Source of the DNA: an uncultured bacterium
GTDB taxonomy: Bacteria > Caldisericota > Caldisericia > JAAYUI01
NCBI GenBank assembly: GCA_965370295.1
Contig: CBDUSO010000005.1
Coordinates: forward strand, 7,580 to 71,579
Length of the DNA stretch: 64,000 nucleotides
Reading direction: 5' to 3'
The notes under the pieces were generated by a model. The model had not been told where the DNA came from and searched no databases. It saw only the letters and a list, made by a program, of their open reading frames with translations. How positions within the stretch are numbered: the stretch's first letter is position 1; every line of letters starts with the position of its first letter. Below, in pieces: positions 1 to 64,000 of this stretch. The position numbers were made by a program, and so were the translations under genes.

Positions 1-1590
1 GTGTTGTTGATTGGTGTAGTGTCCGCATGTGGACCAGCTGATGATGTTGTCGTTGATGATGAAATAACAACTGAACCGGAAACAGTATTGGGCGGAGTAT
101 TCAGATTCCCTCTTGCTCAGCCTGTGCCAACTATCGACCCTGCTCAGCTGAAAGACACAACAAGTCACGAAGTTGGAAAGCAGATTTTTGAAGGACTTGT
201 CACATATGACATCGACCTGAATATCATCCCTTCACTTGCAAAGTCATGGGATATTTCAGAGGATGGAACGATCTACACATTCCATCTCAGAGAAGTCAAT
301 TTTAACGATGGAACCTCATTTACAGCAGATGATGTAAAGTGGAGTTTCGAGAGAGTTCTCGACCCGGCAACAAAATCACCAAGAAAATGGATACTCGAAG
401 ATATTTCTGGTGCAAAAGATTACACTGATGGAATTGAATCAGAAGTAAACGGTATTGTAATCATTGATGAAAATACCATAATGATTACAATCAATGAGAT
501 TTCACCAGTGTTTATCCACAAACTGACTTACAGCTCTGCCTGGATTGTAAACAGAGATTCAGTCGAAGACAATGGTGATTTATGGTATGAGGAAAATCCT
601 ATTGGAACTGGTCCGTTCATCCTTTCAGAATGGATGAGAAATCAGAAACTTGTCCTGCTCCCAAATCCTGATTATTGGGGTGACAAGGCAAAAATTGATC
701 GTCTTGAGTATTATGTCCACACTGAGGATACAATTCGTCAGCAGGAGTATGAAGCAGGAAACATCGATTACAACGTGATTGCCGATGCTGATTTTGACCG
801 CATCAAAAACGATGAAATCCTGTTTGCTGATCTTCAAAAAATTGAACAGCTTGGTATCCAGTATATTGGCTTCAGAACAAATGTTGCACCATTCGACAAT
901 ATGAAATTCAGACAGGCATTCTGTTATGCGGTTGATAGGAATCGAATCATTGATGAAATCTACAACAACAGATTCAAACTGGCAACCGGTATCATTCCAT
1001 CTGCAATGCCAAATTTCTCAAGTGAAACCGATGCATACCCATATGACCCAGTCATGGCAAAAAACCTTTTGGAAGAAGCAGTTGCAGAGGGTCTTGAAGT
1101 TCCCGACACGATAACATTTGCCTACAACAAAGGAACCGCAACACACAAAAATGTTGCGGAATTCATACAAAATCAGATCCAAAACAACCTTGGAATCGAA
1201 TTAATTTTGGAAGAATACGAATGGGCAACTTACCTAGAAAAGATCGATAATGGTGAATTCCCAGTATTTAGACTTGGTTGGCTTGCAGATTATCCTGATC
1301 CAGACAACTTTCTTTGGGTTCTTTTGGATTCTGCGAATGCCGGTCGAAATGGTGGAGCTTCGTTCTACAGCAATCCCGATTTTGATGCACTTGTCAGAGA
1401 AGCAAAAACTCTAACCGATAACGCTGCCAGAATGGGACTCTATGCAAAAGCAGAAAAAATCGCCATGGATGAAGCTGTATGGATGCCAATCAACTTCCAG
1501 ACAAATTGGTATGTACTAAAATCAAACATAAAGGGACTTCGAATCACAGCAATGGGTACACTTCCACACAACTACGTTGAAATCCACTAG
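1..1590 (+). CDS. ABC transporter substrate-binding protein, family 5 (oligopeptide/dipeptide OppA/DppA-like); 5' end truncated by window edge, lipobox-like VSACG near N-terminus
   Basis: Long ORF. Family-5 SBP-like composition and length (~530 aa). Followed by two Opp/Dpp-type permease genes. Confidence 0.75.
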   Translation: MLLIGVVSACGPADDVVVDDEITTEPETVLGGVFRFPLAQPVPTIDPAQLKDTTSHEVGKQIFEGLVTYDIDLNIIPSLAKSWDISEDGTIYTFHLREVNFNDGTSFTADDVKWSFERVLDPATKSPRKWILEDISGAKDYTDGIESEVNGIVIIDENTIMITINEISPVFIHKLTYSSAWIVNRDSVEDNGDLWYEENPIGTGPFILSEWMRNQKLVLLPNPDYWGDKAKIDRLEYYVHTEDTIRQQEYEAGNIDYNVIADADFDRIKNDEILFADLQKIEQLGIQYIGFRTNVAPFDNMKFRQAFCYAVDRNRIIDEIYNNRFKLATGIIPSAMPNFSSETDAYPYDPVMAKNLLEEAVAEGLEVPDTITFAYNKGTATHKNVAEFIQNQIQNNLGIELILEEYEWATYLEKIDNGEFPVFRLGWLADYPDPDNFLWVLLDSANAGRNGGASFYSNPDFDALVREAKTLTDNAARMGLYAKAEKIAMDEAVWMPINFQTNWYVLKSNIKGLRITAMGTLPHNYVEIH

Positions 1591-1621
1591 AATTATCATC
1601 AAGAAAGGTATGAAAAATAAA

Positions 1622-1662
1622 AGCAGGAGATACGCTTAAGACAAGCTGACTCCTGCTTTTTT
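1622..1662 (+). terminator. Intra-operon hairpin plus T-tract (AGCAGGAG...CTCCTGCT TTTTTT) between SBP gene and first permease; likely attenuator that raises the SBP:permease expression ratio
   Basis: 8-bp GC-rich inverted repeat followed by T6, 5 nt before the oppB-like start. Confidence 0.5.
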
Positions 1663-1666
1663 AATT

Positions 1667-2605
1667 ATGCTACAATATATAATAAAAAGAATTGTTCAAC
1701 TGATACCTGTCATTATTGGAATAACATTTATTACGTTCATGTTATTCTTGGTTGTTCCGGGTGATCCTGTCAGAGTTTCACTCGGGCAACATCCTGACCC
1801 AGTTCTTCAGGAAAAAATAAGACATGAGTTGGGGATGGATCTACCCTGGCCTTTGAGATATGGAAAATATCTCTCGAGTGCTGTTCGTGGTGATCTTGGA
1901 ACTTCGCTTGATGTAAGTCATAGACCCGTGGCAGAAATGATTGGAGACGCATTCCCTGCAACACTAAAATTGGCAACATCAGCTATGATATTTGCAATAT
2001 TCATCGGGATACCAACTGGTATTATTTCTGCCACCAAACAGTATTCACTGGCGGACAACTCATTCATGTTCATGGCATTACTGGGCGTATCCACGCCAAT
2101 ATTTGTGTTAGGGCTGATACTTCAATTAATATTTGTTCGGTGGCTGGGCATGATACCTGGTGTTGGATATGGCACAGGAGGGTGGGATACCTTCCACCAT
2201 TTAATCTTGCCAACGATCGCACTTGGAACTATCCCGCTTGCAATGATCTCAAGAATGACAAGGTCGACACTTCTTGAACAGATGAAGTCTGACCACGTGA
2301 GAACAGCTCGGGCAAAAGGTGTGAGGGAGAGAGTTGTTATTTACAAACACGCCTTAAGAAACGCACTGATACCAATTGTAACGGTTATTGGTAATTATTT
2401 TGCAATGTTGATGGCGGGTGCAATAATCACAGAAAAGGTGTTCAGTTGGCCCGGACTTGGAACAACCATAATAACAGCAATAGAGAAACGTGATATGCCT
2501 GTTGTGATGGGGGTTGTCCTTGTTATGGCTTTAGTGTTTGTGGTCACAAACCTTATTGTTGATATTTCGTATGCGTATATCGATCCAAGAGTCAGGTTGA
2601 AGTAA
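1667..2605 (+). CDS. oppB: Oligopeptide/dipeptide ABC transporter permease (OppB/DppB family)
   Basis: 312 aa, polytopic. BPD-transporter permease motifs; the C-terminal tail is typical of OppB/DppB. Confidence 0.8.
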   Translation: MLQYIIKRIVQLIPVIIGITFITFMLFLVVPGDPVRVSLGQHPDPVLQEKIRHELGMDLPWPLRYGKYLSSAVRGDLGTSLDVSHRPVAEMIGDAFPATLKLATSAMIFAIFIGIPTGIISATKQYSLADNSFMFMALLGVSTPIFVLGLILQLIFVRWLGMIPGVGYGTGGWDTFHHLILPTIALGTIPLAMISRMTRSTLLEQMKSDHVRTARAKGVRERVVIYKHALRNALIPIVTVIGNYFAMLMAGAIITEKVFSWPGLGTTIITAIEKRDMPVVMGVVLVMALVFVVTNLIVDISYAYIDPRVRLK

Positions 2606-2606
2606 A

Positions 2607-3926
2607 ATGGCTGAAAAAAAATTCAACACCAATTTTATGCGTCGACTCTTCAAACACAAATTGTCTGTGATCGGTTTGACAATCATTCTTTTGATGATTG
2701 TTGTTTCATTGTTTGCAGGTGTGATTGCTCCTGATCCATACTCAATGAATCTTGATGCAAAGCTGATTCCCCCCATGAAAGAAATTCATGCTGCAAAATC
2801 AAAAACTGAATTTTTAACCAAAGAATATATCTATGAGGTATCCAAGTCTGAAGAATCATTTTCCAAAGAAGTCGGATTAAAATCTGAAACTGTTTTATTT
2901 GAAAAAATTGGTGTTGCTCTGGATGTAAGATTATCTGATGGTTCGAGAGCTGTTGTTCCGACAAACAGTGGGACTCTTCAGCCCGGAACAACTGTAGTCG
3001 GTGAATCGGATGAGTGGAATACATTCAGATCAAACAGATCTGTGGATATTCTAAAAAGCAGATTCCAATATGCACCAAAAGGAAAACATACCAAGTCCAC
3101 CAAAGAGGTGGTAGCAGGAGATATGGTTGATGTTGAGTGGGAAGATGCTGGAATTGCATATATTGTTGTTGACAGTGAAACAGGAAATAAGCGATTACAT
3201 GCAGAGGGCCAGGCTGATCTAACCCCCACCGAGATTGAGATTGGACCAATGAAAAGACCTCTACTTGGAACAGACAGTGCGGGTCGAGATATTGCTCAGA
3301 GGTTGATTCATGGAGCAAGAATCTCTCTGTATGTCGGTGTTGTTGTCATATTTATCTCTCTTTTGATAGGAATAACATTGGGTGCACTCGCTGGATTTTA
3401 TGGTGGATTGACTGATTCTGTTATCTCAAGATTCACAGATATTATGTTTGCATTCCCCGGTTTGCTGTTTGCGATAGCTGTCATGGCTGTTTTGGGACGA
3501 GACTTGGTTAACGTGTTTATTGCATTGGGATTGGTTGGTTGGCCACCGATTGTTAGAATTATTCGTGGTGAAATAATTGCGTTAAAAGAGTCAGAATTCG
3601 TAGAGGCTGCAAAGTCCATGGGTGCAAGGAATTCACGAATAATCATTAAACACCTCTTGCCAAACACCCTTGCACCGATCATTGTTTACTCATCGCTGGG
3701 AATTGCTGGTGCAATTATGTCGGAAGCCGGATTATCATTTCTGGGAATTGGTGTGAGACCGCCGATGCCATCCTGGGGTTCGATGATAAATGAAGGGTTT
3801 CAACATGCACTTGCCTCACCACATGTCTGGCTTGTACCAGGAGTTCTGATTGCAATAGTTGTGTTGGCATTCAACTTCCTTGGAGATGGACTTCGAGACG
3901 CCCTGGACCCAAAACTGAAAATATGA
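2607..3926 (+). CDS. oppC: Oligopeptide/dipeptide ABC transporter permease (OppC/DppC family) with ~140-aa insertion in the first periplasmic loop
   Basis: OppC_N-like N-terminus and TM1. LLGTDSAGRDIAQRL motif appears only at ~residue 220 (normally ~80-100). Conserved permease core downstream. Confidence 0.8.
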   Translation: MAEKKFNTNFMRRLFKHKLSVIGLTIILLMIVVSLFAGVIAPDPYSMNLDAKLIPPMKEIHAAKSKTEFLTKEYIYEVSKSEESFSKEVGLKSETVLFEKIGVALDVRLSDGSRAVVPTNSGTLQPGTTVVGESDEWNTFRSNRSVDILKSRFQYAPKGKHTKSTKEVVAGDMVDVEWEDAGIAYIVVDSETGNKRLHAEGQADLTPTEIEIGPMKRPLLGTDSAGRDIAQRLIHGARISLYVGVVVIFISLLIGITLGALAGFYGGLTDSVISRFTDIMFAFPGLLFAIAVMAVLGRDLVNVFIALGLVGWPPIVRIIRGEIIALKESEFVEAAKSMGARNSRIIIKHLLPNTLAPIIVYSSLGIAGAIMSEAGLSFLGIGVRPPMPSWGSMINEGFQHALASPHVWLVPGVLIAIVVLAFNFLGDGLRDALDPKLKI

Positions 3927-3994
3927 TGAACTTTCAACTTGACAGTCTTTTATTGATGCATAGAATAACTGAAAGGTAAGGGGGTTTAAATACG

Positions 3995-4510
3995 ATGCTA
4001 GTACCTCTTGATATACAACACAAGACGTTTAAGAGCGGTGTTTCTGGTTACAACAAGCAGGAAGTCCAGGAATTTCTCTCTCAGGTCGAAAAAGATTTTT
4101 CACAGCTTTATCGTGATAACAAAGAGCTTCAGGAAAAAGTCGAGCGATTATCTGAGGAAGTTGACAGATACCGCTCAACGGGACGACAGCTTGAACAAGC
4201 CCTGACCCTTGCTCAGAAAACTGCTGAGGATGTAAAAAATACCGCAAGGCACGAGGCAGAGCTGATAGTCAGTGTTGCAATATCCAAGGCAGAGCAACAG
4301 ACAAATGAAACTCGCCAGTTGATGCGTTCCATTACTGGAGCATATCTTGAATTCAAGAGTGAATTCCGAGCCTACTTAACAACATTTCTCAATCTTCTTG
4401 ATAACATGGATGTCTCACTTGTTGAGAAAACAAAAGAATCAAAAGCCAGATTTGAAAATATTCCTGAAATATCCGCTGAACAGCAATCGGAAGAAATTGG
4501 CGAATCCTAG
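3995..4510 (+). CDS. divIVA: DivIVA domain protein (cell-division/polar scaffold)
   Basis: N-terminus MLVPLDIQHKTFKSGVSGYNKQEVQEFLSQV matches the DivIVA lipid-binding N-domain. Coiled-coil remainder. GGGGG RBS. Confidence 0.8.
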   Translation: MLVPLDIQHKTFKSGVSGYNKQEVQEFLSQVEKDFSQLYRDNKELQEKVERLSEEVDRYRSTGRQLEQALTLAQKTAEDVKNTARHEAELIVSVAISKAEQQTNETRQLMRSITGAYLEFKSEFRAYLTTFLNLLDNMDVSLVEKTKESKARFENIPEISAEQQSEEIGES

Positions 4511-4540
4511 GATTTGTTAAAAAAATTGAACTAACCGAAT

Positions 4541-5020
4541 ATGAAAATTTCAAAACAACTCTTCTTAAGGTTGAGTATATCTTTTGCAGTGATAATATTT
4601 TTGGACCAGATTTCCAAGGTTCTTGTTTCAGTTTCTTTGAAATTGGGACAGAGTAAGCCGTTTATTCCAGGTGTAATTTCAATTGTAAAGGTTCATAACT
4701 ACGGAACAATCTGGGGTTTAGCCCAGGGTGGAAATATGATTTTTGCGATGCTTGCCGTAGTTGTGGTCGTTATGATAATCATATTTCTTCCAAAAATTGT
4801 GAAAGACAAGTGGAGTAGTATAGCGATTGGAATGATTCTTGGTGGTGCGGTTGGGAATCTGCTCGATCGTTTTACAAGAGGTTTTGTGGTCGATTTTATC
4901 CATTTAGATTTTTTTGATTTCCCTGTTTTCAATATTGCGGATATGGGTATAGTCATCTCTGCTTTAATTTTGGTTGTTGTCATGTTGGTCAGTGAAACAA
5001 AACAAGAAGCTTCCAAGTAG
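4541..5020 (+). CDS. lspA: Lipoprotein signal peptidase II
   Basis: 159 aa, 4 TM. Conserved VHNYG..WG and FNIAD motifs of LspA. Confidence 0.8.
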   Translation: MKISKQLFLRLSISFAVIIFLDQISKVLVSVSLKLGQSKPFIPGVISIVKVHNYGTIWGLAQGGNMIFAMLAVVVVVMIIIFLPKIVKDKWSSIAIGMILGGAVGNLLDRFTRGFVVDFIHLDFFDFPVFNIADMGIVISALILVVVMLVSETKQEASK

Positions 5021-5209
5021 TAAAATATCACCGCAATTTAATATTGTTTAGTCGTAGAAGGTGAATCAAAAAAGGAGAGGATTTAGGTTTGGGAGTGCTT
5101 TTTGCGACCGATGTGGTCTTAGATGAGACCCGCTACCTCTCCGCGAGCAGGTAACAACTAATATACAAATAAATCCTAGTTTGTCAATATTGTAAATATT
5201 AAACTAGAT

Positions 5210-6352
5210 TTAGTTAAGTATGCTGTTGTTCTCAAAGCTGTTGAATGCAAACAGATTCACTTCGAAGTAGGATTTATCACCCTTCATTGACAGTTTCACT
5301 GGGTATGTTTCCAAGTTACCATCAATTATCACCCAGAGCGTGACATCAAATGTTTCGTTGTCGCTATCTGTATACTTTGTTGAGTATGAAGAGCAACTGT
5401 ATCCTGACTGGTTTCCGATTGAATCTCCAAGCTTCATACCTTCAGTGCTTGAGATTTCATATCCAATATCATCAAGAAGAGAAAGCGAATCTTTGATCAT
5501 GCTGTCCAGTTCACTCATTTCTGATGCGTCGACATTTGAATATTCGGAGCTTGATTCATCAAATTTGCGGTACATACTACCACTATATTTGTATTTTCCA
5601 GCGGTAGATTCCATTTCATATGAAAACGGCAACATAAGAACTGTGCCAGAGTATGAACTGGAAATCTCATTTGCAGAACTTCCAACTAATATTTCCATTT
5701 TGAAAGAAACTAGATTTTTAAGGGATGAAACCAGGCTTTGCCCCTCGCCAACAACAGGTTCGATTTCAAAGTATTCAATAGTTTCACCTTTGGAAAGATT
5801 GTATGCCCTGGTGTATAGCTTGTAGCCGTCAGCAGTAATTGTGACTTTTTTTAATCCCGGTCTGAGGTATTTGATTTCAAAATTCCCCTCTTCATCTGTT
5901 GTTGCTGTTTTCCCATCAATTTCAATAACTGCATTGCTGATGAGTTTTTTGTAATCATTCTGGGGTTTTTTATTTTCTTCCCTCTGTGCAACCAGTCCAT
6001 GAATCCATGTCTTAACGATTGGCTCAACGGGAAGATCGTACTCCAACACACCATCCTCAACGGTGATCGGTTTGATGAATCTCTTGTAGTCCAGCTTATC
6101 ATCATCTGTCTCGATGCGATATCTTCCTGGTTCTACAGATATTGAATAGTAGCCATTTTTATCTGGTGTGACCTCAATGGCAGGTTTTCTCATATTGCCA
6201 AGGTCCTTCAGTATAATGGTAATATCGGTTATAGGATCACCGTAAACATTATCGTACACCCTTCCTTCGATACCCTGTGAAACTCCACAGGCAAGCACAA
6301 TAACAGCTGTCAGCAGAACCACAACAGTCAACGCGAGCATTCTTTTCATCAT
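5210..6352 (-). CDS. Hypothetical lipoprotein with carboxypeptidase-regulatory-like (beta-sandwich) N-terminal domain
   Basis: Start chosen at MMKRM (GGAGG RBS). Signal peptide with lipobox LAC. GRVYD..GDPITD..PGRYRIE resembles the CarbopepD_reg fold. Ser/Tyr/Glu-rich C-half. Confidence 0.5.
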   Translation of the reverse strand: MMKRMLALTVVVLLTAVIVLACGVSQGIEGRVYDNVYGDPITDITIILKDLGNMRKPAIEVTPDKNGYYSISVEPGRYRIETDDDKLDYKRFIKPITVEDGVLEYDLPVEPIVKTWIHGLVAQREENKKPQNDYKKLISNAVIEIDGKTATTDEEGNFEIKYLRPGLKKVTITADGYKLYTRAYNLSKGETIEYFEIEPVVGEGQSLVSSLKNLVSFKMEILVGSSANEISSSYSGTVLMLPFSYEMESTAGKYKYSGSMYRKFDESSSEYSNVDASEMSELDSMIKDSLSLLDDIGYEISSTEGMKLGDSIGNQSGYSCSSYSTKYTDSDNETFDVTLWVIIDGNLETYPVKLSMKGDKSYFEVNLFAFNSFENNSILN

Positions 6353-6471
6353 ATCTAACCTCCAAGTATAAACCAATATTAGCAAGGGTTGTCTAACATT
6401 CAACAGTACAATACAAAACCTTGAGTTGTTTCATTGAATGACTAGTATTTGTCGTTGGCAAATATGTTAAT

Positions 6472-6547
6472 GGGGCAGTAGCTCATCTGGCAGAGTGCAT
6501 CCTTCGCAAGGATGAGGTAGGGAGTTCGAGTCTCCTCTGCTCCACCA
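6472..6547 (+). tRNA. tRNA-Ala (anticodon CGC), CCA encoded
   Basis: Cloverleaf readable: acceptor GGGGCAG/CTGCTCC with diagnostic G3:U70 pair; anticodon loop TTCGCAA; T-arm GGTTCGAGTCC-like. Confidence 0.85.
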
Positions 6548-6566
6548 AAAAAAAATAGTCTGTGGG

Positions 6567-7025
6567 TTATTTTTTGTAATTTGCGATAATTACCATTATG
6601 CCAACAAAAACTAGTAGTGCCGGCCAGAAATATCGCCAAATCTTATCAAGATGCAACCAGCCAAATGAAACCGAAAGTGCGATTATGCCTAAGATAACAA
6701 GTATGATTCCGGCAGTATACGACATGTTAGTTCTCATAACTACGGGGTTATTCATCTGGGATTCTGAGTGTAGTTTGTCGTTATCATCGGAATCTGACTC
6801 AAACACATCCCCTGCCTTTTGTTTGCTGGTCGAAGATGTGTTTACAGGTTTTTCCGGGATAATAAAGATCGCAACTATATAGGCGAGTATTCCAACTCCA
6901 CCAAGAAAAACACAGATAACAAGAACAACCCGAACTAGGGTGGGATCAACATTTAGATAGTTGGCAATACCACCGCAAACACCAGAAATAATCCTGTCTG
7001 TTCTCGATTTGTATAGCCTTTTCAA
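6567..7025 (-). CDS. PspC domain-containing membrane protein
   Basis: N-terminal RIISGVCGGIANYLNVDPTLVRVVLVI is the PspC domain signature. Followed by TM segments. Confidence 0.7.
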   Translation of the reverse strand: MKRLYKSRTDRIISGVCGGIANYLNVDPTLVRVVLVICVFLGGVGILAYIVAIFIIPEKPVNTSSTSKQKAGDVFESDSDDNDKLHSESQMNNPVVMRTNMSYTAGIILVILGIIALSVSFGWLHLDKIWRYFWPALLVFVGIMVIIANYKK

Positions 7026-7031
7026 TAGATG

Positions 7032-7592
7032 CTAACTCCTCTTTGTGGCTCGTGTAATCAGGTGAATGAAGAGGTAAATAATGTATGCACCAAAAATCAT
7101 AATGAATGGCCAGAGAAGGATATGGATGAGTGCAGAAGAAACCTCCCAGTTCATTGGGGTAGCACCCTTATCTCTGAAGTACCACGTGGCAACTCCATTG
7201 AAGATTAGAACTTGAATGATTGCAGCAAGATAGAAGAAAAATATCTTTCCAATTGTGACAGAGATTGCAGAAACATTTTGAATCTTTAGTCTGTTGATGG
7301 TTCCGGTTTGATGTTCGTTGGTAAATGAAACTGGACCCAGATTCATCATGTAGAGGGATGAGGCAAAGATTACGAAATAAATCATGTAGTTTGGAAGTGC
7401 AGGTAAATAGCCCGTTGCATCAAAGAAGGAAAACATACCCTCTTTCAGGTAAGTACCTTGGAAGATTGCGAGCGTCACAAGGGCAACTATGATACCCAAA
7501 AAGATAAGGAAGAGAGAACGATTTTTGAACAGAATCTTGAAGTCTTTACCGGTTACAACCAGCCAGCTTGTTAGTGCATTTTTACCCATCAT
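7032..7592 (-). CDS. Polytopic membrane protein, probable permease partner of adjacent ABC ATPase (ABC-2-like)
   Basis: 186 aa, 4-5 predicted TM. 7-nt spacing to PspC gene and 14 nt to upstream ATPase gene, so an operon is likely. Confidence 0.4.
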   Translation of the reverse strand: MMGKNALTSWLVVTGKDFKILFKNRSLFLIFLGIIVALVTLAIFQGTYLKEGMFSFFDATGYLPALPNYMIYFVIFASSLYMMNLGPVSFTNEHQTGTINRLKIQNVSAISVTIGKIFFFYLAAIIQVLIFNGVATWYFRDKGATPMNWEVSSALIHILLWPFIMIFGAYIIYLFIHLITRATKRS

Positions 7593-7605
7593 ATCGCTCC
7601 TATCC

Positions 7606-8559
7606 TCAATCTCTCAACTCGCGACCGGCAAGTTTGTAAAAAACGTTTTCAAGGCTACCTTCGCTCAAACGAATATTTTTTACAGGAATACCAGAATCAC
7701 CGAGAGCCTCAAGGATAATTGAAAGTACCTCGGTTGTGGATTCAAGTTTGATGAGAAGTGTTGAGCCAAATTTTTCAAGACTCTCAATTGGTACAGAGCA
7801 GAAGAGTTGTTTTCTGATTACATCGGTTGGAATATTTTCAAGACCGTCCGCCTCAAGCTCGATCTGGTTTTGTTCACCAAAACAGTTCAGAATATTTTCA
7901 AGATAATCCAGGGCAAGTAATGTTCCCTTGTGCATTATGCCAACTTTTCTGCAGACACTTATGATTTCTCGGGTGTAGGTGGTTGTGATGATGATGGTTT
8001 TGCCTCTGTTTGAGAGAAGATTTAGACCATCTGTGATTATCCTTGCGGATCTGTCGTCGAGTCCTTCAGTTGGTGACTCAAGCATGATGATGCGGGGATC
8101 GGATAACATTGATATTGCAACTGAAAGTCTCTTTGCGTATGAATAGGGCAGTCGTTGGATTGGGATATGGGCTTCTGGTGTGAGCTCGAACAGGTCAAGA
8201 GCCTCCAGCATTATTTCGTTCAAACGACGTTTTTTTACGGTGTTGAAACTTCCAAAAAATTTGAGATTGTCGTGGGCGTTAAAGTCGGGGTAGAGTGCTT
8301 GGGTTTGAGGAACGAGAGAGATGAGTTTTCGAGCCTTGGCACCTGACAAGCCATACATATCAATACCCGAAATAGAAACACTGCCCTCGGATGGCTTAAG
8401 GATGCCGGCAAGAGTGTTTATCAGAGTGGTTTTTCCAGAACCCGCGGGACCAAGAATTCCAAAGCTCTCACCATCTGCGATCTCAAAGTTGAGATTTTCA
8501 AGAACCTTTGTGTTGCCGAAGCTCTTTGTCAGGTTTTTTACTTTAACCAGTGCGTCCAT
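7606..8559 (-). CDS. ABC transporter ATP-binding protein
   Basis: Walker A GPAGSGKTT, ABC signature and Walker B regions present. 317 aa with C-terminal extension. Confidence 0.8.
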   Translation of the reverse strand: MDALVKVKNLTKSFGNTKVLENLNFEIADGESFGILGPAGSGKTTLINTLAGILKPSEGSVSISGIDMYGLSGAKARKLISLVPQTQALYPDFNAHDNLKFFGSFNTVKKRRLNEIMLEALDLFELTPEAHIPIQRLPYSYAKRLSVAISMLSDPRIIMLESPTEGLDDRSARIITDGLNLLSNRGKTIIITTTYTREIISVCRKVGIMHKGTLLALDYLENILNCFGEQNQIELEADGLENIPTDVIRKQLFCSVPIESLEKFGSTLLIKLESTTEVLSIILEALGDSGIPVKNIRLSEGSLENVFYKLAGRELRD

Positions 8560-8570
8560 ATGTTAGCCCC

Positions 8571-9368
8571 CTACATTCCGGTGGGAACGGAGATAAATTG
8601 AGTCTCAATTCCAAGCCTTTTTGTTATTTCATCACCAACTAGTTTTATTCCAACGGTTTCAGTAGCCCAGTGTCCGGCGGATATTACGTTGATTTTGTGT
8701 TCCTTTGCGGTGTGGAAATCAGAGTGTCCAACCTCGCCCGTAACGAGAAGGTCAAGGTTCAGTTTCTTGGCATCTTCAATCGCGAATGCACCGCCACCAG
8801 AAACGATTCCAACGGTTTGAATGTCATCACATCCAAAATCCCAAAGCAAAGGATTGCAACTTGGCAGACTTTCACTGAGTCCAAGTGCAATCTCGTTGAT
8901 ACCCTTTTTATTTTTTATTTGACCGTACAGACCAATTGGTGAGCCGTGATAATCAGAGAACCCATGTCGATTATCGATCCCAACGATGTCTGCAAGACCG
9001 GCATTATTTCCAAATTTCGGGTGTCTGTCGATTGGGATGTGGCATGACCAGAGCGAGATGTTGTTTCTAATCAGGTAAGAAACCCTGCCACCCATCAGCC
9101 CGATAATCCTGTGTTCACCGCCACTCCAGTAGAGACCGTGGTGGGTGATGACCATCTGACAACCATTTTCTTTTGCAAGCTCGAACGTAGAGAGACAGGA
9201 ATCAACGGCAACTCCAACCTTTGTCACTGTTGTACCCGCATCAACTTGAAGACCATTCAAGGATTTATCCATCGGGTCAGCTGAATCTATCAGGAGTTTA
9301 TCCAGAAAGTTTGCAACTTCAATCGCAGTGCATTTGCTCTTAGTTTCTCCAATATCCACAATCATCAC
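8571..9368 (-). CDS. Nif3-family dinuclear metal centre protein (GTP cyclohydrolase 1 type 2 homolog)
   Basis: 265 aa. Conserved HH..YW and GE.GHSD metal-binding segments typical of NIF3/YqfO. Confidence 0.7.
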   Translation of the reverse strand: MMIVDIGETKSKCTAIEVANFLDKLLIDSADPMDKSLNGLQVDAGTTVTKVGVAVDSCLSTFELAKENGCQMVITHHGLYWSGGEHRIIGLMGGRVSYLIRNNISLWSCHIPIDRHPKFGNNAGLADIVGIDNRHGFSDYHGSPIGLYGQIKNKKGINEIALGLSESLPSCNPLLWDFGCDDIQTVGIVSGGGAFAIEDAKKLNLDLLVTGEVGHSDFHTAKEHKINVISAGHWATETVGIKLVGDEITKRLGIETQFISVPTGM

Positions 9369-9435
9369 AAACCATTTTATTGTTTAATAAGCAATATGTC
9401 AAATGCTATTTCATTTTAGCACAATTGAATAAGAC

Positions 9436-9464
9436 TTGACAAAAATACTCTATGTGTAAAAATG
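9436..9464 (+). promoter_or_regulatory. Candidate sigma70-type promoter (TTGACA, ~16-17 nt, A/T-rich -10 preceded by TGTG)
   Basis: TTGACA hexamer 50 nt upstream of the tlpA-like start; -10 is imperfect. Confidence 0.3.
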
Positions 9465-9491
9465 CTAAAATATCAGGAAAGGAAGTGAAAT

Positions 9492-10400
9492 ATGAAAAAG
9501 TGCGCACTCTTTTTTCTAGTTTTGTTGTTGGCGTTAGTATCGGTTGCAGGCTCTGTGACAGTTGCCGAAGAATGTTCTATTGAATGGAAGGTAAATTCAA
9601 AACTCATCACTGTTTGTGGTAAAAAATACAAGATGGATGTTGCTCCGATTCAGGGGTCTGACAATGTTTACATCCCACTTCGTGTTGTCTCCGAGTGGCT
9701 TGGTTTTGACGTTTCCTGGATAGCTGACGAAAGAGCAGTAACCATGAATAACGATAGTACACAAGTAAAACTCTGGATAGACAAAACAGAGATAGTCATC
9801 AATGATGAAACCAAACAACTCACCATCCCGCCGACCATCAAAGACTCACGGACAATGATTTCAACGAATGGTCTGGGTTTGATTCTTGAAAAAAGAGTAG
9901 ATGTTGATGGTAGATACCTTTCGATGAAAGTTGACCTGGACGAAATCTGTTACCGTTGGGTTGATTTTGAATATCCAAAGAATGAGAATCCTGATGAAAC
10001 TATCAAGTTTTCTGATTTAATTAATAAACCAACGACCAAAGCAGTCATCGTTCAAGTCTGGTACACAGAATGTCGACCATGCCACGACCAGCTTGAATTT
10101 TTTGGAGAATTATTCAGAAAATATAATGCTGATGGGTTGGAAATTATCGGTGTTTGTACTGATGGACCGGGGCTTGAAGCGGATAGAGAGGACCTTTTGA
10201 ATGATCTGAAAGTCGATTTCCAGATTGTGCTTGACGAGGACTATTCCATCCAGGCTACTTGGTTTGATCCAGTATTTCCAAATTTTTTCCTTGTGACACC
10301 TGGTGAAAAGTGTATCACGTGGTTCCACGAAAGATATTCAGAGGAAGCAAATGCAAAGCTCGAAGAAATGGTTAAGAGTATGTGCAATATTACTGATTAG
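9492..10400 (+). CDS. Secreted thiol-disulfide oxidoreductase, TlpA/ResA-like thioredoxin fold fused to N-terminal copper-amine-oxidase-N-like wall-associated domain
   Basis: Signal peptide. WYTECRPCHDQ (CxxC) thioredoxin motif; N-terminal IPLRVVSEWLGFDVSW-type domain. Confidence 0.7.
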   Translation: MKKCALFFLVLLLALVSVAGSVTVAEECSIEWKVNSKLITVCGKKYKMDVAPIQGSDNVYIPLRVVSEWLGFDVSWIADERAVTMNNDSTQVKLWIDKTEIVINDETKQLTIPPTIKDSRTMISTNGLGLILEKRVDVDGRYLSMKVDLDEICYRWVDFEYPKNENPDETIKFSDLINKPTTKAVIVQVWYTECRPCHDQLEFFGELFRKYNADGLEIIGVCTDGPGLEADREDLLNDLKVDFQIVLDEDYSIQATWFDPVFPNFFLVTPGEKCITWFHERYSEEANAKLEEMVKSMCNITD

Positions 10401-11265
10401 TTTCCTCGTTATCCCCACTGTGTTTGGTGGGATGGTCAAGATAATCTGGAGAAATGACTGGAGAAATGTCAGGGTTGGTGAGAAAACTTTCAAGACTGAC
10501 GTTGGTCCTCAGCTGGAGAACGGTGAGTATTACTTCCCGCTTCGTTTTCTTGCGGAGTTTATGGGTCACAGGGTATTCTGGTTGGATTATGAAAAATCGG
10601 CGGTTGTGAGGGGTCAGGGAAGAAACCTGAAAATCTGGATGGGTAAATCTGAGTATGAATCGGTGGGTGTGAAAAAGAAATTCAAGTATCCACCAATCAA
10701 TCTGAGATCAAGAATACTCGTCAGCCAGAATTTTATCAAAGAAGAATTTGGACTTGCTACAAAAGAGATTGAGCCGGATAAAGATGGTTATCATCTTGTG
10801 ATGGAGATTGATGAACGCAAACTTCTTCCACATGCACCTGATTTCACTCTTGCTACTGAAAGTGGTGGAACGTTGAATTTTTTGGAAGAATTGAATCGTG
10901 ATGATGTGAAGTGCATCCTGATAAATTTTTGGTCAACTCGATGTCTTCCATGCAACAAGGAGCTACCGGCACTTGTGGTGCTGTATGATAAATACAAGGA
11001 TGATGGATTACAGGTGTTGGGGGTTTGCACTGATTCAAGTCATATGGATGAAGAACGAGCTGACTTGCTGGAAAGGCTTGGAGTCAACTATCCAATTCCG
11101 CTTGACCCGATGGCAGAAACCTACTATACATGGGGTGGATTGGGTGTACCAAATATGACGCTTGTGAACAAAGAGGAGCTTATTGTTTGGCAACATGATG
11201 GATATTCTCCGGATACTCCAGCGGAAGCTGAAATAGAGATCAGGAAGTTGTTGGGGCTTGACTGA
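10351..11265 (+). CDS. Paralogous secreted TlpA-like thiol-disulfide oxidoreductase (tandem duplicate)
   Basis: Start chosen at MQSSKKW (GAGGAAG RBS, signal peptide). FWSTRCLPCNKELP CxxC motif. Same two-domain layout as the upstream gene. Confidence 0.65.
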   Translation: MQSSKKWLRVCAILLISFLVIPTVFGGMVKIIWRNDWRNVRVGEKTFKTDVGPQLENGEYYFPLRFLAEFMGHRVFWLDYEKSAVVRGQGRNLKIWMGKSEYESVGVKKKFKYPPINLRSRILVSQNFIKEEFGLATKEIEPDKDGYHLVMEIDERKLLPHAPDFTLATESGGTLNFLEELNRDDVKCILINFWSTRCLPCNKELPALVVLYDKYKDDGLQVLGVCTDSSHMDEERADLLERLGVNYPIPLDPMAETYYTWGGLGVPNMTLVNKEELIVWQHDGYSPDTPAEAEIEIRKLLGLD

Positions 11266-11378
11266 ATAATACTGGGGTAGGTTTGAAATCTGTCCTGATT
11301 GTAGTTTTTTCTGGAAAAAGAAAATAGCGAAATTCCAAATTTATAGTAAGGGTTGATACTTACAGGATCATAGTAATT

Positions 11379-11406
11379 GTAGGGAACGCAGATCTGCGTT
11401 CCCTAC
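11379..11406. terminator. Perfect 12-bp palindrome (GTAGGGAACGCA GATC TGCGTTCCCTAC) between convergent genes; bidirectional terminator or operator
   Basis: Perfect inverted repeat in the intergenic region between convergent genes; no strong U-tract. Confidence 0.4.
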
Positions 11407-11446
11407 GGAGATAGGATGATCCATGTCTTTCTCACGAAAGTGGGGG

Positions 11447-11902
11447 TCATTTCCACTCCTCTGCGTCATTCCCTTTGAGCCACTCTTTGATTGATTTTAA
11501 AATTTTATCTCGGATAGCTCGAAAAAGTTCTAAACAATTTTTTTCATCTGTGCAGTTTGCGGGATCGTTGAAAACCCATCGTAATCTTGAACCAACATCA
11601 CCATGAAATATTGGACATTCTGCTTCAAACTCAGAGCAAACAGAAATCACAAAATCGAATCGTTTTCCGTCATCTAAATCCTGCCAGTGCTTTGAATAGT
11701 GAGATGAAATATCTATTCCCAACTCTGACATAACCTCGACTGCATATGGATTCAAGGTTGATGGTTTTGAGCCCGCACTAAAGACTTCAAAACTTGAACC
11801 AGCAAGGTCTCGAAGGATAGCTTCTGCCATCTGAGACCTTGCTGAATTTGCTACGCAGAGGAATAAAACTCGTTTCCTCAATTTAGATATTTTTATTCCC
11901 AA
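11447..11902 (-). CDS. arsC: Arsenate reductase, thioredoxin-coupled LMW-PTPase family (ArsC-like)
   Basis: CX5R P-loop (CVANSAR) plus two downstream Cys (SVCSEFEAEC) spaced as in Bacillus/Staphylococcus ArsC. Closely collinear with B. subtilis ArsC. Confidence 0.7.
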   Translation of the reverse strand: MGIKISKLRKRVLFLCVANSARSQMAEAILRDLAGSSFEVFSAGSKPSTLNPYAVEVMSELGIDISSHYSKHWQDLDDGKRFDFVISVCSEFEAECPIFHGDVGSRLRWVFNDPANCTDEKNCLELFRAIRDKILKSIKEWLKGNDAEEWK

Positions 11903-13110
11903 TTCTCCGGGAATGGATGTGGCGGGAGGTCTTTTCTGATTGGTCTGTCTTTTCTGATTCCCAGCTCATAATCTGCACAGATCAATTGCTGAACCTCTCG
12001 TGAGCCTTCATAGATCACGGCACCCTTTGCATTCCTGTAGAATCGCTCTGCAGGGAACTCGTTTGAGTAGCCATATGCACCGTGAACCTGGACGCAGTCG
12101 GATGCGGCAACTTCGGAGGCATCACATGCAAACCATTTTGCAAGAGCGGTTTCCTTGGTGCAACGTTTTCCCTGATTTTTCAACCAGCCGGCTTTGAGAT
12201 TTAAAAGCATTGAGGCTTCATAGTTTGCTTTCATTTTTGAAATCATGGCTTTGACAAGTTGATGGTGACCGATTGGCACGCCAAATGTTTTTCGTGTGTT
12301 TGCATAGGAAACAGAGGCATCAAGACAGGCTCTAACAAGTCCAGTCGCTCCCCAACCAACGGTGTAGCGACCCTGGTCAAGACAGAACATCGCAATTTTA
12401 AATCCTTCACCCTCATGTCCGAGCATGTTTTCCTGGGGGACACGAACCTGATTCATTGAGATGGAACCGGTGTTTCCGGCTCTTACTCCAAGTTTTCCGT
12501 GGATGGATGCTGTCTCAAGTCCTTCCATTCCTCGTTCAAGAATGAATGCAGAAACTCCGGAGTGGTCTCTCTTTTTCATCTTATCAAGGTCTGTCCAGGC
12601 GATGATTATAAAGATTTCAGCAACATCCGACAGAGAAATCCACATCTTCTCACCGGAGAGAATCCAGTCATTTCCGTCTTTGACAGCTTTTGTTTCGAGA
12701 GCGATAACGTCTGTTCCAGCGTTCGGTTCTGTGAGACCAAATGCTCCCAGCCTCTTGCCTGTTGCCATGTCTGGGAGATATTTTTGTCGCTGATCTTCAT
12801 TTCCCCAGGTCAGAATTGGCATCTGGGCAAGCCCGATGTGAACGGACAGGGTTACTCGCATTGCGGTGTCGACGTACTCAAGTTCCTCACATGCAAGCCC
12901 AAGTGAGATGTAGTCAAAACCAGATCCACCATATTTTTCAGGGGTGCAAAGACCCATGATTCCCTGTCTTGCCATCTTTTCTGCTACAATTGGTTGCCAC
13001 TGTGCCTGTTCGTCCCACTCTTTTATGTGCGGGGCAAACTCTCTTGCGGAGAGTTCTCGAACCATCTTTGCGACCATTTTCTGTTCGTCGGTTAATCCAA
13101 AGTTTATCAC
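11893..13110 (-). CDS. Acyl-CoA dehydrogenase (short/medium-chain, butyryl-CoA dehydrogenase-like)
   Basis: 405 aa. ACAD N, middle and C-terminal domain motifs; catalytic Glu region YEGSREVQQLI near C-terminus. Confidence 0.85.
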   Translation of the reverse strand: MINFGLTDEQKMVAKMVRELSAREFAPHIKEWDEQAQWQPIVAEKMARQGIMGLCTPEKYGGSGFDYISLGLACEELEYVDTAMRVTLSVHIGLAQMPILTWGNEDQRQKYLPDMATGKRLGAFGLTEPNAGTDVIALETKAVKDGNDWILSGEKMWISLSDVAEIFIIIAWTDLDKMKKRDHSGVSAFILERGMEGLETASIHGKLGVRAGNTGSISMNQVRVPQENMLGHEGEGFKIAMFCLDQGRYTVGWGATGLVRACLDASVSYANTRKTFGVPIGHHQLVKAMISKMKANYEASMLLNLKAGWLKNQGKRCTKETALAKWFACDASEVAASDCVQVHGAYGYSNEFPAERFYRNAKGAVIYEGSREVQQLICADYELGIRKDRPIRKDLPPHPFPENWE

Positions 13111-13122
13111 TTTCAGCCTCCT

Positions 13123-14556
13123 TTAAGTATTGGAATTCTTCAGTAAATTTGCTATTTCAAATGCACTTCCTCGAATCTGTCCGGGAGGATGTCCACTCAG
13201 GAATATGACCTCATCTTTTTTCAAACCATCCAAAACAGTTCCTGGAATATCTCTGTAGGAATCAACAATATACACTTTGCATGTTGGGTTATTTTTAACG
13301 ATTGCATCTGAAATTCCATGTTTGTTTACTCCCCATTTGTTTTCGTCGGACGCAGATGCTGGGGATGCGATGTATCTGTCGTTCTCACCAAGATTTTCTT
13401 TGATGACCTTTGCATATTCATCAGCCAGGTAGAATACACGGGAGTAACGAACTGGCTGGTGAACGATGCAGAGCGGTTTGTTGGGATAATACTGTTTGAG
13501 TGTTTTTACTCCAGCAAGAAGCTCGCTTGGATGTCCTGCGTCATCATCAAAAATGATGTGACCAGAAACAACATCTATCGGTTCGATTCGTCTTTTTAAC
13601 CCGGAATAACTTGCAAGATGAGAGATTGCGTTTCTGATCGAAACACCAAATTGGGCAGAACCCGCAATCGCAGAGAGTGCATCCAGTACGTTGTGGTCAC
13701 CGGGAACAATTAGGTTAAGAGTTCCCATCAATCTGTCTTTGAAATAGATGTGAGTTTCGGTTTTTGTTCGGTATCCGTTGGTTGAGTGTTTTGTGATTCC
13801 TGCTCTCAGGTCAGCAGATTCACTTTTTCCGAATGTCAGTAAACCTGTACAGCCAGCAACAAGTTTCCTGGTGTTTTCATCATCGATATTCAAAATCTGA
13901 ACACCGTTATTTTTTATAGACTTTGAGACAAATTCTTTGAATTCAGATATGAGTTGATTCAAGTCAAAGTTGTAGAATTCCAGATGCTCCGGGTCGATGC
14001 ATAGTACCACACAGTTTTTTTCATCATACCTGAGAAATCCATGGTCAGATTCATCTGTTTCAAGGATTAACCATTCAGATTCTGTGTCCCAGTGGGCTTC
14101 AGGTGTTCCATCTCGCATTTCGGAGCCGAAGTACCAGGAAAATTTTATTCCCTCTTTTTTCAGGATATGGGTCAACATGCCGGTGGCTGTTGATTTGCCA
14201 TGAGAACCTGCAACAGCATGGATTGTTTTTGAGTTTGCAAGTTCTGCCATAGCTGTTGTTCTGAGAATCACAGGAATATTTTGTTCATAAGCCTTCATGA
14301 CCTCAGGATTTTCATCAGGAATAATTGCTGAGCGAATGACCAGCGATGGACTTTCAAGATTTTCTTTGCTGTGCCCATTGAAAACTTTTATTCCCAAATC
14401 TTCAAGATTGGTTACCGCCGGTCTGTCCGTGTTGATGTCTGAGCCTGTTAATTTGAAACCCATTTGATGAAGAATTAAAGCCAATGCCCGCATTCCAGTT
14501 CCACCAATCGCAATCATGTGGATGTGTGAACCTCTGGATAAATCAGCGATTTTCAT
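13123..14556 (-). CDS. murC: UDP-N-acetylmuramate--L-alanine ligase
   Basis: N-terminal IHMIAIGGTGMRALALIL Rossmann motif and GSHGKSTATGML P-loop. 477 aa. Confidence 0.85.
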   Translation of the reverse strand: MKIADLSRGSHIHMIAIGGTGMRALALILHQMGFKLTGSDINTDRPAVTNLEDLGIKVFNGHSKENLESPSLVIRSAIIPDENPEVMKAYEQNIPVILRTTAMAELANSKTIHAVAGSHGKSTATGMLTHILKKEGIKFSWYFGSEMRDGTPEAHWDTESEWLILETDESDHGFLRYDEKNCVVLCIDPEHLEFYNFDLNQLISEFKEFVSKSIKNNGVQILNIDDENTRKLVAGCTGLLTFGKSESADLRAGITKHSTNGYRTKTETHIYFKDRLMGTLNLIVPGDHNVLDALSAIAGSAQFGVSIRNAISHLASYSGLKRRIEPIDVVSGHIIFDDDAGHPSELLAGVKTLKQYYPNKPLCIVHQPVRYSRVFYLADEYAKVIKENLGENDRYIASPASASDENKWGVNKHGISDAIVKNNPTCKVYIVDSYRDIPGTVLDGLKKDEVIFLSGHPPGQIRGSAFEIANLLKNSNT

Positions 14557-14559
14557 TGG

Positions 14560-15882
14560 TCAGTCCACTCTTTTTATGTCCGCACCAAGTGAGCGGAGTT
14601 TGCTCTCAATATCTTCATATCCTCGTTCGATGTGTTCGATGTCTTCAACGATTGTTTCACCATCGGCGATAAGACCTGCGAGAATGAGACTCACTCCTCC
14701 TCGAAGATCAAATGATTTGACAACTGATCCCTTGAGTCCTGAAACTCCGTTTACCCTGATCGTTCTACCCTCAGACTCGATGTCAGCCCCCATTTTTACA
14801 AGTTCGGGAACCGAGCTGAATCTGTTTTCAAAAATTGTTTCAGTGATGACAGAAACTCCATCTGCAACCGACAACATGCTGGTCATCTGGGGTTGGAGAT
14901 CGGTTGGAAATCCGGGGTAGGGAAGGGTTCTGATGTTCATCGCTTTAGGTCTTTTCTTACCTTTTATCCTGATTCGGTTTCCACCTTCGACCCTGACTGA
15001 AATTCCTGCCTCTTGAAGTTTGAAGATTAGGGAATCTACATGGGACGGATTTATCGGACCGATTGAAATATTTCCACCAGTCATTGCCCCCGCAATCATG
15101 TATGTGCCGACTTCAATTCTGTCTGGCATTATGCTGTGGCTTGTGGGTTTCAGCTCTTTTCTTCCGATGATGTGAATTGTTTCTGTGCCTGCACCAGAAA
15201 TATTTACACCACAGGCTCTCAAAAAGTTTGCAAGGTCAACAATCTCAGGTTCTTTTGCACAGTTTTCGATTGTGGTTTCACCTTCGGCTCTGCACCCTGC
15301 AATCATGATATTTTCGGTTGCACCGACTGATGGAAAGTCCAGGAAAACACTTGCCCCCTTCAATCCATTCTCTGCCTTGATCTGGATTTTATTTCCAACA
15401 GTTTTAATTGATGCACCAAGAGCTTCAAATCCCTTGAAGTGCATATCCATCGGTCTTGCTCCAATACTGCAACCACCGAGAGACTCTAGAGTTACTTCAT
15501 TATTTCTGGCAAGCAATGCCCCAAGAAGAGTTTGGCTACCGCGGATTCTGTTGGTTCTTTCACCGGCAACGTCTGATTTTACCACCCCAGTTGCATCAAG
15601 AGACCATGAGTGTTTATTAATTTTTTTTACCCTCAAACCCAAGCTTCTCATCATGCCAAGCAACAGAACTGGATCATGTTTTGTTGGAACATTGTGAAGC
15701 GTGACTGTACCTTGAATCATGCAACAGGCAGTGATGATTGGCATTGCAGAATTTTTAGCACCGCTTGTTTCAATTCTTCCTGAGAGTTTTTTGCAACCTT
15801 TGATTACGAATTTGCTCAATTTATAACCCCCATCTGTTTGCGATGAAATTTCGGATTCTTTCTGATGCTTTTCCATCACCAA
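14560..15882 (-). CDS. murA: UDP-N-acetylglucosamine 1-carboxyvinyltransferase
   Basis: SGAKNSAMPI near N-terminus and catalytic Cys loop region. 440 aa with short N-extension; overlaps wecB end (start may be later/non-ATG). Confidence 0.85.
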   Translation of the reverse strand: MVMEKHQKESEISSQTDGGYKLSKFVIKGCKKLSGRIETSGAKNSAMPIITACCMIQGTVTLHNVPTKHDPVLLLGMMRSLGLRVKKINKHSWSLDATGVVKSDVAGERTNRIRGSQTLLGALLARNNEVTLESLGGCSIGARPMDMHFKGFEALGASIKTVGNKIQIKAENGLKGASVFLDFPSVGATENIMIAGCRAEGETTIENCAKEPEIVDLANFLRACGVNISGAGTETIHIIGRKELKPTSHSIMPDRIEVGTYMIAGAMTGGNISIGPINPSHVDSLIFKLQEAGISVRVEGGNRIRIKGKKRPKAMNIRTLPYPGFPTDLQPQMTSMLSVADGVSVITETIFENRFSSVPELVKMGADIESEGRTIRVNGVSGLKGSVVKSFDLRGGVSLILAGLIADGETIVEDIEHIERGYEDIESKLRSLGADIKRVD

Positions 15883-16936
15883 AAGGATTCACCTTTGGAA
15901 TCATTTCTGAGCGTTTGTTTTCATTGGTCAGAATTGATTTCGCCTCGTTGTAAACTCGTTGTTCATCTGTCCCAACAAGTTTGCAGATTCCGCAATCAAG
16001 AGCTTCCGGTCTTTCAGTTACCTCTCTCAAAAGCAAAACTGGAACTGAGAGTGATGCCGCCTCTTCCTGGATTCCACCAGAATCAGACAGTATCAGGTAT
16101 GAGTTACTCATGAGGTTGAGAAAGTGCTGGTAATCAAGTGGTTCGACCAGATGAACTCGGTCTAAACCAGAAAGAATCGGTGAGATTATTTCTCTGACTC
16201 TTGGGTTCAGGTGCCACGGGAAAACAAATCGAACATCTGGAAGCTCGGTGTGCAAACGAAGAATTGCACGACAAACTGATTGAAGTGGGTTGCCCCAGCT
16301 CTCTCTTCTGTGCATGGTGATGGTCACAAGTTTTTCATTTGATTTTTTCTCAACCGGAAGTGGGAGATTGTGGTTGATTCTGTTTATCTGGTGAAGTGCA
16401 TCAACAACTGTGTTGCCGGTGACGACTATGTTTTCAGAGGTAATCCCCTCTTTTAAAATATTGTTCTTTGCACTTTCGGTTGGGGCAAAGTGAAACTTGC
16501 AGAGGTGGTCGGTCAACACACGATTAACTTCCTCCGGGTATGGATTCATCGTGTTGTAGCTACGAAGACCTGCTTCAACATGACCACAAGGAATTGGAGG
16601 AGTAGCATAAAATGATGCCAAAGCCCCTGCAAAGGTTGTGGTTGTGTCACCGTGGACAAGGACAAGGTCTGGTTGCTCACCTTTCAAAATATCCTCAAGA
16701 CCAAGAAGAACTTTGGTTGTGATGCCACCCAAACTCTGTGCTTTTCGCATTATTTTCAGGTCATAATCAGGTTGAATTTTGAAGAGTTCAAGTACCTGAT
16801 CCAGCATTTCTCGATGTTGAGCAGTCACCACGACTACCGTTTCAAACCTTTTGTCAGATTCAAGAACCTTAACAAGAGGTGCCATCTTTATGGCTTCAGG
16901 TCTTGTGCCAAATATCAAAAGTATTTTCATATTCAT
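15821..16936 (-). CDS. wecB: UDP-N-acetylglucosamine 2-epimerase (non-hydrolysing)
   Basis: Start at MNMKILLIFGTRPEAIKMAPL (canonical epimerase N-terminus). The long ORF's N-extension is discarded. Confidence 0.85.
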   Translation of the reverse strand: MNMKILLIFGTRPEAIKMAPLVKVLESDKRFETVVVVTAQHREMLDQVLELFKIQPDYDLKIMRKAQSLGGITTKVLLGLEDILKGEQPDLVLVHGDTTTTFAGALASFYATPPIPCGHVEAGLRSYNTMNPYPEEVNRVLTDHLCKFHFAPTESAKNNILKEGITSENIVVTGNTVVDALHQINRINHNLPLPVEKKSNEKLVTITMHRRESWGNPLQSVCRAILRLHTELPDVRFVFPWHLNPRVREIISPILSGLDRVHLVEPLDYQHFLNLMSNSYLILSDSGGIQEEAASLSVPVLLLREVTERPEALDCGICKLVGTDEQRVYNEAKSILTNENKRSEMIPKVNPFGDGKASERIRNFIANRWGL

Positions 16937-16938
16937 TG

Positions 16939-17892
16939 TTACCTTATCACAAATACGTAGAGTGCAAGTGCCGAAAATATTGCAGTTATCGCGTAAAATA
17001 CAAGAACTACCCCTCGCACAGACCAACCTTTTTTTATCAACTGGTAGTGAAGATTATCCATATCTCCTTTGAACGGTGATTTCTTATTTTTTATTCGTCT
17101 GAGTGCTGAATAAAAAACATCAGCCATTGGGATGAACAAAGCCAGGAATGAAACACCAAGAACAACGGCTGTGGTTGCTTTTGCGGTTCCCCAGATTGCT
17201 GAAACTGCAATCAAGTATCCAATAAAATGGGAGCCGTTATCTCCAAGATAAATCTTTGCAGGTTCAAAATTAAAAGGGAGGAATCCAGCAGAAGCACCGG
17301 CAAGGCAGATGAGTAAAATGGCGGGAGCATACAACCCTACTGAAAGAGACACGATTGCACTTGTAATGCAGACAATCATGGTGATTCCGCTTGCCAGACC
17401 ATCAAGACCATCAATAAAATTGACAGCATTTACAACCAGAATAATCCAGAGATAGGTGAGTGGAATTGCCAACCAGCCGACAGAAAACCATCCAGAATTG
17501 ACAACATTTGTCAGGTATGCAATTCGATAACCTGCCAGGATTGGAGGGGTCGCGGCAAGAATTTGTCCGGCAAATTTTATCCATGGTGAGAGCTTGTATT
17601 TGTCATCGATGAGCATGAATACTGTGATGATGATGGCACCAGCAATGATACTCCACGATGAAAGATCAAACTTTGAAAATATCAGAAACGGGATGAATAC
17701 GGCAATAAATATACTCAAACCACCAGTTCTTGGAGTTATCTTCGAGGTTATCTTTGTCTGTCCGGATGGAGTTTTTTCACCTGACTTATCGGTTATTCCA
17801 AATCGTTTTCCAAACCAGATTGCAACTGGAGTCAGTACTGCACTAAAGCCTGCAGACACAAGGAAAATGAGTGGGAGAAGCCAATAATTCAT
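16939..17892 (-). CDS. wecA: Undecaprenyl-phosphate GlcNAc-1-phosphate transferase (WecA/TagO family, glycosyltransferase family 4)
   Basis: NAVNFIDGLDGLASG motif, polytopic, 317 aa. Lacks the MraY-specific HHH tail. Confidence 0.75.
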   Translation of the reverse strand: MNYWLLPLIFLVSAGFSAVLTPVAIWFGKRFGITDKSGEKTPSGQTKITSKITPRTGGLSIFIAVFIPFLIFSKFDLSSWSIIAGAIIITVFMLIDDKYKLSPWIKFAGQILAATPPILAGYRIAYLTNVVNSGWFSVGWLAIPLTYLWIILVVNAVNFIDGLDGLASGITMIVCITSAIVSLSVGLYAPAILLICLAGASAGFLPFNFEPAKIYLGDNGSHFIGYLIAVSAIWGTAKATTAVVLGVSFLALFIPMADVFYSALRRIKNKKSPFKGDMDNLHYQLIKKGWSVRGVVLVFYAITAIFSALALYVFVIR

Positions 17893-19142
17893 TACAGGTA
17901 GGAGACACCCTCGTAGAGTGGGAATTTATCTGTTAGGTTGGTGACTTCTTTTTTAAGAGTTGCCAGAACTTTTTCGTCATTCCTGTTTGCAACAGCTTTT
18001 GTTATGATGCCGGCAATCTGCTCCATGTCAGTTTCTTTCATTCCGCGGGTAGTGAGTGAGGGGGTGCCAAGTCTCATGCCAGATGGATTCATTGGAGGTG
18101 CAGGGTCAAATGGGATTGCATTTTTATTGATTGTGATTCCGATTGATTCACAGAGGTCTTCGGTCTCGCTTCCACCAATATCTTTTGGTCGAAGGTCAAC
18201 AAGCATGAGGTGGTTGTCTGTTCCACCAGAAACAATTCTGAAGCCGTTTGCAGCAAGTGAGTTTGCAAGTGCTGATGCATTCTTTACTGTCTGTTCCTGG
18301 TAAGCCTTAAAATCATTGTCCATTGCTTCTTTGAAGCATACTGCTTTGGCAGCGATAACGTGCATGAGAGGTCCACCCTGAATTCCAGGGAAAACTGCTT
18401 TTCTGACTTCTTTTCTCATGGCTTTTGTTGAGAGAATCATTCCGCCACGAGGTCCTCGGAGAGTTTTGTGGGTTGTTGTTGTAACGATGTCTGCATGAGG
18501 AATTGGTGATGGGTGAATTCCGACCGCAACCAACCCAGCAATGTGTGCCATGTCAACCATGAGATATGCACCGACACCCTTTGCGATTTTTGAGATTCGT
18601 TCAAAGTCAAAGAAACGAGGATAAGCAGAAGCTCCTGCCACGATGAGCTTTGGTTTGTGTTCGTTTGCGAGTCGTTCCATCTCGTCGTAATCAAGAATTT
18701 CAGTTTCTTTGTTTACGCCATATGGGACAACGTTGAACCATTTTCCAGACATTGTGATTGGGTGTCCGTGTGTGAGGTGTCCGCCGTGGTCGAGTTTCAT
18801 CCCCATGAATGTGTCACCGGGGCTGAGCGTGGCAAAGAATCCTGCCATGTTTGCCTGGGCTCCTGAGTGAGGTTGAACATTTGCATACTCTGCACCAAAG
18901 ATTTCTTTGGCACGTCTGATTGCGAGGCGTTCTGCAATGTCTAGGAATTCACATCCCCCGTAGTATCTTTTTCCGGGATAACCTTCGGCATACTTGTTTG
19001 TTGCCATTGAGCCAAGGGCTTCAAGAACTGCCTGGCTCACAAAGTTTTCAGATGCGATAAGCTCGATATTCCCTCGTTGACGACCCAATTCCAGCTCAAG
19101 AGAATCTGCAATCTCTGGATCAATTCTGTTTAATTCACTCAT
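17892..19142 (-). CDS. glyA: Serine hydroxymethyltransferase
   Basis: [13 protein letters not shown] and PLP-Lys region [11 protein letters not shown] conserved. 416 aa. Confidence 0.9.
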
Positions 19143-19591
19143 TCTTTTTCCTCCAGTTTTGTTATTTTGTCCACTCGTCTCTTATGACGACCACCTTCAA
19201 ATTCGGTTGAAATAAATTCTGAAACTATGTCTGTTGCAAGCACAGAACCGATTGTTCTTGCTCCCAGACAGAGAATGTTTGCGTTGTTGTGCTGGCGTGA
19301 AAGTCTTGCCATTGTTGTATTTGTGCAATTTGTTGCTCGAATATTTTTTATTTTATTTGCACTGATTGCCATTCCGATTCCAGTTCCACAGATAAGGATT
19401 CCAAAATCTGATTCATTTTTTGAAACATGACGTGCAACTTTTTCTGCAAAGTCTGGATAATCAACACTTTCATCGGAGTTTGTTCCAAAATCTGTAACTG
19501 AAAAATCTAAATCTTTCAGGAACTTGATAACTAAATCCTTGAGTTCAAATCCACCGTGGTCACTTGCAATTACAACAGATTTATTTTTCAT
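19139..19591 (-). CDS. rpiB: Ribose-5-phosphate isomerase B
   Basis: 150 aa. N-terminal [13 protein letters not shown] and [12 protein letters not shown] motifs. Confidence 0.85.
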
Positions 19592-19686
19592 CGAGTGTGA
19601 TATTAGTTTGAATACTACGAAATTTCAAGGTGAAAATTGATTTCTATTTGAGGGTGATTTTTTGGTTCTCATCTTTGTACCATCCT

Positions 19687-19836
19687 CGTCATTCCCGTGA
19701 AAACGGGAATCCAGGGTAGTAAAAAAGCGTGTGTGGAATTAAAAAAATCATAGTTCAACCTGAAACTTTCTCTGTCTTTTCAAAAATATTCACACGAATT
19801 CAAGAATCCTGGATTCCGCATCAAGTGCGGAATGAC
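19687..19836. repeat. Copy A of a ~140-150 bp hairpin-terminated repeat (MITE/REP-like) flanking the lipoprotein islet
   Basis: Shares 29/29 nt (CGTCATTCCCGTGAAAACGGGAATCCAGG) and a second block (CAAAAATATTCACACGAATT...CCTGGATTCC + hairpin) with a copy at 21893-22027. Middle segment divergent. Confidence 0.6.
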
Positions 19837-19853
19837 AAAAGGGGAGAAACGTC

Positions 19854-19985
19854 ATTCTGAACTTGATTCAGAATCTCCTTGTTCACACCCAAATCGAAAT
19901 AAATGAGATTCCGTGTTGTAGCACGGAATGATCCCTCTCTTTTTACCCCCCCCTTTTTTTTGAAGGGGGTAGGGGGGGTATGACG
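19854..19985. repeat. Additional ATTC-stem hairpins (19854-19874, 19908-19929) followed by C8/T8/G5/G7 homopolymer tracts
   Basis: attctgaa cttga ttcagaat and attccgtg ttgtag cacggaat perfect hairpins; then ccccccccttttttttgaagggggtagggggggt. Confidence 0.5.
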
Positions 19986-20223
19986 AGGGGAAAATCCAGA
20001 CATCACCATCATCCCTTTGCAATTAACATTAAATATGTATCAACAACTTGACGGGGGTGGGTAGCCTATTATAATTAATGATACCTTAACATAAGAAAAT
20101 TACCAAACTAGAAACTTTCTCAAGGTTAAGAGTAGTTAAGACCGGTGACAAAGGGGTGTCACCGATAGTGTGCTAAAATGGAGAGTGTCCATTGGACAAA
20201 ATTCTCAAAAGGAGAAAAAGGAA

Positions 20224-20778
20224 ATGAAAAGAATTGTAGCAATGATGCTGGTTGTGTTGATGGTTGGAACGATTGTGATTGGGTTGACGGGGTGTGGAAA
20301 TGATATCAAACTGGAAACATATAGTTGGAGATTTGAAGATGATGAGAATCTCGGTATTGATATCGGGATGCCCGAGGGTTTTTACTGTAGTCAATCACCA
20401 CCTTCTGACGTGGAACTTTATTGGGAGTTTGAAAATAAAAATGAATCCAATAAGCTCAAATTCTATTATTGGTTGAGTTTTGTGCCGGAATCTTCGATAT
20501 CAGATAAGATTGACAGTGCTTTATATGAATATGTGTGGGGGCTGGTGGGAGATTATTCTGATTCAAAAATCAAAGATAAAATAATTGAAGAAACAACAAT
20601 TAATGGATTACCTGTCCTGATTATTGACGAACCGGGAGCAGATTATGCTTGGTTTATACCCAGAGATGGTGCAGTTGTAAGTTGTTTTTTCGGCATAATG
20701 GAATTGGGTGTTGATTTTGATGATGAAGGGACTAGGGCGATAAAAGCAATAACAAAAAGCTTTAAAATCGTAAATTAG
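20224..20778 (+). CDS. Hypothetical acidic lipoprotein
   Basis: AAAGGAG RBS. MKRIVAMMLVVLMVGTIVIGLTGCGN signal with lipobox LTGC. No recognisable domain. Confidence 0.5.
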   Translation: MKRIVAMMLVVLMVGTIVIGLTGCGNDIKLETYSWRFEDDENLGIDIGMPEGFYCSQSPPSDVELYWEFENKNESNKLKFYYWLSFVPESSISDKIDSALYEYVWGLVGDYSDSKIKDKIIEETTINGLPVLIIDEPGADYAWFIPRDGAVVSCFFGIMELGVDFDDEGTRAIKAITKSFKIVN

Positions 20779-20840
20779 TATCACAAGTACCTAAACCAGA
20801 TAATTGCAATCGTCCCATTCAACTAATAGAAGGGAAAGAA

Positions 20841-21839
20841 ATGAAGGAAATCATGAAAAAATGGATAGTCTGTTCGGTCATTATTATATTATTGGCAGGT
20901 GTTTCAGGTTCGTTTGTTAGTTGTGGTGATGAAGAGTTTGCTACCCTCGTAAATACGGAAACAGAGACACAAGTTGTCGAAGAAACAGAGAAAGAAATCC
21001 CTGAAAAGCTAAAAGAAGTGATGAGTTTTTCAAATGACAATCAGGAGTATATGGGCGACGCATTATGGTGCAACCTTCCTGATGGTTGGAGTATTGATGA
21101 TAGTGAATTTATTGAGTTCGATATAATCTATATTGAAAAAGAAGATAGTGATAGTTGTTGGATAGATTATTGGAACTATATTGAATACAATGTGGATGAT
21201 TCATCTAAAGACAATCCAAGAATCTTGAGCTTCGATGAGGCTGTAGATGTTATGTATTCTGTGTTTATTGAATATAATATAGATGAAGGTAACTTTTCTT
21301 CGGCAGAGAGAATTTCGAATATTATTTTCAACGAACAAGAGTATGCACGATTTGTCATTTTGACCGATGGTCTTGAGTCTGTAGGTGTTTTACATATAAC
21401 CCAAGTTGAAGATGATATTGTCCAGTTCCTTACTTACTTTGAGCAAGATACTAACACAGAACCTATAGTGCAAGATTATTATACACAAGAGATTTTTGAA
21501 ATAATTACCTCAATAATACCAAATGATATGTATTGGGTCGCAGAAGATGCAGAAGAAATTGAAGAATCAACTGAGCAACCACCACTTGAAGAAATATCCA
21601 AACCTGAAACTACAACAACAACTTCTCAAGGCAACAAGGACTCCACCTTCGGCAGAGAAAATGTCGACAGCAACAGAAAAAATGAAAAACGGTATGTTGC
21701 GGGGAGCAACACGAACAAGTTCCACAACACAGATTGCCACCATGCAAAAAAGATTGAGCCTGGAACTGAGATTTACTTCTCGTCACGAGATGATGCAATT
21801 CGAAGGGGTTATGTTCCTTGCAAAGTTTGTGATCCATAG
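20841..21839 (+). CDS. Hypothetical acidic lipoprotein with C-terminal Ada-type zinc-binding-like motif
   Basis: Signal peptide plus lipobox (FVSCGD). C-terminus FHNTDCHHAKKIEPGTEIYFSSRDDAIRRGYVPCKVCDP is collinear with the Ada N-terminal metal-binding domain pattern (C-x3-C ... F/Y-F-s ... A...G-F/Y-x-P-C-K-x-C-x-P). Confidence 0.5.
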   Translation: MKEIMKKWIVCSVIIILLAGVSGSFVSCGDEEFATLVNTETETQVVEETEKEIPEKLKEVMSFSNDNQEYMGDALWCNLPDGWSIDDSEFIEFDIIYIEKEDSDSCWIDYWNYIEYNVDDSSKDNPRILSFDEAVDVMYSVFIEYNIDEGNFSSAERISNIIFNEQEYARFVILTDGLESVGVLHITQVEDDIVQFLTYFEQDTNTEPIVQDYYTQEIFEIITSIIPNDMYWVAEDAEEIEESTEQPPLEEISKPETTTTTSQGNKDSTFGRENVDSNRKNEKRYVAGSNTNKFHNTDCHHAKKIEPGTEIYFSSRDDAIRRGYVPCKVCDP

Positions 21840-21892
21840 ATTGTCATCAGGTAGTGTAGAGGTTGGTCGCGGCTGACCTCTACCTACGTCAT

Positions 21893-22027
21893 TCCCGTGA
21901 AAACGGGAATCCAGGGGATTATAAAATCGTATTCAAAACAAGAAAATAACAATTATCTAACCAGTCAAGATCATTGTTTCACAAAAATATTCACACGAAT
22001 TTCTAAAACCCTGGATTCCTGGTCAAG
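21893..22027. repeat. Copy B of the hairpin-terminated repeat
   Basis: See copy A. Terminal hairpins attcccgtgaaaacgggaat and ttcctgg tcaag ccaggaa. Confidence 0.6.
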
Positions 22028-22066
22028 CCAGGAACGACGGGGGTCTCATGGAATGATTGATGTTTG

Positions 22067-23473
22067 TTAAAGAGTAAAAACGGTCAGTTTTTCTTTGACA
22101 AGGTCTCTGATTGCCCAGGCTGGACCCTCTCTCCCAATTCCAGATTTTTTGATTCCACCATATGGCATCTGGTCTGTTCGGAAAATTGGGCTGTCACCAA
22201 TGATAACTCCAGCAACATCGAGGGCTTCAGATATTTTGATGGCTTTGGCAAAATCTTTCACCAGAACTCCAGCCTGAAGTCCGTACTCAGAATTATTTAC
22301 AAGAGAAACTGCCTCATCCAAGTTTTCAACTGGATTAATTGAGAGAACTGGGCCAAAAACTTCCTGACTGATAACTTTTGCAGATTCTGGAACATTTGCT
22401 AAAATTTGTGCTCCGAGTTTGACTCCACCTTCATCGGCACTGAACAACAAATTTGCACCAGAATCTGTTGCATCCTTCACCCATTCTCTGACTCGATTTG
22501 CTTCACTTAAGGAAACCATCGGGCCAATGGTTGTTTTTGGGTCGTGTGGATTTCCAATTATTAATTTTGAAGCGAGTTCAATAATTTGAGAGCAGACTTC
22601 ATCAAAAATATCTTTGGTTACATAAAGTCTTTGAAGTGAGATGCAAACTTGACCAGAATATGCCATGGATGCAGAAACTGCTTTCTTTGCAATCTCTGGA
22701 ATATCCCAACTAACATCAGCTATCATTGCAGAATTTGAACCGAGTTCGAGGGTTCTTCCGATTGATGGATTGAGTTTCACTAGATTCCAGCCAACTGCTG
22801 GACTTCCTGTGAAACTGATGTGTTTGCAATCTGGATGTGTGGCAATCGCCTCACCAATCTCTGAACCAGAGCCGATAAGGATTGCAAGTTGATCCTCTGG
22901 GAGTCCAGACTCAAATAAAATCTCAGCGAGCTTGAGAGCCACGAGCGGAGTTGTGCTGGCGGGTTTTGCGACAACTGGGCATCCCGCAGAAATTGCGGGA
23001 GCAATCTTGTGAGCAAGCAGGTTTAAAGGGAAGTTGAAAGGCGAGATTGCAGAAACCGTTCCGATGGGTTCATATGAGACAAATCCCCTTCGATTCACAC
23101 CCCATGGATGGGCGGGAAAGTTGATGGTTTTTCCTTCCATGGTTCGAGCGACTGATGCTGAGAATTTTAGAGTTTGGATGCATCTGTCCACTTCACCAAG
23201 TGCGAGTTTTATTGGTTTGCCAGCTTCAGAGCAGATTATATCTGTGAGCTCTTCTTTGTGTTCAGAAACTTTTATTGAGGCGGTATCAAGGATTTCAGCT
23301 CTTCTGTAAACGGGAAGAGTTTCTGATTTTTCAGCCAGCTCGAAAGCAGTTTCAACGTCATCTTGTCCTGAAATTGAAACACGGGCGATTATCTCGCCCG
23401 TGTATTTATCAGTTACTTCAAGAGTTTTGTCTCCATGCTTTCTCCCACCCACAAAAAATGGAAGTGTTTTCAT
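22067..23473 (-). CDS. NAD(P)-dependent aldehyde dehydrogenase family protein
   Basis: 468 aa. Catalytic Cys motif region (QVCISLQRLYV), Glu region (ELGSNSAMI) and GSxxxG nucleotide motif. Confidence 0.85.
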   Translation of the reverse strand: MKTLPFFVGGRKHGDKTLEVTDKYTGEIIARVSISGQDDVETAFELAEKSETLPVYRRAEILDTASIKVSEHKEELTDIICSEAGKPIKLALGEVDRCIQTLKFSASVARTMEGKTINFPAHPWGVNRRGFVSYEPIGTVSAISPFNFPLNLLAHKIAPAISAGCPVVAKPASTTPLVALKLAEILFESGLPEDQLAILIGSGSEIGEAIATHPDCKHISFTGSPAVGWNLVKLNPSIGRTLELGSNSAMIADVSWDIPEIAKKAVSASMAYSGQVCISLQRLYVTKDIFDEVCSQIIELASKLIIGNPHDPKTTIGPMVSLSEANRVREWVKDATDSGANLLFSADEGGVKLGAQILANVPESAKVISQEVFGPVLSINPVENLDEAVSLVNNSEYGLQAGVLVKDFAKAIKISEALDVAGVIIGDSPIFRTDQMPYGGIKKSGIGREGPAWAIRDLVKEKLTVFTL

Positions 23474-23488
23474 ACTATTTAGAAAATC

Positions 23489-24988
23489 CTATTCATCATC
23501 ACAGATACACTCTTCCTTACAGCAGAGTGAGTAGATGAGTCCGTAGTAATCATATTCTTTGGTCAACTTGGCTGGAAAGTCCTGGTTTTTGTGGACAAAA
23601 TAAAGTGTGTGTGTTCCTTTGGTAAGGAATATTGGGATTGTCATCAGCCTGCCACCCTGCATGTTTACGGCACTTCCAATGTGGTACGGGTTTGTTCCTG
23701 TTGCAGGAGAATTAATTAGTTGAGTTGAGTCAGTTGGTTTTATCAAATCGATGAATGGGTCAGCGTACACGTCTACGAGATCATTGGTATAAACAATAAG
23801 ATTTGCATTGCAATCTTTGTCAACTGAGAAAACCTGTCTATAGATATTTGTTTCCCATGCTCTGCAATGATTCCAGCCATTTGTTGGATCAGAAACTGTG
23901 TAAATCCAGTTTGCACATTTGTTGTAAAGTGTGTGCCATGGTGTTCCTCTGTAGTCTCTGCCCCATGCTTTTTTGTCTGCTTGATGATATGGAATAATGC
24001 TAACGGGTGCCCATTTTCCCAGAACATACTCAGTAGCACGATCAATTCCAACAGGTTCCCATGGAACTGTTGCACCTGAATTATCAATTATATTTACATC
24101 ATGCACAAGATATTCAGCAGAACTGTTGCTTGGAAGACAAGAGCAATCGCACTCATCAACTTCCCATCCACCTTCAGTTGTCTGACTGGCAAATGCTTTG
24201 ACAGAAAGAGTGTGCATCATACAGAATTGCTCAGCCTGGTTTGCAGCACGGTGGACAAAATAAAGACAATGGGTGCCACTGCTAATCTTGGGAATGCTGA
24301 TCGTAATTTTGGTGGGTTTGTTGTCATCGCCAACTCCACGACCGAGGTAGCAACGAGGTTTGTCACCCTGATTTGAGAGAAGGCGAGTTCCGTATGGTGG
24401 GTCCATATAAACATCTACATCGCCAACAATCCAGAGAGTGAGGGTACCAGTGGAGGCTTTTTTCAGTGTGAAGAACTGACGATAGATGCTGGGTAACCAG
24501 GATGAATCAATGATATTTTTGTTCACACCTTTTATGAGTGTTCGTTTATTTTCTGGAAATTCTAACTTGTTCCAACTGTAGGGTTTTTCAAGGTAATAAA
24601 TCCAGTCTGCCCCATAATTGTACATGTCTGCCCAATCATCCGAACCGATTTCTGATTCAACTTCATTCCTATCTGCAACCAGGATTTCATGCCAACCGCC
24701 CTGCATCCATTGTTCGGCATCCCAGGGTAAATCGTCGAGCTCCATGTTTAGATTGTTCCAGTCTGTCAGAGATGGATCAGGATTCTCCCAATCAAAACCT
24801 TCATCATAAAGAAACCATTTTTCAGGGTCTTGTTCAAGATATTCCATGGTGTTGTCAGATGTTAAAATCACAGTCTCACAAGAAATGAAATTATCTTTGG
24901 AAGTACCCTGTTCACCACTGTTTACAGAGCAACCAGTAATCAAAATCATTACAACAAGGGTAAGAGCCAGCAAACGTTTATATGACAT
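23489..24988 (-). CDS. Hypothetical secreted lipoprotein with internally duplicated ~130-aa domain and Cys-rich C-terminus
   Basis: MSYKRLLALTLVVMILITGCS lipoprotein signal. Two homologous segments (WIYYLEKP...GTHCLYFVH / WIYTVSDP...GTHTLYFVH). C-terminal CCKEECICDDE. Confidence 0.5.
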   Translation of the reverse strand: MSYKRLLALTLVVMILITGCSVNSGEQGTSKDNFISCETVILTSDNTMEYLEQDPEKWFLYDEGFDWENPDPSLTDWNNLNMELDDLPWDAEQWMQGGWHEILVADRNEVESEIGSDDWADMYNYGADWIYYLEKPYSWNKLEFPENKRTLIKGVNKNIIDSSWLPSIYRQFFTLKKASTGTLTLWIVGDVDVYMDPPYGTRLLSNQGDKPRCYLGRGVGDDNKPTKITISIPKISSGTHCLYFVHRAANQAEQFCMMHTLSVKAFASQTTEGGWEVDECDCSCLPSNSSAEYLVHDVNIIDNSGATVPWEPVGIDRATEYVLGKWAPVSIIPYHQADKKAWGRDYRGTPWHTLYNKCANWIYTVSDPTNGWNHCRAWETNIYRQVFSVDKDCNANLIVYTNDLVDVYADPFIDLIKPTDSTQLINSPATGTNPYHIGSAVNMQGGRLMTIPIFLTKGTHTLYFVHKNQDFPAKLTKEYDYYGLIYSLCCKEECICDDE

Positions 24989-25110
24989 GATACCCTCCTT
25001 TTTATGTTTTTTTATATGCATCTCTGATATATAAATAACCTATAAATCACTGTTCGTCAAGTGATTTCAGAATGAATACTGAATATGTCTATGTTTATAA
25101 AAAAATGAAA

Positions 25111-25755
25111 TCAGGAAACTCTAGCTATATCAAGAAACATTTTTATTTCATTCCAGGGAGTTGAACCCTCACGAAGCAGTTGAACTTCTTTTCCGGCAAG
25201 GGTTATCACGGTGGATGGTTTGGCAGATAGCTCAGCTCCTGAGTCAATCATGACATCTGCGAATCGGTAGTAAACTTCCCTGAGCTTTTCATGTGTGAGG
25301 TGTTCTTGACCTGAAATATTCACAGAGGACTGGAGGAGCGGGACACCAAGTTGAGATAATAAACTGCTTATTATTTTGGATTTTGGAATTCTAACTGCAA
25401 CGGTTGAGGGTTGGTCTTTTTGGGGAGTCAGCCAGAGGTTTGTGTTGCTTTTGAGATGAAAAACACAGGTAATATTCCCAGGCCAGATGTTTGAAAGAAA
25501 CTGCATAAACTGTGGTCTGACTTCGCAATATTTTTGAACTTGAGATATGTCACTCACAAAAATTCCCAGCGGTTTATTCTGCTCACGTTTTTTTGCAGAA
25601 AAAAGCCTTGTCACGCCAGCTTGTGATGTTGCTGATGTGCCGATGCCATAAATTGTGTCGGTCTGGAATACGGCAAGTTGACCGATTCGAATCATGTTGC
25701 TGATGGCTTTGATTAATTTTGGGTTTGGATTATTTGGATCAACTCGAATTAACAT
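25111..25755 (-). CDS. tsaC: L-threonylcarbamoyladenylate synthase (YrdC/Sua5/TsaC family)
   Basis: 214 aa. VFQTDTIYGIG and K..PL.IFVSD motifs of YrdC domain. No Sua5 C-domain. Confidence 0.8.
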   Translation of the reverse strand: MLIRVDPNNPNPKLIKAISNMIRIGQLAVFQTDTIYGIGTSATSQAGVTRLFSAKKREQNKPLGIFVSDISQVQKYCEVRPQFMQFLSNIWPGNITCVFHLKSNTNLWLTPQKDQPSTVAVRIPKSKIISSLLSQLGVPLLQSSVNISGQEHLTHEKLREVYYRFADVMIDSGAELSAKPSTVITLAGKEVQLLREGSTPWNEIKMFLDIARVS

Positions 25756-26347
25756 GAACTAGAGCCTTTTCACCTATCTTGTATTCCTCACCATCAACGA
25801 GCCTTCTGATGTTTGGAATGTGTTTCATGACAACGATTATTGCAATTCCGATCAGGGATAAAAATTGTAAAATATCAAAGTGGGTCAACAAAAATCCAAA
25901 CGGAATCAGCGAAATTGTGATGATGGATGCAAGGCTAACGAATTTCCAGACAAGAACGATAATCAACCAGACCACAGCACAGGCAAGCCCCAATCTCCAG
26001 TCCAGCGCAAGAACGATTCCAAGACTTGTTGAGATTCCTTTGCCACCCTTGAAGAGTAGGAAAACTGACCAGCAATGACCAAGGAAAACAGCCAGTCCGA
26101 TGCAAACCACTTGCCAGGGTTCAAATCCGAGAGAGCTTGCGACAAGCACCGGGACAAAACCTTTTGAAATGTCGAGAATCATCGATATGGAACCGGCTAA
26201 CCATCCAGCAGATCTGGTTACATTGGTCGCACCAATATTGCCTGACCCAGTGTTTCTAACATCCACCCCTCTGAGCTTCCCGATTATCAAACCGAAGGGA
26301 ATGCTTCCGAGCAAATATCCACCAATCAAATAGTATATCAGCGTCAT
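25739..26347 (-). CDS. plsY: Glycerol-3-phosphate acyltransferase PlsY
   Basis: GSGNIGATNVTRSAG and KGGKGISTSLG motifs; 202 aa polytopic. Confidence 0.85.
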   Translation of the reverse strand: MTLIYYLIGGYLLGSIPFGLIIGKLRGVDVRNTGSGNIGATNVTRSAGWLAGSISMILDISKGFVPVLVASSLGFEPWQVVCIGLAVFLGHCWSVFLLFKGGKGISTSLGIVLALDWRLGLACAVVWLIIVLVWKFVSLASIITISLIPFGFLLTHFDILQFLSLIGIAIIVVMKHIPNIRRLVDGEEYKIGEKALVHVNSS

Positions 26348-27351
26348 GATCCCATCCTCTGAGGAAATTCAAACAAATTAGTATCAATATCGGGTACTCG
26401 CATGTCAGGTATTATAGGACTTTTATATCGTGTTGGCAATTGAATATCTGCAATCGAGAGACCAAGCGAGCAGGAGAATGCACCAAATCTATTTATCAAT
26501 TCATCCATATTTGTGTATGTGCTTGAGATATTGAAAAATTCTCCCCACCTGATTGATGCGGTTCTCAGTCCAAGCTCTTTCCAGAGATTATGCTCCAGGC
26601 TGGTATCAGGTTTGCTGAGTCCAGCAAGAAAAATGGTTGGTGGCTCTGTGACAACGTTGTTCTTTTTGAATTTATCCAGAAAATTTGTGAATTCACTTTT
26701 CATCATGTCGTTGAATTTAACTTCACCACCAATATGAAAACTTGTAGTTTCAAGCTGAGAAAGGATTGAGTTTACAAAAATTGCCAGCTTGAGTTTTGGT
26801 GGAGCAAAGAGAGCTATCATCACAGGTGTGTTTTTAATTTTGTAACATTTGTTCACCAGGCGATAGATTGCAAGCATTTCAAGATCGGTTCCAACCAATC
26901 TGAGTCCAGCTTCCTTTGCCATCTCGCGGATTCTTGCAATGTGTTTTTTGTTGGTGATTGCAACAATCGTTGTGAGATCAATCCCATCCTTGTTTGCAAT
27001 TTTGTAGTCAAATGTCAAATCTTCGGGATGTTCAAATGCCATCTGGGAGAGTCTTGAGGCAATCACTCGGTCCAGGTTCGGTGATTCTTTTACGTTGATG
27101 AGTTGCACCTTCAGGATTTCACTTGGAATTGCAATCATTGCACGGTTGCCATAAAATTTTGACGAACTTATTGCACGTCCAACAATATCACCGAGAACCC
27201 TTGGAGTTTTTACGAAGCCATCTGAAATTGCTCCCTCCGGGGTTGGCATGCTTATCATTTCAGCCACTCTCAACTGTGTGTCATCAGAATAAACCTGTGC
27301 AATTTTTATCTTTTGGGAGCCAAGATGAACTCCAATTGGACCATATCTCAT
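26344..27351 (-). CDS. PilM-like actin-fold ATPase-family protein (type IV pilus assembly PilM/FtsA-like), no pilNOPQ partners in window
   Basis: N-terminal IGVHLGSQKIKIAQV, PTPEGAISDG and AKEAGLRLVGTDLEMLAI segments are collinear with PilM. Confidence 0.45.
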   Translation of the reverse strand: MRYGPIGVHLGSQKIKIAQVYSDDTQLRVAEMISMPTPEGAISDGFVKTPRVLGDIVGRAISSSKFYGNRAMIAIPSEILKVQLINVKESPNLDRVIASRLSQMAFEHPEDLTFDYKIANKDGIDLTTIVAITNKKHIARIREMAKEAGLRLVGTDLEMLAIYRLVNKCYKIKNTPVMIALFAPPKLKLAIFVNSILSQLETTSFHIGGEVKFNDMMKSEFTNFLDKFKKNNVVTEPPTIFLAGLSKPDTSLEHNLWKELGLRTASIRWGEFFNISSTYTNMDELINRFGAFSCSLGLSIADIQLPTRYKSPIIPDMRVPDIDTNLFEFPQRMGS

Positions 27352-27522
27352 ACTCCTCCTTTAACGGAACAGGCACCAACCAATCGAACATCGCAACCCA
27401 TAATTACAGACTTCACTCGAATAATTCCTTGTGGTATTTTTCCATTTGGACGTATGTTAGCACAAATAACCTAAAAATTCAAAGTAGTGTTTATACTGGT
27501 AAAGAATCTAGAAAAAATAGCT

Positions 27523-27972
27523 CTAGTATTCTTTTTCAGATTTGAAAATATCTTCCCCTGATGAGCCAAAACCTTTTTCTCCTCTGTCTGAAAATCCAAG
27601 AGTCTCCACCCATTCCACGCTCTCTGTTGAATGTGCAACAATAACGAGTTGGGCAATTCTTGTTTTTTTGGGAAGTGAAATATTTTGGTTACTGAGGTTG
27701 ATGAGGATAACGCCAACTTCACCACGATAACCAGAGTCGATTATCCCAGGTGAATTCAACACTGTGATTCCTTTTTTTGAAGCAAGCCCTGACCGAGGGC
27801 AAACAAGTCCAACGTGACCTGCTGGGATTTCAATAGAAAATCCCAGCATCACTTGAACTCTTTGGAGGGGAGCCAGTTCGATTGACTTGTATGAAACAAG
27901 GTCAAAACCGGCATCCCCAATGTATGCTTGTCTGGGAAGCTCTGCCTCCTTAACGAGTCTTTTGATTTTCAT
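27523..27972 (-). CDS. dut: dUTP diphosphatase
   Basis: GDAGFDL, PRSGLA and IDSGYRGEVGVILINL motifs. 149 aa. Confidence 0.85.
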   Translation of the reverse strand: MKIKRLVKEAELPRQAYIGDAGFDLVSYKSIELAPLQRVQVMLGFSIEIPAGHVGLVCPRSGLASKKGITVLNSPGIIDSGYRGEVGVILINLSNQNISLPKKTRIAQLVIVAHSTESVEWVETLGFSDRGEKGFGSSGEDIFKSEKEY

Positions 27973-29397
27973 CTAGTCAGTGTTTTTTGCTACTTTGATG
28001 TATTTGCCACCAAATTTTCCGAGGAATGCTTTGTAAGCAAGATAGGTGTTGTAGAGGTCAGCTTTGCTGATGGTTTCATTTGGTGCGTGCATTCCGACTA
28101 CAGCTGGTCCTGCATCAAGGGTGTCGATTCCACGGTCAGCGAGAAGATAGGCAACTGTTCCGCCACCACCGATGTCGACTGAGCCAAGTTCTGCGGTCTG
28201 GAAGTCGATCTTTTCATCTTCAAGGAGCATTCTGATTGATGCAACAAACTCGGCGGAAGCATCACTTGCTCCACCTTTTCCACCACTGCCTGTAAACTTG
28301 GTGAGGGTGATTCCTTTTCCAAGGAAGGAAGCGTTCTTTTCTTCGAATCTATCTTTGAAGTTTACGTCATATGCAGCGTTTACATCGGCACTTAAGCAGA
28401 ATGATTTCTGCATGATTGGCCAAAGCGGTTTGTTGTCTGCGAGGTTTGAGATGAAATATTCGAGGAACTGGTTTGCGGCACCAGTTGTGCCCATCGAACC
28501 GACCTCTTCTTTGTCAACAAGGTAAACAATTGCCGTGAGTTCTGGCTGTTCCTTGAGGTCAAGAAGTGCCTTTAATCCTGTGTATGTGCAGACTCTGTCG
28601 TCGTGGCCATAACCCATGATGAGAGATCTATCCAAACCCATTTCTCTGGCTTTGACGGCTGGAACGAGTTCAAGTTCTGAGGAGAGGAAATCAGCTTCTG
28701 TGATTCCGTATTTGTCGTTGAGAATTTTGAGCAGATAGAGTTTGACCTTGTCCTTCTCGTCCTCGTAATCTTTTCCAGTGAGAGGGATTGTTCCAGCGGT
28801 AGCATTAAGGTTTTCACCAGTGATGATTTTTCTTGCTGGTTGACTCATCTGGTCTTTGGAGAGATGGATGAGAATGTCACTGATAAAAACTGGTCCAAAT
28901 TCTTTGTCGTCCTCTTCACCCCAGGAAACTTCAACTTTTGTTCCATCTTTTTTGACGATTGTTCCATGGATTGCAAGTGGAATATTTGTCCACTGCCATT
29001 TTTTTATTCCACCATAGTAGTGGGTATCGAGCATGGCGTTTCCGCTGTCTTCGTAGAGTGGGACTTGTTTGAGGTCAATCCTTGGAGAATCTGTGTGTGC
29101 AATCACAAGTGTGAAACCTTCGGTGATTGGTTTTTTACCCATCTTTGCGGCGATTACAGATTTGCCTCGGTTTACTGAGAAAATCTTCTCACCCTTACCA
29201 TCTCTTTTGTAACCAGCTTTTTCAAGCAAGGCTGTTGCCCACTTGGCTACTTCGCGTTCAGTTTTATTTAGAGACAGGAAATCAATGTAAGGAATTGCAA
29301 ATTTCATAATTCCATCGTGAAGTTTTTCATTTTCCCAGATGAGGTTAGTTTTGTAACCTAACTTATCGTTTAATGTATCTTTTTTCTTTTCGGACAT
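27973..29397 (-). CDS. M18-family aminopeptidase (aminopeptidase I / aspartyl aminopeptidase-like)
   Basis: 474 aa. HTDSPRIDLK and GYGHDDRVC metal-binding motifs; family and length fit M18. Confidence 0.7.
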   Translation of the reverse strand: MSEKKKDTLNDKLGYKTNLIWENEKLHDGIMKFAIPYIDFLSLNKTEREVAKWATALLEKAGYKRDGKGEKIFSVNRGKSVIAAKMGKKPITEGFTLVIAHTDSPRIDLKQVPLYEDSGNAMLDTHYYGGIKKWQWTNIPLAIHGTIVKKDGTKVEVSWGEEDDKEFGPVFISDILIHLSKDQMSQPARKIITGENLNATAGTIPLTGKDYEDEKDKVKLYLLKILNDKYGITEADFLSSELELVPAVKAREMGLDRSLIMGYGHDDRVCTYTGLKALLDLKEQPELTAIVYLVDKEEVGSMGTTGAANQFLEYFISNLADNKPLWPIMQKSFCLSADVNAAYDVNFKDRFEEKNASFLGKGITLTKFTGSGGKGGASDASAEFVASIRMLLEDEKIDFQTAELGSVDIGGGGTVAYLLADRGIDTLDAGPAVVGMHAPNETISKADLYNTYLAYKAFLGKFGGKYIKVAKNTD

Positions 29398-29504
29398 GGA
29401 ATCCTCCTTTTTCTACAATCAATACTAGCAGTTATTGTTTATTTGAAAACTAAAGAACTTGTTATATTTATCGATTGTAAATATAATTTGAAACTCAAAG
29501 TGAG

Positions 29505-30494
29505 GTGAATGTGAACGACATATTTCTACTAATTGGTGCAGGATTTGCGATAAGTCTTGTGATTGGGTATCCGATCATACTGCTTTTGAAATCCTTAAAA
29601 ACAGGCTCAAAAGTAAGAACAGAAGCACCTGAAGGACACCAGAAAAAAGCTGGAACTCCTTCAATGGGTGGGTTCATATTCATGATTTCAGCAACCGCAA
29701 CCGCACTTATGCTTTCAAGATTCACAGGACTCATGACCGATTTTTCCATGCATTATATCAAGTGGGGATTGTATGCACTCTGGGGATTTGGTTTGATTGG
29801 ATTCATCGATGATGCAATCAAGGTTTTTTCAAATTCTCCTCAGGGGCTTCCCGGCAGATGGACAATCGGGCTTCAGATGATGGTTGCAATGCCATTCATC
29901 ATGATTCACTACCAGATTCTTCCTCCAGTTTTTGGAGCGGGAACTCCTGAGTCAATTTCTGCAATGGTTTATGTGGTCGCAATAATCGCCGTTGTAAATG
30001 CCGTTAATCTGGCAGATGGACTCGATGGACTTGCAGGTGGGGCAACCTCAATAACCCTCATCTCCCTAATCCCAATTGTGATGATGGTTGATAAAGGAAT
30101 TTCAATCGTTCCGCTTGCCGTAATTGGTGGATTATTAGGTTTCCTTGTATTTAACTTTCATCCAGCAAAGGTGTGGATGGGGAATATGGGATCGAATGCA
30201 CTTGGAGGAATCCTGGCTATTACAGCGATTTATTCCGGCCAGATATGGCTTTTCATAATTGGAGGATTCCTGTTTGTATTTGAAGCACTCTCAACCATAA
30301 TCCAAACAACATATTTTAAATATACAAAAAAAATCTCAAAAGATGGAGTAGGCAAGAGAGTTTTTCTTATGACACCAATTCATCACCACTTTGAACTTCT
30401 TGGCTGGTCAGAAAAGAAAATTGTTTTATCATTCTGGTTTGCTTCGGTTGTATTTGGCGGGTTGATGCTGGGGTTGTATTTTCTGCTGGCATAG
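29505..30494 (+). CDS. mraY: Phospho-N-acetylmuramoyl-pentapeptide transferase
   Basis: KKAGTPSMGG, NAVNLADGLDGLAGG and the MraY-specific MTPIHHHFEL.GWSE C-terminal motif. GTG start with GAGGTG RBS. Confidence 0.85.
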   Translation: MNVNDIFLLIGAGFAISLVIGYPIILLLKSLKTGSKVRTEAPEGHQKKAGTPSMGGFIFMISATATALMLSRFTGLMTDFSMHYIKWGLYALWGFGLIGFIDDAIKVFSNSPQGLPGRWTIGLQMMVAMPFIMIHYQILPPVFGAGTPESISAMVYVVAIIAVVNAVNLADGLDGLAGGATSITLISLIPIVMMVDKGISIVPLAVIGGLLGFLVFNFHPAKVWMGNMGSNALGGILAITAIYSGQIWLFIIGGFLFVFEALSTIIQTTYFKYTKKISKDGVGKRVFLMTPIHHHFELLGWSEKKIVLSFWFASVVFGGLMLGLYFLLA

Positions 30495-30507
30495 AAGACG
30501 ATATACT

Positions 30508-30543
30508 TAACTAATCTATAACGTAAAGGTAATTGTGTATAAT
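30508..30543 (+). promoter_or_regulatory. Candidate promoter for the peptide gene (TATAAT -10 at 30538-30543 preceded by TGTG; weak -35)
   Basis: Consensus -10 hexamer ~50 nt upstream of the peptide start codon. Confidence 0.3.
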
Positions 30544-30591
30544 AAAATGTCTGTTATGATGGAATCATCTAAATGAAAGGAGGCATGGGAA

Positions 30592-30783
30592 ATGCCATAT
30601 GAGCATGACGAGATGTCAAAGAAGGTAGCGTTGGATGAGGGTATGATCGACCCAAACGTAATGGAGTTGATCCCCCAAAAGAGGGTAGTCTGGATGGACA
30701 TGGAACACTTCGATCCAAATCAAATGGAGTTGTGTGGGTGCCCTAATTATCGATGTTGGCAGAACGGTTCCTTAATGCAGTAA
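30592..30783 (+). CDS. Candidate RiPP precursor peptide (63 aa): acidic leader with internal DPN(V/Q)MEL repeat and C-terminal core CGCPNYRCWQNGSLMQ
   Basis: Strong AAAGGAGG RBS 8 nt upstream of ATG. Small ORF immediately upstream of a radical SAM/SPASM enzyme. Three Cys plus Tyr/Trp/Asn clustered in the last 20 residues. Confidence 0.6.
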   Translation: MPYEHDEMSKKVALDEGMIDPNVMELIPQKRVVWMDMEHFDPNQMELCGCPNYRCWQNGSLMQ

Positions 30784-30809
30784 CCTTTTGTTGAGTTCAT
30801 TCTTATTGT

Positions 30810-30837
30810 GAGCGGGGAGCTGACTTGCTCCCCGCTC
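30810..30837 (+). promoter_or_regulatory. Perfect 11-bp stem hairpin (GAGCGGGGAGC TGACTT GCTCCCCGCTC) between precursor and maturase genes, no U-tract; probable partial terminator/RNA-stability element setting precursor:enzyme ratio
   Basis: Perfect GC-rich inverted repeat 27 nt after the peptide stop, 37 nt before the rSAM start. Confidence 0.5.
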
Positions 30838-30873
30838 ACCCTGTTGCAAATAGAGCGCGGTCGGAGGTATTGA

Positions 30874-32223
30874 ATGCGTTGGACAGAATATCTAGTTAGA
30901 AGTAATTTGGATAATGATAGAATCGTTCTTTTCTCAACTTTATCAGGTTCTGTGGTTGTGCTTGATAGTAAACTAATCCAAGCTATAGGTAACAAAAAAT
31001 TTCCGATGGAGACCCGTCTGGTAAATGATCTCAAGAAAACTGGATTTTTAGTTGAAGAAACATTTGGTGAAAAGGAATGGGCAACTGAACGTTTTCTACA
31101 TAAATTTAAAAATCCCGGAACTTTGGATATCGTTGTTGCTCCATCAATGACTTGTAACTTCGGTTGTCCGTATTGTTATGAGCGACGAGATAACCAAAAA
31201 CCTATGAGTGAATCAACTTTCCAGAATTTGTTGCAATTCATTGAAAAGAGAGCACAGACCTTAAAAGTAAAGAAAATTACGATGAGCTGCTATGGTGGAG
31301 AGCCACTATTGTACCCTGAGTATTTTGTAAGGATAAAGAAATTCATTGATAACAAATTCCCTGAGTTAAAACAATTCTGGGGAATAATAACAAATGGTTC
31401 ATTGATAAATGAAAGATTGGAATATCTACACTCTGAGATTGGACTTGACAGAGCACAAGTAACGCTCCATGGGAGTGAAGAATTCCATAATAAAGAGAGA
31501 CCATACTCTGATGGAAGTGCTTCCTACCAAGAAGTAGTCAATGGAATAAAAAAAGCAGTAAATCTTGGAATCAAAAACATTGAGATAAGAGTGAACGTTG
31601 ATAAGGAAAATGCAAACTCAATGGAGAAATTGCTTTCTGACCTCACCAGGCAAGGACTGGCAAACAAGAAAAATTTGCGTGTATATCCATATCCGATTAC
31701 CAAAATGACTGAGAATTCTGCTAAGTATGAAGTTGCTTGTATTCAGCAACACGATTATTTTGATAAACTCAGAGATTGGACGAAGATGATCACAGAAAAA
31801 GGTTTTGGTGGTTCTAATATTAAAAATTATTTTCGTTATTTGATTGCACCAATGTTATGTGGATCATATTCCAGAGGATTTTATGCAATAGGACCAAGGG
31901 GTGAAATTAATCCCTGCTGGGAGCACATCAACGAAACAAAATTCTTCGTTGGGAACGTAAACAATAATCCGACAATAGACCCAGAAAAAGAAAAGTGGTG
32001 GTTGGAAGGCGGTAGAAATAAGATACTTGACTGTGCCAAAAAGGATTGTGTCCTACTTCCGATATGTGGTGGGGGCTGTGCAGCACAGGCGATACATGAA
32101 ACCGGAGATATTTCTGGTAGATCATGCTTTAGAATGGTTGAAGATACTAAAAGATTCTTGAAACTCTATGCTGAATATGCAGAAAATACTGGAAATGTAA
32201 GAGAGGTTGATTACTCCAGATAA
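30874..32223 (+). CDS. Radical SAM enzyme with C-terminal SPASM domain (peptide-modifying maturase family; ~85-aa N-terminal extension possibly an RRE-type peptide-binding domain)
   Basis: CNFGCPYC (CxxxCxxC) at ~residue 95. C-terminal auxiliary-cluster cysteines: C...C...C-x2-C-x5-C-GGGC (SPASM pattern). GGAGG RBS. Confidence 0.85.
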   Translation: MRWTEYLVRSNLDNDRIVLFSTLSGSVVVLDSKLIQAIGNKKFPMETRLVNDLKKTGFLVEETFGEKEWATERFLHKFKNPGTLDIVVAPSMTCNFGCPYCYERRDNQKPMSESTFQNLLQFIEKRAQTLKVKKITMSCYGGEPLLYPEYFVRIKKFIDNKFPELKQFWGIITNGSLINERLEYLHSEIGLDRAQVTLHGSEEFHNKERPYSDGSASYQEVVNGIKKAVNLGIKNIEIRVNVDKENANSMEKLLSDLTRQGLANKKNLRVYPYPITKMTENSAKYEVACIQQHDYFDKLRDWTKMITEKGFGGSNIKNYFRYLIAPMLCGSYSRGFYAIGPRGEINPCWEHINETKFFVGNVNNNPTIDPEKEKWWLEGGRNKILDCAKKDCVLLPICGGGCAAQAIHETGDISGRSCFRMVEDTKRFLKLYAEYAENTGNVREVDYSR

Positions 32224-32231
32224 GTGTCAAG

Positions 32232-32585
32232 CTAGTCAGCGGGATAACCAATTTCAACAAGTTTTGTCTTGACGTCGTCAAGGGTTGTTTTTCTTTTATT
32301 GAAATCAACTGCAACAGTTTTTTTGTCGACATCAACGACAACTGATTCAATCCCGTCCATCTCGTAGATTGCTTTTTTTACCTTGTTTGCACAGTTCATG
32401 CACATGATTGAACTACAAGCTAATTCTGCTCTCATCTCGTCCTCCGGAGGAAAGCCTGCAATAGACATCTCATGTTCGATTCTCGTTAGAGACACTTGAG
32501 ACTCGTCAAAGTCCATCTCAAATGCACCGAAGAGAAGTTTTGAAACTCTGTTTATACCTTGTAAGAATCCGACCGATTCTTGCAC
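32232..32585 (-). CDS. Heavy-metal-associated (HMA) domain protein, CopZ-like ferredoxin fold with ~50-aa N-terminal extension (true start may be internal at MRAEL, ~32435)
   Basis: SIMCMNCANKVKKAI...VVVDVDKKTVAVDF matches the HMA M/C-x-C-x2-C metal-binding loop and fold. Confidence 0.65.
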   Translation of the reverse strand: MQESVGFLQGINRVSKLLFGAFEMDFDESQVSLTRIEHEMSIAGFPPEDEMRAELACSSIMCMNCANKVKKAIYEMDGIESVVVDVDKKTVAVDFNKRKTTLDDVKTKLVEIGYPAD

Positions 32586-32613
32586 CGTTTGGGCGCAGGC
32601 CGGTCACATACAT

Positions 32614-33291
32614 CTACGATTTTTGAGTGTTACTTTCAAATCTTTTCCTCCAGGGAATTAGTGTTTCTACAGATTGAACAACTGAAAAACAAATTATTGA
32701 ATACCAGATAATAAACAATGGTTGAACGATGATGCGTGTTGTGAAGAGAGCCATGAACGGTATATGAAGTAGCCCGGTGAGTCCCCAGGTTACAAATATG
32801 AAACCAATCGTTTTTGATACAACCACAGCGACAACAATTTGAATCAATTTTGTGGTTCTGCTTGAGTCCCACCTCTTCATCATTATCAAGCCAGCAACAA
32901 ATCCATACATCACTTGAGCTGTGAAGATGAGTGGATTCCAAGGAAGACCTGTTGGATTCCAAAACCAGAAACCAATCAAATCTGAAAGTCCACCAACTAG
33001 AGCTCCACCAATTGGTCCAAGAATCATACCAGAAATCATGATTATTGCGGGACCACCAGGATCAAATCGAAGTGACTGAATTGGGTAAAAGGTGAGTAAG
33101 CGGGTAACCGTCAAAGCCATTCCAGACATTATCCCAACCAATGAAATCCCGATTGGTGTGAACGGTCTCTTAAAAACTGTTCTCAATGTTTCTCGCATCT
33201 CTTTCCTCCGGTTCAATTCGTTACCAGACCAAGTGAAGCTATCACATGAAGTATTCAGAATCAACAATAATTGTGGAACTATTTCCGGCAC
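32614..33291 (-). CDS. Hypothetical polytopic membrane protein (possible small-substrate transporter component)
   Basis: 5-6 hydrophobic helices. Start probably internal (MRETLRTVF). No diagnostic motif. Confidence 0.35.
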   Translation of the reverse strand: MPEIVPQLLLILNTSCDSFTWSGNELNRRKEMRETLRTVFKRPFTPIGISLVGIMSGMALTVTRLLTFYPIQSLRFDPGGPAIIMISGMILGPIGGALVGGLSDLIGFWFWNPTGLPWNPLIFTAQVMYGFVAGLIMMKRWDSSRTTKLIQIVVAVVVSKTIGFIFVTWGLTGLLHIPFMALFTTRIIVQPLFIIWYSIICFSVVQSVETLIPWRKRFESNTQKS

Positions 33292-33913
33292 GAGTTATCG
33301 CAAGTGCATCAAGAAGGGTTATTCCCATTTTATGAAGAACACTTGCACAGCTATGAAGTGTGGAGGATGTTGTCATAATGTCGTCGATCAGCATGTAGTG
33401 AGTGTTTCTATTTATCTTTGCAAATGGATGTGGAGTAAAGGCATCCTTAACATTCTCTGCTCTATCTTCGAGATTTAGTTTGAACTGGGGGTCAGTGTTT
33501 TTTATTCTTTTGATTATTTTGCCACCATATTTCCAGCCAAGAAGTTTTGCAAGCCTTTTAGCAATCACGGCTGACTGGTTGAATCCACGAGTTCGGAGTC
33601 TGAACGGATGAATTGGGACTGGAATGAGTGTTCGTTCGCCAAGCCCTACAAGGTATGGGGCAGAGAGTTCTGCGAGTAAAATTCCAAATTCTTCATGACC
33701 TTCAAATTTCATTTTGTGGATGATCTCTCGGATTGCATCACCATATGGAAGGATCGTTAAAACATTAAACGGTCTTAGGGAGAATGTTTTTGGATGTGGT
33801 TCGAGCTGGGATAAACAATCGTTGCAGAGTGGATGTTTGCCTGGTTTTTCACAAACAAGGCAGTGTGGTGGATAAAAATAATCAAGGATTTCACTAAGGA
33901 ATTTCATGCACAA
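33242..33913 (-). CDS. comF: ComF-family protein (double zinc-ribbon plus phosphoribosyltransferase domain)
   Basis: N-terminal CxxC...CxxC and PRTase motif YMLIDDIMTTSSTL. Confidence 0.7.
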   Translation of the reverse strand: MCMKFLSEILDYFYPPHCLVCEKPGKHPLCNDCLSQLEPHPKTFSLRPFNVLTILPYGDAIREIIHKMKFEGHEEFGILLAELSAPYLVGLGERTLIPVPIHPFRLRTRGFNQSAVIAKRLAKLLGWKYGGKIIKRIKNTDPQFKLNLEDRAENVKDAFTPHPFAKINRNTHYMLIDDIMTTSSTLHSCASVLHKMGITLLDALAITRAGNSSTIIVDSEYFM

Positions 33914-34946
33914 ATTCTTTTAACAGGTCGATTGAAATCTGGGCTTTTTTTTGAAGTTTTGGTAGATTTGTTTTCAACGTTTTTTTTATGGGTTCAAGAT
34001 TTTTGAGGAAATTATCTATCGTTTGTTCAAAATCTGAATTTTCTAAAAATTCTGAACAGCCAATTTCTTTCCCAATCATTCGAACTTTTTCGTGATAAAC
34101 GATTGGAAGAAATGGAACATTTGCAAGTGTTGATGCAATCATCGAATGAAGCCTCATGGGAATGGAAAAATCCGCCATCTGGAAAATCCCGAATCCATCG
34201 TTCCAGCTTATGGGACTTGCGAGTGATAAAACATTTTTTGGAGGAAGAAGTTTGGATAGTTCAGAGATTATCTCATCGTCACGACCCGGGAAAAAAGGAA
34301 CAAGAATCAGAGAACCACCAGTTTTCTCCAAAATATATTTGAGAATTTTGACAATCCATGGAATATCTAATTTGTATTCGCTTGAGGTTGCCGGTGAGAA
34401 AATGATTTTTGGTCCTGCCAGATTTTGAATCTTTTGTCGAATTATTTTTGATGGTTCATCGGGACTTAGAAGGAATGCAAGATCAGATGAAAGAGTTGGC
34501 TTTAAGCCAAGTTTCTCAGCTGTTGAAAAGGATTGCTCATCTCGAACGGTTAAAAATTTTGCTTTTTTCAAACCAAATTTCACAAGTTTTTTTGTGGAGA
34601 ATCTTGAAAATGAACCAATCTGCTGACCGATTGCACAGTAGGGCTTTGAGAGAAACCTTGAAAGAATTGGTCCAGCCAGGTGATACCAAGTTCCTTTTGC
34701 ACTCTTTCTTTCGTGGAGAAGACCTCCAGGACCAAGAATGAATCCATCACTTTTTTTAGTTACACGAAAAAGATTTTTTGGTGAACGGGATTCAAGAACT
34801 ATGTTTTGAGAATTTTGAACCGAAGAAGTTTCACCTGAGAAAATGTGAACCTCTTCATTTTTCAAATGTGGTAGTACTGCTGAAAGTAAGGCTTCATCAC
34901 CCACATTTCCAAATCCAAAGTATCCCCAGAGTGCAAGTTTTTTCAT
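33894..34946 (-). CDS. csaB: Polysaccharide pyruvyl transferase (CsaB-like)
   Basis: Start at MKKLALWGYFGFGNVGDEALL (canonical PS_pyruv_trans N-terminus); ATGA overlap with upstream tagA-like gene. Confidence 0.65.
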   Translation of the reverse strand: MKKLALWGYFGFGNVGDEALLSAVLPHLKNEEVHIFSGETSSVQNSQNIVLESRSPKNLFRVTKKSDGFILGPGGLLHERKSAKGTWYHLAGPILSRFLSKPYCAIGQQIGSFSRFSTKKLVKFGLKKAKFLTVRDEQSFSTAEKLGLKPTLSSDLAFLLSPDEPSKIIRQKIQNLAGPKIIFSPATSSEYKLDIPWIVKILKYILEKTGGSLILVPFFPGRDDEIISELSKLLPPKNVLSLASPISWNDGFGIFQMADFSIPMRLHSMIASTLANVPFLPIVYHEKVRMIGKEIGCSEFLENSDFEQTIDNFLKNLEPIKKTLKTNLPKLQKKAQISIDLLKEFVHEIP

Positions 34947-35665
34947 CGACCCGAAATCAAAAGCGGAATAAAAACTCCAAGACTTTTGAATAATCTTGGA
35001 ATCCTTACGAATGGTTCGACCGCTGCTCTCCACAACCACTCCAGACCAATTCTGCACATCCATGCGGGGGCTCTTTTTTTTGATCCAGCCCAAACATCAA
35101 ATACTCCGCCAACGCCGATAAAAAACTTGATATTTTTTAACTGACTTCTATTTTTTGAAATCCAAAGTTCTTGTTTGGGAATTCCGAGTGCAACGAGGAG
35201 AATCTCTGCATTGGATTTGTTTATTGACTCAATAAGAGTATCGTCATCAAATTCATATCCAGACATAAAACCAACCACTTCAATGTTTGGGAATTTATTT
35301 TCAACCGATTCTTTTGCTTTTTTTACAATTTCATCTTTTGCACCAAACAAAAAAACTTTTGTGCTAGGTTTTGAAGTTTTGAGAATGCTCTCGGTTAATT
35401 CAATTCCGGGGATTCGTTCGGTTACTTTTTTACCAAAACGTTTCAACAGAATAACCGAACCGATTCCATCAGGGACAAGAATATCAGCTTGCAAGCAGGT
35501 ATTTAGAAATTCAGAATCCCTCTTGCAGAGGGTAACAGATTCCAGGTTTGCAGTGATAATAAACTTCGATTTTTTATCAAACGAATTCCCCAAATCTGAC
35601 GTGAGTTGTGGAATGCTACCCAGATACCAGTTTGAAGAATTCAGGAGTTGCGAGCTACCACTCAT
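34943..35665 (-). CDS. tagA: WecG/TagA/CpsF-family glycosyltransferase (N-acetylmannosaminyltransferase-like)
   Basis: 240 aa. DILVPDGIG..., LFGA..., VGFMSGY and LLVALGIPKQE segments typical of Glyco_tran_WecB family. Confidence 0.75.
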   Translation of the reverse strand: MSGSSQLLNSSNWYLGSIPQLTSDLGNSFDKKSKFIITANLESVTLCKRDSEFLNTCLQADILVPDGIGSVILLKRFGKKVTERIPGIELTESILKTSKPSTKVFLFGAKDEIVKKAKESVENKFPNIEVVGFMSGYEFDDDTLIESINKSNAEILLVALGIPKQELWISKNRSQLKNIKFFIGVGGVFDVWAGSKKRAPAWMCRIGLEWLWRAAVEPFVRIPRLFKSLGVFIPLLISGR

Positions 35666-38082
35666 GGATATTCTGCAATGATTTTGTCGCCTTCGAGTAT
35701 GATGGAGCCACCAAGAGATTCGACCACAAATCGGAGTGGCACGATTGGGTATCTATTCTTGAACAGGTATGTTGGGGAGTATGCTTCTATTTTCTCTCCG
35801 TCGAGATATGCTCTCTTTTCGTCTATGATTAACCTTAGTTTTTTCCCGTCCAGGTAGTAGTCTATTTTCTTCTCATCACGATCGTAATAGGCTGTGCCAC
35901 CGAGTTCTTCAACGATAAACCTGAAGTAAACGTAGTATCGATAATAATTTGTATCGATGTGCGGGGCAGGATAAACGTTTATTGTTTTGCCATTTGCTTC
36001 AACATTGTTATGACCCTGCCTCATGACAATCCGTTTAACTTTTCCATCAAAAAACTTTGATGTAACCGGTATTATTTGAATTCCACCGTTACAGATTATT
36101 GAGATGTTGCCCTCTCGTTGACCTTCTTTTGCGTTTTCACCAACCGCCCAAACTGTGACTTCAACCTCACCATTAAACTCTGATGGGACCACTTCGATCC
36201 AGTCAGTGTCGGTTGTGATTTTGCCAAAAATTGTTCCACTGCCGGTATTCATCAGATGGATTATGCGAGATCGTTTTGTGGAGAGAGGAACTTTTTCAAA
36301 AATGATTTCATCGGTGTCGACGAATAGTTTAGGTAGACCGCCAAAATTAGAGAGTGGGACTTTCAATATCCTGCTGTTTGCTGTGTCTGAGATGAAAACA
36401 GATAATCCAGAAATTGTGATTCCAGATGGCTGGTTTAAAAGTTCAAGATTGTCGTTGTCTGACAAAGATTTAAGGCTGGATAATGGTCCACCAAATTCAC
36501 CATAGCTGCCAAGTTCAAAGCCACTCTCAGAAAAGACTCGAATGTCTGATACCCCGGCATCACAAATAAAAACTCTTCCGAATTCGTCAATTGTGATTGA
36601 AGATGGCTTTGTGAAAGCAACACCCGCAAGCGATTCGATAAATTTTCCCTGTGGATCGAAGATGAGTACTTCACCTAAATCTTCGTCAACCACCCAGATT
36701 CTGTCCTGTGAGTCGATTGCAACATCAACAGGTGCCGATAGTTCGTCGTCAAATGAAAAAACCCAAGTGCCACTCATGGAAACTGATGCGACACGAGAAT
36801 TTCCTGTGTCTGCTACAAAGATATTGCCTGTTTTTTTATCGATGCCAATTCCCCGCGGTACTCTGAATTGACCTGCACCACTTCCCTCTTCTCCGAAGCC
36901 AAACAAATGATCACCAAACAGAGAATAGATTTGAATTCTGTTGTTTCCGGTATCTGCAACCACCAGATCGTCTCTTGTTGAAATATCACAGTCTTCTGGA
37001 TTTTTGAGATTTGTTGATTCGGTTCCCTGAGAACCAATGCTCTGAATGTGTTCACCAGTTTCAGTTGAATAAACATTTATGAAGTCGGAACTTGACTCTG
37101 AAACATAGATGTAGCCGTCCGCTGTTGTGATTCCTTTGGGCCAGAGTGAAACCCCTTTGAGTCCTATTGAGTAGAGTTGCTTGTTGCCGTCGAGTTTTAA
37201 GATTCGGTTATTTCCAGTGTCTGCCACCCACAAGATTCCGTTTGCGTCTACCACAAAGCCGGTTGGGTATCTAAATTGGCTTGAACCAATTCCATGTTCT
37301 CCAATTGTTTTTAATAGTTTTCCCTTTGGCGAGAATATTTGAATCTTGGAATTTCCAGTGTCTGAAACATAAACAGAGTTTCCTGAGATTCCAACACATG
37401 ATGGTGATGAAAGAATTCCATCACCGATAGTTCGGATGAAACTACCAACTCTATTAAAAACTGATACTCGATCGTTGCCGTTATCAACTACGTAAACGTT
37501 GTCATTTTCATCAACGGTTAAGTCAGTAGGATTTGCGAGTTCTCCATCTCTTGAGCCCTCTCGACCGATCGAATACAAGAAAACTCCGGATGAAGCAAAT
37601 ATTTTTACCTGGCAAGTTGCCTGGTCAAGAACAAGCATTTCTCCCTTGGAGTTGTATGCAAGCGAAACGGGTTTAATTACGCCACAATCAGGGTTGTCAG
37701 AGAAGTGCATGTTATCAAGAAATTTTCCACGTCTGTCAAAAAAAGAAATTTTCCCGCTTAAGGGGTCGCAGATGATATATCTGGAACCAGAATCCTTGAT
37801 AACTTTTGTGGGATAGATTGACATTCCATCGCCAAAAGAGCTGATGAATTCACCCTCTGTGTTGAGTATTTTAATCTGACCATTCCCGGTGTCGGCAATG
37901 ATTAGTTTTTTGGCATCAAGATCAACAAACAATGATCGCGGGTATTTGAAATGTGCTTTTTCGGAAAGAATTCCAATAACATCAATCTCGCTTACAGATG
38001 CTCTAATGGTAACAAAAAAAAGAATCATCGTCATTGCCAGGGACAGAGAGATAAAGGAGTGAATCTTGGAGTGTTTCTTCAT
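35662..38082 (-). CDS. Secreted NHL-repeat (six-bladed beta-propeller, multiple copies) protein with C-terminal copper-amine-oxidase-N-like wall-associated domain
   Basis: Start at MKKHSKIHSFISLSLAMTMILFF (ATGA overlap with upstream gene). >10 repeats of the V.D.G.I.V.D..N.RI/V pattern. C-terminal YPIVPLRFVVESLGG-type domain. Confidence 0.65.
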   Translation of the reverse strand: MKKHSKIHSFISLSLAMTMILFFVTIRASVSEIDVIGILSEKAHFKYPRSLFVDLDAKKLIIADTGNGQIKILNTEGEFISSFGDGMSIYPTKVIKDSGSRYIICDPLSGKISFFDRRGKFLDNMHFSDNPDCGVIKPVSLAYNSKGEMLVLDQATCQVKIFASSGVFLYSIGREGSRDGELANPTDLTVDENDNVYVVDNGNDRVSVFNRVGSFIRTIGDGILSSPSCVGISGNSVYVSDTGNSKIQIFSPKGKLLKTIGEHGIGSSQFRYPTGFVVDANGILWVADTGNNRILKLDGNKQLYSIGLKGVSLWPKGITTADGYIYVSESSSDFINVYSTETGEHIQSIGSQGTESTNLKNPEDCDISTRDDLVVADTGNNRIQIYSLFGDHLFGFGEEGSGAGQFRVPRGIGIDKKTGNIFVADTGNSRVASVSMSGTWVFSFDDELSAPVDVAIDSQDRIWVVDEDLGEVLIFDPQGKFIESLAGVAFTKPSSITIDEFGRVFICDAGVSDIRVFSESGFELGSYGEFGGPLSSLKSLSDNDNLELLNQPSGITISGLSVFISDTANSRILKVPLSNFGGLPKLFVDTDEIIFEKVPLSTKRSRIIHLMNTGSGTIFGKITTDTDWIEVVPSEFNGEVEVTVWAVGENAKEGQREGNISIICNGGIQIIPVTSKFFDGKVKRIVMRQGHNNVEANGKTINVYPAPHIDTNYYRYYVYFRFIVEELGGTAYYDRDEKKIDYYLDGKKLRLIIDEKRAYLDGEKIEAYSPTYLFKNRYPIVPLRFVVESLGGSIILEGDKIIAEYP

Positions 38083-38621
38083 ACTGGAATAATCACCTTC
38101 TGTTGTAGAAGTTTGCTTATCAATTGTGCACTGACCGCCGCACTCATCGGGCAATCATCGATTAATCGTTTGATTGTCCTTGTTCCGTCAACCAGAATTA
38201 AAAAATTCCATTCATTCGAATCAAGTTGAAGTTTATCTTGATTCTCAAGTCCAGCCTTGTTTACAATTAATTTTGTCTCCATCGGTGGAAGGTTTATCAT
38301 GATTTCGTGCGTTTTTGTTGCTTTTTTCAAGCCCTCTCTAATTAAAGTGCTGTTACTCTCTTTGATCGTTTGAGGGGGGATTGTTATTCCGTCACTGAAA
38401 ATTATTTGTCCTTTTGTCCATGAGAATAATTCCCAGATAGCCTTTGTACCTTGGTCGCGGCTTGTTGTTGCGTGAATAATTTGCCCTTTGCTGAAGTAGA
38501 TGGAGGCATGTTCACTGGTTTCAAGAAGTTGAATCTGTAATCTGCCTGAGCGACCCGCAACCTCAACAATCTGAATCAACTCAGCCAGAGTCGTTTCTCT
38601 AAGGTTTAATGGAAGATCCAA
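38079..38621 (-). CDS. DUF4388 domain-containing protein
   Basis: N-terminal LRETTLAELIQIVEVAGRSGRLQI pattern characteristic of DUF4388. Confidence 0.55.
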   Translation of the reverse strand: MDLPLNLRETTLAELIQIVEVAGRSGRLQIQLLETSEHASIYFSKGQIIHATTSRDQGTKAIWELFSWTKGQIIFSDGITIPPQTIKESNSTLIREGLKKATKTHEIMINLPPMETKLIVNKAGLENQDKLQLDSNEWNFLILVDGTRTIKRLIDDCPMSAAVSAQLISKLLQQKVIIPV

Positions 38622-38624
38622 TTG

Positions 38625-39389
38625 TTACCTCCACTCTGGTTCCTTTTTATCAAGGAACGCCTGCATCCCTATCTTTGCATCACCACGCTTGAAACAATCT
38701 CCAAATTCTTTTGCTTCCAGTCCGTACTGGAACTTTGGTAGTCCAGCTCTTCCAATCTTTTTGTTGGAAACTACTGCAGAAGGACACTTTGAAGCAATGA
38801 GTACAGCAATCTTGTTGACCTCTTCGTCGAGATTTTCAGGTTCAACGATTCTTGCTACTAGTCCCATTTGAAGTGCAACATCAGCTTTTATTATTCTACC
38901 AGTTGTGAGTAAGTCAATAGCGTTGCCGATTCCAACAAGATTCGGTAGTCTTTGAGTTCCACCAAAACCAGGAATCACTCCAAGGTTAACCTCTGGTTGA
39001 CCATACTTTGCTCTGCTTGAGCTGATTCGAATATCGCAGGACATGGCAAGTTCACACCCGCCACCAAGACAGAAACCATTCACGGAGGCAATCACGGGGA
39101 CATCAAGATTTTCAAGTCTGAGGAAAACATCCTGTCCAAACTTTGAAAACTCTTCAGCTTCTTTCCCTGTCATGTTTACCATGGCGGAAATATCAGCTCC
39201 GGCAATAAATGCTTTACCGGATCCCTTGATGACAACCACTCGAATTCCCTCTGTGCTCTCTATTGTTTTAAGTGCATGGTTCAACTCTTCCAGGGTGGCT
39301 CTGTCGAGTGCATTGAGTCGCTCTGGACGATTGAAGGTAATCGTGAAGATTCCGTTTTCGTTTTTGGTTTCTATCCCTGTGTATTCCAC
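38625..39389 (-). CDS. Enoyl-CoA hydratase/crotonase family protein
   Basis: 254 aa. NRPERLNAL, FIAGADI and GGGCELAMSCD crotonase motifs. Confidence 0.8.
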   Translation of the reverse strand: MEYTGIETKNENGIFTITFNRPERLNALDRATLEELNHALKTIESTEGIRVVVIKGSGKAFIAGADISAMVNMTGKEAEEFSKFGQDVFLRLENLDVPVIASVNGFCLGGGCELAMSCDIRISSSRAKYGQPEVNLGVIPGFGGTQRLPNLVGIGNAIDLLTTGRIIKADVALQMGLVARIVEPENLDEEVNKIAVLIASKCPSAVVSNKKIGRAGLPKFQYGLEAKEFGDCFKRGDAKIGMQAFLDKKEPEWR

Positions 39390-40486
39390 TCTGGTGCCTT
39401 TTCTCCGTATGTTGGATAAACAAGTGCATCTTCAGTACCCTTGAGAACTCTGAATGCTCCAGCTGAGAGTGCTTCAAGTTCATCTTCACCTGGGTATCTT
39501 ACAACCTTACCGAGGAAATCGATTCGCTCCTGCATAAGTTTCATTAAAAAGTCTGAGTATGCAAGACCGCCCGTTAAAACGATTGCATCAAGTTTTCCAA
39601 AGAGAACGGTTGAGTATGCTCCAATTTCTTTGGCTACCTGATAGATGAGGGCTTCGTAATGCTCGCGAGCTCTCTTGTCACCAGCGATTGCCATCTGTTC
39701 AACTTTTTGTGCTGAGTTTGTTCCAAGGTATGCAACGAATCCACCCTTACCCATGATCATCTTTTTTATCTGAGGAAGTGTATACTTCCCTGAAAAACAG
39801 AGTTCAGCAAATTGAATTGGGGGGAGGCTTCCTGTTCGTTCTGGGGTAAATGGTCCCTCACAAGTTGCGTTGTTGTTGTCGATCATCTTGCCACCAACAA
39901 CAGCAGAAACTGTGATTCCGCCACCCATGTGAACGACGATGAGTCTGGATTTTTCATATGGAATATTCAAATCTTTTGCGGCTTTTCTGGCGGTTGCGTG
40001 AACGTTTAAAACATGAGCAATGGACTTTCTTGGAATCTCAGGATGACCTGAGTAGAAGGATAAACGTTGATATTCACAAGTTGTGGTTGGGTCAACGATG
40101 TAGGAAGGACAGTTGCCAAATTCTTTTGAAATCTCATTTGCAAGCGCACAACCCAAGTTTGAGGCGTGTTCACCATAACGATTTGTTCTGGCATCATCTA
40201 ACATCTCTTCGTTGACGTTGTAGGTTCCTGAAACGATTGGCTTAAAGATGCCTCCTCTGCCAACGACAGCTGACAATTTTGTAATTCCTAATGGATGACT
40301 CTTGAGATAATCTACGATGACTTTTTTTCTGAAATCAAACTGATCCCAGATTCCTTTAAAATTTTTCAGTTCATCTCTGTCATGTCTCAATGTCTCTTCG
40401 AAAACCTTCTCTTCTCCTTTGAAGAGAGCCATTTTTGTTGATGTGCTTCCTGGGTTAACTGCCAGTATCAAGAATTCAGAACTCAT
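39371..40486 (-). CDS. buk: Butyrate kinase
   Basis: ILAVNPGSTSTKMALF N-terminus, HMGGGIT and ASKHT-family motifs. 371 aa. Confidence 0.85.
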   Translation of the reverse strand: MSSEFLILAVNPGSTSTKMALFKGEEKVFEETLRHDRDELKNFKGIWDQFDFRKKVIVDYLKSHPLGITKLSAVVGRGGIFKPIVSGTYNVNEEMLDDARTNRYGEHASNLGCALANEISKEFGNCPSYIVDPTTTCEYQRLSFYSGHPEIPRKSIAHVLNVHATARKAAKDLNIPYEKSRLIVVHMGGGITVSAVVGGKMIDNNNATCEGPFTPERTGSLPPIQFAELCFSGKYTLPQIKKMIMGKGGFVAYLGTNSAQKVEQMAIAGDKRAREHYEALIYQVAKEIGAYSTVLFGKLDAIVLTGGLAYSDFLMKLMQERIDFLGKVVRYPGEDELEALSAGAFRVLKGTEDALVYPTYGEKAPEWNTQG

Positions 40487-40614
40487 ATCAGCCTCCTTGT
40501 GTATGCCTCGTATTCTATATTAGTCTGTCGATTTGTCAAAGCAGTTATGTGAGTATTTGATCATAACCTTGAAATGATTCATGTGATTGGTAACATTCAG
40601 ATTAGTGGAAAGGG

Positions 40615-40839
40615 GTGAATATGCCTGTAGCTCAAGGAATGATAAAAATTGATGATGAGAGATGTAAAGCCTGTGGACTCTGCGTTGAAGTTTGCCCACC
40701 AAAGATTTTGGTGCTTTCAGACAAGATAAATTCAAAGGGATACCATCCTGTCGAGTGTACTGATCAGGACAAATGTATCGCCTGCACTTCATGTGCACTG
40801 ATATGCCCGGATATCGCAATAGTCGTTTATAGAAGATAG
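40615..40839 (+). CDS. 4Fe-4S dicluster ferredoxin
   Basis: Two CxxCxxCxxxCP motifs (CKACGLCVEVCP, CIACTSCALICP). 74 aa, RBS present. Confidence 0.8.
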   Translation: MNMPVAQGMIKIDDERCKACGLCVEVCPPKILVLSDKINSKGYHPVECTDQDKCIACTSCALICPDIAIVVYRR

Positions 40840-40868
40840 TAGCATCAATCTAAACAAAACTTGGCTTT

Positions 40869-40908
40869 GGCAGATTCGAGATAGAGTATCTTGAGTCTGC
40901 CTTTTTTT
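40869..40908 (+). terminator. Rho-independent terminator after ferredoxin gene
   Basis: GGCAGATTCGAGAT...ATCTTGAGTCTGCC stem followed by T7. Confidence 0.5.
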
Positions 40909-41095
40909 ATTGGACTTAGACTATTAATAGAATACCCGTCTTGTTGCAATCTCAAAAATAAAATGAAACAGAGAAGCAAAAATAAGCACGTTGTGTCATA
41001 GGATGGAAAAGTTGGTAGAGACAACACCAGGGTTGTCCCTACTTTTTATAATGGTTCATATCTTTTATGGAATGGATATTTCTTAGTTTGTTGCG

Positions 41096-42190
41096 TTACT
41101 CGATTACCATCAAATCTTTTGTTAGAAGTGTGAGAGGTTCACCGCCATGATCCTTAACAACAACGGTGTCTTCGATGCGAACTCCGCCCCAACCTTCCAG
41201 ATAGATTCCCGGTTCGTTGCTGGCAACCATGTTTTTTTCAAGCACCAAATCATCTCCTGCAAGGTGAGAAATTCCCGGTTTTTCATGAACATCAAGCCCG
41301 ATGCCGTGACCCAGTGAATGATTAAAATTCTTTCCAAATCCTGCCTTTTCAATGATTTCTCTTGCTTTCAAATCTGGAGTTTTACAGAGTGTTCCTGGCT
41401 TGAAAAAGTGCATTGCTGTTTCCTGGGCATTCCGGACTGTGTCGTAAATTTTTATATGTTTGTCGGTTGGTTCACCAATAACGATCGTTCGTGTGCAGTC
41501 AGAGTTGTAATGATTAATCGTTGCACCAAAATCCATTACAACGAAATCGCCATTCTCAAGTTTTTTGTCAGATGCCAAACCGTGTGCCATTGCCCCGCGT
41601 GCTCCCGATGCAACGATGATGGAGAATGATGCCTTCGATGCACCCCTTCTCTTCATCTGGTATTCAAGCTCGGTTGAAATATCTCGCTCGACTGCTCCCG
41701 CTTTGATGTGTTCAAGGGTTGCCGTAAACGCAGCATCTGAACATTGGCATGCCATTCGAAGCTTTTCAACCTCTTCGTTTGTTTTGACAATTCGTAGCTC
41801 TTCAACGATCCCGTCAGATTTTATCGGTTCAACGCCCTCAAGGCTACCGGTGAGTTTTGAATAAAAAGTGTGAGAGAGAATACTCTCCTCAAGACCAACA
41901 TTTTTCACACCGAGTTTGTTTATGAGTCCGGCAAGATTGTCAATCATGGGATATTTGATCAATTCAACTTCTATTCCCTCAACCGCTTCCTGTCTTGCCT
42001 GCTCGGGATAACGACCGTCAACGAGGAGAATAGCCTTGTCCTTTGTGACAACAAGAAATCCGTCCTCACCGGAAAAGCCGGACAGGTATAAAATGTTTTT
42101 TGAAACACGGTGTTCGTTGGTCTGCAGAAAAAGAGAACTAATCCCTTTTTTGTCCATTTTATTTCTTAGGTTATCTAATTTGATATTCAT
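41096..42190 (-). CDS. pepP: Xaa-Pro aminopeptidase (M24B family)
   Basis: Start at MNIKLDN. Creatinase-N-like half plus M24 metal ligands (HGIGLDVHE, NEPGIY, EDTV). Confidence 0.8.
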   Translation of the reverse strand: MNIKLDNLRNKMDKKGISSLFLQTNEHRVSKNILYLSGFSGEDGFLVVTKDKAILLVDGRYPEQARQEAVEGIEVELIKYPMIDNLAGLINKLGVKNVGLEESILSHTFYSKLTGSLEGVEPIKSDGIVEELRIVKTNEEVEKLRMACQCSDAAFTATLEHIKAGAVERDISTELEYQMKRRGASKASFSIIVASGARGAMAHGLASDKKLENGDFVVMDFGATINHYNSDCTRTIVIGEPTDKHIKIYDTVRNAQETAMHFFKPGTLCKTPDLKAREIIEKAGFGKNFNHSLGHGIGLDVHEKPGISHLAGDDLVLEKNMVASNEPGIYLEGWGGVRIEDTVVVKDHGGEPLTLLTKDLMVIE

Positions 42191-42195
42191 TTTTT

Positions 42196-43128
42196 TTACT
42201 CCTCTTTTAGTTCTGAGATGTATTTCCAAGCATTCATTGAAGCAATTGCTCCATCTGAAACTGCGGTTACAATCTGTTTGTGATCCTTCAACGATACATC
42301 ACCCGCAACAAAAACTCCAGGGATGCTCGTGGACATATCACGATTTGCGATGATGTAATTGTCTTTGTTAAGTTCAATGTATCCAGCTAAGAAATCAGTG
42401 TTTGGGATGAACCCGATGAAAACAAAAATTGCATCTGTGAAATGTTCTGTAACTTCACCTGTAATCTTGTTTTTGAGAATCAATCTTTCAACCTTCTCTT
42501 TCCCTCTGATTGACTCAATCACAGTATCCAGAATGAAATTAATCTTTGGGTTCTGCTTCGCTCTTTCAATATTTTTTGGAGCTGCTCGGAATCCTTGTCT
42601 TCTATGTATGATGTGAACCTGGCTTCCGAATTGGGTCAGGTAAGCCGCTTCTTCCAGGGCAGTATCTCCACCACCGGCCACCGAGATTATTTTATCCTTG
42701 AAGAAAGCACCATCACAGGTTCCGCAGTAGGAGACACCTTTGCCTCTTAGTCGTCCTTCGCTTGGAACATCGAGTTTTCTGCTTGATACCCCTGTTGCAA
42801 GAATTACCGCCTTAGCCCTGTATGTCACGCCAGCACCTTTGACTATTCTCCAGATGCCGTCGTTTTCTAAACCCCTTACCTCGTCGTAGATTATTTCTGT
42901 TCCGAAGTTTTGAGTCTGCTTAAGCATCCTTGCACCGAGTTCGTACCCCGGAAGTTCATCTGGAAAACCGGGATAGTTTGCAATACTGTCGGTGATATTC
43001 AGCTGACCACCGGTTCCTATTTTTTCGATGATCGCAGTTTTTAGGAGCGACCTACCACCGTATATTCCAGCTGAAAGCCCGGCAGGACCTCCACCGATTA
43101 TTATCAAATCAAACGTTCTTACATCCAT
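42196..43128 (-). CDS. trxB: Thioredoxin-disulfide reductase
   Basis: GGGPAG FAD motif, redox-active CGTCDG, GGGDTA NADPH motif. 310 aa. Confidence 0.9.
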   Translation of the reverse strand: MDVRTFDLIIIGGGPAGLSAGIYGGRSLLKTAIIEKIGTGGQLNITDSIANYPGFPDELPGYELGARMLKQTQNFGTEIIYDEVRGLENDGIWRIVKGAGVTYRAKAVILATGVSSRKLDVPSEGRLRGKGVSYCGTCDGAFFKDKIISVAGGGDTALEEAAYLTQFGSQVHIIHRRQGFRAAPKNIERAKQNPKINFILDTVIESIRGKEKVERLILKNKITGEVTEHFTDAIFVFIGFIPNTDFLAGYIELNKDNYIIANRDMSTSIPGVFVAGDVSLKDHKQIVTAVSDGAIASMNAWKYISELKEE

Positions 43129-43130
43129 TT

Positions 43131-43961
43131 TTACTTTCTCCTGACGATTGCAACTCTGGGTCTTCCAGAGATGTCATCTTCAATTTTTACATTCCAGCCT
43201 TGGAAAATACTCTTGACTTCATCCATAGTATGTTCGTTTTGTGATTCAATCTCAAGCAGGAGTATTCCACCACTTTTTAGAATTTTGTCAAGTCCTTTTT
43301 CGATTCGTTTGTAAATATCGTTTCCGTCCAATCCACCATCAAGTGCAAGCCTGGGTTCGTGTGAGATTTCAGTTTCAAGTTTTGCGATTGAATCTGTTGG
43401 AATGTAGGGCGGGTTACTCACAACGATGTCAAATTTACCGGAAATATTTTCAAACAAATCTGATTTGATGAGTTCAACATCAAGGTTGTGGTATGTTATA
43501 TTTTCATTGGCAATCTTTAGTGCTTCCTCGGAAATATCGCTTGCAACGATTGAGATTTCTGGATTTCGGGATTTCAATGCAACCGCGATGCAACCGGAAC
43601 CGGTGCAGAGATCAAGAATTTTTGAATTTGGTTTGAGATATTTCTCAGCAGCAAGAATGATGTGTTCTGTGTCTGGTCTGGGGATGAGAACTGCGGGGGT
43701 CACTTTTATTTTGTAGCCAAAAAAAGTTGTATAACCCAAAGCGTATTCGAGTGGATAATGTTCAGATATTTTCTTTGCAATATCGATGGCTAGATGAATA
43801 TTTTTTTCAGATACCTTCGATGAGAGAGATGAGATAATCTCTACTCGCTCCAAACCCAAAACGTGAGAAACTATCTCCTCAGCATCACGCCTTGGCGATG
43901 GACGATGTGATATAATTTTTGAAATATCATTTACTAGATGATGCAGACTTTGCGAGTTCAT
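43131..43961 (-). CDS. prmC: Release factor glutamine N5-methyltransferase
   Basis: DLCTGSGCIAV SAM motif and NPPY catalytic motif (VVSNPPYIP). Directly downstream of prfA. Confidence 0.85.
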   Translation of the reverse strand: MNSQSLHHLVNDISKIISHRPSPRRDAEEIVSHVLGLERVEIISSLSSKVSEKNIHLAIDIAKKISEHYPLEYALGYTTFFGYKIKVTPAVLIPRPDTEHIILAAEKYLKPNSKILDLCTGSGCIAVALKSRNPEISIVASDISEEALKIANENITYHNLDVELIKSDLFENISGKFDIVVSNPPYIPTDSIAKLETEISHEPRLALDGGLDGNDIYKRIEKGLDKILKSGGILLLEIESQNEHTMDEVKSIFQGWNVKIEDDISGRPRVAIVRRK

Positions 43962-45012
43962 CCAATTTTTTTTGCTCTTCTGCCTGGATTAAGGGCTTGA
44001 TGACAAGGTCGAGATTTCCAAGCATGATGTCGGGGAGTTTGTAGATTGTAAGATTGACTCGGTGATCAGAGATTCTGGATTGAGGGTAGTTGTAAGTTCT
44101 AATTTTTTCTGCACGGTCACCGGAACCAACCTGGACTCTTCTTTCCTCAGCATGTTCTTTGTCTTTTTTGGCTTGCTCAATCTCGTAGAGTCTGGAACGA
44201 AGGACTTTCATTGCTCGTTCTTTGTTCTGAAATTGGGATCGTTCATCCTGACAGGTAACAATCATTCCGGTTGGGAGGTGGGTTATTCTAACTGCTGAGT
44301 CGCAGGTTTGAACGCATTGACCACCATTTCCAGATGAACGATAAACGTCGATTCGAATATCCTCAGGTTTTATCTGAAGGTCGACTTCTTCTGCCTCCTG
44401 CATGACGGCAACCGTTATTGTGCTTGTATGAATCCTGCCACCGGATTCTGTCTCCGGGACTCGTTGTACACGATGAACGCCGGATTCATATTTCATGTAG
44501 CGGTATACATTTTTCCCGTTTATTGAAAAAACTATCTCTTTGAACCCGCCAATATCGGTTGCATGGGAGTTGATTACTTCAACTTTCCAGCCCTTTGATA
44601 TTGCGTATTGGTTGTAAACTCTGAAGAGTTCAGCGGCAAAAAGAGCGGATTCCTCGCCACCTGCGGCTGAACGAATCTCCATGATTACAGACTTTGCATC
44701 CCTGGGATCCTTTGGGATGAGGAGACGGTTCAGTTTTTTGTCGGTTTTTCTTAGCTCACCTTGGAGGCTTTCAAGTTCTGCCATTGCGAGTTCTTTCATC
44801 TCAAGGTCTGTGGTGTTCAATAGAGATTTTGTTTTTTCAATCTCTTCTTCAATCTGCTCAACCTCTTCTGCAGTGTTGACTATATCTGCAAGTTCCGATT
44901 GCTCCTTAGACAGGATTCTGAACTTGTTGTTATTTTTTATTACATTTGGATCGCTGAGCAACCCTATCAGCTCATTGTAACGCTCTATCAATTTCTCTGC
45001 TTTTCGAATCAT
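43927..45012 (-). CDS. prfA: Peptide chain release factor 1
   Basis: PxT-containing domain and GGQ motif (SGNGGQCVQTCDSAVRITHLPTG). Start at MIRKAEKLIERY. Confidence 0.9.
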   Translation of the reverse strand: MIRKAEKLIERYNELIGLLSDPNVIKNNNKFRILSKEQSELADIVNTAEEVEQIEEEIEKTKSLLNTTDLEMKELAMAELESLQGELRKTDKKLNRLLIPKDPRDAKSVIMEIRSAAGGEESALFAAELFRVYNQYAISKGWKVEVINSHATDIGGFKEIVFSINGKNVYRYMKYESGVHRVQRVPETESGGRIHTSTITVAVMQEAEEVDLQIKPEDIRIDVYRSSGNGGQCVQTCDSAVRITHLPTGMIVTCQDERSQFQNKERAMKVLRSRLYEIEQAKKDKEHAEERRVQVGSGDRAEKIRTYNYPQSRISDHRVNLTIYKLPDIMLGNLDLVIKPLIQAEEQKKLDELAKSASSSK

Positions 45013-45095
45013 ACTTAGAATTCTAACCACATTAATCAATTGGTCAAGAATTTCCTTGACAGTTTGCGTTGAAAATATACACTCGCTTGAGTTGT

Positions 45096-45168
45096 GGGTC
45101 GTTAGCTCAGGTGGTAGAGCATCTGCCTTTTAAGCAGAGGGTCGCTGGTTCGAGTCCAGCACGACTCA
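45096..45168 (+). tRNA. tRNA-Lys (anticodon TTT), no encoded CCA
   Basis: GGGTCGT acceptor, D-arm GCTCAGGTGGTAGAGC, anticodon loop CTTTTAA, T-arm GGTTCGAGTCC. Confidence 0.85.
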
Positions 45169-45189
45169 AAAAGATGGTTTGAAAATTGT

Positions 45190-45264
45190 GGCCCCATGGT
45201 CTAACGGTTAGGATGACACTCTTTCAAGGTGTAGGCAGGAGTTCGATTCTCCTTGGGGCTACCA
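45190..45264 (+). tRNA. tRNA-Glu (anticodon TTC), CCA encoded
   Basis: GCCCCAT 5' end typical of tRNA-Glu, D-loop TCTAACGGTTAGG, anticodon loop CTTTCAA, T-arm GGTTCGATTCC, 3' GGGGCTACCA. Confidence 0.8.
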
Positions 45265-45415
45265 GGTATCTCAAAAGATGTTTTTTAAAATACCACCCTC
45301 TTTGTGCACAGTGTGTGCAAATATTTCTCACTCCTCTCATTTTTTTGGTATTATTATGTTCTGAATTTATTTTTATTCGGTGTGATTGTCAAAAATCAAT
45401 CGCTGATCATGCTTC

Positions 45416-45443
45416 TTGACAACGAATATCCGTTTGCTATAAT
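45416..45443 (+). promoter_or_regulatory. Near-consensus sigma70 promoter (TTGACA, 16 nt spacer, TATAAT) driving the giant S8 peptidase gene through a ~145-nt leader
   Basis: TTGACA at 45416-45421 and TATAAT at 45438-45443 read directly. Confidence 0.55.
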
Positions 45444-45590
45444 TCTGGTTGTTTCAGAAGTAATTCTGTACACGAGAGACGTGCTGATTGAGTTTATATG
45501 GGATTTATCCCCGTCCCGGTGTCTCGCCGGTGCGTTTAGTAAAAATCCTCCTTATGGTGGCTCGCCGAGTTGCCTGGAAAGGAAAAGGTG

Positions 45591-48500
45591 ATGAGAAAGG
45601 TTAAGCTATTATCCGTATTGCTTGCCGTAATTATGGTCTTACCCATGGCGGTAGGCCTCGGAATGAGGGTCACAGCAGATGATGGCCCACTGATGGAGTT
45701 ACTAGTTTACGTAACGAATCCTGGTGACAGAAATACTTTTGAGAGTATGAAACTTCCTGATCTCACACACTATGCCTCAGGTTCAATACTCACTGAAGCC
45801 ACTGAGAGTCAGATGCTCACTCTCGCCAATAAGAATATTGAGTATATTGTAATTGGACGAGTGGACTATCGTAACATCAATGGCGTTGTGATGACTGTTG
45901 AAGACAAAAAACTCAAGATGGTAGACGAGCCCAAGGGTTGGTACGCCAAGTATGCTGATGCAACCTATGAAGGGTACGATTTTGCATATTATCTTGTTGA
46001 TTTTGTTGGACCACTCAAAAGGGCATGGATTGATAAGGTCACAAATATGGGTGGAAATATCATGGATACATACCCATTGTTTGAACAGACCTACCTGGTC
46101 CGAATGGATAAGGATAAGATTGCAGAGCTGACTCAGCTTGATTTTGTTAGAGCCACCTGCATTCACAGTCCAATTCATAAGACTAATATTTGGCCAAAAA
46201 ATGAAGACAGCACCTACATGCGTTCTGTCAACATAACAATTGCAGGAAATCTTCCCTATGCCGAACTTGAGGAGATTTCAATTCTGCTTAGGAATTTTGG
46301 ATGCAAGACTTTCCTCCAGGCAAAAATTGATAAGTTTGATGCAAACGAATCTCCACCTCGTCCAGAGGGAATGTCGGATGAAGAGTATGGGCAGATGGTT
46401 GATGTTTGGAATGAAGAGCATCAAATGGAGGGGGAGTATTACAGCTCGGCAATCGATGATGAGGGTCATACTGTAAGAGATGCTGCCCAGATAATTATGT
46501 TTGGTACTGTTGGACCAACAAAACCACTTGGTATCGAATTGAAGGATGAGGGTCCATACGAACTTGCTTTTGTAAGAGTTGTATGCCCGATGAGGTCAAT
46601 TGCAGATATTGCCCTTATCCCTCAAGTATTAGACATTGATATGTTTGCAGCTCCAGAAGCTCAGAACGATCTTGCCAACTGGCAGATTGGTTCATATGCA
46701 GCGTGGGCCGCAAACGAATCAACAGCCATTGTAACTGATCCTACCGATGCATTACCGCATGACAGACTTGATCACTTCGGTCTTCATGGTGAGTCTTTTA
46801 TTCCAACCACATGTTTTCTCCCAACAGTTTCAGATCCAAATAACCATGATCATTACAGACAGATTGTTGCAATCGTTGGTACCGGTCTTGATACCGGTGA
46901 TGTAGGCTCAACATACAGTATATCAACCCAATACTCAACAAATCCAGTTGGAGACTTTGCAGGTCGTGTGGTTGACCATCTTGCTTATGTAAGGCCAACC
47001 AACACAAATTTCTACAATACAGATCGTGATACCAGATGGCGTTGGAACCCAACAAACGGTGGTGGAACTCGAGTACCGAGATGGAATTGGGTTACAACCA
47101 GTTATTATAATGGTGCACAGGAAAACCCCGGTTTTGTTGGTTCAAGAGGGTATCCCTGGATGGATTGGGATGGGCATGAAACACACGTAACAGGTTCTGG
47201 TTTTGGTGATGGCTATTGGTCAATTGGACATACCCCTGACGACAGTTGGGATCAAGATGGACGTGAGCCATACGATCCAGGTACTGTTGGTGTTATTGCT
47301 GATGGTGTTCCCGGAACACCACACATGCCTCCAAACCTTCCTGCTCCATACGGTGTTCAACCAGCCGGATCAACACCTGCTGGTAACTGGGATTATCGAG
47401 GAGTTGCATATCGTGCAGGACTCGTTGTACAGAGAGTAACTGCGAACAATTTCTCAAGAGCTCGTGATAGTGGTCAGGGACAGAACGGTAACACAAATTA
47501 TTATTTCTGGGGCTACGCAGGTAGACCAACATATCTTGGTCTCTATCAAGTAATCGCACCGGGTCCGGGATACTGGTATCTAAGAGCACAGGATTCCATG
47601 TTCGCAATCATGAATGATGCCTACCTCGTTGGTGCACGTATTCAGGTAAACGCATGGGTTGTCCCACATCGTGGACGTTCTGCTGGTTGGGCTGCTTATC
47701 CAAATTCTTCTGGAGACAGAGAAATCAGCTATGATCCTGCAGTACACAATGCAAACGAATACAACTTCTTCTGCACTCAGATGGACAGATTCACCTGGGA
47801 ACAGAAAGACATGCTCCTGGTTCAAGCTGGAACAACAAACACACGTTTAGCAGCACCATTTATCTACGACTATGAATGGTACAATTATACACCAAGAACA
47901 TTACCAGATGGTGCCAGATGGGAACGAGATCAGAGTCCGACATATTATAGTTCTCCATGGTGTTATACCACCCCACCAACACATGATTGGTTTATGGGGA
48001 TTCCTTATCCAGTACTAACCCCCAACGTCGGTGTTTATTATCCACCAATCGGTGATACCTCAACAAACCTTCCTTTGGAGTTTAACTACTATTATCATCA
48101 GACAGTAAATTCGACTCAACCACCGACAACTCAGCAGTCATCATGGCCGATGGGAAATGCAGATGGAAAGGCAGATTTTGGAACATCCGCACTTTCACCA
48201 GCAACCGCCAAAAACCCAATTACAGTTGGTGCTTCCGAGTCATATAGAAACATTCGGACTGTTCAAACAATAATGCCAACCAACCCAACTGGTGGACCAA
48301 CCCCTCCTGTTGCTACAAACAGGGGACCTTGGACATATGGAAATGCTTATTCAGAAGTGGATCATATCAGTTGGTTTCCAGCTGAACCTCTCTTCTCAGA
48401 TAATACTGCAAACTCAGATTCACCTTACACAACCGATAACAATGGTGGCACGCTTCATGAGAGTGATTGGTGGCTTGGTGAAACAAATGGTGGCACATTC

Positions 48501-49733
48501 GGATACAGCCAACCAATACCAATAACAACCGGTTACGGTCAAGTTGCTGCATTCTCAGGAAGAGGACCAACACCAGACCTCGATTACTCACATGGTGATC
48601 CAGAACCCTCAACTTGGGAAACAGCTGGAAGATACAAACCAGATATCGTTGCTCCTGGTACTCAGATCATGTCCTCCGCTTCATATCTTACACTTCAAGA
48701 GATAGGTTATTATGATCCAACCACAAATGGCAGACGTTATACCGGAAACAACTATAATGGTCAAAGACAAGTCCAAGCTGGTGAGCAGGGTGGACCATAC
48801 CTAGGCAGACACACATCAACTGATAGCCCAACCGGTCGTGCTGATGGCAATATGTATAAACACTATGCACTCATGGAAGGCACATCTTGTGCAACCGGTT
48901 TTGTTGCTGGTGCTGCTGCTGTCACAAGACAGTTCTATGAAAACAGGGGACTCTATATGTATCCAAATCCTTCCTCTGCTCTCATCAAAGCAACCTTAAT
49001 CCATGGAGCAAGAAACCTCGGTGGACAACCTGGTTATGATGCTCAGGCACCAGGTGCAGGATACGGTGCATGGGAATGGCTCTCAGCCAAACCAAGCTAT
49101 AGTCAAGGCTTCGGAAGACTCGACATAAAGAGATCTCTATACCCAGATCCACCAACCTACACACTTTTTGAAGATCATGATAGTGGTATCACAACCGGTG
49201 AAAAACATTATTTCTACTATGATGTCACCGACAACACTGTCCCATTTGAAGCAACTCTTACTTACATCGATATGCCAAAACTTCCAAACCCACAGGTAGC
49301 ACTCGCAAATGACCTTGATCTCATTGTCATTGACCCAGGCGGAACAGAGTATCATGGTAACATCTATACAACCGACCCACACATTGACCAGCACACAAAC
49401 AAGTATGAATCTTGGGGTCGTACATCGGCTGCAAACCCAGGTGGAACCAACTTCGACAGAAGAAATAATGTTGAACGCGTTGTTATCCCACCAAACCAGG
49501 TTAAAGAGGGTCGCTGGACAATATCAATATCCGGTGCTCGCGTAGAACAGTCTTCCACAAACATTCCACAGCTCTATGCGTTCCTTGTTTCTGGTGGAAA
49601 CCTTGCTGTTGCCGTTGCTCCAGCTCCAGAAGTTCCCGCACTCACACCAATGTCACTCCTCCTCGTTATCCTTGGACTCATAGGAGTCGGTGCATTCTTT
49701 ATTATCAGAAAAAAGGCAATGATTGTTGCATAA
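45591..49733 (+). CDS. Giant secreted subtilisin-like serine peptidase (S8 family) with large insertions and C-terminal PEP-CTERM-like sorting signal
   Basis: Signal peptide. Asp box VAIVGTGLDTGD, His box GHETHVTGSG, Ser box MEGTSCATGFVAGAAAV. C-terminus PEVPALTP + 21-aa hydrophobic helix + RKK (tripartite sorting signal). ATG at 45591 with GGAAAGGAAAAGG RBS; the long ORF starts at an upstream TTG. Confidence 0.75.
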   Translation: MRKVKLLSVLLAVIMVLPMAVGLGMRVTADDGPLMELLVYVTNPGDRNTFESMKLPDLTHYASGSILTEATESQMLTLANKNIEYIVIGRVDYRNINGVVMTVEDKKLKMVDEPKGWYAKYADATYEGYDFAYYLVDFVGPLKRAWIDKVTNMGGNIMDTYPLFEQTYLVRMDKDKIAELTQLDFVRATCIHSPIHKTNIWPKNEDSTYMRSVNITIAGNLPYAELEEISILLRNFGCKTFLQAKIDKFDANESPPRPEGMSDEEYGQMVDVWNEEHQMEGEYYSSAIDDEGHTVRDAAQIIMFGTVGPTKPLGIELKDEGPYELAFVRVVCPMRSIADIALIPQVLDIDMFAAPEAQNDLANWQIGSYAAWAANESTAIVTDPTDALPHDRLDHFGLHGESFIPTTCFLPTVSDPNNHDHYRQIVAIVGTGLDTGDVGSTYSISTQYSTNPVGDFAGRVVDHLAYVRPTNTNFYNTDRDTRWRWNPTNGGGTRVPRWNWVTTSYYNGAQENPGFVGSRGYPWMDWDGHETHVTGSGFGDGYWSIGHTPDDSWDQDGREPYDPGTVGVIADGVPGTPHMPPNLPAPYGVQPAGSTPAGNWDYRGVAYRAGLVVQRVTANNFSRARDSGQGQNGNTNYYFWGYAGRPTYLGLYQVIAPGPGYWYLRAQDSMFAIMNDAYLVGARIQVNAWVVPHRGRSAGWAAYPNSSGDREISYDPAVHNANEYNFFCTQMDRFTWEQKDMLLVQAGTTNTRLAAPFIYDYEWYNYTPRTLPDGARWERDQSPTYYSSPWCYTTPPTHDWFMGIPYPVLTPNVGVYYPPIGDTSTNLPLEFNYYYHQTVNSTQPPTTQQSSWPMGNADGKADFGTSALSPATAKNPITVGASESYRNIRTVQTIMPTNPTGGPTPPVATNRGPWTYGNAYSEVDHISWFPAEPLFSDNTANSDSPYTTDNNGGTLHESDWWLGETNGGTFGYSQPIPITTGYGQVAAFSGRGPTPDLDYSHGDPEPSTWETAGRYKPDIVAPGTQIMSSASYLTLQEIGYYDPTTNGRRYTGNNYNGQRQVQAGEQGGPYLGRHTSTDSPTGRADGNMYKHYALMEGTSCATGFVAGAAAVTRQFYENRGLYMYPNPSSALIKATLIHGARNLGGQPGYDAQAPGAGYGAWEWLSAKPSYSQGFGRLDIKRSLYPDPPTYTLFEDHDSGITTGEKHYFYYDVTDNTVPFEATLTYIDMPKLPNPQVALANDLDLIVIDPGGTEYHGNIYTTDPHIDQHTNKYESWGRTSAANPGGTNFDRRNNVERVVIPPNQVKEGRWTISISGARVEQSSTNIPQLYAFLVSGGNLAVAVAPAPEVPALTPMSLLLVILGLIGVGAFFIIRKKAMIVA

Positions 49734-49788
49734 CAAGCTAACAGTGGAATATGTTAGCTAGACAGAGTCATTGATAAGAAATAAAAAA

Positions 49789-49817
49789 GGGAGTCTTTTA
49801 CGAGACTCCCTTTTTTT
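49789..49817 (+). terminator. Rho-independent terminator after S8 peptidase gene
   Basis: GGGAGTCT TTTAC GAGACTCCC followed by T7. Confidence 0.6.
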
Positions 49818-49888
49818 GTTGTCCTTGCAATTTATAAGGATTTTCTACACAATGTGTGGGGTTAGAAGCATTTAGTAAAAGGTGAAAT

Positions 49889-50491
49889 ATGAGCAACTTC
49901 GTTGAGAAAACTATAGACAACATAAGACAGTATAAATCCGTAATATTATGGATTATTTTCAGTGTATTGATAGCAATTGTACTGCAGATAATCACACACA
50001 TGAATATACCAACCCTGAACGTAATGGGGGTTCGTGAGGTATACCTGAATCCGATGCAAAAGGGTTTGACCTATGCTGTGAGTTTCCCGCTTATTGGAAT
50101 AATGAAAGTGTTTGGTGTTACGGCAAGTTTTGAATCGGTATTTGGTGGGATGAATGGAGCTTTTATAAATCTCAGCGGATTCAGGATGGAAGTAATTTAT
50201 GAGTGTACTGGAATTTATGCTTGGATAGTTTATTCAGCAGCAGTTCTTGCTTACCCGACAGGAAATTATCTAAAAAATATCTGGGGATTCTTGATTGGAT
50301 TCCCCGCAATATACATCGTTAATTTGTTCAGATTCATCATTCTTGGGCTCGTTGGTGCATACTGGCCAAATGCGTTTGATTTCATACATGCCTATCTGTG
50401 GCAACTAATTATGATCGGTTTCTTGATATTGCTTTTCTGGATATTTGTTTCAAAGGTTGTTAAAGAAGCACCACCAAAAAAGACCAAGTAA
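49889..50491 (+). CDS. Exosortase/archaeosortase-family transpeptidase, minimal ~200-aa form
   Basis: Polytopic. Conserved Cys in EC-T-G context (YECTGIYAW, C106) and Arg in N-x-x-R context (IVNLFRF, R148), ~42 residues apart as in characterised exosortase/archaeosortase active sites. Confidence 0.65.
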   Translation: MSNFVEKTIDNIRQYKSVILWIIFSVLIAIVLQIITHMNIPTLNVMGVREVYLNPMQKGLTYAVSFPLIGIMKVFGVTASFESVFGGMNGAFINLSGFRMEVIYECTGIYAWIVYSAAVLAYPTGNYLKNIWGFLIGFPAIYIVNLFRFIILGLVGAYWPNAFDFIHAYLWQLIMIGFLILLFWIFVSKVVKEAPPKKTK

Positions 50492-50495
50492 ACAC

Positions 50496-50984
50496 AAGAT
50501 GACCACAAGATCAGCGTTTATTTTAAGAATTTCTGTAACGACAGTAGTTGTATTCACGCTTTGGACGCTGGTTGCAAAATGGTATGCGTTATTGGTTGAC
50601 TCTGCCGTAAGTGGGATGATTTGGAATATTGGTTTTTATGTTGAAAGATCATCAGGTGTGGAAACATCACTTCTTAGTCCGTTGATACCGTTCATAATAT
50701 TAATGATCGGAACTTGGGGTGTCGAATTTATCTATAGAGATAGAAAACTAAACTACAAATTGTTGCTGTGGTTTATTTTTATCTGTCTGATGCTCTTGGG
50801 TTTTACAATCCTTGGGCAGTACCTGGCTGTTTATATGGCAGTTTCAAACACCTTTTCACAAACAATGTTGAACATGACAAGCTTCTTTATCGCAACGGTT
50901 CCATTGCTTGTTCCCGTTGTTGCATGGTATGGCTTGTCAAAAGAAAAACTGAACCAAATAATGTCAAAAAAACCTGCAAAGTAA
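50496..50984 (+). CDS. Small polytopic membrane protein, candidate exosortase-system-associated partner
   Basis: Start chosen at MTTRSAF, just after the exosortase stop. 4 TM helices. Adjacent, same strand, no intervening terminator. Confidence 0.4.
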   Translation, partial: KMTTRSAFILRISVTTVVVFTLWTLVAKWYALLVDSAVSGMIWNIGFYVERSSGVETSLLSPLIPFIILMIGTWGVEFIYRDRKLNYKLLLWFIFICLMLLGFTILGQYLAVYMAVSNTFSQTMLNMTSFFIATVPLLVPVVAWYGLSKEKLNQIMSKKPAK

Positions 50985-50990
50985 GCTAAA

Positions 50991-51566
50991 TTATTTTGTA
51001 AATCTTGATCCGGGTGAATTTATTGGAACACCATCTTTGCATAAAGGGCATTCGTCAGGGTTGTAAGTTTTCACTTCCATACTGATGAGTGGAGTGAATT
51101 TCCAAGGAAAACTTGCTTTTCCACCTGACCTGTCGACAAGCGAACAGATACCAACAACATTTGCACCAAGCGATTCGGCGACCTTCCCAACTTCGGCAAC
51201 TGAGCCACCGGTTGTTACAACATCCTCACACAGAAGGACACGTTCACCTTTTTCAAGTGAGAACCCCCTTCTAAATGTCATCTTGCCGTCTCTTCTTTCT
51301 GCAAAAATATTTCTCACGCCAAACGCTCGACTCATTTCATACGCAAAAATTATTCCACCAACTGCAGGACCAATGATCGTTTGGACATCGAGATTCCCTA
51401 GTTTTTCTTTTAATAGTTCGCATAAAAGCTGGCTTTTTTCTGGGTACTGAAAAACTTTTGCACACTGAATGTATGTTCCAGAGTGTAAACCAGATGAGAG
51501 TTTGAAGTGTCCGGTTGTAATTGCGGATGTTGATTTTAAGATTTCCATTGGGTTGTTATTTGGCAT
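50991..51566 (-). CDS. pyrE: Orotate phosphoribosyltransferase
   Basis: GHFKLSSGLHSG and PRPP-binding VLLCEDVVTTGGS. Start at ATG with GGAGA RBS (MPNNNP). Confidence 0.85.
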   Translation of the reverse strand: MPNNNPMEILKSTSAITTGHFKLSSGLHSGTYIQCAKVFQYPEKSQLLCELLKEKLGNLDVQTIIGPAVGGIIFAYEMSRAFGVRNIFAERRDGKMTFRRGFSLEKGERVLLCEDVVTTGGSVAEVGKVAESLGANVVGICSLVDRSGGKASFPWKFTPLISMEVKTYNPDECPLCKDGVPINSPGSRFTK

Positions 51567-52278
51567 TTTCCATCTCCTCAATTATTTGTTTTGCTTCAGT
51601 AGCAGGATTGTCACTTTGGTAAATTGGTCTTCCGACAACGATGTGGCTTGCTCCGGATTTGATGGCAAGCCCTGGGGTCATCACTCTTTTTTGGTCGCCA
51701 AGGTCGTCAGTTTTTCTTCTGATTCCAGGGGTTACCACAAGGAAGTCATTCCCAAATGTTTCCCTGAGCATGGTGAGTTCTTTGGCAGAACAGACCAGTC
51801 CATCACATCCATTTGTGAGTGCAATTTCTGCAAGCCTTTTCACGGCTGTTTCGATGTTGTTGTCAGGAATTCCGATTTCATTCAAACTGTTAGTGTCGAA
51901 TGATGTTAAAATGGTAACTCCGAGGAGTTTCGGTTTATCTCTTCTGGTTTTTTCTGCCCAATTGTTGATTCTCTCACGAGACTTTTTTATCATCTCAGCT
52001 CCACCTAAGGCATGCAGGTTGAACATTGAAACTCCGAGCTCACAGGCTACCTCACAGGCATCTGCGACCTGGTTTGGAATATCAAAAAACTTTAGATCAA
52101 GGAAAATATTCCTGCCCATGGAGGAGATTTCTCTGACAATTTCTGGTCCGGATGAGTTGAATAATTTCAATCCGATCTTGACCATCACATCAGCAGGAAG
52201 ATTTTTTGAAAGTGATAATGCCTGTTCTCTTGAGACATCAAGTCCAACAATCAACTTTTTGGCTGGATTACTTTCCAT
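51556..52278 (-). CDS. pyrF: Orotidine-5'-phosphate decarboxylase
   Basis: LIVGLDV, DLKFFDIPNQ and catalytic Lys region. 240 aa. Confidence 0.85.
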   Translation of the reverse strand: MESNPAKKLIVGLDVSREQALSLSKNLPADVMVKIGLKLFNSSGPEIVREISSMGRNIFLDLKFFDIPNQVADACEVACELGVSMFNLHALGGAEMIKKSRERINNWAEKTRRDKPKLLGVTILTSFDTNSLNEIGIPDNNIETAVKRLAEIALTNGCDGLVCSAKELTMLRETFGNDFLVVTPGIRRKTDDLGDQKRVMTPGLAIKSGASHIVVGRPIYQSDNPATEAKQIIEEMENAK

Positions 52279-53185
52279 GTGCGACTCCTGTTATTTCAGA
52301 AAAATTTGAGAATCCATTATCATTTGCCCAAATGCTCATCTCGTCTGCAATCTCTTGCATAGCCAGTGGATTCTTCATGGTTGCAGTTCCAACTTGAACC
52401 ATGGAGGCACCTGCCATGAGGAATTTTATTGCATCCAATCCAGTTGAAATTCCGCCACAGCCGATGATGGGAATTTTGACCTCTTTGTAGATTTCCCAGA
52501 CACAACGAAGAGCAAGCGGAAGGATTGAGGGTCCGGAATAACCCCCCGTGATATTTCCAAGTGTTGGTTGTCTTTTGTTTATGTCGATGTCCATTCCAAC
52601 AAATGTATTTGAAACTGTTACCGCGTGTGCTTTGCCCTCTTTGGCGGCTTTTGCAATTGAAACAATATCTGTGACATTGGGACTCAACTTGACGATTATG
52701 TGTTTGTTGGTTCTAACTCTGATTCGAGATGTTAAGGATCGAACCTGGTCGGCTGATGTCCCAAATCTCATTCCCCCAATCGAAACATTTGGGCAGGAAA
52801 CATTGATCTCAAATCCAGCTATCATTGGGTGGTTGCCGATGGTTTCGATGATATTGATATATTCTTCGGGGCTATTACCCGAAACATTCACCCAAATATT
52901 GCAGTCATATTTTTCAAACTGGGGTAATTTATTCTCAATGAAATTTGCTAAACCTTCGTTTTCAAGACCGATGGAATTGAGGATTCCACCGGATATTTCA
53001 ACAATTCTTTGACCAGGATTTCCAGCCCTCGGGCTTGATGTGACAGCTTTTGTGACAAAACCACCAATCTTGCTGTAATCAAGAATATCCTTGTAAATCT
53101 CACCACAACCAAACGTTCCGGATGCGCCAAGAACAGGATTGCTGTACTCTGTTCCGAGGAAGGTTGTTACAGGATCAAAGAACAT
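52268..53185 (-). CDS. pyrD: Dihydroorotate dehydrogenase catalytic subunit (class 1B)
   Basis: NPVLGASGTFG, FMN-binding GGI.TG motifs. Start at MFFDP with GCGAGG RBS; the long ORF's N-extension is discarded. Confidence 0.8.
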   Translation of the reverse strand: MFFDPVTTFLGTEYSNPVLGASGTFGCGEIYKDILDYSKIGGFVTKAVTSSPRAGNPGQRIVEISGGILNSIGLENEGLANFIENKLPQFEKYDCNIWVNVSGNSPEEYINIIETIGNHPMIAGFEINVSCPNVSIGGMRFGTSADQVRSLTSRIRVRTNKHIIVKLSPNVTDIVSIAKAAKEGKAHAVTVSNTFVGMDIDINKRQPTLGNITGGYSGPSILPLALRCVWEIYKEVKIPIIGCGGISTGLDAIKFLMAGASMVQVGTATMKNPLAMQEIADEMSIWANDNGFSNFSEITGVAHGK

Positions 53186-53936
53186 CAGAGACCTCGCTTG
53201 CCGGGAAAACCGGACCATCAGTGCATACATGCTTTTGACCGGATTTTGTTTGAATCTGGCAACCCAGACAGGCACCAATTCCACATCCCATGTATGCTTC
53301 AAGACTGAATTCGACTTGGGTATTCCAGTCTTTCACCAAATTCCAGAGAGCCTTCAGCATGGGTTTTGGACCACATGCAAAAACGTGTGCAGGTGGAATT
53401 AATTTCTGTTGCATAAGTTCGATGACATTTCCATAAAATCCGACAGAACCATCATCGGTTGCAATTTCAGAGTTCTCAGGGAGAAAGTTAATTTCTGGAA
53501 GAAAGTCTTTTGAGCGACCACCGAGATACAAGGTTGAATTGATTTTATCCTTCAAATAGTTTGAGAGAAACAGAACCGGAGCAATCCCAGTTCCACCACC
53601 AACAAGATAACAATTCTCTGAATCTGGAAGAGTGAAACCGTTACCGAGAGGACCAAGAACGGTGACTATCTCCCCCTCGTTCATCCTGGATAAGGTTTCA
53701 GTTCCTTTGCCAACAATCTGGTATAAAATCTCGACCAGTCCAAACTTTTGGGTGTTCATTATCCCAAAGGGTTTTGGTAAAACACATCCTGGAATTCCAA
53801 GTTCCACGAACTGTCCAGGTTTACCTGTGAGTGCAATTGTCGGTTCAAAAAAAGTCAGGAGTTTGAGTTTGCTTCCGGGGATTTCAATGTTTGAAACAAT
53901 CTCAACTCGACTAAATATCTGCTTGGATTTTTCCAT
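53175..53936 (-). CDS. pyrK: Dihydroorotate dehydrogenase electron-transfer subunit
   Basis: FAD/NAD-binding ferredoxin-reductase fold plus C-terminal 2Fe-2S Cys cluster (CGIGACLGCQ). Confidence 0.85.
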   Translation of the reverse strand: MEKSKQIFSRVEIVSNIEIPGSKLKLLTFFEPTIALTGKPGQFVELGIPGCVLPKPFGIMNTQKFGLVEILYQIVGKGTETLSRMNEGEIVTVLGPLGNGFTLPDSENCYLVGGGTGIAPVLFLSNYLKDKINSTLYLGGRSKDFLPEINFLPENSEIATDDGSVGFYGNVIELMQQKLIPPAHVFACGPKPMLKALWNLVKDWNTQVEFSLEAYMGCGIGACLGCQIQTKSGQKHVCTDGPVFPASEVSDVL

Positions 53937-55206
53937 CCAGATAAACTGTCCTTCCAGAAACGATTGTGGCGTGAACCTTGCCCTTCAGCTTTCTGCCACT
54001 AAGTGGTGTATTTTTTCCTAAAGAGTGGAATTCGTTTGGATTTACTGTCCATTCTTTGTTTGGATCAATGATTGTGATGTCTGCTTTTTCTCCAACTTTG
54101 ATTATTGGTTTTTTCAGACCCATGACCTTTGCGGGACCGATTGTCATTTTTGAGAGAATCAATTCTGGCGAAACGATTCCTGTGTGAACAAGTTCGTTGA
54201 AGAGTAGCCCGATTGCAGTTTCAAATCCGCTGATACCAGGAGGTGCAAGATCAATCTCAACCTCTTTGTCTTCGCGTGCATGTGGGGCGTGGTCGGTTGC
54301 GATGCAGTCGATTGTGCCGTCAAGAAGAGCGTTGCGACATGCTTCTACATCTTTACTATTCCTAAGTGGGGGGTTCACTTTGCAGTTTGAGTTGTAGGTT
54401 CCAAGCAATTCGTCGGTCAGGGTCAGGTGGTGAGGGGTAACCTCGCAGGTTACTTTTGTTCCCTGGGCCTTGCTCTGCTTGATGAGTTCCACAGACCAGT
54501 TGGTTGAAACGTGGAGGATGTGAAGTCTTGCATCTGCTTCATGAGCCAGGATTAAGTCTCTTGCGACCATGGTTTCTTCGGCAGATTTTGGGATTGGATT
54601 CAGTCCGTAGAGTGTTGCAAAATATCCCTCACTGCAGACACCTTTTCCAGACAAGCTCAAATCTTCACAGTGGTTTGCAACCAGAAGGTTGTATGCCTTG
54701 GAATATTTGAGAGCAAGAAGCATGAGGTTTGCAGATGAAATTGGTGAGCCATCATCGGTGACCATTTTGACACCAGCTCTTGCGAGCCCGCCCATCTCAG
54801 CGAGGAATTTGCCCTCTCGATTCCTGGAGATGCATCCGATTGGCTCAACATTTACGATGCCCATGTCTTCCGTGCGTCTCTTGATGTAAAGTGCGGTGGC
54901 TTCGTTGTCGCAAGGGGGTTCGGTGTTTGGCATTGCAAAGATGGTGGTAAATCCACCGGCGGCTGCCGCTCTTGTCGCAGTTGCAATTGTTTCTTTGTGT
55001 TCGAAGCCGGGTTCACGAATGTGGGCATGAATGTCAATCAGTCCAGGACTGATGAGCATCCCCTTGCAATCAATGGTTTCATCACCAGAGAGATTGCTTC
55101 CGATTTTTGAAATTTTTCCATTTTCAATCAGGACATCACTCTCAAGGCTCTCAAGTTTTTCGACATCAACAATTTTTCCACCTTTAAGCACTGTGGATTT
55201 ATTCAT
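53911..55206 (-). CDS. pyrC: Dihydroorotase
   Basis: DIHAHIREPG (HxH), carboxylated-Lys region, DHAPH motif. Start at MNKSTVL with GGAGGTG RBS. Confidence 0.85.
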   Translation of the reverse strand: MNKSTVLKGGKIVDVEKLESLESDVLIENGKISKIGSNLSGDETIDCKGMLISPGLIDIHAHIREPGFEHKETIATATRAAAAGGFTTIFAMPNTEPPCDNEATALYIKRRTEDMGIVNVEPIGCISRNREGKFLAEMGGLARAGVKMVTDDGSPISSANLMLLALKYSKAYNLLVANHCEDLSLSGKGVCSEGYFATLYGLNPIPKSAEETMVARDLILAHEADARLHILHVSTNWSVELIKQSKAQGTKVTCEVTPHHLTLTDELLGTYNSNCKVNPPLRNSKDVEACRNALLDGTIDCIATDHAPHAREDKEVEIDLAPPGISGFETAIGLLFNELVHTGIVSPELILSKMTIGPAKVMGLKKPIIKVGEKADITIIDPNKEWTVNPNEFHSLGKNTPLSGRKLKGKVHATIVSGRTVYLDGKIQADI

Positions 55207-56125
55207 TTGATTCACCTCCAAGCAGGAGATATAGAACTGCCATTCTGATTGCCACTCCGTTTGTAACTTGCTCTGTGATTGTGGCGTTTTTTGATTCTGC
55301 AACACCCGGGTCAATCTCGATTCCTCGGTTCATTGGACCGGGGTGCATTATCGTGAGGTCTGGGTGTTTTGCCAGTCTGGCATTGGTCATTCCGTACTGT
55401 TCATAGTATTCGTGAGAGGTTGAGAACATTCCTTGTTTTTGTCTCTCAAGTTGGATTCTAAGAATGTTCACAACGTCATAATCAGGGAGTGCCTTGTCGA
55501 GGTTGTAGTGAACTTTCACTCCCAAATCCTCAATATTTTTTGGGAGCAAGGTTGGGGGGGCACATAGTCCGACTTCTGCACCCATCGCCTTCAAGCCAAA
55601 AATATTTGATCTTGCGACTCGTGAATGTCTTACATCGCCAAGAATCAGAACACGTTTTCCTTCGATGCTTCCAAGCCTCTCTTTGATTGTGTAGAGGTCG
55701 AGAAGTGCCTGTGTCGGGTGTTCGTTGACACCATCACCAGCATTTAAAACATGTCCACCGAAGAATGTTGAGATGAAGTGAGGAGCTCCGCACATTGACG
55801 TTCTGATTACGATGTAATCAGCACCAAGTGCGGTCAGGGTGAGAACGGTATCCTTCAAACATTCACCCTTTTGAACAGCTGAGGTTGAAGCATTTATGTT
55901 GATAACATTTGCGGAGAGTGTTTTTGCAGCCAGCTCAAAACTTGTTCGTGTTCTTGTTGATGGCTCCATGAAGAGGTTTACAACTGTTTTACCACGTAGC
56001 ACTGGAGCTTTTTTTATTTCACGACCAAGCAGTTCCTTGAAGCTCTCAGCAGAATCCAGAATCAGGCTTATCTCATCCCGACTCATATCCTTGAGTCCCA
56101 GCAGGTGTTTTCGTTTCAAACCCAT
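55199..56125 (-). CDS. pyrB: Aspartate carbamoyltransferase catalytic subunit
   Basis: STRTR, HPTQ and HPGP motifs. Start at ATG (MGLKRKHL) with GGAGG RBS. Confidence 0.9.
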   Translation of the reverse strand: MGLKRKHLLGLKDMSRDEISLILDSAESFKELLGREIKKAPVLRGKTVVNLFMEPSTRTRTSFELAAKTLSANVININASTSAVQKGECLKDTVLTLTALGADYIVIRTSMCGAPHFISTFFGGHVLNAGDGVNEHPTQALLDLYTIKERLGSIEGKRVLILGDVRHSRVARSNIFGLKAMGAEVGLCAPPTLLPKNIEDLGVKVHYNLDKALPDYDVVNILRIQLERQKQGMFSTSHEYYEQYGMTNARLAKHPDLTIMHPGPMNRGIEIDPGVAESKNATITEQVTNGVAIRMAVLYLLLGGESNE

Positions 56126-56224
56126 CTTTTCCAACCTCCTTGACTATCTCTTTTTCTAGTTTTTCTCAAAAAAAAACCCTGGCAACGATACAAGCCAGGG
56201 TCTGTTATTTCAGTTTGTAGATTA

Positions 56225-56773
56225 TCAATCTACCTTCTCTCCAATAATCACACGATCTTGACCATCGATTTCTTCAACCATAACCTCAACCACCTCGGAG
56301 AAAGATGTTGGAACTTGCTTGCCAACATAATCTGCACGAATTGGAAGCTCTCTGTGTCCACGGTCAATGATTACAGCGAGTTGAATTTTTTTGGGTCTTC
56401 CAAGGTCTGTGAGTGCATCCATTGCAGACCTGATCGTTCGACCGGTGAAGAGAACGTCATCAATGAGTATTACAACGCGACCCTTGATGTTGAAGTCAAC
56501 GGAAGTTCTATGGACCTTTGGTGTTTCATAGAGAAGGGAGAGATCATCACGATAAAGTGTGATGTCAAGTTCACCAACAAGTGGTTTTTTGCCCTCAGTT
56601 TCTTCAATCTTTTTTGCAATTCGGTGGGCAAGTGGAACACCACGCCGGTGAATACCGATGAGTGCAATCCCTTCAACCCCACGATTGTTTTCAGTAATTT
56701 CATGTGAAATTCTAGCAATGACCCTACCGACATCCTCTTTTTCCAGCAGAATTTTTTTGATCTTTAGTTCCAT
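56225..56773 (-). CDS. pyrR: Pyrimidine operon regulator / uracil phosphoribosyltransferase PyrR
   Basis: 182 aa. PRTase motif ILIDDVLFTGRTIRSAMDAL and characteristic PyrR N-terminus. Confidence 0.85.
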   Translation of the reverse strand: MELKIKKILLEKEDVGRVIARISHEITENNRGVEGIALIGIHRRGVPLAHRIAKKIEETEGKKPLVGELDITLYRDDLSLLYETPKVHRTSVDFNIKGRVVILIDDVLFTGRTIRSAMDALTDLGRPKKIQLAVIIDRGHRELPIRADYVGKQVPTSFSEVVEVMVEEIDGQDRVIIGEKVD

Positions 56774-56813
56774 TACTCAAAAATTATAGGGAATTAAAAA
56801 ATATAGTCAATTG

Positions 56814-56854
56814 AAAAAGGGAGTGAGATGGATTTCAAGCTCGCTCCCTTTTTT
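56814..56854. terminator. Bidirectional rho-independent terminator (GGGAGTGAG...CTCGCTCCC flanked by A5 / T6) between AIM24-family gene and pyrR
   Basis: 9-bp stem with one G-U wobble; U-tracts on both strands. Confidence 0.5.
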
Positions 56855-56863
56855 ATAAAAAAT

Positions 56864-57538
56864 CTATTTCTTTGCTATAAACGGGCTAAGAATCTTTGCA
56901 AGATCTCCTGCACACATGCTTCTCAACCAGACTTTTCCAGGTCCGGTCAGCTTGGCAAGGAATAATCCTTCACCACCAAGGAACATGTTTTTGAAGCCTT
57001 TCAATCTTTCAACTTCAAATGTTACAGATGGCTCTAAAACTGCAACGTGTCCAGTGTCTACTTTGAGAACTTCACCTTCTGCAAGGTCTTTGACCGTGAG
57101 TGCACCGTCAATCTCAAGGAAAACATGGCCAGGTCCTGAAATTTTGTTCATGATGAAACCCATTCCGCCAAACAGTCCAGCCATCAGTTTCTTTTTGAAG
57201 AACATCTCAAGTTTGATTTCGTCATCACCAGCTAAGAATGTTCCTTTTTGGGCGATGATATGCTGTCCTTCTTCGAGTTTCATGGCTAAAATCTGACCTG
57301 GGAATGATGAAACAAATGCAATTTCATCATCACCTTCGGCTGTGAATATGTTTACGAATGCACTTTCACCAGAGAGACTTCTCTTGAATCCCCCCATCAA
57401 ACCACCCTTCATTGTGGTTTCCATTTTGATTCCTGGTGTCATCCAACTCATTCCACCGGATTCAGACATCATTTTCTCGCCTGCCTTCATCTTGCAAACA
57501 ACCAACGGCAACTGACCACCTAATACTTCAAATTCCAT
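56864..57538 (-). CDS. TIGR00266/AIM24-family protein
   Basis: Start at MEFEVLGG with AAAGGAG RBS. Conserved AIM24 beta-rich pattern. Confidence 0.65.
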   Translation of the reverse strand: MEFEVLGGQLPLVVCKMKAGEKMMSESGGMSWMTPGIKMETTMKGGLMGGFKRSLSGESAFVNIFTAEGDDEIAFVSSFPGQILAMKLEEGQHIIAQKGTFLAGDDEIKLEMFFKKKLMAGLFGGMGFIMNKISGPGHVFLEIDGALTVKDLAEGEVLKVDTGHVAVLEPSVTFEVERLKGFKNMFLGGEGLFLAKLTGPGKVWLRSMCAGDLAKILSPFIAKK

Positions 57539-57750
57539 ATCTAACTCCTTTGTCATTTTTTCTGTTTCTGATGATAACATAAAAACGTCTGTATGCAATA
57601 TTGATGATATATGTATGTATATGTAAGATATTCTGAACTTGCCAAACGGAATTTCTTTGTTATATTGCATTCGTTGGCATCATGAATTTTCTGAGCCAAA
57701 CAAAAAATGGAGGCTTCCACCAAAGTCAAAAGGGGAAGACCTAGAAGGAG

Positions 57751-58506
57751 TTGAACAAGATGTTCAAATTGACAACAAAACAGATTACTTTAGCGGGTGT
57801 TCTTGGAGCATTGATGATTATCATGGGGTTTATTGGAGGACTTGTCCCGGTTCCAAATTTGGCAGGAGCCATGACTCTCTATCACATACCAATTATTATT
57901 GGTGCAATCCTCTGTGGTCCTGTGGTTGGTTTATCGCTTGGTGTGATATTTGCGACAATTGTGACAATACAGTTTGGTGCAATATTCCCACCGTATGTCC
58001 TTATTCCAGCAAGACTTTTGATTGGACCCTTTGCATGGCTCGCATATGTTGGAATTAAGAAATTGTTTGGCAAAGAAGAAAATATTAATCCAACACTAGC
58101 TTATACGATTGGTGGAATCGTGATTGCTGGCATTTTAGTTGTTGGTTACAACACATTTGTCTCAGCACCTGCACCATTTGGTGCAAATGGTATCATGTTC
58201 ACAATCGCACTTGCATTTGCATTTGGAATTCCTGGAATTCTTTCACTTTTGAAGATGAAAAAAATAAGTACTGCCACCACAGTTTCTGCAATTGTTGGAA
58301 CAGTCACAAACACTGTTTTAACCCTTGGTCTTGGTGTTGTATTCCCAACAATCCTTGGTGAAACCATGAAAAGCAGATTGGTAATGGCAACGGGAATTGC
58401 CGCAACAAATGGCGTAATCGAATTAATCCTCGCAGTAGTCCTTTGTCTCGCAATTGTTCCACCTCTCATTGAACGATTTGGAACATCAGATTCTAAAGCT
58501 GTGTAA
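57751..58506 (+). CDS. ECF-transporter S component-like membrane protein, putatively pantothenate-specific (PanT-like) by linkage to coaX
   Basis: N-terminal TTKQITLAGVLGALMIIMGFI typical of ECF S components; 6 TM; immediately upstream of type III pantothenate kinase. Confidence 0.5.
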   Translation: MNKMFKLTTKQITLAGVLGALMIIMGFIGGLVPVPNLAGAMTLYHIPIIIGAILCGPVVGLSLGVIFATIVTIQFGAIFPPYVLIPARLLIGPFAWLAYVGIKKLFGKEENINPTLAYTIGGIVIAGILVVGYNTFVSAPAPFGANGIMFTIALAFAFGIPGILSLLKMKKISTATTVSAIVGTVTNTVLTLGLGVVFPTILGETMKSRLVMATGIAATNGVIELILAVVLCLAIVPPLIERFGTSDSKAV

Positions 58507-58522
58507 AATAGGAAAAATAAAC

Positions 58523-59314
58523 ATGAAAATTGGCTCCCTGATACTCGTTGTTGATTGTGGAAACACCAACATAAAAGTCGGTGTGTTCGATGGTGATGAG
58601 ATGATGGCACAGTTCCGAATCTCAACCGATCCCGGAAAAACTTCTGATGAATATGTTGTACTTCTTAGAAGCCTCCTCCAGGCAGAAGACATCGACCCAT
58701 CCGAGTTTCAGGGAGCTATCCTTTCGTCGGTTGTGCCCCCCATTCTCCCTCTTCTGGAAAGGGCAATCGAAAAAACCCTTGGACACACTTGCATCACTGT
58801 AAAACCTGGAATAAAAACGGGGATTGCAATTGGTGCAGAAAATCCAAAAGAACTAGGTTCAGACCTCCTCTGTCTGGCTGTTGGTGCCAAGGAAAGACAT
58901 GAATTGCCAGCAATTATTGTTTCGCTGGGGACCGCCACTGCTTTTGTTGCAGTTTCTGACAAGCCTGAAATTTCTGGTGTTGCAATTGCCCCCGGAATTT
59001 TGACTGCTGCAAAGTCTCTTGCAACAGGTGCTGCAAAGCTCCCCCAGATTGAACTAGCAAAACCAAAATCAGCACTCGGAAAAAACACAATTCAATCAAT
59101 GCGAGCTGGAATTGTGTTGGGGTTTGCAGGACTTGTCGACAGAATCTGCATGGAGATGGCAAGAGAGATGAAAAAGCAGCCAATTGTGATTGCAACCGGT
59201 GGACTGCTAAACATCATCTCCCAATCAACCACATCAATCAACCGCTACGACCCATTCCTTTCGCTCTATGGCTTGAAGGCTCTCTACGACAAAAATGTGG
59301 AAAATAGCAAATAA
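58523..59314 (+). CDS. coaX: Type III pantothenate kinase
   Basis: MKIGSLILVVDCGNTNIKVGVF N-terminus (ASKHA fold) and GTATAF..., ATGGL motifs. Confidence 0.85.
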   Translation: MKIGSLILVVDCGNTNIKVGVFDGDEMMAQFRISTDPGKTSDEYVVLLRSLLQAEDIDPSEFQGAILSSVVPPILPLLERAIEKTLGHTCITVKPGIKTGIAIGAENPKELGSDLLCLAVGAKERHELPAIIVSLGTATAFVAVSDKPEISGVAIAPGILTAAKSLATGAAKLPQIELAKPKSALGKNTIQSMRAGIVLGFAGLVDRICMEMAREMKKQPIVIATGGLLNIISQSTTSINRYDPFLSLYGLKALYDKNVENSK

Positions 59315-60272
59315 AACCATCCAGGGAAAAACAATCCTTGCACCACTTGCTGGAGTTGGCGATTCGGTTTTCAGAAAAATAAATCGCAAATATGGTGCAG
59401 GTCTCATCTACACTGAGTTTATCTCGGCTCTTGGACTCCTGCACAAAAATAAAAAAACTTTCAAAATGATAGACTTGGCAGAAGAAGAAAGCCCTGTAAC
59501 GATTCAACTTTTTGGAAGAGAGCCAGAAGACCTTGCTAATGCTTGCAAATATATCGAACAGACTGGTGCTGATTTTGTTGACTTAAACTGTGGATGCCCC
59601 GAACCAAAGATTGTAAAAAGTGGAGCTGGTTCTGCCCTTCTTTCCGACACGGACAGAATTGCGAGAATCGTCTCTGCAATGGTTAAATCGGTAGCAATCC
59701 CGGTCACCGTGAAAATCCGAATGGGTTTAACCCAAGACAAACCAATTTATTTGAAACTTGCAAAGATGGTTGAGGATGCTGGTGCCAGTGCTTTAGCCAT
59801 CAATTGTTGTTTTGCAAGTCAGCAAAAAAAAGGTCCATACCAATGGGAAATTCTTAATGAATTGGTTAATGAACTAAATATTCCAGTCATCGGGAACGGC
59901 GGGATAGATACACCAGAAGATGCTGTAGAAGTTATGAAAACCGGAGTTTCTGCTGTGATGATTGGCAGAGCTTCTCTTGGAAATCCCTGGATTTTCAGAG
60001 AAATAAACTCAGCTTTAGATGGACTCCCAATTCCTGACCGACCAACCATTGATGAGAGATTCTCCGTGATGGCGGATCACCTGAGAGAAGAAGTCAAACT
60101 CCTGGGAGATTATTTCGGAGTCGCCTCAATGCGAAAACACTGGGCATGGTACGTGAAGGGTTTGCCCGGTGCATCCTCATTTCGCGGGCAAGCAGTCCGA
60201 GCTGGTACTATTTCTGAGATGTTGGGGTTGCTTTCTGGATATCGTAGTTATCTAGTTTCAAAAAAATATTGA
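59295..60272 (+). CDS. dusB: tRNA-dihydrouridine synthase
   Basis: LAPLAGVGDSVFR, DLNCGCP (catalytic Cys) and TIM-barrel FMN motifs. 325 aa. Confidence 0.85.
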   Translation: MWKIANKTIQGKTILAPLAGVGDSVFRKINRKYGAGLIYTEFISALGLLHKNKKTFKMIDLAEEESPVTIQLFGREPEDLANACKYIEQTGADFVDLNCGCPEPKIVKSGAGSALLSDTDRIARIVSAMVKSVAIPVTVKIRMGLTQDKPIYLKLAKMVEDAGASALAINCCFASQQKKGPYQWEILNELVNELNIPVIGNGGIDTPEDAVEVMKTGVSAVMIGRASLGNPWIFREINSALDGLPIPDRPTIDERFSVMADHLREEVKLLGDYFGVASMRKHWAWYVKGLPGASSFRGQAVRAGTISEMLGLLSGYRSYLVSKKY

Positions 60273-60336
60273 TTGGATACGTCACTTGAAAAAAATACTT
60301 TCTGATGATACACTCGAAATGTATAAAAGGAGTCAA

Positions 60337-61134
60337 ATGAAACCTTTTCTGAAATGGCCAGGAAACAAATATAGAATTATTGATAGAATTCAAAAAGTGT
60401 TACCACGTGGGGAAAGACTAATAGAGCCATTTGTCGGTTCGGGTGCTGTTTTCTTAAATACAGATTTTGATGAGTATTTGCTTGCAGATTCAAATAATGA
60501 TCTAATAAATCTATTCAACTTAGTGAAACAGGAAGGAATGGAGTTTATTGCGTATACAAAGGAATATTTTAAAGGAAATAACACTGAAAAACGATTCTAT
60601 GAATTAAGGGAAATCTTTAATTCTATAAATGACGTAGTGAAGAAGTCTGCAATATTCCTGTACTTGAACAAGCATGCATACAATGGTCTGTGTAGATACA
60701 ATAAAAGCGGAAAATTTAATGCTCCTTTTGGTAGGTATAAAAGTCCATATTTTCCGTTTCGTGAATTGAAATATTTTTTAGCTAAGTCTTCTCAAGCCAC
60801 TTTTATCGTGAGTGATTTTAGGGAAACAATGTCAAAAGCAGTTGATGGCGATGTACTATATTGTGATCCACCGTATGTCCCCTTGTCCAAAACTTCCAAC
60901 TTTACAACTTATTCTGCTGGTGGATTTGGGCAAAACGAACAATCTGAACTTGCTGGCTTGGCAAAAAAGCTTTCAAAAAGAAATATACCTGTTGTGATTT
61001 CTAATCATGCGACCGAATATACTTGTAATGCGTATAGATCTGCAAAAGTTGATTCATTTGATGTAAGACGTTTTATTAGTTGTAAGGGATCAGAAAGAAA
61101 CAAAGTGAAAGAACTTATAGCAATATTTTCATAG
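60337..61134 (+). CDS. dam: DNA adenine methyltransferase (Dam family, alpha-group N6-MTase)
   Basis: FLKWPGNKYRII, SAM motif EPFVGSGAVFLN, catalytic DPPY (LYCDPPYVP). AAAGGAG RBS. Confidence 0.85.
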   Translation: MKPFLKWPGNKYRIIDRIQKVLPRGERLIEPFVGSGAVFLNTDFDEYLLADSNNDLINLFNLVKQEGMEFIAYTKEYFKGNNTEKRFYELREIFNSINDVVKKSAIFLYLNKHAYNGLCRYNKSGKFNAPFGRYKSPYFPFRELKYFLAKSSQATFIVSDFRETMSKAVDGDVLYCDPPYVPLSKTSNFTTYSAGGFGQNEQSELAGLAKKLSKRNIPVVISNHATEYTCNAYRSAKVDSFDVRRFISCKGSERNKVKELIAIFS

Positions 61135-61144
61135 GAGCTAGTGT

Positions 61145-61636
61145 ATGTCAGAACAGGGAACGAAAGCAAACAAACAAGGAAAAATACTCGAAGGTACAGT
61201 TAAGTCAGTATTTTTAGCTAAAGGATTCTGTATTGTAAAGTACAAAGATTGGTACAAAAAGCCAGAGAAATATGGTGAGGAATTATTGATAGAGGACGCA
61301 CCCTATGAATCAATATATAACCATAAAGGTAAGATGGAATTTCTAATAATTTCAAAAAAGTATGATCAGCGATTTCGGATTGAGTGTAAATGGCAACAAG
61401 TTGGTGGAAGTGTTGATGAAAAATATCCGTATCTCTATCTTAACTGTATTGAGAAATTAGAAGAGAGTTTAGCAATTATCATTATTGATGGGAAGGGTGC
61501 GAGACAGGGAGCTGTTGATTGGCTGAAAAAAGTTTCGGAAAACAAGTTATACACAAATGATAAAAATAATCACAAAGAAGTGAAAGTTATGAGTTTAGCT
61601 GAATTCATGGTATGGGCTAACAAAATTTTTAATTAG
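61145..61636 (+). CDS. Small hypothetical protein with PD-(D/E)XK-like motif; candidate restriction endonuclease partner of the Dam-family MTase
   Basis: 10-nt spacing after MTase gene, GGAG RBS. ...D...(E/D)-x-K-like IED...EFLII...RIECK pattern. No other recognisable family. Confidence 0.35.
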   Translation: MSEQGTKANKQGKILEGTVKSVFLAKGFCIVKYKDWYKKPEKYGEELLIEDAPYESIYNHKGKMEFLIISKKYDQRFRIECKWQQVGGSVDEKYPYLYLNCIEKLEESLAIIIIDGKGARQGAVDWLKKVSENKLYTNDKNNHKEVKVMSLAEFMVWANKIFN

Positions 61637-61746
61637 GATGCTTTAAGTGAATCTTTCAATTTACAACCCCACCAATAATTGGTGAGGTTGTGTTATAAGG
61701 CTATATTATATGATTCCAATTCAAAAATCTGATGAATTATTAACCA

Positions 61747-62505
61747 CTACTTCCCAAGAAATTTCCCAATAACATCCTGGAATGCAATCGGAGTTTCAGT
61801 TTTACCCTGTGGTGGAATGAACCAGCTATGTTCAATAACCACGCCAACCTGGAACGGAAGCTCTTCGCTGATCATGAATGAGAGCATGTCGACAGTGAGT
61901 CCATCAATATCTTTTGGGGTTTCAAATTGCAGGCTGTTGTCCTGAATTGGGGACATGATATCGGTGGTACCAAATATCTTGCCGTCTATGATTAAATCAA
62001 ATGTGATGGGGGTTTCAGGGGTTGCTGAGCTTGTCGCTTCGGTGAGGCGGGAGGCAACGTCTTCAATTCCTCTGACATACAAACCGAGAGTTTGTAGTTC
62101 ATCATCGAAGAAAATCGAACGAACTCCTTCGATGTCCTCTGATGTCAACATGCTGTTCTCACTGTTTCGATCTTTGATGACGATGTGAAGGGGGGTGATG
62201 AGCAGGGAGGCTGTGATGTTTGGGTCGCTTGCCCCTGTGATTTCAACGATGGCCTCACTGCCATCTTTTGAAATCTGGAAGATTCGCATGTCTGCTAGAT
62301 CGTATAGGCGTTTTCTGAAAACATCTTCAAGTTTTACCCAGTCAACGTTTTCAGTTTCGGGTGGTGTGACCAGGGTCATGTGTGTGAATGAGAGCTGGTT
62401 GCCATCTCCACTTTTTCTTTGACAGCTTCCAGAGGAAAATAAAAAGAAAATTCCGATAACGAGGATGAAAATTATACCAAGTGTGATTACTAAATTTTTT
62501 GACAT
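61747..62505 (-). CDS. Hypothetical membrane-anchored/secreted protein
   Basis: Start at MSKNLVITLGIIFILVIGIFFLF (signal anchor). No recognisable domain. Confidence 0.4.
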   Translation of the reverse strand: MSKNLVITLGIIFILVIGIFFLFSSGSCQRKSGDGNQLSFTHMTLVTPPETENVDWVKLEDVFRKRLYDLADMRIFQISKDGSEAIVEITGASDPNITASLLITPLHIVIKDRNSENSMLTSEDIEGVRSIFFDDELQTLGLYVRGIEDVASRLTEATSSATPETPITFDLIIDGKIFGTTDIMSPIQDNSLQFETPKDIDGLTVDMLSFMISEELPFQVGVVIEHSWFIPPQGKTETPIAFQDVIGKFLGK

Positions 62506-62506
62506 G

Positions 62507-62899
62507 TTACTCTTGCTCCAGTTCCAGCAGGACTCCGCCGGTTGATTTTGGGTGGACAAATGCGATTGGTTTTCCGCCTGCACCGATTCTTGGCGTGGTG
62601 TCTATCATGCGAATTTCCTTTTTTTGGAAATTTGCGATTGATGCCTTTACGTCGGGTACTTCGATGCACATGTGGTGAATTCCAGGGCCTTTTTTCTCCA
62701 TGAATTTTGCGATGGGTGAATCGTCGCTGGTTGGTTCGAGAAGTTCTACAACCAGATTGTGATAAACCATCTTTGCAACCTTTACCTTCTGGTCAGCCAC
62801 TTCGCTCTCGTGGTCACAGGTGAAACCCATGAGTTCCCAGTTCTTTTTGCTCTCTTTAATACTTTTAACAGCAATTCCGATGTGTGAAAGTCCATTCAT
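62507..62899 (-). CDS. mce: Methylmalonyl-CoA epimerase (VOC/glyoxalase-fold)
   Basis: 130 aa. LSHIGIAVKSI...HHMCIEV...GVLLEL pattern of VOC family; adjacent to methylmalonyl-CoA mutase. Confidence 0.7.
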   Translation of the reverse strand: MNGLSHIGIAVKSIKESKKNWELMGFTCDHESEVADQKVKVAKMVYHNLVVELLEPTSDDSPIAKFMEKKGPGIHHMCIEVPDVKASIANFQKKEIRMIDTTPRIGAGGKPIAFVHPKSTGGVLLELEQE

Positions 62900-62914
62900 C
62901 TTCTTACTCCTTCT

Positions 62915-64000
62915 TTAACCAGCTGTGTACTCGCCCCAAATTTTACGCATGAGTCCGCAGATGTCTCCAAGGGTTGCATCTGCATTTACGCACTCAATGA
63001 TTGGTTCCATGAGGTTTCCTTCACCTTCACAGATTTCTTTGAGGTTGTTTAGTGAGTCATTCAGTTTCTTTTGGTCGCGATTCTTTTTGAAATTTTTCAT
63101 TTCTTCAAGTCGAACTACTTCGTCGATTCCAGCTCTCGGGTTGTCTGGCATTGGTTCTTCCTGGGTCTGGAATTTATTTACACTGACAACAACTTGATCA
63201 CCGGACTCGATGTCCATCTGGTACTTGTAGGCTGATCTTGCAATCTCGCTCTGGAAGTAACCCTGCTCGAGTGATTTGAGCGTGCCTCCCATCCGTTTGA
63301 TTCTACCCAGATAGTCATACACTTCATTTTCGATTTTGTTTGTCAGAGATTCAACGTAGTATGAACCGGCAAGCGGGTCAACAGAATCTGTGACTCCGCT
63401 TTCAAAAGCAATCAGTTGCTGTGTTCTTAGGGCGATTGTTACGGATTCTTCGGTTGGGAGTGAGAGGGCTTCATCGAAAGAGTTTGTGTGGAGACTCTGG
63501 GTTCCACCAAGGACTGCAGCCAGTGCCTGGAATGCAACTCGGACAATGTTATTTTTTGGTTGTTGGGCGGTGAGTGTTGAGCCACCAGTCTGTGTGTGGA
63601 AACGAAGGAGGAAGGATTTTGGATCCTGGGCGTTGTACTTTTCTTTCATCATTTTTGACCAGATTCTTCTTGCTGCTCTGAACTTGGCAACCTCTTCGAG
63701 GAGGTTGTTGTGAGATGCAAAGAAGAAAGAGAGTCTTGGAGCAAATTTGTCAACTGGGATTCCACGACTTATCAGTTCGTCAACATATGCAAAAGCATCT
63801 GCAAATGTGAACGCTAGTTCTTGGGCGGTTGTTGATCCAGCCTCACGGATGTGGTAGCCAGAAATTGAGATTGTGTTGAATTTTGGGAGGTGATTTGAGG
63901 CGTATTCGACGAGGTCGCAGTTGAGTCGCATGGAGGGTTCAACTGGGTAGATATAGTTTCCTCTGGCAACAAATTCTTTCAGGATGTCGTTTTGAACAGT
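62915..64000 (-). CDS. Methylmalonyl-CoA mutase, large (substrate-binding TIM-barrel) subunit; N-terminal part lies beyond window end
   Basis: Reading frame open to position 64000. Translation ...TVQNDILKEFVARGNYIYPVEPSMRL... and FTFADAF, GGTQSLHTNS match the methylmalonyl-CoA mutase catalytic domain. Confidence 0.85.
   Translation of the reverse strand, partial: TVQNDILKEFVARGNYIYPVEPSMRLNCDLVEYASNHLPKFNTISISGYHIREAGSTTAQELAFTFADAFAYVDELISRGIPVDKFAPRLSFFFASHNNLLEEVAKFRAARRIWSKMMKEKYNAQDPKSFLLRFHTQTGGSTLTAQQPKNNIVRVAFQALAAVLGGTQSLHTNSFDEALSLPTEESVTIALRTQQLIAFESGVTDSVDPLAGSYYVESLTNKIENEVYDYLGRIKRMGGTLKSLEQGYFQSEIARSAYKYQMDIESGDQVVVSVNKFQTQEEPMPDNPRAGIDEVVRLEEMKNFKKNRDQKKLNDSLNNLKEICEGEGNLMEPIIECVNADATLGDICGLMRKIWGEYTAG

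Follow-up and report, generated by a model that had tools for sequence, protein, structure and literature searches.

The locus described here raises the question of whether three consecutive genes of a Caldisericia bacterium work together as a system for sorting one protein to the cell surface. The genes encode an S8-like cargo, a sortase and a four-helix partner, and all three open reading frames exist as an earlier note on this DNA had described them. We inspected the window (the whole 64-kb stretch, whose positions are used below) and about 20 kb of DNA per related locus. We consider it likely that the genes form a dedicated C-terminal protein-sorting module made of a surface cargo, a mini sortase and a partner. 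Judged from its sequence, the locus appears to encode a surface-anchoring system with one enzyme for one cargo, of a subtype that is absent from existing catalogues. Its features are listed below (evidence in brackets).

45416..45443, + strand: putative cargo promoter, TTGACA-16 nt-TATAAT with TG extension (12/12 consensus matches)
45444..45590, + strand: 5' leader of about 147 nt with conserved blocks (sequence comparison)
45591..49733, + strand: cargo gene, 1380-aa predicted secreted subtilase-like (S8) protein with sorting tail (Pfam, orthologues)
45591..45677, + strand: Sec-type signal peptide, MRKVKLLSVLLAVIMVLPMAVGLGMRVTA then DD (read from sequence)
46878..46880, + strand: Gly430, replacing the catalytic Asp of subtilases (alignment with KP-43, orthologues)
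47175-47177, + strand: His529, conserved (orthologue alignment)
48156-48158, + strand: oxyanion Asn856, Ser instead in two orthologues (orthologue alignment)
48885-48887, + strand: Ser1099, conserved (orthologue alignment)
49620..49649, + strand: signature motif P-A-P-E-V-P-A-L-T-P (orthologue alignment)
49650..49706, + strand: hydrophobic helix of the tail, MSLLLVILGLIGVGAFFII (sequence, alignment)
49707..49730, + strand: basic cluster RKK, then the final five residues AMIVA (sequence, alignment)
49783..49826, + strand: terminator or attenuator in the cargo-sortase gap, 15-bp G+C-rich hairpin and T-run (folding, conservation)
49889..50491, + strand: mini exosortase/archaeosortase-family enzyme, 200 aa (TIGR04178, conserved residues)
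50204-50206, + strand: sortase Cys106, in ECTG (alignment)
50330-50332, + strand: sortase Arg148, in NLFR (alignment)
50387-50389, + strand: sortase His167 (alignment)
50499..50984, + strand: partner, 161-aa four-helix membrane protein of an unnamed family (orthologue N-termini, AlphaFold2, homology)

The 200-aa protein belongs to the exosortase/archaeosortase superfamily, as the earlier note had proposed. It passes the superfamily signature TIGR04178 (53.7 bits, cutoff 23), all of its remaining model matches, including the best subfamily models, are exosortase or archaeosortase subfamilies, and no match to CPBP/CAAX proteases, the unrelated family that the note had raised, appeared when it was looked for with family models. 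None of the curated subfamily cutoffs is reached (ArtB 88.6 bits, cutoff 150; XrtH 57.8 bits, cutoff 86), and Pfam PF09721 scores just under its threshold (24.2 vs 25.7). The Cys and Arg to which the note had drawn attention are found as Cys106 and Arg148, at a spacing of 42 residues; together with His167 they are invariant in our alignment A1, whose nine sequences reach down to roughly 50% identity, and relatives at 25–43% identity can still be seen to carry the ECTG, R and H motifs. The AlphaFold2 model of the sortase is helical (pLDDT 74), and a Shine-Dalgarno sequence, AAGGTGA, lies 5' of its ATG.

The cargo ends in AVAPAPEVPALTP-MSLLLVILGLIGVGAFFII-RKK-AMIVA (the mapping of residues to bases was checked). 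This tripartite architecture of the tail, part of the original proposal, is kept in eight orthologues, including the clade-wide motif core P-x-P-[EQ]-V-P (P1344, P1346, V1348 and P1349 are invariant), the helix end ...G-x-F-F (G1367, F1369 and F1370 are invariant) and the basic cluster. Since these orthologues share about 51–77% identity with the window protein, the tail is not a chance feature. The motif had been described as fitting none of the known variants exactly; VPALTP is nevertheless a literal match to the VPxxxP pattern, although the curated VPXXXP-CTERM model gives the window tail 11.6 bits, below its cutoff of 30. The Loki-CTERM model comes to 19.8 bits, below its cutoff of 19.9, with an alignment mainly over the helix, and the tail reaches none of the curated sorting-domain models. 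No other large, apparently secreted protein with a motif-helix-basic C-terminal tail is found in the 64-kb window, so that the S8-like cargo is indeed the one substrate-like protein there.

In every clade-1 locus an orthologue of the cargo stands at this position, and the orthologues strongly keep its signal peptide (cleavage site placed by eye); an alternative TTG start at 45570 would give a protein of 1387 aa. The S8 domain is recognised by PF00082 (51.1 bits, cutoff 21.8), and the nearest solved structure is that of the KP-43 subtilase (1WMD), with very large insertions in the S8 fold of the cargo. The catalytic Asp region reads VAIV-G-TGLD in the cargo vs VAVA-D-TGLD in KP-43, and Gly is found at the Asp position in all five orthologues aligned; because of this replacement the cargo may be proteolytically inactive. 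The label "surface protease" used earlier may therefore be wrong.

The third gene had been described as encoding a small membrane protein that starts at 50445. Its product is modelled by AlphaFold2 as a four-helix bundle (pLDDT 85.6) and is taken to be a membrane protein, but the start is most likely ATG 50499 (7 nt past the sortase stop, giving 161 aa), because this ATG agrees with the N-termini of the orthologues; TTG 50445 is probably wrong. The partner is probably translationally coupled to the sortase. It has no match among Pfam and NCBIfam families. Its clade-2 counterpart, encoded next after the sortase there, is a homologue (hhalign, 96% probability, E 4.4e-9), and in locus L033 another homologue is encoded directly 3' of a genuine XrtH (96.4 bits, cutoff 86). 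Two natural sortase-partner fusions (P0053 and P0062) exist, hence the partner belongs to the sorting system.

A perfect 12/12 consensus promoter is found in nine of the nine clade-1 loci examined, 155–179 nt before the cargo start codon (its assignment as a promoter is a prediction from consensus match and conservation). The leader contains the conserved blocks GAGAGACGTGCTGATTGAGTTT and CCGGTG..CGCCGGTGCGTT and has no match in Rfam; its consensus fold, built from four sequences only, is weak evidence. A Shine-Dalgarno sequence, AAGGTG, lies immediately 5' of the cargo ATG. Folding of seven clade-1 intergenic regions placed a hairpin and T-run at this site in each (the stems differ in sequence and are conserved in position only), and they are present in two clade-2 loci too. 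Together, the perfect promoter and the conserved hairpin and T-run suggest that the cargo is an abundant surface protein.

The order cargo-sortase-partner is kept in every clade-1 Caldisericota locus recovered. These loci share wider synteny (from prfA to pyrE), so adjacency within clade 1 alone could reflect shared ancestry, and the argument therefore leans on distant relatives. In clade 2, a homologous sortase-partner pair follows an fn3 protein (tail KTPxFDxWG, unrelated to the S8-like cargo) in 11 of 13 informative loci, and in loci L028 and L030 the pair has no upstream cargo. Elsewhere the pair comes after a cohesin protein with the tail PTPIPTV-helix-RR or, in a Nanoarchaeota MAG, after a beta-helix protein, and a sortase-partner fusion lies beside, and upstream of, a canonical S8 protein that is unrelated to the window cargo and ends in VPSVPALSP-helix-RSRRRR. 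Most of the more distant relatives have homologous sortases and partners adjoining unrelated cargos with other tails; three tail types recur, each paired with its own cargo family. In the literature, dedicated one-to-one sorting systems are identified where the gene of an enzyme and that of its target stand side by side (Haft 2023 preprint), and the gene order in clade 1, with the distant pairs beside other cargos, agrees with this published usage of "dedicated".

With these observations, we infer a sequence of events that includes export, cleavage and anchoring of the S8-like protein as sole cargo, an acceptor, and a role for the partner. The very strong putative promoter would drive synthesis of the 1380-aa subtilase-like protein, which would be exported via its N-terminal signal peptide and remain held in the cytoplasmic membrane through its C-terminal helix, the RKK cluster facing the cell interior. 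The sortase, acting with the 161-aa partner (probably as a complex), would recognise the P-x-P-[EQ]-V-P(-A-L-T-P) motif abutting the helix, and its Cys106/Arg148/His167 site would remove the helix at the outer side of the cytoplasmic membrane. If archaeosortase A is a guide, the C-terminus so created may then be passed on to a lipid of the membrane or to an acceptor in the envelope, which would keep the cargo on the cell surface. The hairpin and T-run would hold the sortase and partner far below the level of the cargo.

All that the inspected loci show is compatible with a single cargo. The sortase and partner could instead process several scattered proteins, with the S8-like protein merely the adjacent one; we think this unlikely. 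Most described exosortase/archaeosortase systems do have many substrates (PMC6098224), our inspection covered 64 kb and some 20 kb of each related locus, and some relatives are not one-to-one, since the Nanoarchaeota locus L017 encodes, nearby, three further small proteins that end in [IV]PEF-helix-basic tails. However, in the window and the Caldisericota loci (547 kb in total, largely syntenic) no tripartite tail is found on any secreted protein other than the one adjoining the sortase, and the pairing of each recurrent tail type with its own cargo family is as expected of one-to-one systems.

Two further explanations concern the fate of the tail. That the sortase cuts it and the S8-like protein is shed as a soluble enzyme seems to us quite improbable: subtilases are commonly secreted enzymes, and transpeptidase vs simple endopeptidase action is unsettled even for ArtA (Haft 2023 preprint), but the ArtA product remains lipid-attached (PMC9263693) and the replaced catalytic Asp in the orthologues aligned speaks against a scavenging protease. 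It is very improbable, in our view, that the tail is a permanent, uncleaved anchor and that the sortase-like protein and its partner do other work (e.g. on envelope polysaccharides or lipids). Here one can point to the tail scoring below every curated sorting-domain model and to the hairpin and T-run, which separate cargo and sortase, so that the two may not be co-transcribed. Against it, a conserved Pro-rich motif abutting a helix with invariant Gly and Phe is needless for a plain anchor, the catalytic residues Cys, Arg and His do not vary, unrelated cargos with tripartite tails adjoin homologous pairs in distant lineages, and the second S8 protein has a nearly identical motif (VPAL[ST]P).

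Among known systems, ArtB (TIGR04144) is the top-scoring subfamily model for the window sortase (88.6 bits, E 4e-25); the enzyme is similarly small (model length 156), JGI labels the relatives P0003, P0005 and P0007 "archaeosortase B (VPXXXP-CTERM-specific)", and VPALTP aligns with VPXXXP-CTERM (TIGR04143) from model position 1. However, the sortase score is far under the curated ArtB cutoff of 150, the best orthologue tail reaches 17.5 bits vs the VPXXXP-CTERM cutoff of 30, the orthologues differ at the second Pro (P, P, L, T, T), the module comes from a bacterium and not from a methanogen or halophile, and it combines one adjacent cargo with an obligatory partner gene. The XrtH system (TIGR04177; IPTL-CTERM cargo TIGR04174; "exosortase H-associated membrane protein" NF041730) also has a small polytopic partner encoded after a small sortase. 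Relatives from clade 2 reach 64–83 bits with the XrtH model (cutoff 86), a bona fide XrtH adjoins a member of the window partner family, NF041730 is the top or only sub-threshold match, and colinear, in 6 of 10 distant partner relatives, and the relatives' tails PTPIPTV and KTPxFDxWG recall IPTL. In contrast, the window sortase stops at 57.8 bits, the partner proteins all stay below the NF041730 cutoff of 35 (22.0 at best, and no match for the window partner), and the window motif is unlike IPTL.

ArtA of Haloferax volcanii, with PGF-CTERM cargo, is the sole experimentally characterised member; its Cys173 and Arg214 are needed for activity, and it takes off the helix, with attachment of a lipid (PMC9263693). 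It belongs to the same superfamily, with a Cys-Arg spacing of 41 vs 42 in the window sortase, and its cargo is likewise a large surface protein that is secreted and ends in a tripartite tail. Caldiserica lack LPS genes and have been discussed with monoderm transitions, and the window host probably has a single membrane, as the ArtA host does. ArtA differs in being larger (model length 271; the window sortase has 31 bits vs a cutoff of 75), in its PGF motif, in its one to 52 substrates per genome (PMC6098224) and in working with PssA/PssD and not with a small adjacent partner. Finally, although rhombosortase is a rhomboid serine protease which, like its motif, is unrelated to the sortase and motif of the window, the MprA protease/GlyGly-CTERM (TIGR03867)/rhombosortase system likewise combines a secreted protease-family cargo, a tripartite tail and a membrane-embedded processing enzyme (Haft 2023 preprint).

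The three genes described in the earlier note are indeed present in the window: between prfA and pyrE lies a block of three consecutive plus-strand ORFs, which encode an S8-like protein (the cargo), an exosortase/archaeosortase-type enzyme (the sortase) and a small, hydrophobic membrane protein (the partner).

Genes of the block and its flanks
Ending at 45039, minus strand: prfA, flanking gene
45591-49733, plus strand: cargo ORF, 1380 aa, with a Sec-type signal peptide at the N-terminus
49889-50491, plus strand: sortase ORF, 200 aa, containing ECTG and NLFR
From 50499 (ATG), plus strand: partner ORF, 161 aa, starting 7 nt past the sortase stop
From 50991, minus strand: pyrE, flanking gene on the other side

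ATG 50499 is most likely the partner start because it agrees with the N-termini of the orthologues; TTG 50445, given previously, is probably not the start. No second copy of the sortase or of the partner was found in the 64-kb window. Tails and neighbours were read in the window and in flanks of up to 20 kb. A word-indexed protein search returned eight sortase relatives (one of them named as a Caldisericia bacterium), and a scan of one genome per species gave 18 loci, from 16 Caldisericota MAGs, one Nanoarchaeota MAG and one unclassified bacterium. We refer to Caldisericota loci of the window type as clade 1 and to the more distant Caldisericota loci as clade 2. Wherever the DNA sufficed, the clade-1 block again lies between prfA and pyrE and encodes an S8-like protein (1337-1390 aa), a sortase (about 200 aa, 48-96% identical to the window sortase) and a partner (157-173 aa). 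The sortase of the complete Caldisericia chromosome OY771555.1 is 77% identical, and genes of the P0001/P0020 type are 96% identical to those of the window.

Membership of the 200-aa protein in the exosortase/archaeosortase superfamily, proposed from the sequence, is borne out by the signature model TIGR04178 (53.7 bits, cutoff 23) and by all 12 of its NCBIfam matches, which are exosortase or archaeosortase subfamilies. The CPBP/CAAX proteases, named in the earlier note as a possible alternative, are not among these matches, and an unrelated family is thereby ruled out. The protein falls slightly under the cutoff of Pfam PF09721 (24.2 against 25.7 bits); a precomputed PF09721 match is present on all eight relatives from the protein search, and the sortase already carries a generic label from annotation pipelines. 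Its best match among the models is archaeosortase B (TIGR04144), at 88.6 bits against a cutoff of 150; XrtH (TIGR04177) gives 57.8 bits (cutoff 86) and XrtX 50 bits (cutoff 170). On these cutoffs, membership in ArtB, XrtH, XrtX or any other curated subfamily is ruled out for the window sortase. The relatives score 49-119 bits with TIGR04144 (cutoff 150), and the clade-2 sortases 64-83.3 bits with TIGR04177 (cutoff 86); only one distant enzyme, at locus L033, passes the latter (96.4 bits).

Cys106 (in ECTG), Arg148 (NLFR) and His167 (IHAYLW) are invariant in an alignment of nine sortases reaching down to about 50% identity, and can be recognised as well in relatives of 25-43% identity and in two natural sortase-partner fusions (P0053 and P0062). 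The conserved Cys, Arg and His are regarded as the catalytic triad of the family, by inference (Haft 2023 preprint). Mutagenesis of Haloferax ArtA showed that Cys173 and Arg214 are both required for activity (PMC9263693), and their spacing is the same, within one residue, as the 42 residues of the window sortase. An AF2 model with five long hydrophobic helices and a short beta region (pLDDT 74.1) predicts that the sortase is a polytopic integral membrane protein.

The cargo ends in AVAPAPEVPALTP-MSLLLVILGLIGVGAFFII-RKK-AMIVA, and, as noted before, it is the only large secreted protein of the 64-kb window with a substrate-like tail. Eight orthologues keep the P-x-P-[EQ]-V-P core, the G-x-F-F end of the helix and the basic cluster of the tail, whole proteins being only about 51-77% identical to the window cargo. 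The claim that the motif lies outside the known variants stands in part: VPALTP fits VPxxxP literally, yet the curated VPXXXP-CTERM model (TIGR04143, cutoff 30) is not reached by the window tail (9.9-11.6 bits) or by the best orthologue tail (17.5 bits). The second proline varies among orthologues (P, P, L, T, T), with a literal VPxxxP in the window and L001/L012 and none in L004, L006 and L007; VPALTP is therefore a literal VPxxxP of the window and not a clade-wide one. For IPTL-CTERM (TIGR04174, cutoff 20.5), the best of the tails tested reaches 11 bits. Loki-CTERM was rejected, at 19.8 bits against a cutoff of 19.9, as its match covers model positions 7-24, largely without the signature motif, and it is chiefly the helix and basic segment that scores. 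A 41-column tail profile run against 5.8 billion proteins returned 502 candidates, none at E ≤ 10; since the known orthologues likewise went unreported, this result carries no information on further cargos.

Since the wider gene order is common to the clade-1 loci, the stronger evidence from adjacency comes from distant relatives. Clade-2 sortases (164-181 aa) are 25-43% identical to the window sortase and are followed on the 3' side by a membrane protein of 153-177 aa. Directly upstream of this pair is a cargo of 1200-1400 aa in which fn3 is the only Pfam domain, which has no similarity to the S8 cargo by BLAST and which ends in a KTPxFDxWG-helix-KKK tail. The same arrangement is found at L029 and L031, two loci reached from the partner; at L028 and L030 the cargo is absent upstream of the pair. 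At L030 (7197-8462) only a 111-aa fragment of the sortase is left, and between it and the partner a DUF4258/DUF2283 gene pair resembling a toxin-antitoxin system has been inserted; this lineage appears to be losing the module. Clade-2 loci (L016 10844-17545; L029 8550-15131; L031 8545-15144; L018-L026) also have a protein of about 2200 aa 3' of the block, with Glucodextran_B and Cu_amine_oxidN1 domains at its C-terminus, and conserved genes for proteins of about 155 aa (DUF4330-like) and 275 aa upstream; the region looks like a larger envelope operon. Each of the Caldisericota species genomes (loci L010-L027) has a clade-1 or a clade-2 module and never both, with search patterns that match both; the S8 and fn3 modules may stand in for each other in a single envelope function.

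Outside Caldisericota, the pair of the Nanoarchaeota MAG (L017) lies 3' of a 719-aa beta-helix protein with a DVPGLSLSG-helix tail. Around it are three small proteins (4618-5124, 5328-5969 and 9936-10409, minus strand) with [IV]PEF-helix-KKRKK tails, which resemble PEF-CTERM, so this archaeal relative may serve several cargos. The fusion P0053 lies two bases 3' of the gene for a cohesin-domain protein, which has a Thr/Pro-rich linker and ends in PTPIPTVSVWIVLLIIIVVALLRR, and P0062 is followed by a canonical 750-aa S8 protease ending in VPSVPALSPLGIAGTAGLLIAGVGRVTRSRRRRS. The latter comes from an organism of 59% G+C and has no specific similarity to the window S8 protein, so nearly the same signal, VPAL[ST]P, has turned up independently next to this kind of enzyme. 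What is conserved, taking all loci together, is the sortase-partner pair; cargos can be exchanged, and most loci encode one alongside. In dedicated one-to-one sorting systems, enzyme and target are regularly encoded by consecutive or nearby genes (Haft 2023 preprint). This is the case at all clade-1 loci, at most clade-2 loci (11 of the 13 informative ones) and at L017, L032 and L035, and by gene adjacency the pairing had rightly been called dedicated.

The partner belongs to no family in Pfam or NCBIfam, and where its relatives are named they are called hypothetical, except for one JGI label of 'DMT-like permease'. Among 1.84 billion cluster representatives, searched exhaustively with HMMER, the family has only 32 members, and a metagenome scan seeded with the partner gave only one confirmed locus. 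Clade-1 and clade-2 partners are homologous (hhalign 96%, E 4.4e-9, 140 columns). In nearly every locus examined, including one archaeal locus, the partner goes with the sortase or is fused to it (2 of the 32 members, P0053 and P0062, have a sortase as N-terminal half and a partner domain as C-terminal half), and the family is present in both domains of life. The AF2 model has four helices, predicted with confidence (pLDDT 85.6), and a search for a specific structural match to it found none. That the partner is a sortase copy that diverged, or a piece that the sortase lacks, is ruled out, as its profile has no similarity to the window sortase profile (hhalign probability 0.3%). A few distant partner relatives (P0052, P0049 and P0046) have weak full-length matches to the pacearchaeosortase and ArtE models (up to 19.3 bits, E 1e-3), which may reflect composition or very remote common ancestry. 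The fusion P0053 (residues around 322-342) and the stand-alone partner relative P0051 (residues around 215-235) have a common C-terminal segment, CPxCG...GILDHI+xVH, which looks like a small zinc-binding cytoplasmic extension.

The recurrent top or sole sub-threshold match of partner relatives is NF041730, the NCBIfam 'exosortase H-associated membrane protein' (cutoff 35 bits). It is matched, with colinear alignments, by 6 of 10 distant members (22.0, 18.0 and 13.9 bits among them) and by the archaeal partner of L017 (16.1 bits); the window partner has no match, and no partner protein reaches the cutoff. A partner homologue (P0048) is encoded directly 3' of the L033 enzyme, the one that passes the XrtH cutoff (96.4 against 86 bits). 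A search of a plasmid collection for an annotated XrtH with a partner found only XrtM. Remote homology of the partner and NF041730, though unproven, is probable on these alignments.

The cargo had been called a surface protease. Its S8 family holds (Pfam Peptidase_S8, PF00082, 51.1 bits, cutoff 21.8, with the match on the C-terminal part of the model), but its identity as a protease is doubtful, as the catalytic Asp is replaced by Gly. The closest solved subtilase is KP-43 (1WMD), with which the motif matches are colinear: catalytic Asp30 (VAVA-D-TGLD) aligns with Gly430 (VAIV-G-TGLD), and His68 and Ser255 align with His529 and Ser1099, both retained.

Active-site positions of the cargo
46878-46880, plus strand: Gly430, at the catalytic Asp position in the KP-43 alignment
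47175-47177, plus strand: His529, conserved
48156-48158, plus strand: Asn856, oxyanion position, Ser instead in two orthologues
48885-48887, plus strand: Ser1099, conserved

Gly occupies the Asp position in all five aligned orthologues (the window and four others), and the cargo therefore lacks the Asp-His-Ser triad of Peptidase S8. Very large insertions interrupt the S8 core, and for some 400 residues at the N-terminus there is no match. Judged from the alignment, the cargo may be a pseudo-protease or have a non-canonical active site (a Ser-His dyad, or a substitute acidic residue).

The block also contains two expression signals.

Expression signals
45416-45443, plus strand: promoter TTGACA-16-TATAAT with TG extension, perfect consensus
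49783-49826, plus strand: 15-bp G+C-rich hairpin followed by a T-run, between cargo stop and sortase start

Each of the nine clade-1 loci has a perfect promoter, located 155-179 nt 5' of the cargo start. In clade 1, folding of seven intergenic regions gave a hairpin with T-run in the same place every time, each with a stem sequence of its own; two clade-2 loci have one as well. A structure kept without its sequence speaks for a working terminator or attenuator. The cargo and sortase genes each have a good Shine-Dalgarno sequence in front of them, and translation of the partner is probably coupled to that of the sortase gene. With this layout, the cargo would be made in large amounts, while read-through or a weak promoter would supply a little enzyme and partner. 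Together, the Asp-less subtilase, the insertions, the unmatched N-terminus and the consensus promoter fit an abundant surface protein with a structural role, derived from a subtilase fold. The cargo leader (about 147 nt, 45444-45590) has strongly conserved blocks, GAGAGACGTGCTGATTGAGTTT and CCGGTG..CGCCGGTGCGTT, in the window, L010, L011 and L012, which can pair as a long-range helix; the helix is invariant and therefore gives no covariation evidence. No known RNA family in Rfam matches the leader. Another conserved cargo leader is found in the subgroup of L013, L014, L015, L006 and L007.

We infer the following route for the cargo. The Sec pathway would export it and its C-terminal helix would keep it tethered, the RKK cluster lying on the cytoplasmic side; the Pro-rich motif would be recognised at the outer face of the membrane by a sortase-partner complex, Cys106 would attack and the helix would be removed. 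By analogy with ArtA (PMC9263693), the new C-terminus would be transferred to a lipid or envelope acceptor. Caldiserica are without LPS genes (PMC5007114) and have been discussed together with monoderm transitions (bioRxiv 10.1101/2021.05.31.446380), which makes the archaeal single-membrane model the more relevant analogy, in agreement with archaeosortase B being the best-matching model.

It is possible, though not likely, that the cargo is released and not anchored. That the tail is a plain uncleaved anchor is unlikely, because its motif is conserved and tripartite tails recur on unrelated cargos beside the pair. The sortase and partner could also serve several cargos, as the extra [IV]PEF-tailed neighbours of the archaeal pair would allow; for the window, with its one substrate-like tail, we consider this rather improbable and tentatively favour a single cargo.

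As one joint reading, which we offer tentatively and think somewhat unlikely to hold as a whole, the sortase and four-helix partner would form an unrecognised class of two-subunit, sometimes fused, mini-sortases, common to Caldisericota, other bacteria and DPANN archaea, each copy being dedicated to one neighbouring surface protein. The sole cargo here would be a catalytically degenerate subtilase, repurposed as a major, very highly expressed S-layer-like envelope protein and anchored by archaeal-style C-terminal processing and lipid attachment in an LPS-less, probably single-membrane host.

One cargo, one enzyme and one partner would make an unusually clean model system, a compact unit that could address the recognition motif, the acceptor and whether transpeptidation takes place. 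The near-constant company of the partner and its fusions suggest that sorting machines of this kind have a component that had been overlooked. In the poorly known phylum Caldisericota, the locus probably identifies a main envelope protein and its attachment, and without its catalytic Asp the cargo looks like a subtilase that has become a structural protein. A literature search found no paper connecting Caldisericota with exosortase/archaeosortase enzymes. To our knowledge, ArtA of Haloferax is the only enzyme of this type experimentally studied in any depth, and we know of only poor characterisation of the bacterial exosortases to date. Compared with known systems, an exosortase/archaeosortase enzyme with a C-terminal tripartite signal is familiar, as is the idea of a dedicated pair; new are an enzyme clade that lies below every curated subfamily cutoff, a tail below every curated sorting-domain model, an uncatalogued partner family that accompanies the sortase in nearly every locus, and a cargo that, by alignment, appears to be a conserved Asp-less subtilase.

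Follow-up and report, generated by a model that had tools for sequence, protein, structure and literature searches.

The window analysed here (the whole stretch of DNA, 64 kb, from an uncultured Caldisericia bacterium) carries a gene for a small sortase homologue, followed directly by a gene for a four-helix membrane protein and preceded by a gene for a large S8 subtilase with a tail resembling a sorting signal. The features, in window coordinates, are these:

45416..45443, + strand: promoter-like site 5' of the protease gene (TTGACA, 16-nt spacer, TATAAT, TG extension)
45591..49733, + strand: probable substrate gene, S8 subtilase of 1380 aa (start at ATG 45591; Pfam Peptidase_S8 match)
49617..49730, + strand: putative tripartite sorting signal at the protease C-terminus (APAPEVPALTP, helix MSLLLVILGLIGVGAFFII, RKK, AMIVA)
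49783..49816, + strand: intrinsic-terminator-like hairpin between the protease and sortase genes (15-bp stem and T-run)
49889..50491, + strand: sortase homologue, small exosortase/archaeosortase-family enzyme of 200 aa (TIGR04178 signature)
50499..50984, + strand: partner, sortase-associated four-helix membrane protein of 161 aa (start codon chosen by orthologue N-termini)

The sortase and partner ORFs are real genes and not chance ORFs, since both sequences are present, identical, in public assemblies and homologues of conserved length, at 43–96 % identity, occur in many metagenomes. The preliminary description had placed both ORFs correctly, and the 200-aa sortase gene occupies 49889–50491 of the + strand; for the downstream ORF its end at 50984 stands, and its 162 aa and 5-nt gap are corrected to 161 aa and 7 nt, the spacer running from the sortase stop codon (TAA, 50489–50491) to ATG 50499, a start that fits the orthologue N-termini MTTRSAF, MTPKKAF and MSKKITF. 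A TTG start at 50445, which would give a partner of 179 aa, was discarded as being without orthologue support.

The gene immediately upstream of the sortase, that of the probable substrate, was absent from the preliminary description. Its ORF is open from TTG 45570, and ATG 45591 yields a signal-peptide-like N-terminus, MRKVKLLSVLLAVIMVLPMAVGLG. The product matches Peptidase_S8 at 51.1 bits (cut-off 21.8), and the S8 triad motifs DTG, HxTH and GTSxA are conserved in six orthologues. Every window-type locus with a complete upstream gene has an orthologous S8 gene (1337–1387 aa) directly upstream of the sortase, the Peptidase_S8 match on record being weak or faint at some of these loci. The tail comprises 38 residues, in which the APAPEVPALTP motif is followed by a hydrophobic helix, basic RKK and then AMIVA; its consensus in the orthologues is P-[PA]-P-[EQD]-V-P-[AT]-x-[ST], helix, R/K. 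Of the window ORFs with 150 aa or more, the protease is the only one with such a tripartite tail, if one leaves aside the enzyme pair and four ordinary membrane proteins. In an NCBIfam scan the tail passed no curated sorting-signal model: the tails score 10.8–17.4 bits against VPXXXP-CTERM (TIGR04143; cut-off 30), Loki-CTERM gives 18.9 (cut-off 19.9), and the window tail has a non-significant E of 1.8 against IPTLxxWG-CTERM (TIGR04174), the WG being missing from it. Literal VPxxxP is found in the tails of the window protease and of one orthologue (locus L010) and is absent from four others. Considering that the protease is the sole tripartite-tail protein of the window and lies next to the sortase, and that tail and S8 triad are both conserved in the orthologues, we suggest that the adjacent subtilase is probably the substrate of the sortase, which would cleave this 1380-aa protein.

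The promoter-like site matches the consensus at 12 of 12 positions and is the top site of a 6.8-kb scan; as a consensus match only, it is a putative promoter. Between the protease and sortase genes a strong GC hairpin with a T-run is present in every window-type locus examined, its sequence differing each time, and this conserved terminator-like element suggests that the protease is transcribed separately from the sortase–partner pair. All window-type loci share one syntenic setting (prfA–prmC, the cassette, the pyr operon), so that adjacency within this clade is in itself weak evidence.

The enzyme belongs to the exosortase/archaeosortase superfamily by its match to the TIGR04178 signature (53.7 bits, cut-off 23); against Pfam PF09721 it falls narrowly below the cut-off (24.2 against 25.7), and a PF09721 match is precomputed for all close homologues of the window sortase. 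It keeps the membrane-embedded motifs ECTG, NxxR and HxYxWQ, with the catalytic-type residues Cys106 (50204–50206), Arg148 (50330–50332) and His167 (50387–50389). Across three divergent clades, covered by our alignments A2 and A6, the invariant residues are E101, Y104, E105, C106, T107, G108, N145, R148, H167, W171 and Q172. An AlphaFold2 model built from alignment A2 (pLDDT 74) has helices at 16–36, 55–74, 107–121, 127–158 and 160–191, and a beta-hairpin region at 79–102, directly before the Cys; in comparison with the other clades, the window sortase carries about 20 additional residues, an inserted loop, following helix 1. As had been remarked at the outset, its length is small for an exosortase, and the curated small-sortase models span 156–174 positions. 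No curated enzyme model is passed among those of ArtB (TIGR04144, the top-scoring one; 88.6 bits, cut-off 150), XrtH (TIGR04177; 57.8, cut-off 86), XrtF (TIGR04128; 32.2, cut-off 90, seventh among the sortase models) and ArtA (271 positions; 31, cut-off 75). A PDB sequence search with the sortase and partner profiles returned nothing relevant.

Hydropathy counts and an AlphaFold2 model (pLDDT 76.8; helices 3–43, 62–77, 86–116 and 121–155) agree on four membrane helices in the partner, the number first proposed for it. The protein matches nothing in Pfam or NCBIfam, even at E ≤ 10. At that threshold TIGR04127 recognizes neither the window partner nor any of 33 family members, and NF041730 fails to match the window partner and gives weak matches to 4 of the 33 (best E 0.022). 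With a narrow partner profile only four representatives were retrieved at E ≤ 1e-3 among 1.84 billion proteins, which makes the family tiny at such sensitivity. Its core motifs, SxLIPFxILMIGTWG and PxLVPVVAW, are conserved, and W22, P64, L68, T72 and W143 are invariant.

Sortase and partner occur as a pair in three clades: the window-type Caldisericia loci, a second Caldisericota type, and archaeal ArtB-like loci of ANME-2. In an automatic count, a partner homologue lay within 1 kb downstream of 39 of the 41 dereplicated ArtB-like/Caldisericota sortases that had sequence room downstream, and on inspection it was also present at the remaining two (L016 and L074). When the search was reversed and started from the partner, a gene of 161–181 aa was found directly upstream in all three cases, with a Pfam exosortase mark at two of them and sortase-profile matches in these loci. 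In orthologues the sortase stop and partner start codons overlap (ATGA), and the divergence of the two proteins co-varies (r = 0.92). Some low-scoring high-GC sortases that had looked 'partner-less' proved to be bona fide XrtH enzymes with a bona fide XrtH_assoc protein downstream. The cargo changes from clade to clade: next to the type-2 pair lies an unrelated fn3-containing protein with the tail KTPxFxxWG, type 1 and type 2 substrates, when compared, were not homologous, and in the ANME loci neighbouring proteins end in literal VPxxxP tails. A reading of the type-2 tails (P-x-[FL]-x-x-W-G) as IPTLxxWG was not confirmed by TIGR04174, and no tail of the three types passes a curated NCBIfam model. 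Given this different adjacent cargo in the type-2 and ANME loci, the conserved unit is sortase plus partner, with the cargo varying. The partner is thus a conserved accessory of the sortase, which it follows in essentially every related locus examined, and the earlier suggestion to this effect is now extended to three genomic contexts and two domains of life.

As to what kind of protein the partner is, profile comparisons point towards the sortase itself. By hhalign the window partner family (A1) is similar to the type-2 family (A3; 94.5 %, E 8e-8) and to the ANME family (A7; 97 %, E 1e-10), and the latter to NF041730 members (93.2 %, E 3e-7; reversed control score 11). Window, type-2, ANME and NF041730 partners show full-length, colinear profile similarity, share the motifs [LIV]P[FL]xxLM[IL]xT and P[FV]xxW and sit directly downstream of a small sortase; we propose that they form one superfamily. 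The ANME partner profile in turn scores 53 and 62.5 against sortase profiles (93.6–96 %), compared with 11–18 for reversed controls and a mean of 15–18 (maximum 33.5) for 160 local, position-preserving shuffle decoys. The alignment is colinear and sets LATP on LAYP, Cys being replaced by His, Asn by His and Arg by Asp. Partners also give weak hmmscan matches to three different curated sortase models (pacearchaeosortase, ArtE and XrtH), and the helix patterns of the partner and sortase AlphaFold2 models agree. Since the direct similarities are low (4 % between the window partner and NF041730 members; 0.1–0.4 % between the window partner profile and the sortase profiles, with 0.1 % for the window sortase family), the window partner is linked to NF041730 and to the sortases by transitivity.

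These low values also leave some room for a partner that is a genuine accessory yet unrelated to the sortase, for instance a handler of the acceptor lipid or a scaffold, the ANME similarity then being an artefact of hydrophobicity. The window-type, type-2 and NF041730 partners lack significant sortase similarity of their own (for NF041730 members none was detectable), and all profiles compared are shallow (Neff 1.8–3.5). We nevertheless think such an origin unlikely, given the distance of the ANME scores from those of the reversed and shuffled controls, the hmmscan matches, a register that is the same in independent comparisons, and a higher score of the ANME partner against a Caldisericota-dominated sortase profile than against the profile of its own neighbours. 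Additionally, fusions of sortase and partner in one polypeptide seem to occur in some bacteria: ORFs of 327–358 aa begin with a sortase domain and end with a domain matching the partner profile (78 %, E 2e-5; reversed scores ≤20), which is moderate evidence, coming from four sequences of which three are close relatives. A further candidate fusion, of 375 aa in L074, was an artefact of an ambiguous base. We therefore favour the view that the partner is probably a paralogue of the sortase that has lost catalytic activity, a relationship reached for the window partner by way of the ANME family.

Four known systems come close to this arrangement. XrtH (TIGR04177), with NF041730 and IPTLxxWG-CTERM, likewise has a sortase of about 160–200 aa, then a membrane protein of about 150–210 aa, and substrates nearby; in the bona fide XrtH loci recovered here, which score 134–192, NF041730 proteins come next downstream. 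The ANME ArtB-type partners are homologous both to the partner family of XrtH and to the window partner. In contrast, the window sortase stays below the XrtH cut-off (type-2 Caldisericota enzymes reach 64–83 bits against that model), its partner does not match NF041730 (ANME partners score 16–22 bits, cut-off 35), and its cargo carries PxVPxx[ST] without WG instead of IPTLxxWG. The XrtH hosts seen here are high-GC organisms, whereas the window host is a member of the Caldisericia with a single adjacent protease as apparent cargo.

The second is ArtB (TIGR04144) with VPXXXP-CTERM (TIGR04143) of Methanosarcinales and ANME, and it might be argued that the window holds nothing but an archaeosortase B system (VPXXXP-CTERM-specific), taken over from archaea and novel only in its host. 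ArtB is the best-scoring curated model, the core of the window tail is VPxxxP-like, literally VPALTP, the window sortase clade is sister to the ANME ArtB-like clade in a rough NJ tree, and members of the window sortase cluster bear the IMG name 'archaeosortase B'. The ANME-2 ArtB-like loci (127–139 bits) moreover contain the sortase–partner pair, the stop codon of the first gene overlapping the start codon of the second. The window enzyme, however, remains far under the ArtB cut-off and the tails under that of their model, the second Pro is missing from most orthologue tails, the extra loop follows helix 1 and the hosts are bacterial. Even on this account, which we judge improbable, the partner would be unreported, ArtB not having been described with one: such a partner has no curated model, and we found no mention of it in the literature searched.

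The preliminary description had likened the pair to the XrtF system of the Bacteroidota, that is exosortase F (TIGR04128) and the exosortase F system-associated protein (TIGR04127). The size class fits, as does the gene order, a small membrane protein coming right after a small sortase, and the XrtF partner of Flavobacterium johnsoniae is needed for function, delta-xrtF mutants and mutants deleted for the XrtF-associated gene (delta-Fjoh_1449) sharing phenotypes (PMC10936215). In our searches of the literature on XrtH/IPTLxxWG and on sortase-associated membrane proteins, no partner work was found beyond that study. The comparison nonetheless holds as a concept only, and membership in the XrtF system is very improbable: with TIGR04128 in seventh rank and far from its cut-off, TIGR04127 silent on the window partner and 33 family members and a host in the Caldisericia and not the Bacteroidota, neither window protein is a member at sequence level. 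Least credible is that the downstream ORF encodes a generic transporter or permease, or that its adjacency is synteny without functional link, for, although one member is named 'DMT-like permease' in IMG and the window-type loci share wider synteny, no Pfam or NCBIfam transporter match was obtained at E ≤ 1 to 10, the IMG names look like noise, given that another cluster is called 'fatty acid desaturase' (archaeal members are 'hypothetical protein'), and the pair is kept in three unrelated contexts, archaea included, in which flanking genes and cargo change.

As no curated model covers the sortase–partner pair, the notion of a distinct subfamily holds, and our verdict is that the pair belongs to the small ArtB/XrtH-type sortase-plus-partner module as a new branch, not yet curated, which apparently serves a single protease. 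We consider it fairly probable that the locus as a whole is a dedicated protein-sorting cassette of this Caldisericia bacterium, made up of a protease, a sortase and a dead-paralogue partner subunit. In such a cassette the S8 subtilase would be exported by means of its N-terminal signal peptide and held in the membrane by the hydrophobic helix of its tail together with RKK as stop-transfer residues. The sortase, of the ArtB/XrtH clade, with its Cys106/Arg148/His167 centre on the outward side of the membrane, would recognize PxVPxx[ST] just outside the helix and remove the tail, and the mature protease would then be passed to an acceptor or released. Going beyond the observed gene anatomy, conservation, co-occurrence and homology links, we infer that sortase and partner form a complex, in which the partner, co-translated with the sortase, would be an obligatory non-catalytic subunit. 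It may descend from an ancient sortase duplicate in which the three catalytic residues (Cys, Arg, His) were lost; the motif most conserved in it is placed on the helix that would correspond to the active-site helix of the sortase, and the partner would most likely aid binding of the substrate tail or acceptor, or stabilize the enzyme.

ArtA belongs to the same superfamily as the window enzyme and its substrates also carry a tripartite C-terminal signal, but ArtA is larger and serves many substrates, whereas the window enzyme is smaller. The known helpers of ArtA, PssA and PssD, are enzymes of lipid synthesis rather than paralogous membrane subunits. In Haloferax volcanii, where the system has been studied experimentally, PGF-CTERM substrates undergo ArtA-dependent cleavage and covalent lipid anchoring (PMC7157517), so that the step corresponding to the one proposed here would, in the archaeal case, end in lipid anchoring. 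As a tentative generalization, which may well prove wrong, we suggest that all small ArtB/XrtH-clade sortases of archaea and bacteria are obligate two-subunit enzymes, in which an active sortase and a dead paralogue, derived from an ancient tandem duplication and sometimes re-fused, work together, the dead subunit supplying the binding site for tail or acceptor.

Exosortases and archaeosortases are widespread and, to our knowledge, their mechanism is almost unstudied outside ArtA, with no structure available. If the small sortases do depend on a dead paralogue for their second subunit, reconstitution of the enzyme alone would fail, and annotation pipelines miss half of the enzyme, calling the partner 'hypothetical', 'DMT permease' or 'fatty acid desaturase'. 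As a test system the cassette is very simple (a 200-aa enzyme, a 161-aa partner and one adjacent substrate with a 38-residue tail) and, should the two-subunit reading hold, would be a minimal one-enzyme, one-substrate example suited to reconstitution. Finally, it shows that an ArtB-like system is present in the Caldisericota, a phylum of bacteria with a little-known cell envelope; the giant subtilase that the system would anchor there, or release, is probably of relevance to the breakdown of proteins in sediments and anaerobic digesters.

We have established the gene anatomy, conservation and homology links of a locus in the window that encodes a genuine small member of the exosortase/archaeosortase superfamily, its membrane partner and, directly upstream, a large S8 subtilase that is probably the enzyme's substrate.

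Features of the locus (window positions)
45591-49733: S8 subtilase, 1380 aa, from ATG 45591 (ORF open from 45570), directly upstream of the sortase
49783-49816: strong hairpin and T-run after the protease gene
49889-50491, + strand: sortase, 200 aa
50499-50984: partner, 161 aa, from ATG 50499, start set by orthologue N-termini
50991-56773, - strand: pyrimidine biosynthesis operon (pyrE, pyrF, pyrD, pyrK, pyrC, pyrB and a PyrR/UPRT-like gene)

The preliminary description reported an XrtF-like minimal exosortase of 200 aa followed, 5 nt on, by a 162-aa, four-TM partner; the observation itself stands and its interpretation does so in part. The sortase ORF is present as described, as are the partner ORF and its end at 50984; since orthologous partner N-termini (MTTRSAF, MTPKKAF, MSKKITF) match a start at ATG 50499, the partner has 161 aa and lies 7 nt after the sortase TAA. 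Both products are identical in sequence to entries in public assemblies (a cluster mate, MCK5743540.1, is annotated 'archaeosortase/exosortase family protein [Caldisericia bacterium]'), and the locus shows no anomaly in GC content (~42%).

Among the NCBIfam models scored, the sortase passes only the general exosortase/archaeosortase signature TIGR04178 (53.7 bits, cut-off 23) and falls below the cut-off of every subfamily: archaeosortase B (ArtB, TIGR04144; 88.6 against 150), XrtH (TIGR04177; 57.8 against 86), XrtX (50 against 170) and XrtF (TIGR04128; 32.2 against 90). Its Pfam Exosortase_EpsH score is slightly below threshold. As EIIYEC106TG, N145xxR148 and H167xYxWQ are also invariant in alignments covering three divergent clades, we conclude that the enzyme is a genuine small superfamily member outside all curated subfamilies. 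Its AlphaFold2 model (pLDDT 74) has helices at 16-36, 55-74, 107-121, 127-158 and 160-191, and a beta region (79-102) that runs into Cys106. An insertion of ~20 residues between helices 1 and 2, NIPTLNVMGVREVYLNPMQK (residues about 37-56; 49997-50056), carries an invariant NP..K and is specific to window-type enzymes, being absent from those of type 2, a second partner-bearing clade.

The partner matches nothing in Pfam or NCBIfam, TIGR04127 included, and is therefore not the XrtF-associated protein; with the low TIGR04128 score of the sortase, the XrtF-like label does not hold as family membership. The four-TM architecture agrees with the AlphaFold2 model (pLDDT 76.8), which shows four long helices, and the proposal of a distinct subfamily is borne out by the place of both proteins outside the curated families. 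Comparison of the partner with the PDB returned nothing similar. Homologues are rare, amounting to 9 clusters (single sequence) or 25 (broad alignment) among 5.8 billion proteins, and to 4 representatives for a narrow profile among 1.84 billion; all are without a name or clearly misnamed. IMG calls two of the partner clusters (P0001, P0054) 'DMT-like permease' and 'fatty acid desaturase', names that no profile supports, and NCBI calls them hypothetical.

Window-type loci keep a constant order (prfA-prmC, then S8 subtilase, sortase and partner, then pyrE-F-D-K-C-B), and because this entire block is syntenic, adjacency alone proves little inside the clade. In all of them the complete pyr operon converges on the partner gene 3' end. 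Searches of GTDB genomes and of metagenomes with sortase alignments recovered some 100 loci, among which three clades bear partners.

Partner-bearing sortase clades
Type 1 (window): Caldisericia/Caldisericales; S8 subtilase with PxVPxx[ST] tail; ArtB 88.6, XrtH 57.8 bits
Type 2: other Caldisericota, different genomic context; 1200-1390-aa fn3 cargo ending KTPxFxxWG, helix, KKK; XrtH 64-83 bits
Type 3: ANME-2/'Ca. Methanogaster'/Euryarchaeota; neighbours with literal VPxxxP tails; ArtB 127-139 bits

After dereplication at 90%, the automatic count assigned a partner homologue, no more than 1 kb downstream, to 39 of the 41 sortases of these clades with room there; the other two are call artefacts in which the homologue is present. 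Spacers reach 240-640 nt in a few loci, and in type 3 the sortase stop and partner start overlap (ATGA). Starting instead from three partners, a 161-181-aa gene lay directly upstream each time (Pfam exosortase mark in two, with sortase-profile matches in these loci), and sortase and partner pairwise identities co-vary (r=0.92 overall, 0.85-0.92 within clades). The partner is thus kept beside sortases elsewhere and falls in no generic transporter family, as expected of the conserved accessory that had been proposed.

The type-2 cargo is not related to the type-1 subtilase, and a 2200-aa Cu_amine_oxidN1 protein lies downstream of the partner. Cargo tails (L018, L020-L029, L109-L113) read [ML]KTPxFxxWG, helix, KKK, with a P-x-[FL]-x-x-W-G spacing reminiscent of IPTLxxWG. 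The sortases of these loci score at most 83.3 bits on the XrtH model (cut-off 86), and the tails do not match TIGR04174. In a Nanoarchaeota MAG (L019; JAHIYL010000100.1, 3500-11482) a sortase scoring 103.6 bits on the ArtB model is accompanied by a partner assigned by position, which scores 31 bits on the partner profile, and several small secreted proteins around the pair end VPEF/IPEFG, helix, KRKK, a PEF-like tail beside an ArtB-like enzyme. In some archaeal partners (L043:434-1114, L073:3846-4481, L039:2361-3071) the C-terminus is extended into the cytoplasm; a CPxCG...H...H motif in this extension resembles a zinc ribbon or zinc finger, a hint that a regulatory or binding module has been added to the partner.

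Profile-profile comparison aligned window partners colinearly over their full length with those of type 2 (94.5% probability, E 8e-8, 153 columns) and ANME (97%, E 1e-10, 152 columns), with common motifs [LIV]P[FL]xxLM[IL]xT and P[FV]xxW. High-GC loci are not partner-less: their sortases are bona fide XrtH (134-192 bits, cut-off 86; substrates IPTLSEWG), followed by bona fide exosortase H-associated membrane proteins (XrtH_assoc, NF041730; 61-147 bits, cut-off 35). Five proteins of this type, four above cut-off and one just below (32.7 bits), matched the ANME partner profile (93.2%, E 3e-7, 144 columns; reversed control 11); in direct comparison with the window family the probability was just 4%. 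Linked through the ANME family, the window partner belongs, on profile evidence, to a superfamily whose sole curated member is XrtH_assoc and forms a highly divergent branch within it, and XrtH with XrtH_assoc, not XrtF with TIGR04127, is the nearest known arrangement.

ANME partners also align colinearly with sortases, scoring 53.1 in hhalign (93.6%) against their neighbours' enzymes and 62.5 (96%, E 5e-9) against a Caldisericota-dominated profile; reversed controls gave 11-18, and 160 decoys preserving the local hydrophobicity profile a mean of 15-18 (sd 2-4, maximum 33.5). The register sets sortase IYEC106TG on EYAHLV, AVLAYP on LIFATP and N145xxR148 on HxxD. The window partner has Ser57, Phe102 and Leu105 at the corresponding positions, so that the catalytic residues are all gone. 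Partners give weak hmmscan matches to pacearchaeosortase, ArtE and XrtH models, and helix patterns correspond between the two AlphaFold2 models. Since window-type partner profiles, like those of type 2 and NF041730, have no direct similarity to sortases, paralogy of the window partner is transitive, via the ANME family, and we lean towards regarding the window partner as a catalytically dead sortase copy. Four ORFs (L069:2-1009, L075:5803-6879, L080:5839-6822 and the truncated L106:2-670; 327-358 aa where complete) join an N-terminal XrtH/ArtB-like sortase domain to a C-terminal domain of ~165 aa that no curated model covers and that matches the ANME partner profile (78%, E 2e-5, 130 columns; reversed controls <=20). 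These fusions lend moderate Rosetta-stone support to a predicted physical association of sortase and partner. An apparent fusion at L074 was rejected as an artefact of an ambiguous base. The upstream neighbour of L080 ends QVPAGN, helix, RKK.

The subtilase, overlooked in the preliminary description, has conserved DTG, HxTH and GTSxA motifs, an N-terminus resembling a signal peptide and a tripartite sorting tail (APAPEVPALTP, MSLLLVILGLIGVGAFFII, RKK) that ends no other non-membrane protein in the 64-kb window. The orthologue motif, P-[PA]-P-[EQD]-V-P-[AT]-x-[ST], is similar to VPXXXP-CTERM, and it passes none of the curated sorting-signal models. A promoter-like consensus site upstream of the gene, and the terminator-like hairpin, present at the same position in all window-type loci with differing sequence, suggest that the substrate gene may be monocistronic and highly expressed, with the enzyme pair expressed separately or weakly.

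Elsewhere in the window, two secreted proteins carry Cu_amine_oxidN1, at 9492-10400 (+; with AhpC/TSA) and 35662-38154 (-; with NHL beta-propeller and BACON). This domain, which also terminates the 2200-aa type-2 proteins, may serve as the standard means of envelope attachment in this phylum, whereas the protease would take the sortase route. A D12-class N6-adenine DNA methyltransferase (207 bits) and a PD-(D/E)XK nuclease (PDDEXK_11, 165 bits) at 60286-61636 (+), in a low-GC stretch (0.362 at 60-62 kb), probably form a small restriction-modification island. Stretches of low GC and high GC skew at 20170-21839 (+) and 30874-32223 (+) coincide with two ORFs with signal-peptide-like N-termini and no Pfam match (20-22 kb) and a radical-SAM protein (30.9-32.2 kb).

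Finally, databases already pair a sortase with an associated membrane protein for XrtF and XrtH; the literature searched records neither an uncurated Caldisericia subfamily that has a tail motif of its own and a dedicated giant subtilase, nor the same partner family beside ANME ArtB-like enzymes, nor evidence for a partner derived from the sortase and occasionally fused to it. By analogy with the family, the protease would be exported and then retained by its C-terminal helix; the Cys/Arg/His centre of the sortase, at the outer membrane face, would cleave at or near PxVPxx[ST], and the product would be transferred to an acceptor or released, with the partner as a co-translated, non-catalytic subunit. 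For ArtA, cleavage is coupled to lipid anchoring (PMC7157517), and that paper and work cited there find its conserved residues to be required. In F. johnsoniae, deletion of the XrtF-associated gene phenocopies delta-xrtF (PMC10936215), so that, in a comparable system, a partner of this kind can be indispensable.

Follow-up and report, generated by a model that had tools for sequence, protein, structure and literature searches.

The presence of a gene for a small protein directly behind a Dam-family DNA methyltransferase (MTase) gene raises the question of whether the two genes together form a restriction-modification (R-M) system or whether an otherwise orphan Dam has a companion with a different role. 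The pair is found at 60337–61636 of the window, the 64-kb stretch of DNA analyzed here (1–64000), and consists of two co-directional open reading frames (ORFs) on the + strand. The first (60337–61134, +) encodes 265 aa from an ATG and belongs to the Dam family of alpha-class (D12) N6-adenine DNA MTases, with GATC as the predicted target. The second (61145–61636, +) encodes a 163-aa protein of the PD-(D/E)XK type (Pfam PDDEXK_11), a predicted restriction endonuclease. Both genes are confirmed, and the first-pass annotation was right about their placement, the length of the second protein, the 10-nt spacing, and the separate ribosome-binding site (RBS). The MTase gene ends with a TAG stop codon (61132–61134, +), exactly 10 nt separate this stop from the ATG of the nuclease gene at 61145, and the RBS of the nuclease gene, AGGAG (61133–61137, +), overlaps the MTase stop and lies 7 nt ahead of the ATG. 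Neither can be a chance ORF, since both match Pfam or TIGRFAM families (PF02086 and TIGR00571 for the MTase, PF20472 for the nuclease).

The signals around the two genes were read from the sequence. The MTase gene is preceded by an RBS, AAGGAG (60327–60332, +). An alternative, longer form of its ORF would start at TTG 60286; the ATG at 60337 is favored because the alignment with E. coli Dam starts at the second residue encoded from it and because of the position of the AAGGAG. Further upstream, a candidate sigma-70-like promoter, TTGAAA-17-TACACT with a TG extension (60286–60314, +), scored 9/12 in a consensus scan, a pattern match only. Located 3′ of the nuclease gene is a terminator-like hairpin (61664–61690, +) with a 12-position stem containing one mismatch, a 3-nt loop, and a weak T tail; the scan picked up only its inner part, 61670–61684. 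No controller protein is present with the cassette.

The MTase carries the textbook Dam motifs that had been claimed for it: IEPFVGSGAVFLN and CDPPYVPL, with the SAM-binding (FVGSGAV) and catalytic (D/N)PPY motifs both present. In profile searches it matched PF02086 (E 4.2e-61) and scored 281.8 bits against TIGR00571 “dam,” above the cutoff of 114.85, and 340.1 bits against the E. coli Dam equivalog NF008152, below the cutoff of 441. Its alignment with E. coli Dam (2G1P; 287 bits) covers the full length, with an identity of ∼55% judged by eye. In E. coli Dam, R124 contacts guanine, Y119 intercalates, N120 forms hydrogen bonds to bases, and K9 and Y138 recognize the first base pair (PMC4417163). 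In the 2G1P alignment, the GATC-contact residues K9, Y119, N120, L122, R124, P134, and Y138 are all identical in the window MTase, where they are numbered K6, Y115, N116, L118, R120, P130, and Y134. The retention of every residue that reads GATC strongly indicates that the window MTase would be specific for GATC.

The downstream protein, originally described as having no assignable family, does have one. It matches Pfam PF20472 (PDDEXK_11) over the entire profile (positions 1–145 of 145; E 8.9e-49, 165.4 bits against a cutoff of 23.7). The match is thus to a nuclease family and not to a non-nuclease one, as the R-M proposal required. PDDEXK_11 is catalogued in Pfam, and a literature search found no published work on PF20472 or PDDEXK_11, while broader searches found no characterized member. 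No model in NCBIfam, PADLOC, or PHROGs matched the nuclease, and nothing meaningful was returned by a PDB sequence search with either the single protein or the family profile; a phage collection contained no match, and the single annotation obtained from plasmids was generic. A word-index search retrieved 288 relatives, and the 120 listed are nearly all 157–175 aa long with PF20472 as the sole strong domain. An exhaustive HMMER search found 1,015 PDDEXK_11 clusters (50% identity) at E ≤ 1e-3 and 557 at E ≤ 1e-10, and almost all of the best 150 clusters are 150–200 aa. The names given to the 120 listed relatives are generic or plainly wrong, and RefSeq calls one homologue merely a “PD-(D/E)XK nuclease superfamily protein.” Several homologues (P0020, P0072, P0089, and P0117) bear the NCBI name “4-diphosphocytidyl-2C-methyl-D-erythritol kinase,” which looks like a propagated misannotation.

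Conservation within the family points to a putative active site. Among 59 diverse members, E16, E65, E80, Q84, G88, S89, D91, E92, K93, P95, E107, G116, G118, and W126 are near-invariant, and nearly all sequences shown in the diverse family alignment have K or R at position 82. The prominent motifs are GSVDEK (88–93) and DGxG (115–118). The first-pass annotation had read a catalytic pattern as IED...EFLII...RIECK; the second and third elements of this pattern contain the near-invariant E65 and E80-x-K82, but IED (49–51) is not conserved, and the conserved upstream acidic residues of the family are instead E16 and E46. We consider E16, E65, E80, and K82 to be the candidate catalytic residues. 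An AlphaFold2 model of the nuclease (pLDDT 88.9, pTM 0.84) has the alpha-beta-beta-beta-alpha-beta core of the PD-(D/E)XK type, formed by helices at 2–25 and 94–103 and strands at 46–55, 61–70, 75–83, and 109–115. In the model E16 is on helix 1, E65 on β2, and E80-x-K82 on β3. Foldseek against the PDB and BFVD found no close solved structure; the matches are weak (TM about 0.4–0.5) and mostly to PD-(D/E)XK nucleases, with Can2, Bax1, AF1548, PspGI, EcoO109I, and MunI at the top. Two near-invariant positions are altered in the window nuclease, T64 to M and P106 to E, as might be expected if the locus were a decayed remnant in which a functional Dam stands beside an inactive nuclease gene. Such decay is very unlikely, given that the ORF is not truncated, its RBS is intact, and all invariant residues of the close subfamily are retained, as are E16, E65, E80, and K82.

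The size of the protein, which had been said to put it among the smaller type II restriction endonucleases, is not exceptional. PvuII, at the small end of the range, is 18.3 kDa (PMC4081073), and the window nuclease is about 19 kDa. The two are alike in being very small (18–19 kDa) PD-(D/E)XK enzymes, and the window nuclease would be expected to act on a palindrome as a homodimer. They differ in target and in MTase class and have no detectable sequence similarity or close structural similarity. The PvuII system has a C protein, as indicated by the reference list of PMC4081073.

A more informative comparison is with DpnII. The window nuclease itself did not match the Pfam DpnII profile (PF04556) at E ≤ 1. 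Among 30 nuclease homologues, 11 passed the DpnII gathering score, with 24.5–26.8 bits against a cutoff of 23 and a best E of 4e-6, and these matches always fell at profile positions ∼142–261 of 278, that is, in the C-terminal half. Genuine DpnII-family proteins were retrieved with a probe sequence that proved 99%–100% identical to database entries named DpnII. When the 59 diverse PDDEXK_11 members were aligned with 15 DpnII-family proteins by hhalign, the probability was 75.6% (E 2.4e-5, 110 columns); a narrower alignment gave 7.8%. The register is chemically sensible: E16, E65, E80, K82, and GS 88–89 of the nuclease correspond to E152, D201, E214, N216, and GS 222–223 of DpnII, and DGxG corresponds to DGQGW. 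The alignment spans DpnII residues 141–258 and brings the E, D/E, E, GS, and DGxGW motifs of the two into register. The two also differ in that DpnII is ∼288 aa long, as opposed to 163 aa, its entire N-terminal half is missing from the window nuclease, and it has N216 where the window nuclease has K82. We describe the protein as a probable distant relative of DpnII's catalytic half, without the N-terminal ∼140 residues and outside PF04556 in the strict sense; judged by these alignments, the link would be a remote one.

A scan with one genome per species found the nuclease gene in 336 species, and the best 80 loci, whose nucleases form the subfamily with 50% or more identity to that of the window, were kept. 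These 80 loci are spread over Chloroflexota, Bacteroidota, Spirochaetota, Bacillota, Planctomycetota (Brocadia), Campylobacterota, Cyanobacteria, Patescibacteria, Nitrospirota, and the archaeon Methanocella. An adenine MTase gene was observed within 1.2 kb of the nuclease gene in 79 of them; the remaining locus is at a contig end and is uninformative. A D12 MTase is directly upstream on the same strand in 65/80 loci, ∼1.1 kb upstream with a 236-aa ORF of unknown function between in 2/80, and convergent downstream in 1/80. In a further 11/80, an MTase-like ORF of ∼300 aa, assigned to the beta class, is directly upstream; 9 of the 11 were confirmed as PF01555 (E 1e-55 to 1e-63) and the other two were judged from sequence only. 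The intervening 236-aa ORF, which has no Pfam match, occurs in two Bacteroidota loci (L069, 2377–3087; L078, 1603–2313), in the order Dam-like MTase, ORF, nuclease.

The MTases differ in kind from locus to locus. The D12 partners comprise an E. coli-Dam-like group, 48%–63% identical to the window MTase, and groups nearest DpnM, and the seven beta-class MTases that were compared share 47%–56% identity with the DpnA encoded in a genuine dpnM-dpnA-dpnB cassette. By these relationships, the partners would fall into three lineages, E. coli-Dam-like, DpnM-like, and DpnA-like, all of them predicted GATC MTases. Linkage in 79 of the best 80 loci, across unrelated MTase classes and phyla, is hard to explain other than by functional coupling, and an unchanging nuclease whose MTase partner varies, always within GATC-modifying lineages, is what marks an R-M system. 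This pattern also argues that the target of the nuclease is GATC. Analogous to the DpnII/MboI systems (dpnM-dpnA-dpnB; PF04556), the MTase genes stand ahead of the restriction gene on one strand, the partner MTases of PDDEXK_11 are of the Dam/DpnM (D12) and DpnA (PF01555) types, and the predicted target of the window nuclease is unmethylated GATC; the window cassette differs from those systems in having one MTase only.

The same evidence bears on whether the two genes might be a genuine R-M pair in which the nuclease has a target other than plain GATC, such as the longer, Dam-sensitive TGATCA, or cuts by nicking or asymmetrically. What assigns GATC to the nuclease is the nature of its partner MTases together with the remote relationship to DpnII, and these are its only pointers; the enzyme also lacks the N-terminal half of DpnII, which leaves some room for a different specificity. 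However, all three cellular partner lineages (Dam, DpnM, and DpnA) are 4-bp GATC MTases, the partners in an R-M system are normally of one shared specificity, and within the window TGATCA does not stand out as rare when set against the other hexamers containing GATC. We therefore regard a different target as unlikely.

The surroundings of the pair were compared with those in relatives. In a blastn comparison with the relative locus L122, whose DusB is 96% identical, the sequences are colinear at 88%–93% identity on both sides, to 60268 on the left and from 61741 on the right. The segment between, 60269–61740, is a variable slot of 1,472 bp that is exactly filled by the cassette. Its GC content is 33%, compared with 42% for the rest of the window, and is 32%–36% across both genes against 41%–48% in the flanks. 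The left flank is dusB, encoding a tRNA-dihydrouridine synthase (59295–60272, +), which is conserved in relatives; the right flank is a conserved hypothetical gene (61747–62583, −), a 278-aa ORF from a GTG start for which 252 aa are called in relatives, beyond which are glyoxalase/epimerase and methylmalonyl-CoA mutase genes. An Rfam search of the window gave three tRNA genes and nothing else, at 6472–6544, 45096–45168, and 45190–45261. Among named taxa, Caldisericales (56% identity) and Cryosericum (44%) have the DusB closest to that of the window, and this comparison puts the organism near Caldisericales/Caldisericota. These boundaries and the base composition suggest that the cassette was acquired by horizontal transfer.

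The same slot is occupied by other genes in the relatives. In L122 (6975–8762) it holds a gene for a 528-aa OLD-family ATPase-TOPRIM (AAA/TOPRIM) nuclease, and in L123 (about 6991–8964; DusB 76% identical) one for a 607-aa GmrSD type IV restriction enzyme. The position between dusB and the next conserved gene is thus a hot spot for defense genes, which provides independent support for a defense role of the cassette.

The location also helps to evaluate the possibility that the nuclease is a MutH-like, methyl-directed nickase that would serve mismatch repair by cutting hemimethylated GATC on its unmethylated strand, with the MTase as a housekeeping Dam. The window MTase, alignable over its full length to Dam and paired with a small PD-(D/E)XK nuclease, does recall E. 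coli Dam and MutH, and MutH is related to the restriction enzyme Sau3AI. On the other hand, the MTase scores under the Dam equivalog cutoff, and searches of Pfam, NCBIfam, and PDB sequences gave no MutH/Sau3AI family match for the nuclease. As a mobile cassette of low GC content lying in a defense slot, with OLD or GmrSD genes in its place in close relatives, the pair is not a stable housekeeping locus. Its distribution across phyla is patchy, some of the partner MTases are of the DpnA type, and no mutS or mutL was called in the flanks of the two close relatives. A role in mismatch repair is thus highly improbable.

Restriction by the cassette might be expected to leave a mark on the abundance of its target. 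Indeed, GATC is depleted in the 64-kb window (observed/expected [O/E] 0.47, z −13.5) and is the third lowest of the 256 tetramers, after GCGC and GGCC. Pooled over 55 carrier loci, its O/E is 0.69, the second lowest after CTAG. The depletion is equally strong in two relatives that have no cassette at the slot (O/E 0.38 and 0.41) and hence cannot be credited to the cassette; as specific evidence of restriction by it, this observation was rejected. The low frequency of GATC reflects the long-term history of the lineage and not the recently arrived cassette, and it is consistent with an R-M system without singling one out. GCGC (O/E 0.15) and GGCC (O/E 0.33) are rarer than GATC (0.47) in the whole window, and L122 has no GCGC and one GGCC in 13 kb, which hints that HhaI-like and HaeIII-like restriction acts, or once acted, in the lineage.

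Not all relatives of the nuclease are accompanied by an MTase. Viral contigs contain 39 more divergent relatives, of which 12 have a D12 MTase directly upstream. Among the other viral relatives tested, an MT-A70 MTase adjoins the nuclease gene in two and a phage Dam of family PF05869 in another two; these loci (L087, 2965–4011; L109, 4483–5070; L115, 2602–3993; L118, 4273–5280) suggest two further apparent partner MTase families for the nuclease fold. For about 20 viral-contig relatives no MTase neighbor was detected by tblastn or Pfam. Several of the MTase-less copies are in podovirus-like contigs, where the nuclease gene overlaps the start of the ORF for the polymerase domain of polA and lies downstream of a separate ORF for UDG/3′-5′-exo. 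Divergent PDDEXK_11 genes of podovirus-like loci were seen in L094, L095 (for example, at 3965–4465), L100, L103–L106, and L111–L113. Phages whose PolA is 65%–67% identical have the gap between the exo and polymerase ORFs without the nuclease, and in further phages other genes, such as ThyX, fill it. A strict homing endonuclease was considered for the phage copies and was not upheld, for these same reasons.

The viral copies without an MTase indicate that the fold is not confined to R-M use, and they raise the possibility that the window nuclease, too, is a mobile or replication-associated endonuclease, not a restriction enzyme, that travels with an otherwise orphan Dam. Such an element is favored by the copies that lie between the exo and polymerase ORFs of a split polA and by their absence from phages with 65%–67% identical PolA. 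Nevertheless, relatives sharing 50% or more identity with the window nuclease are consistently MTase-linked, the linkage extends over unrelated MTase classes and phyla, and the slot in which the cassette is found is taken by defense genes in relatives. We consider an endonuclease of this kind quite unlikely at the present locus.

Taken together, the two genes most probably constitute a compact, horizontally acquired type IIP R-M operon, consisting of a GATC MTase and a PD-(D/E)XK restriction endonuclease of ∼19 kDa; we place the probability of this reading at roughly 0.72. The original proposal of a compact type II system is thereby strengthened, through the PD-(D/E)XK family and core of the small protein, its likely remote homology to DpnII, the MTase linkage in 79 of the 80 loci, and the low-GC insertion in a defense slot. 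In such an operon, the MTase would methylate N6 of the adenine in GATC and so protect the host chromosome. The endonuclease, presumably a homodimer, would bind Mg2+ through E65, E80, and K82, helped by E16, and would cut unmethylated GATC in incoming DNA, probably as DpnII and MboI do. The nuclease activity, its specificity for GATC, the dimerization, and the position of the cut are what we infer from the family and its partners. With the MTase gene placed first under a single putative promoter, protection could be in place ahead of restriction on entry of the cassette into a new cell.

The cassette is most likely an unusually small but otherwise ordinary R-M system in a defense-gene hot spot. 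This kind of system is well known, and the current understanding is not overturned. For the organism, the locus provides a clean natural example of a defense hot spot in a Caldisericota-like lineage, with R-M, OLD, and GmrSD cassettes interchanging between the same flanks. If the assignment is confirmed, GATC restriction would become a function for a Pfam family labeled just as a nuclease domain, about 160 residues would be enough for a DpnII-like enzyme, and a very small GATC-specific nuclease might become available for engineering. A broader and more speculative reading, which we advance tentatively and think rather doubtful as a whole, is that PDDEXK_11, with its more than 1,000 clusters at 50% identity, is a large family of minimal ∼19-kDa GATC restriction enzymes that amount to a free-standing DpnII core. 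Its partners would have been drawn from three or more unrelated adenine-MTase lineages, perhaps five, and the MTase-less copies beside polA in marine podovirus-like phages would be mobile or directed against the host. Were this true, one small fold would be switching between R-M and selfish or phage lifestyles.
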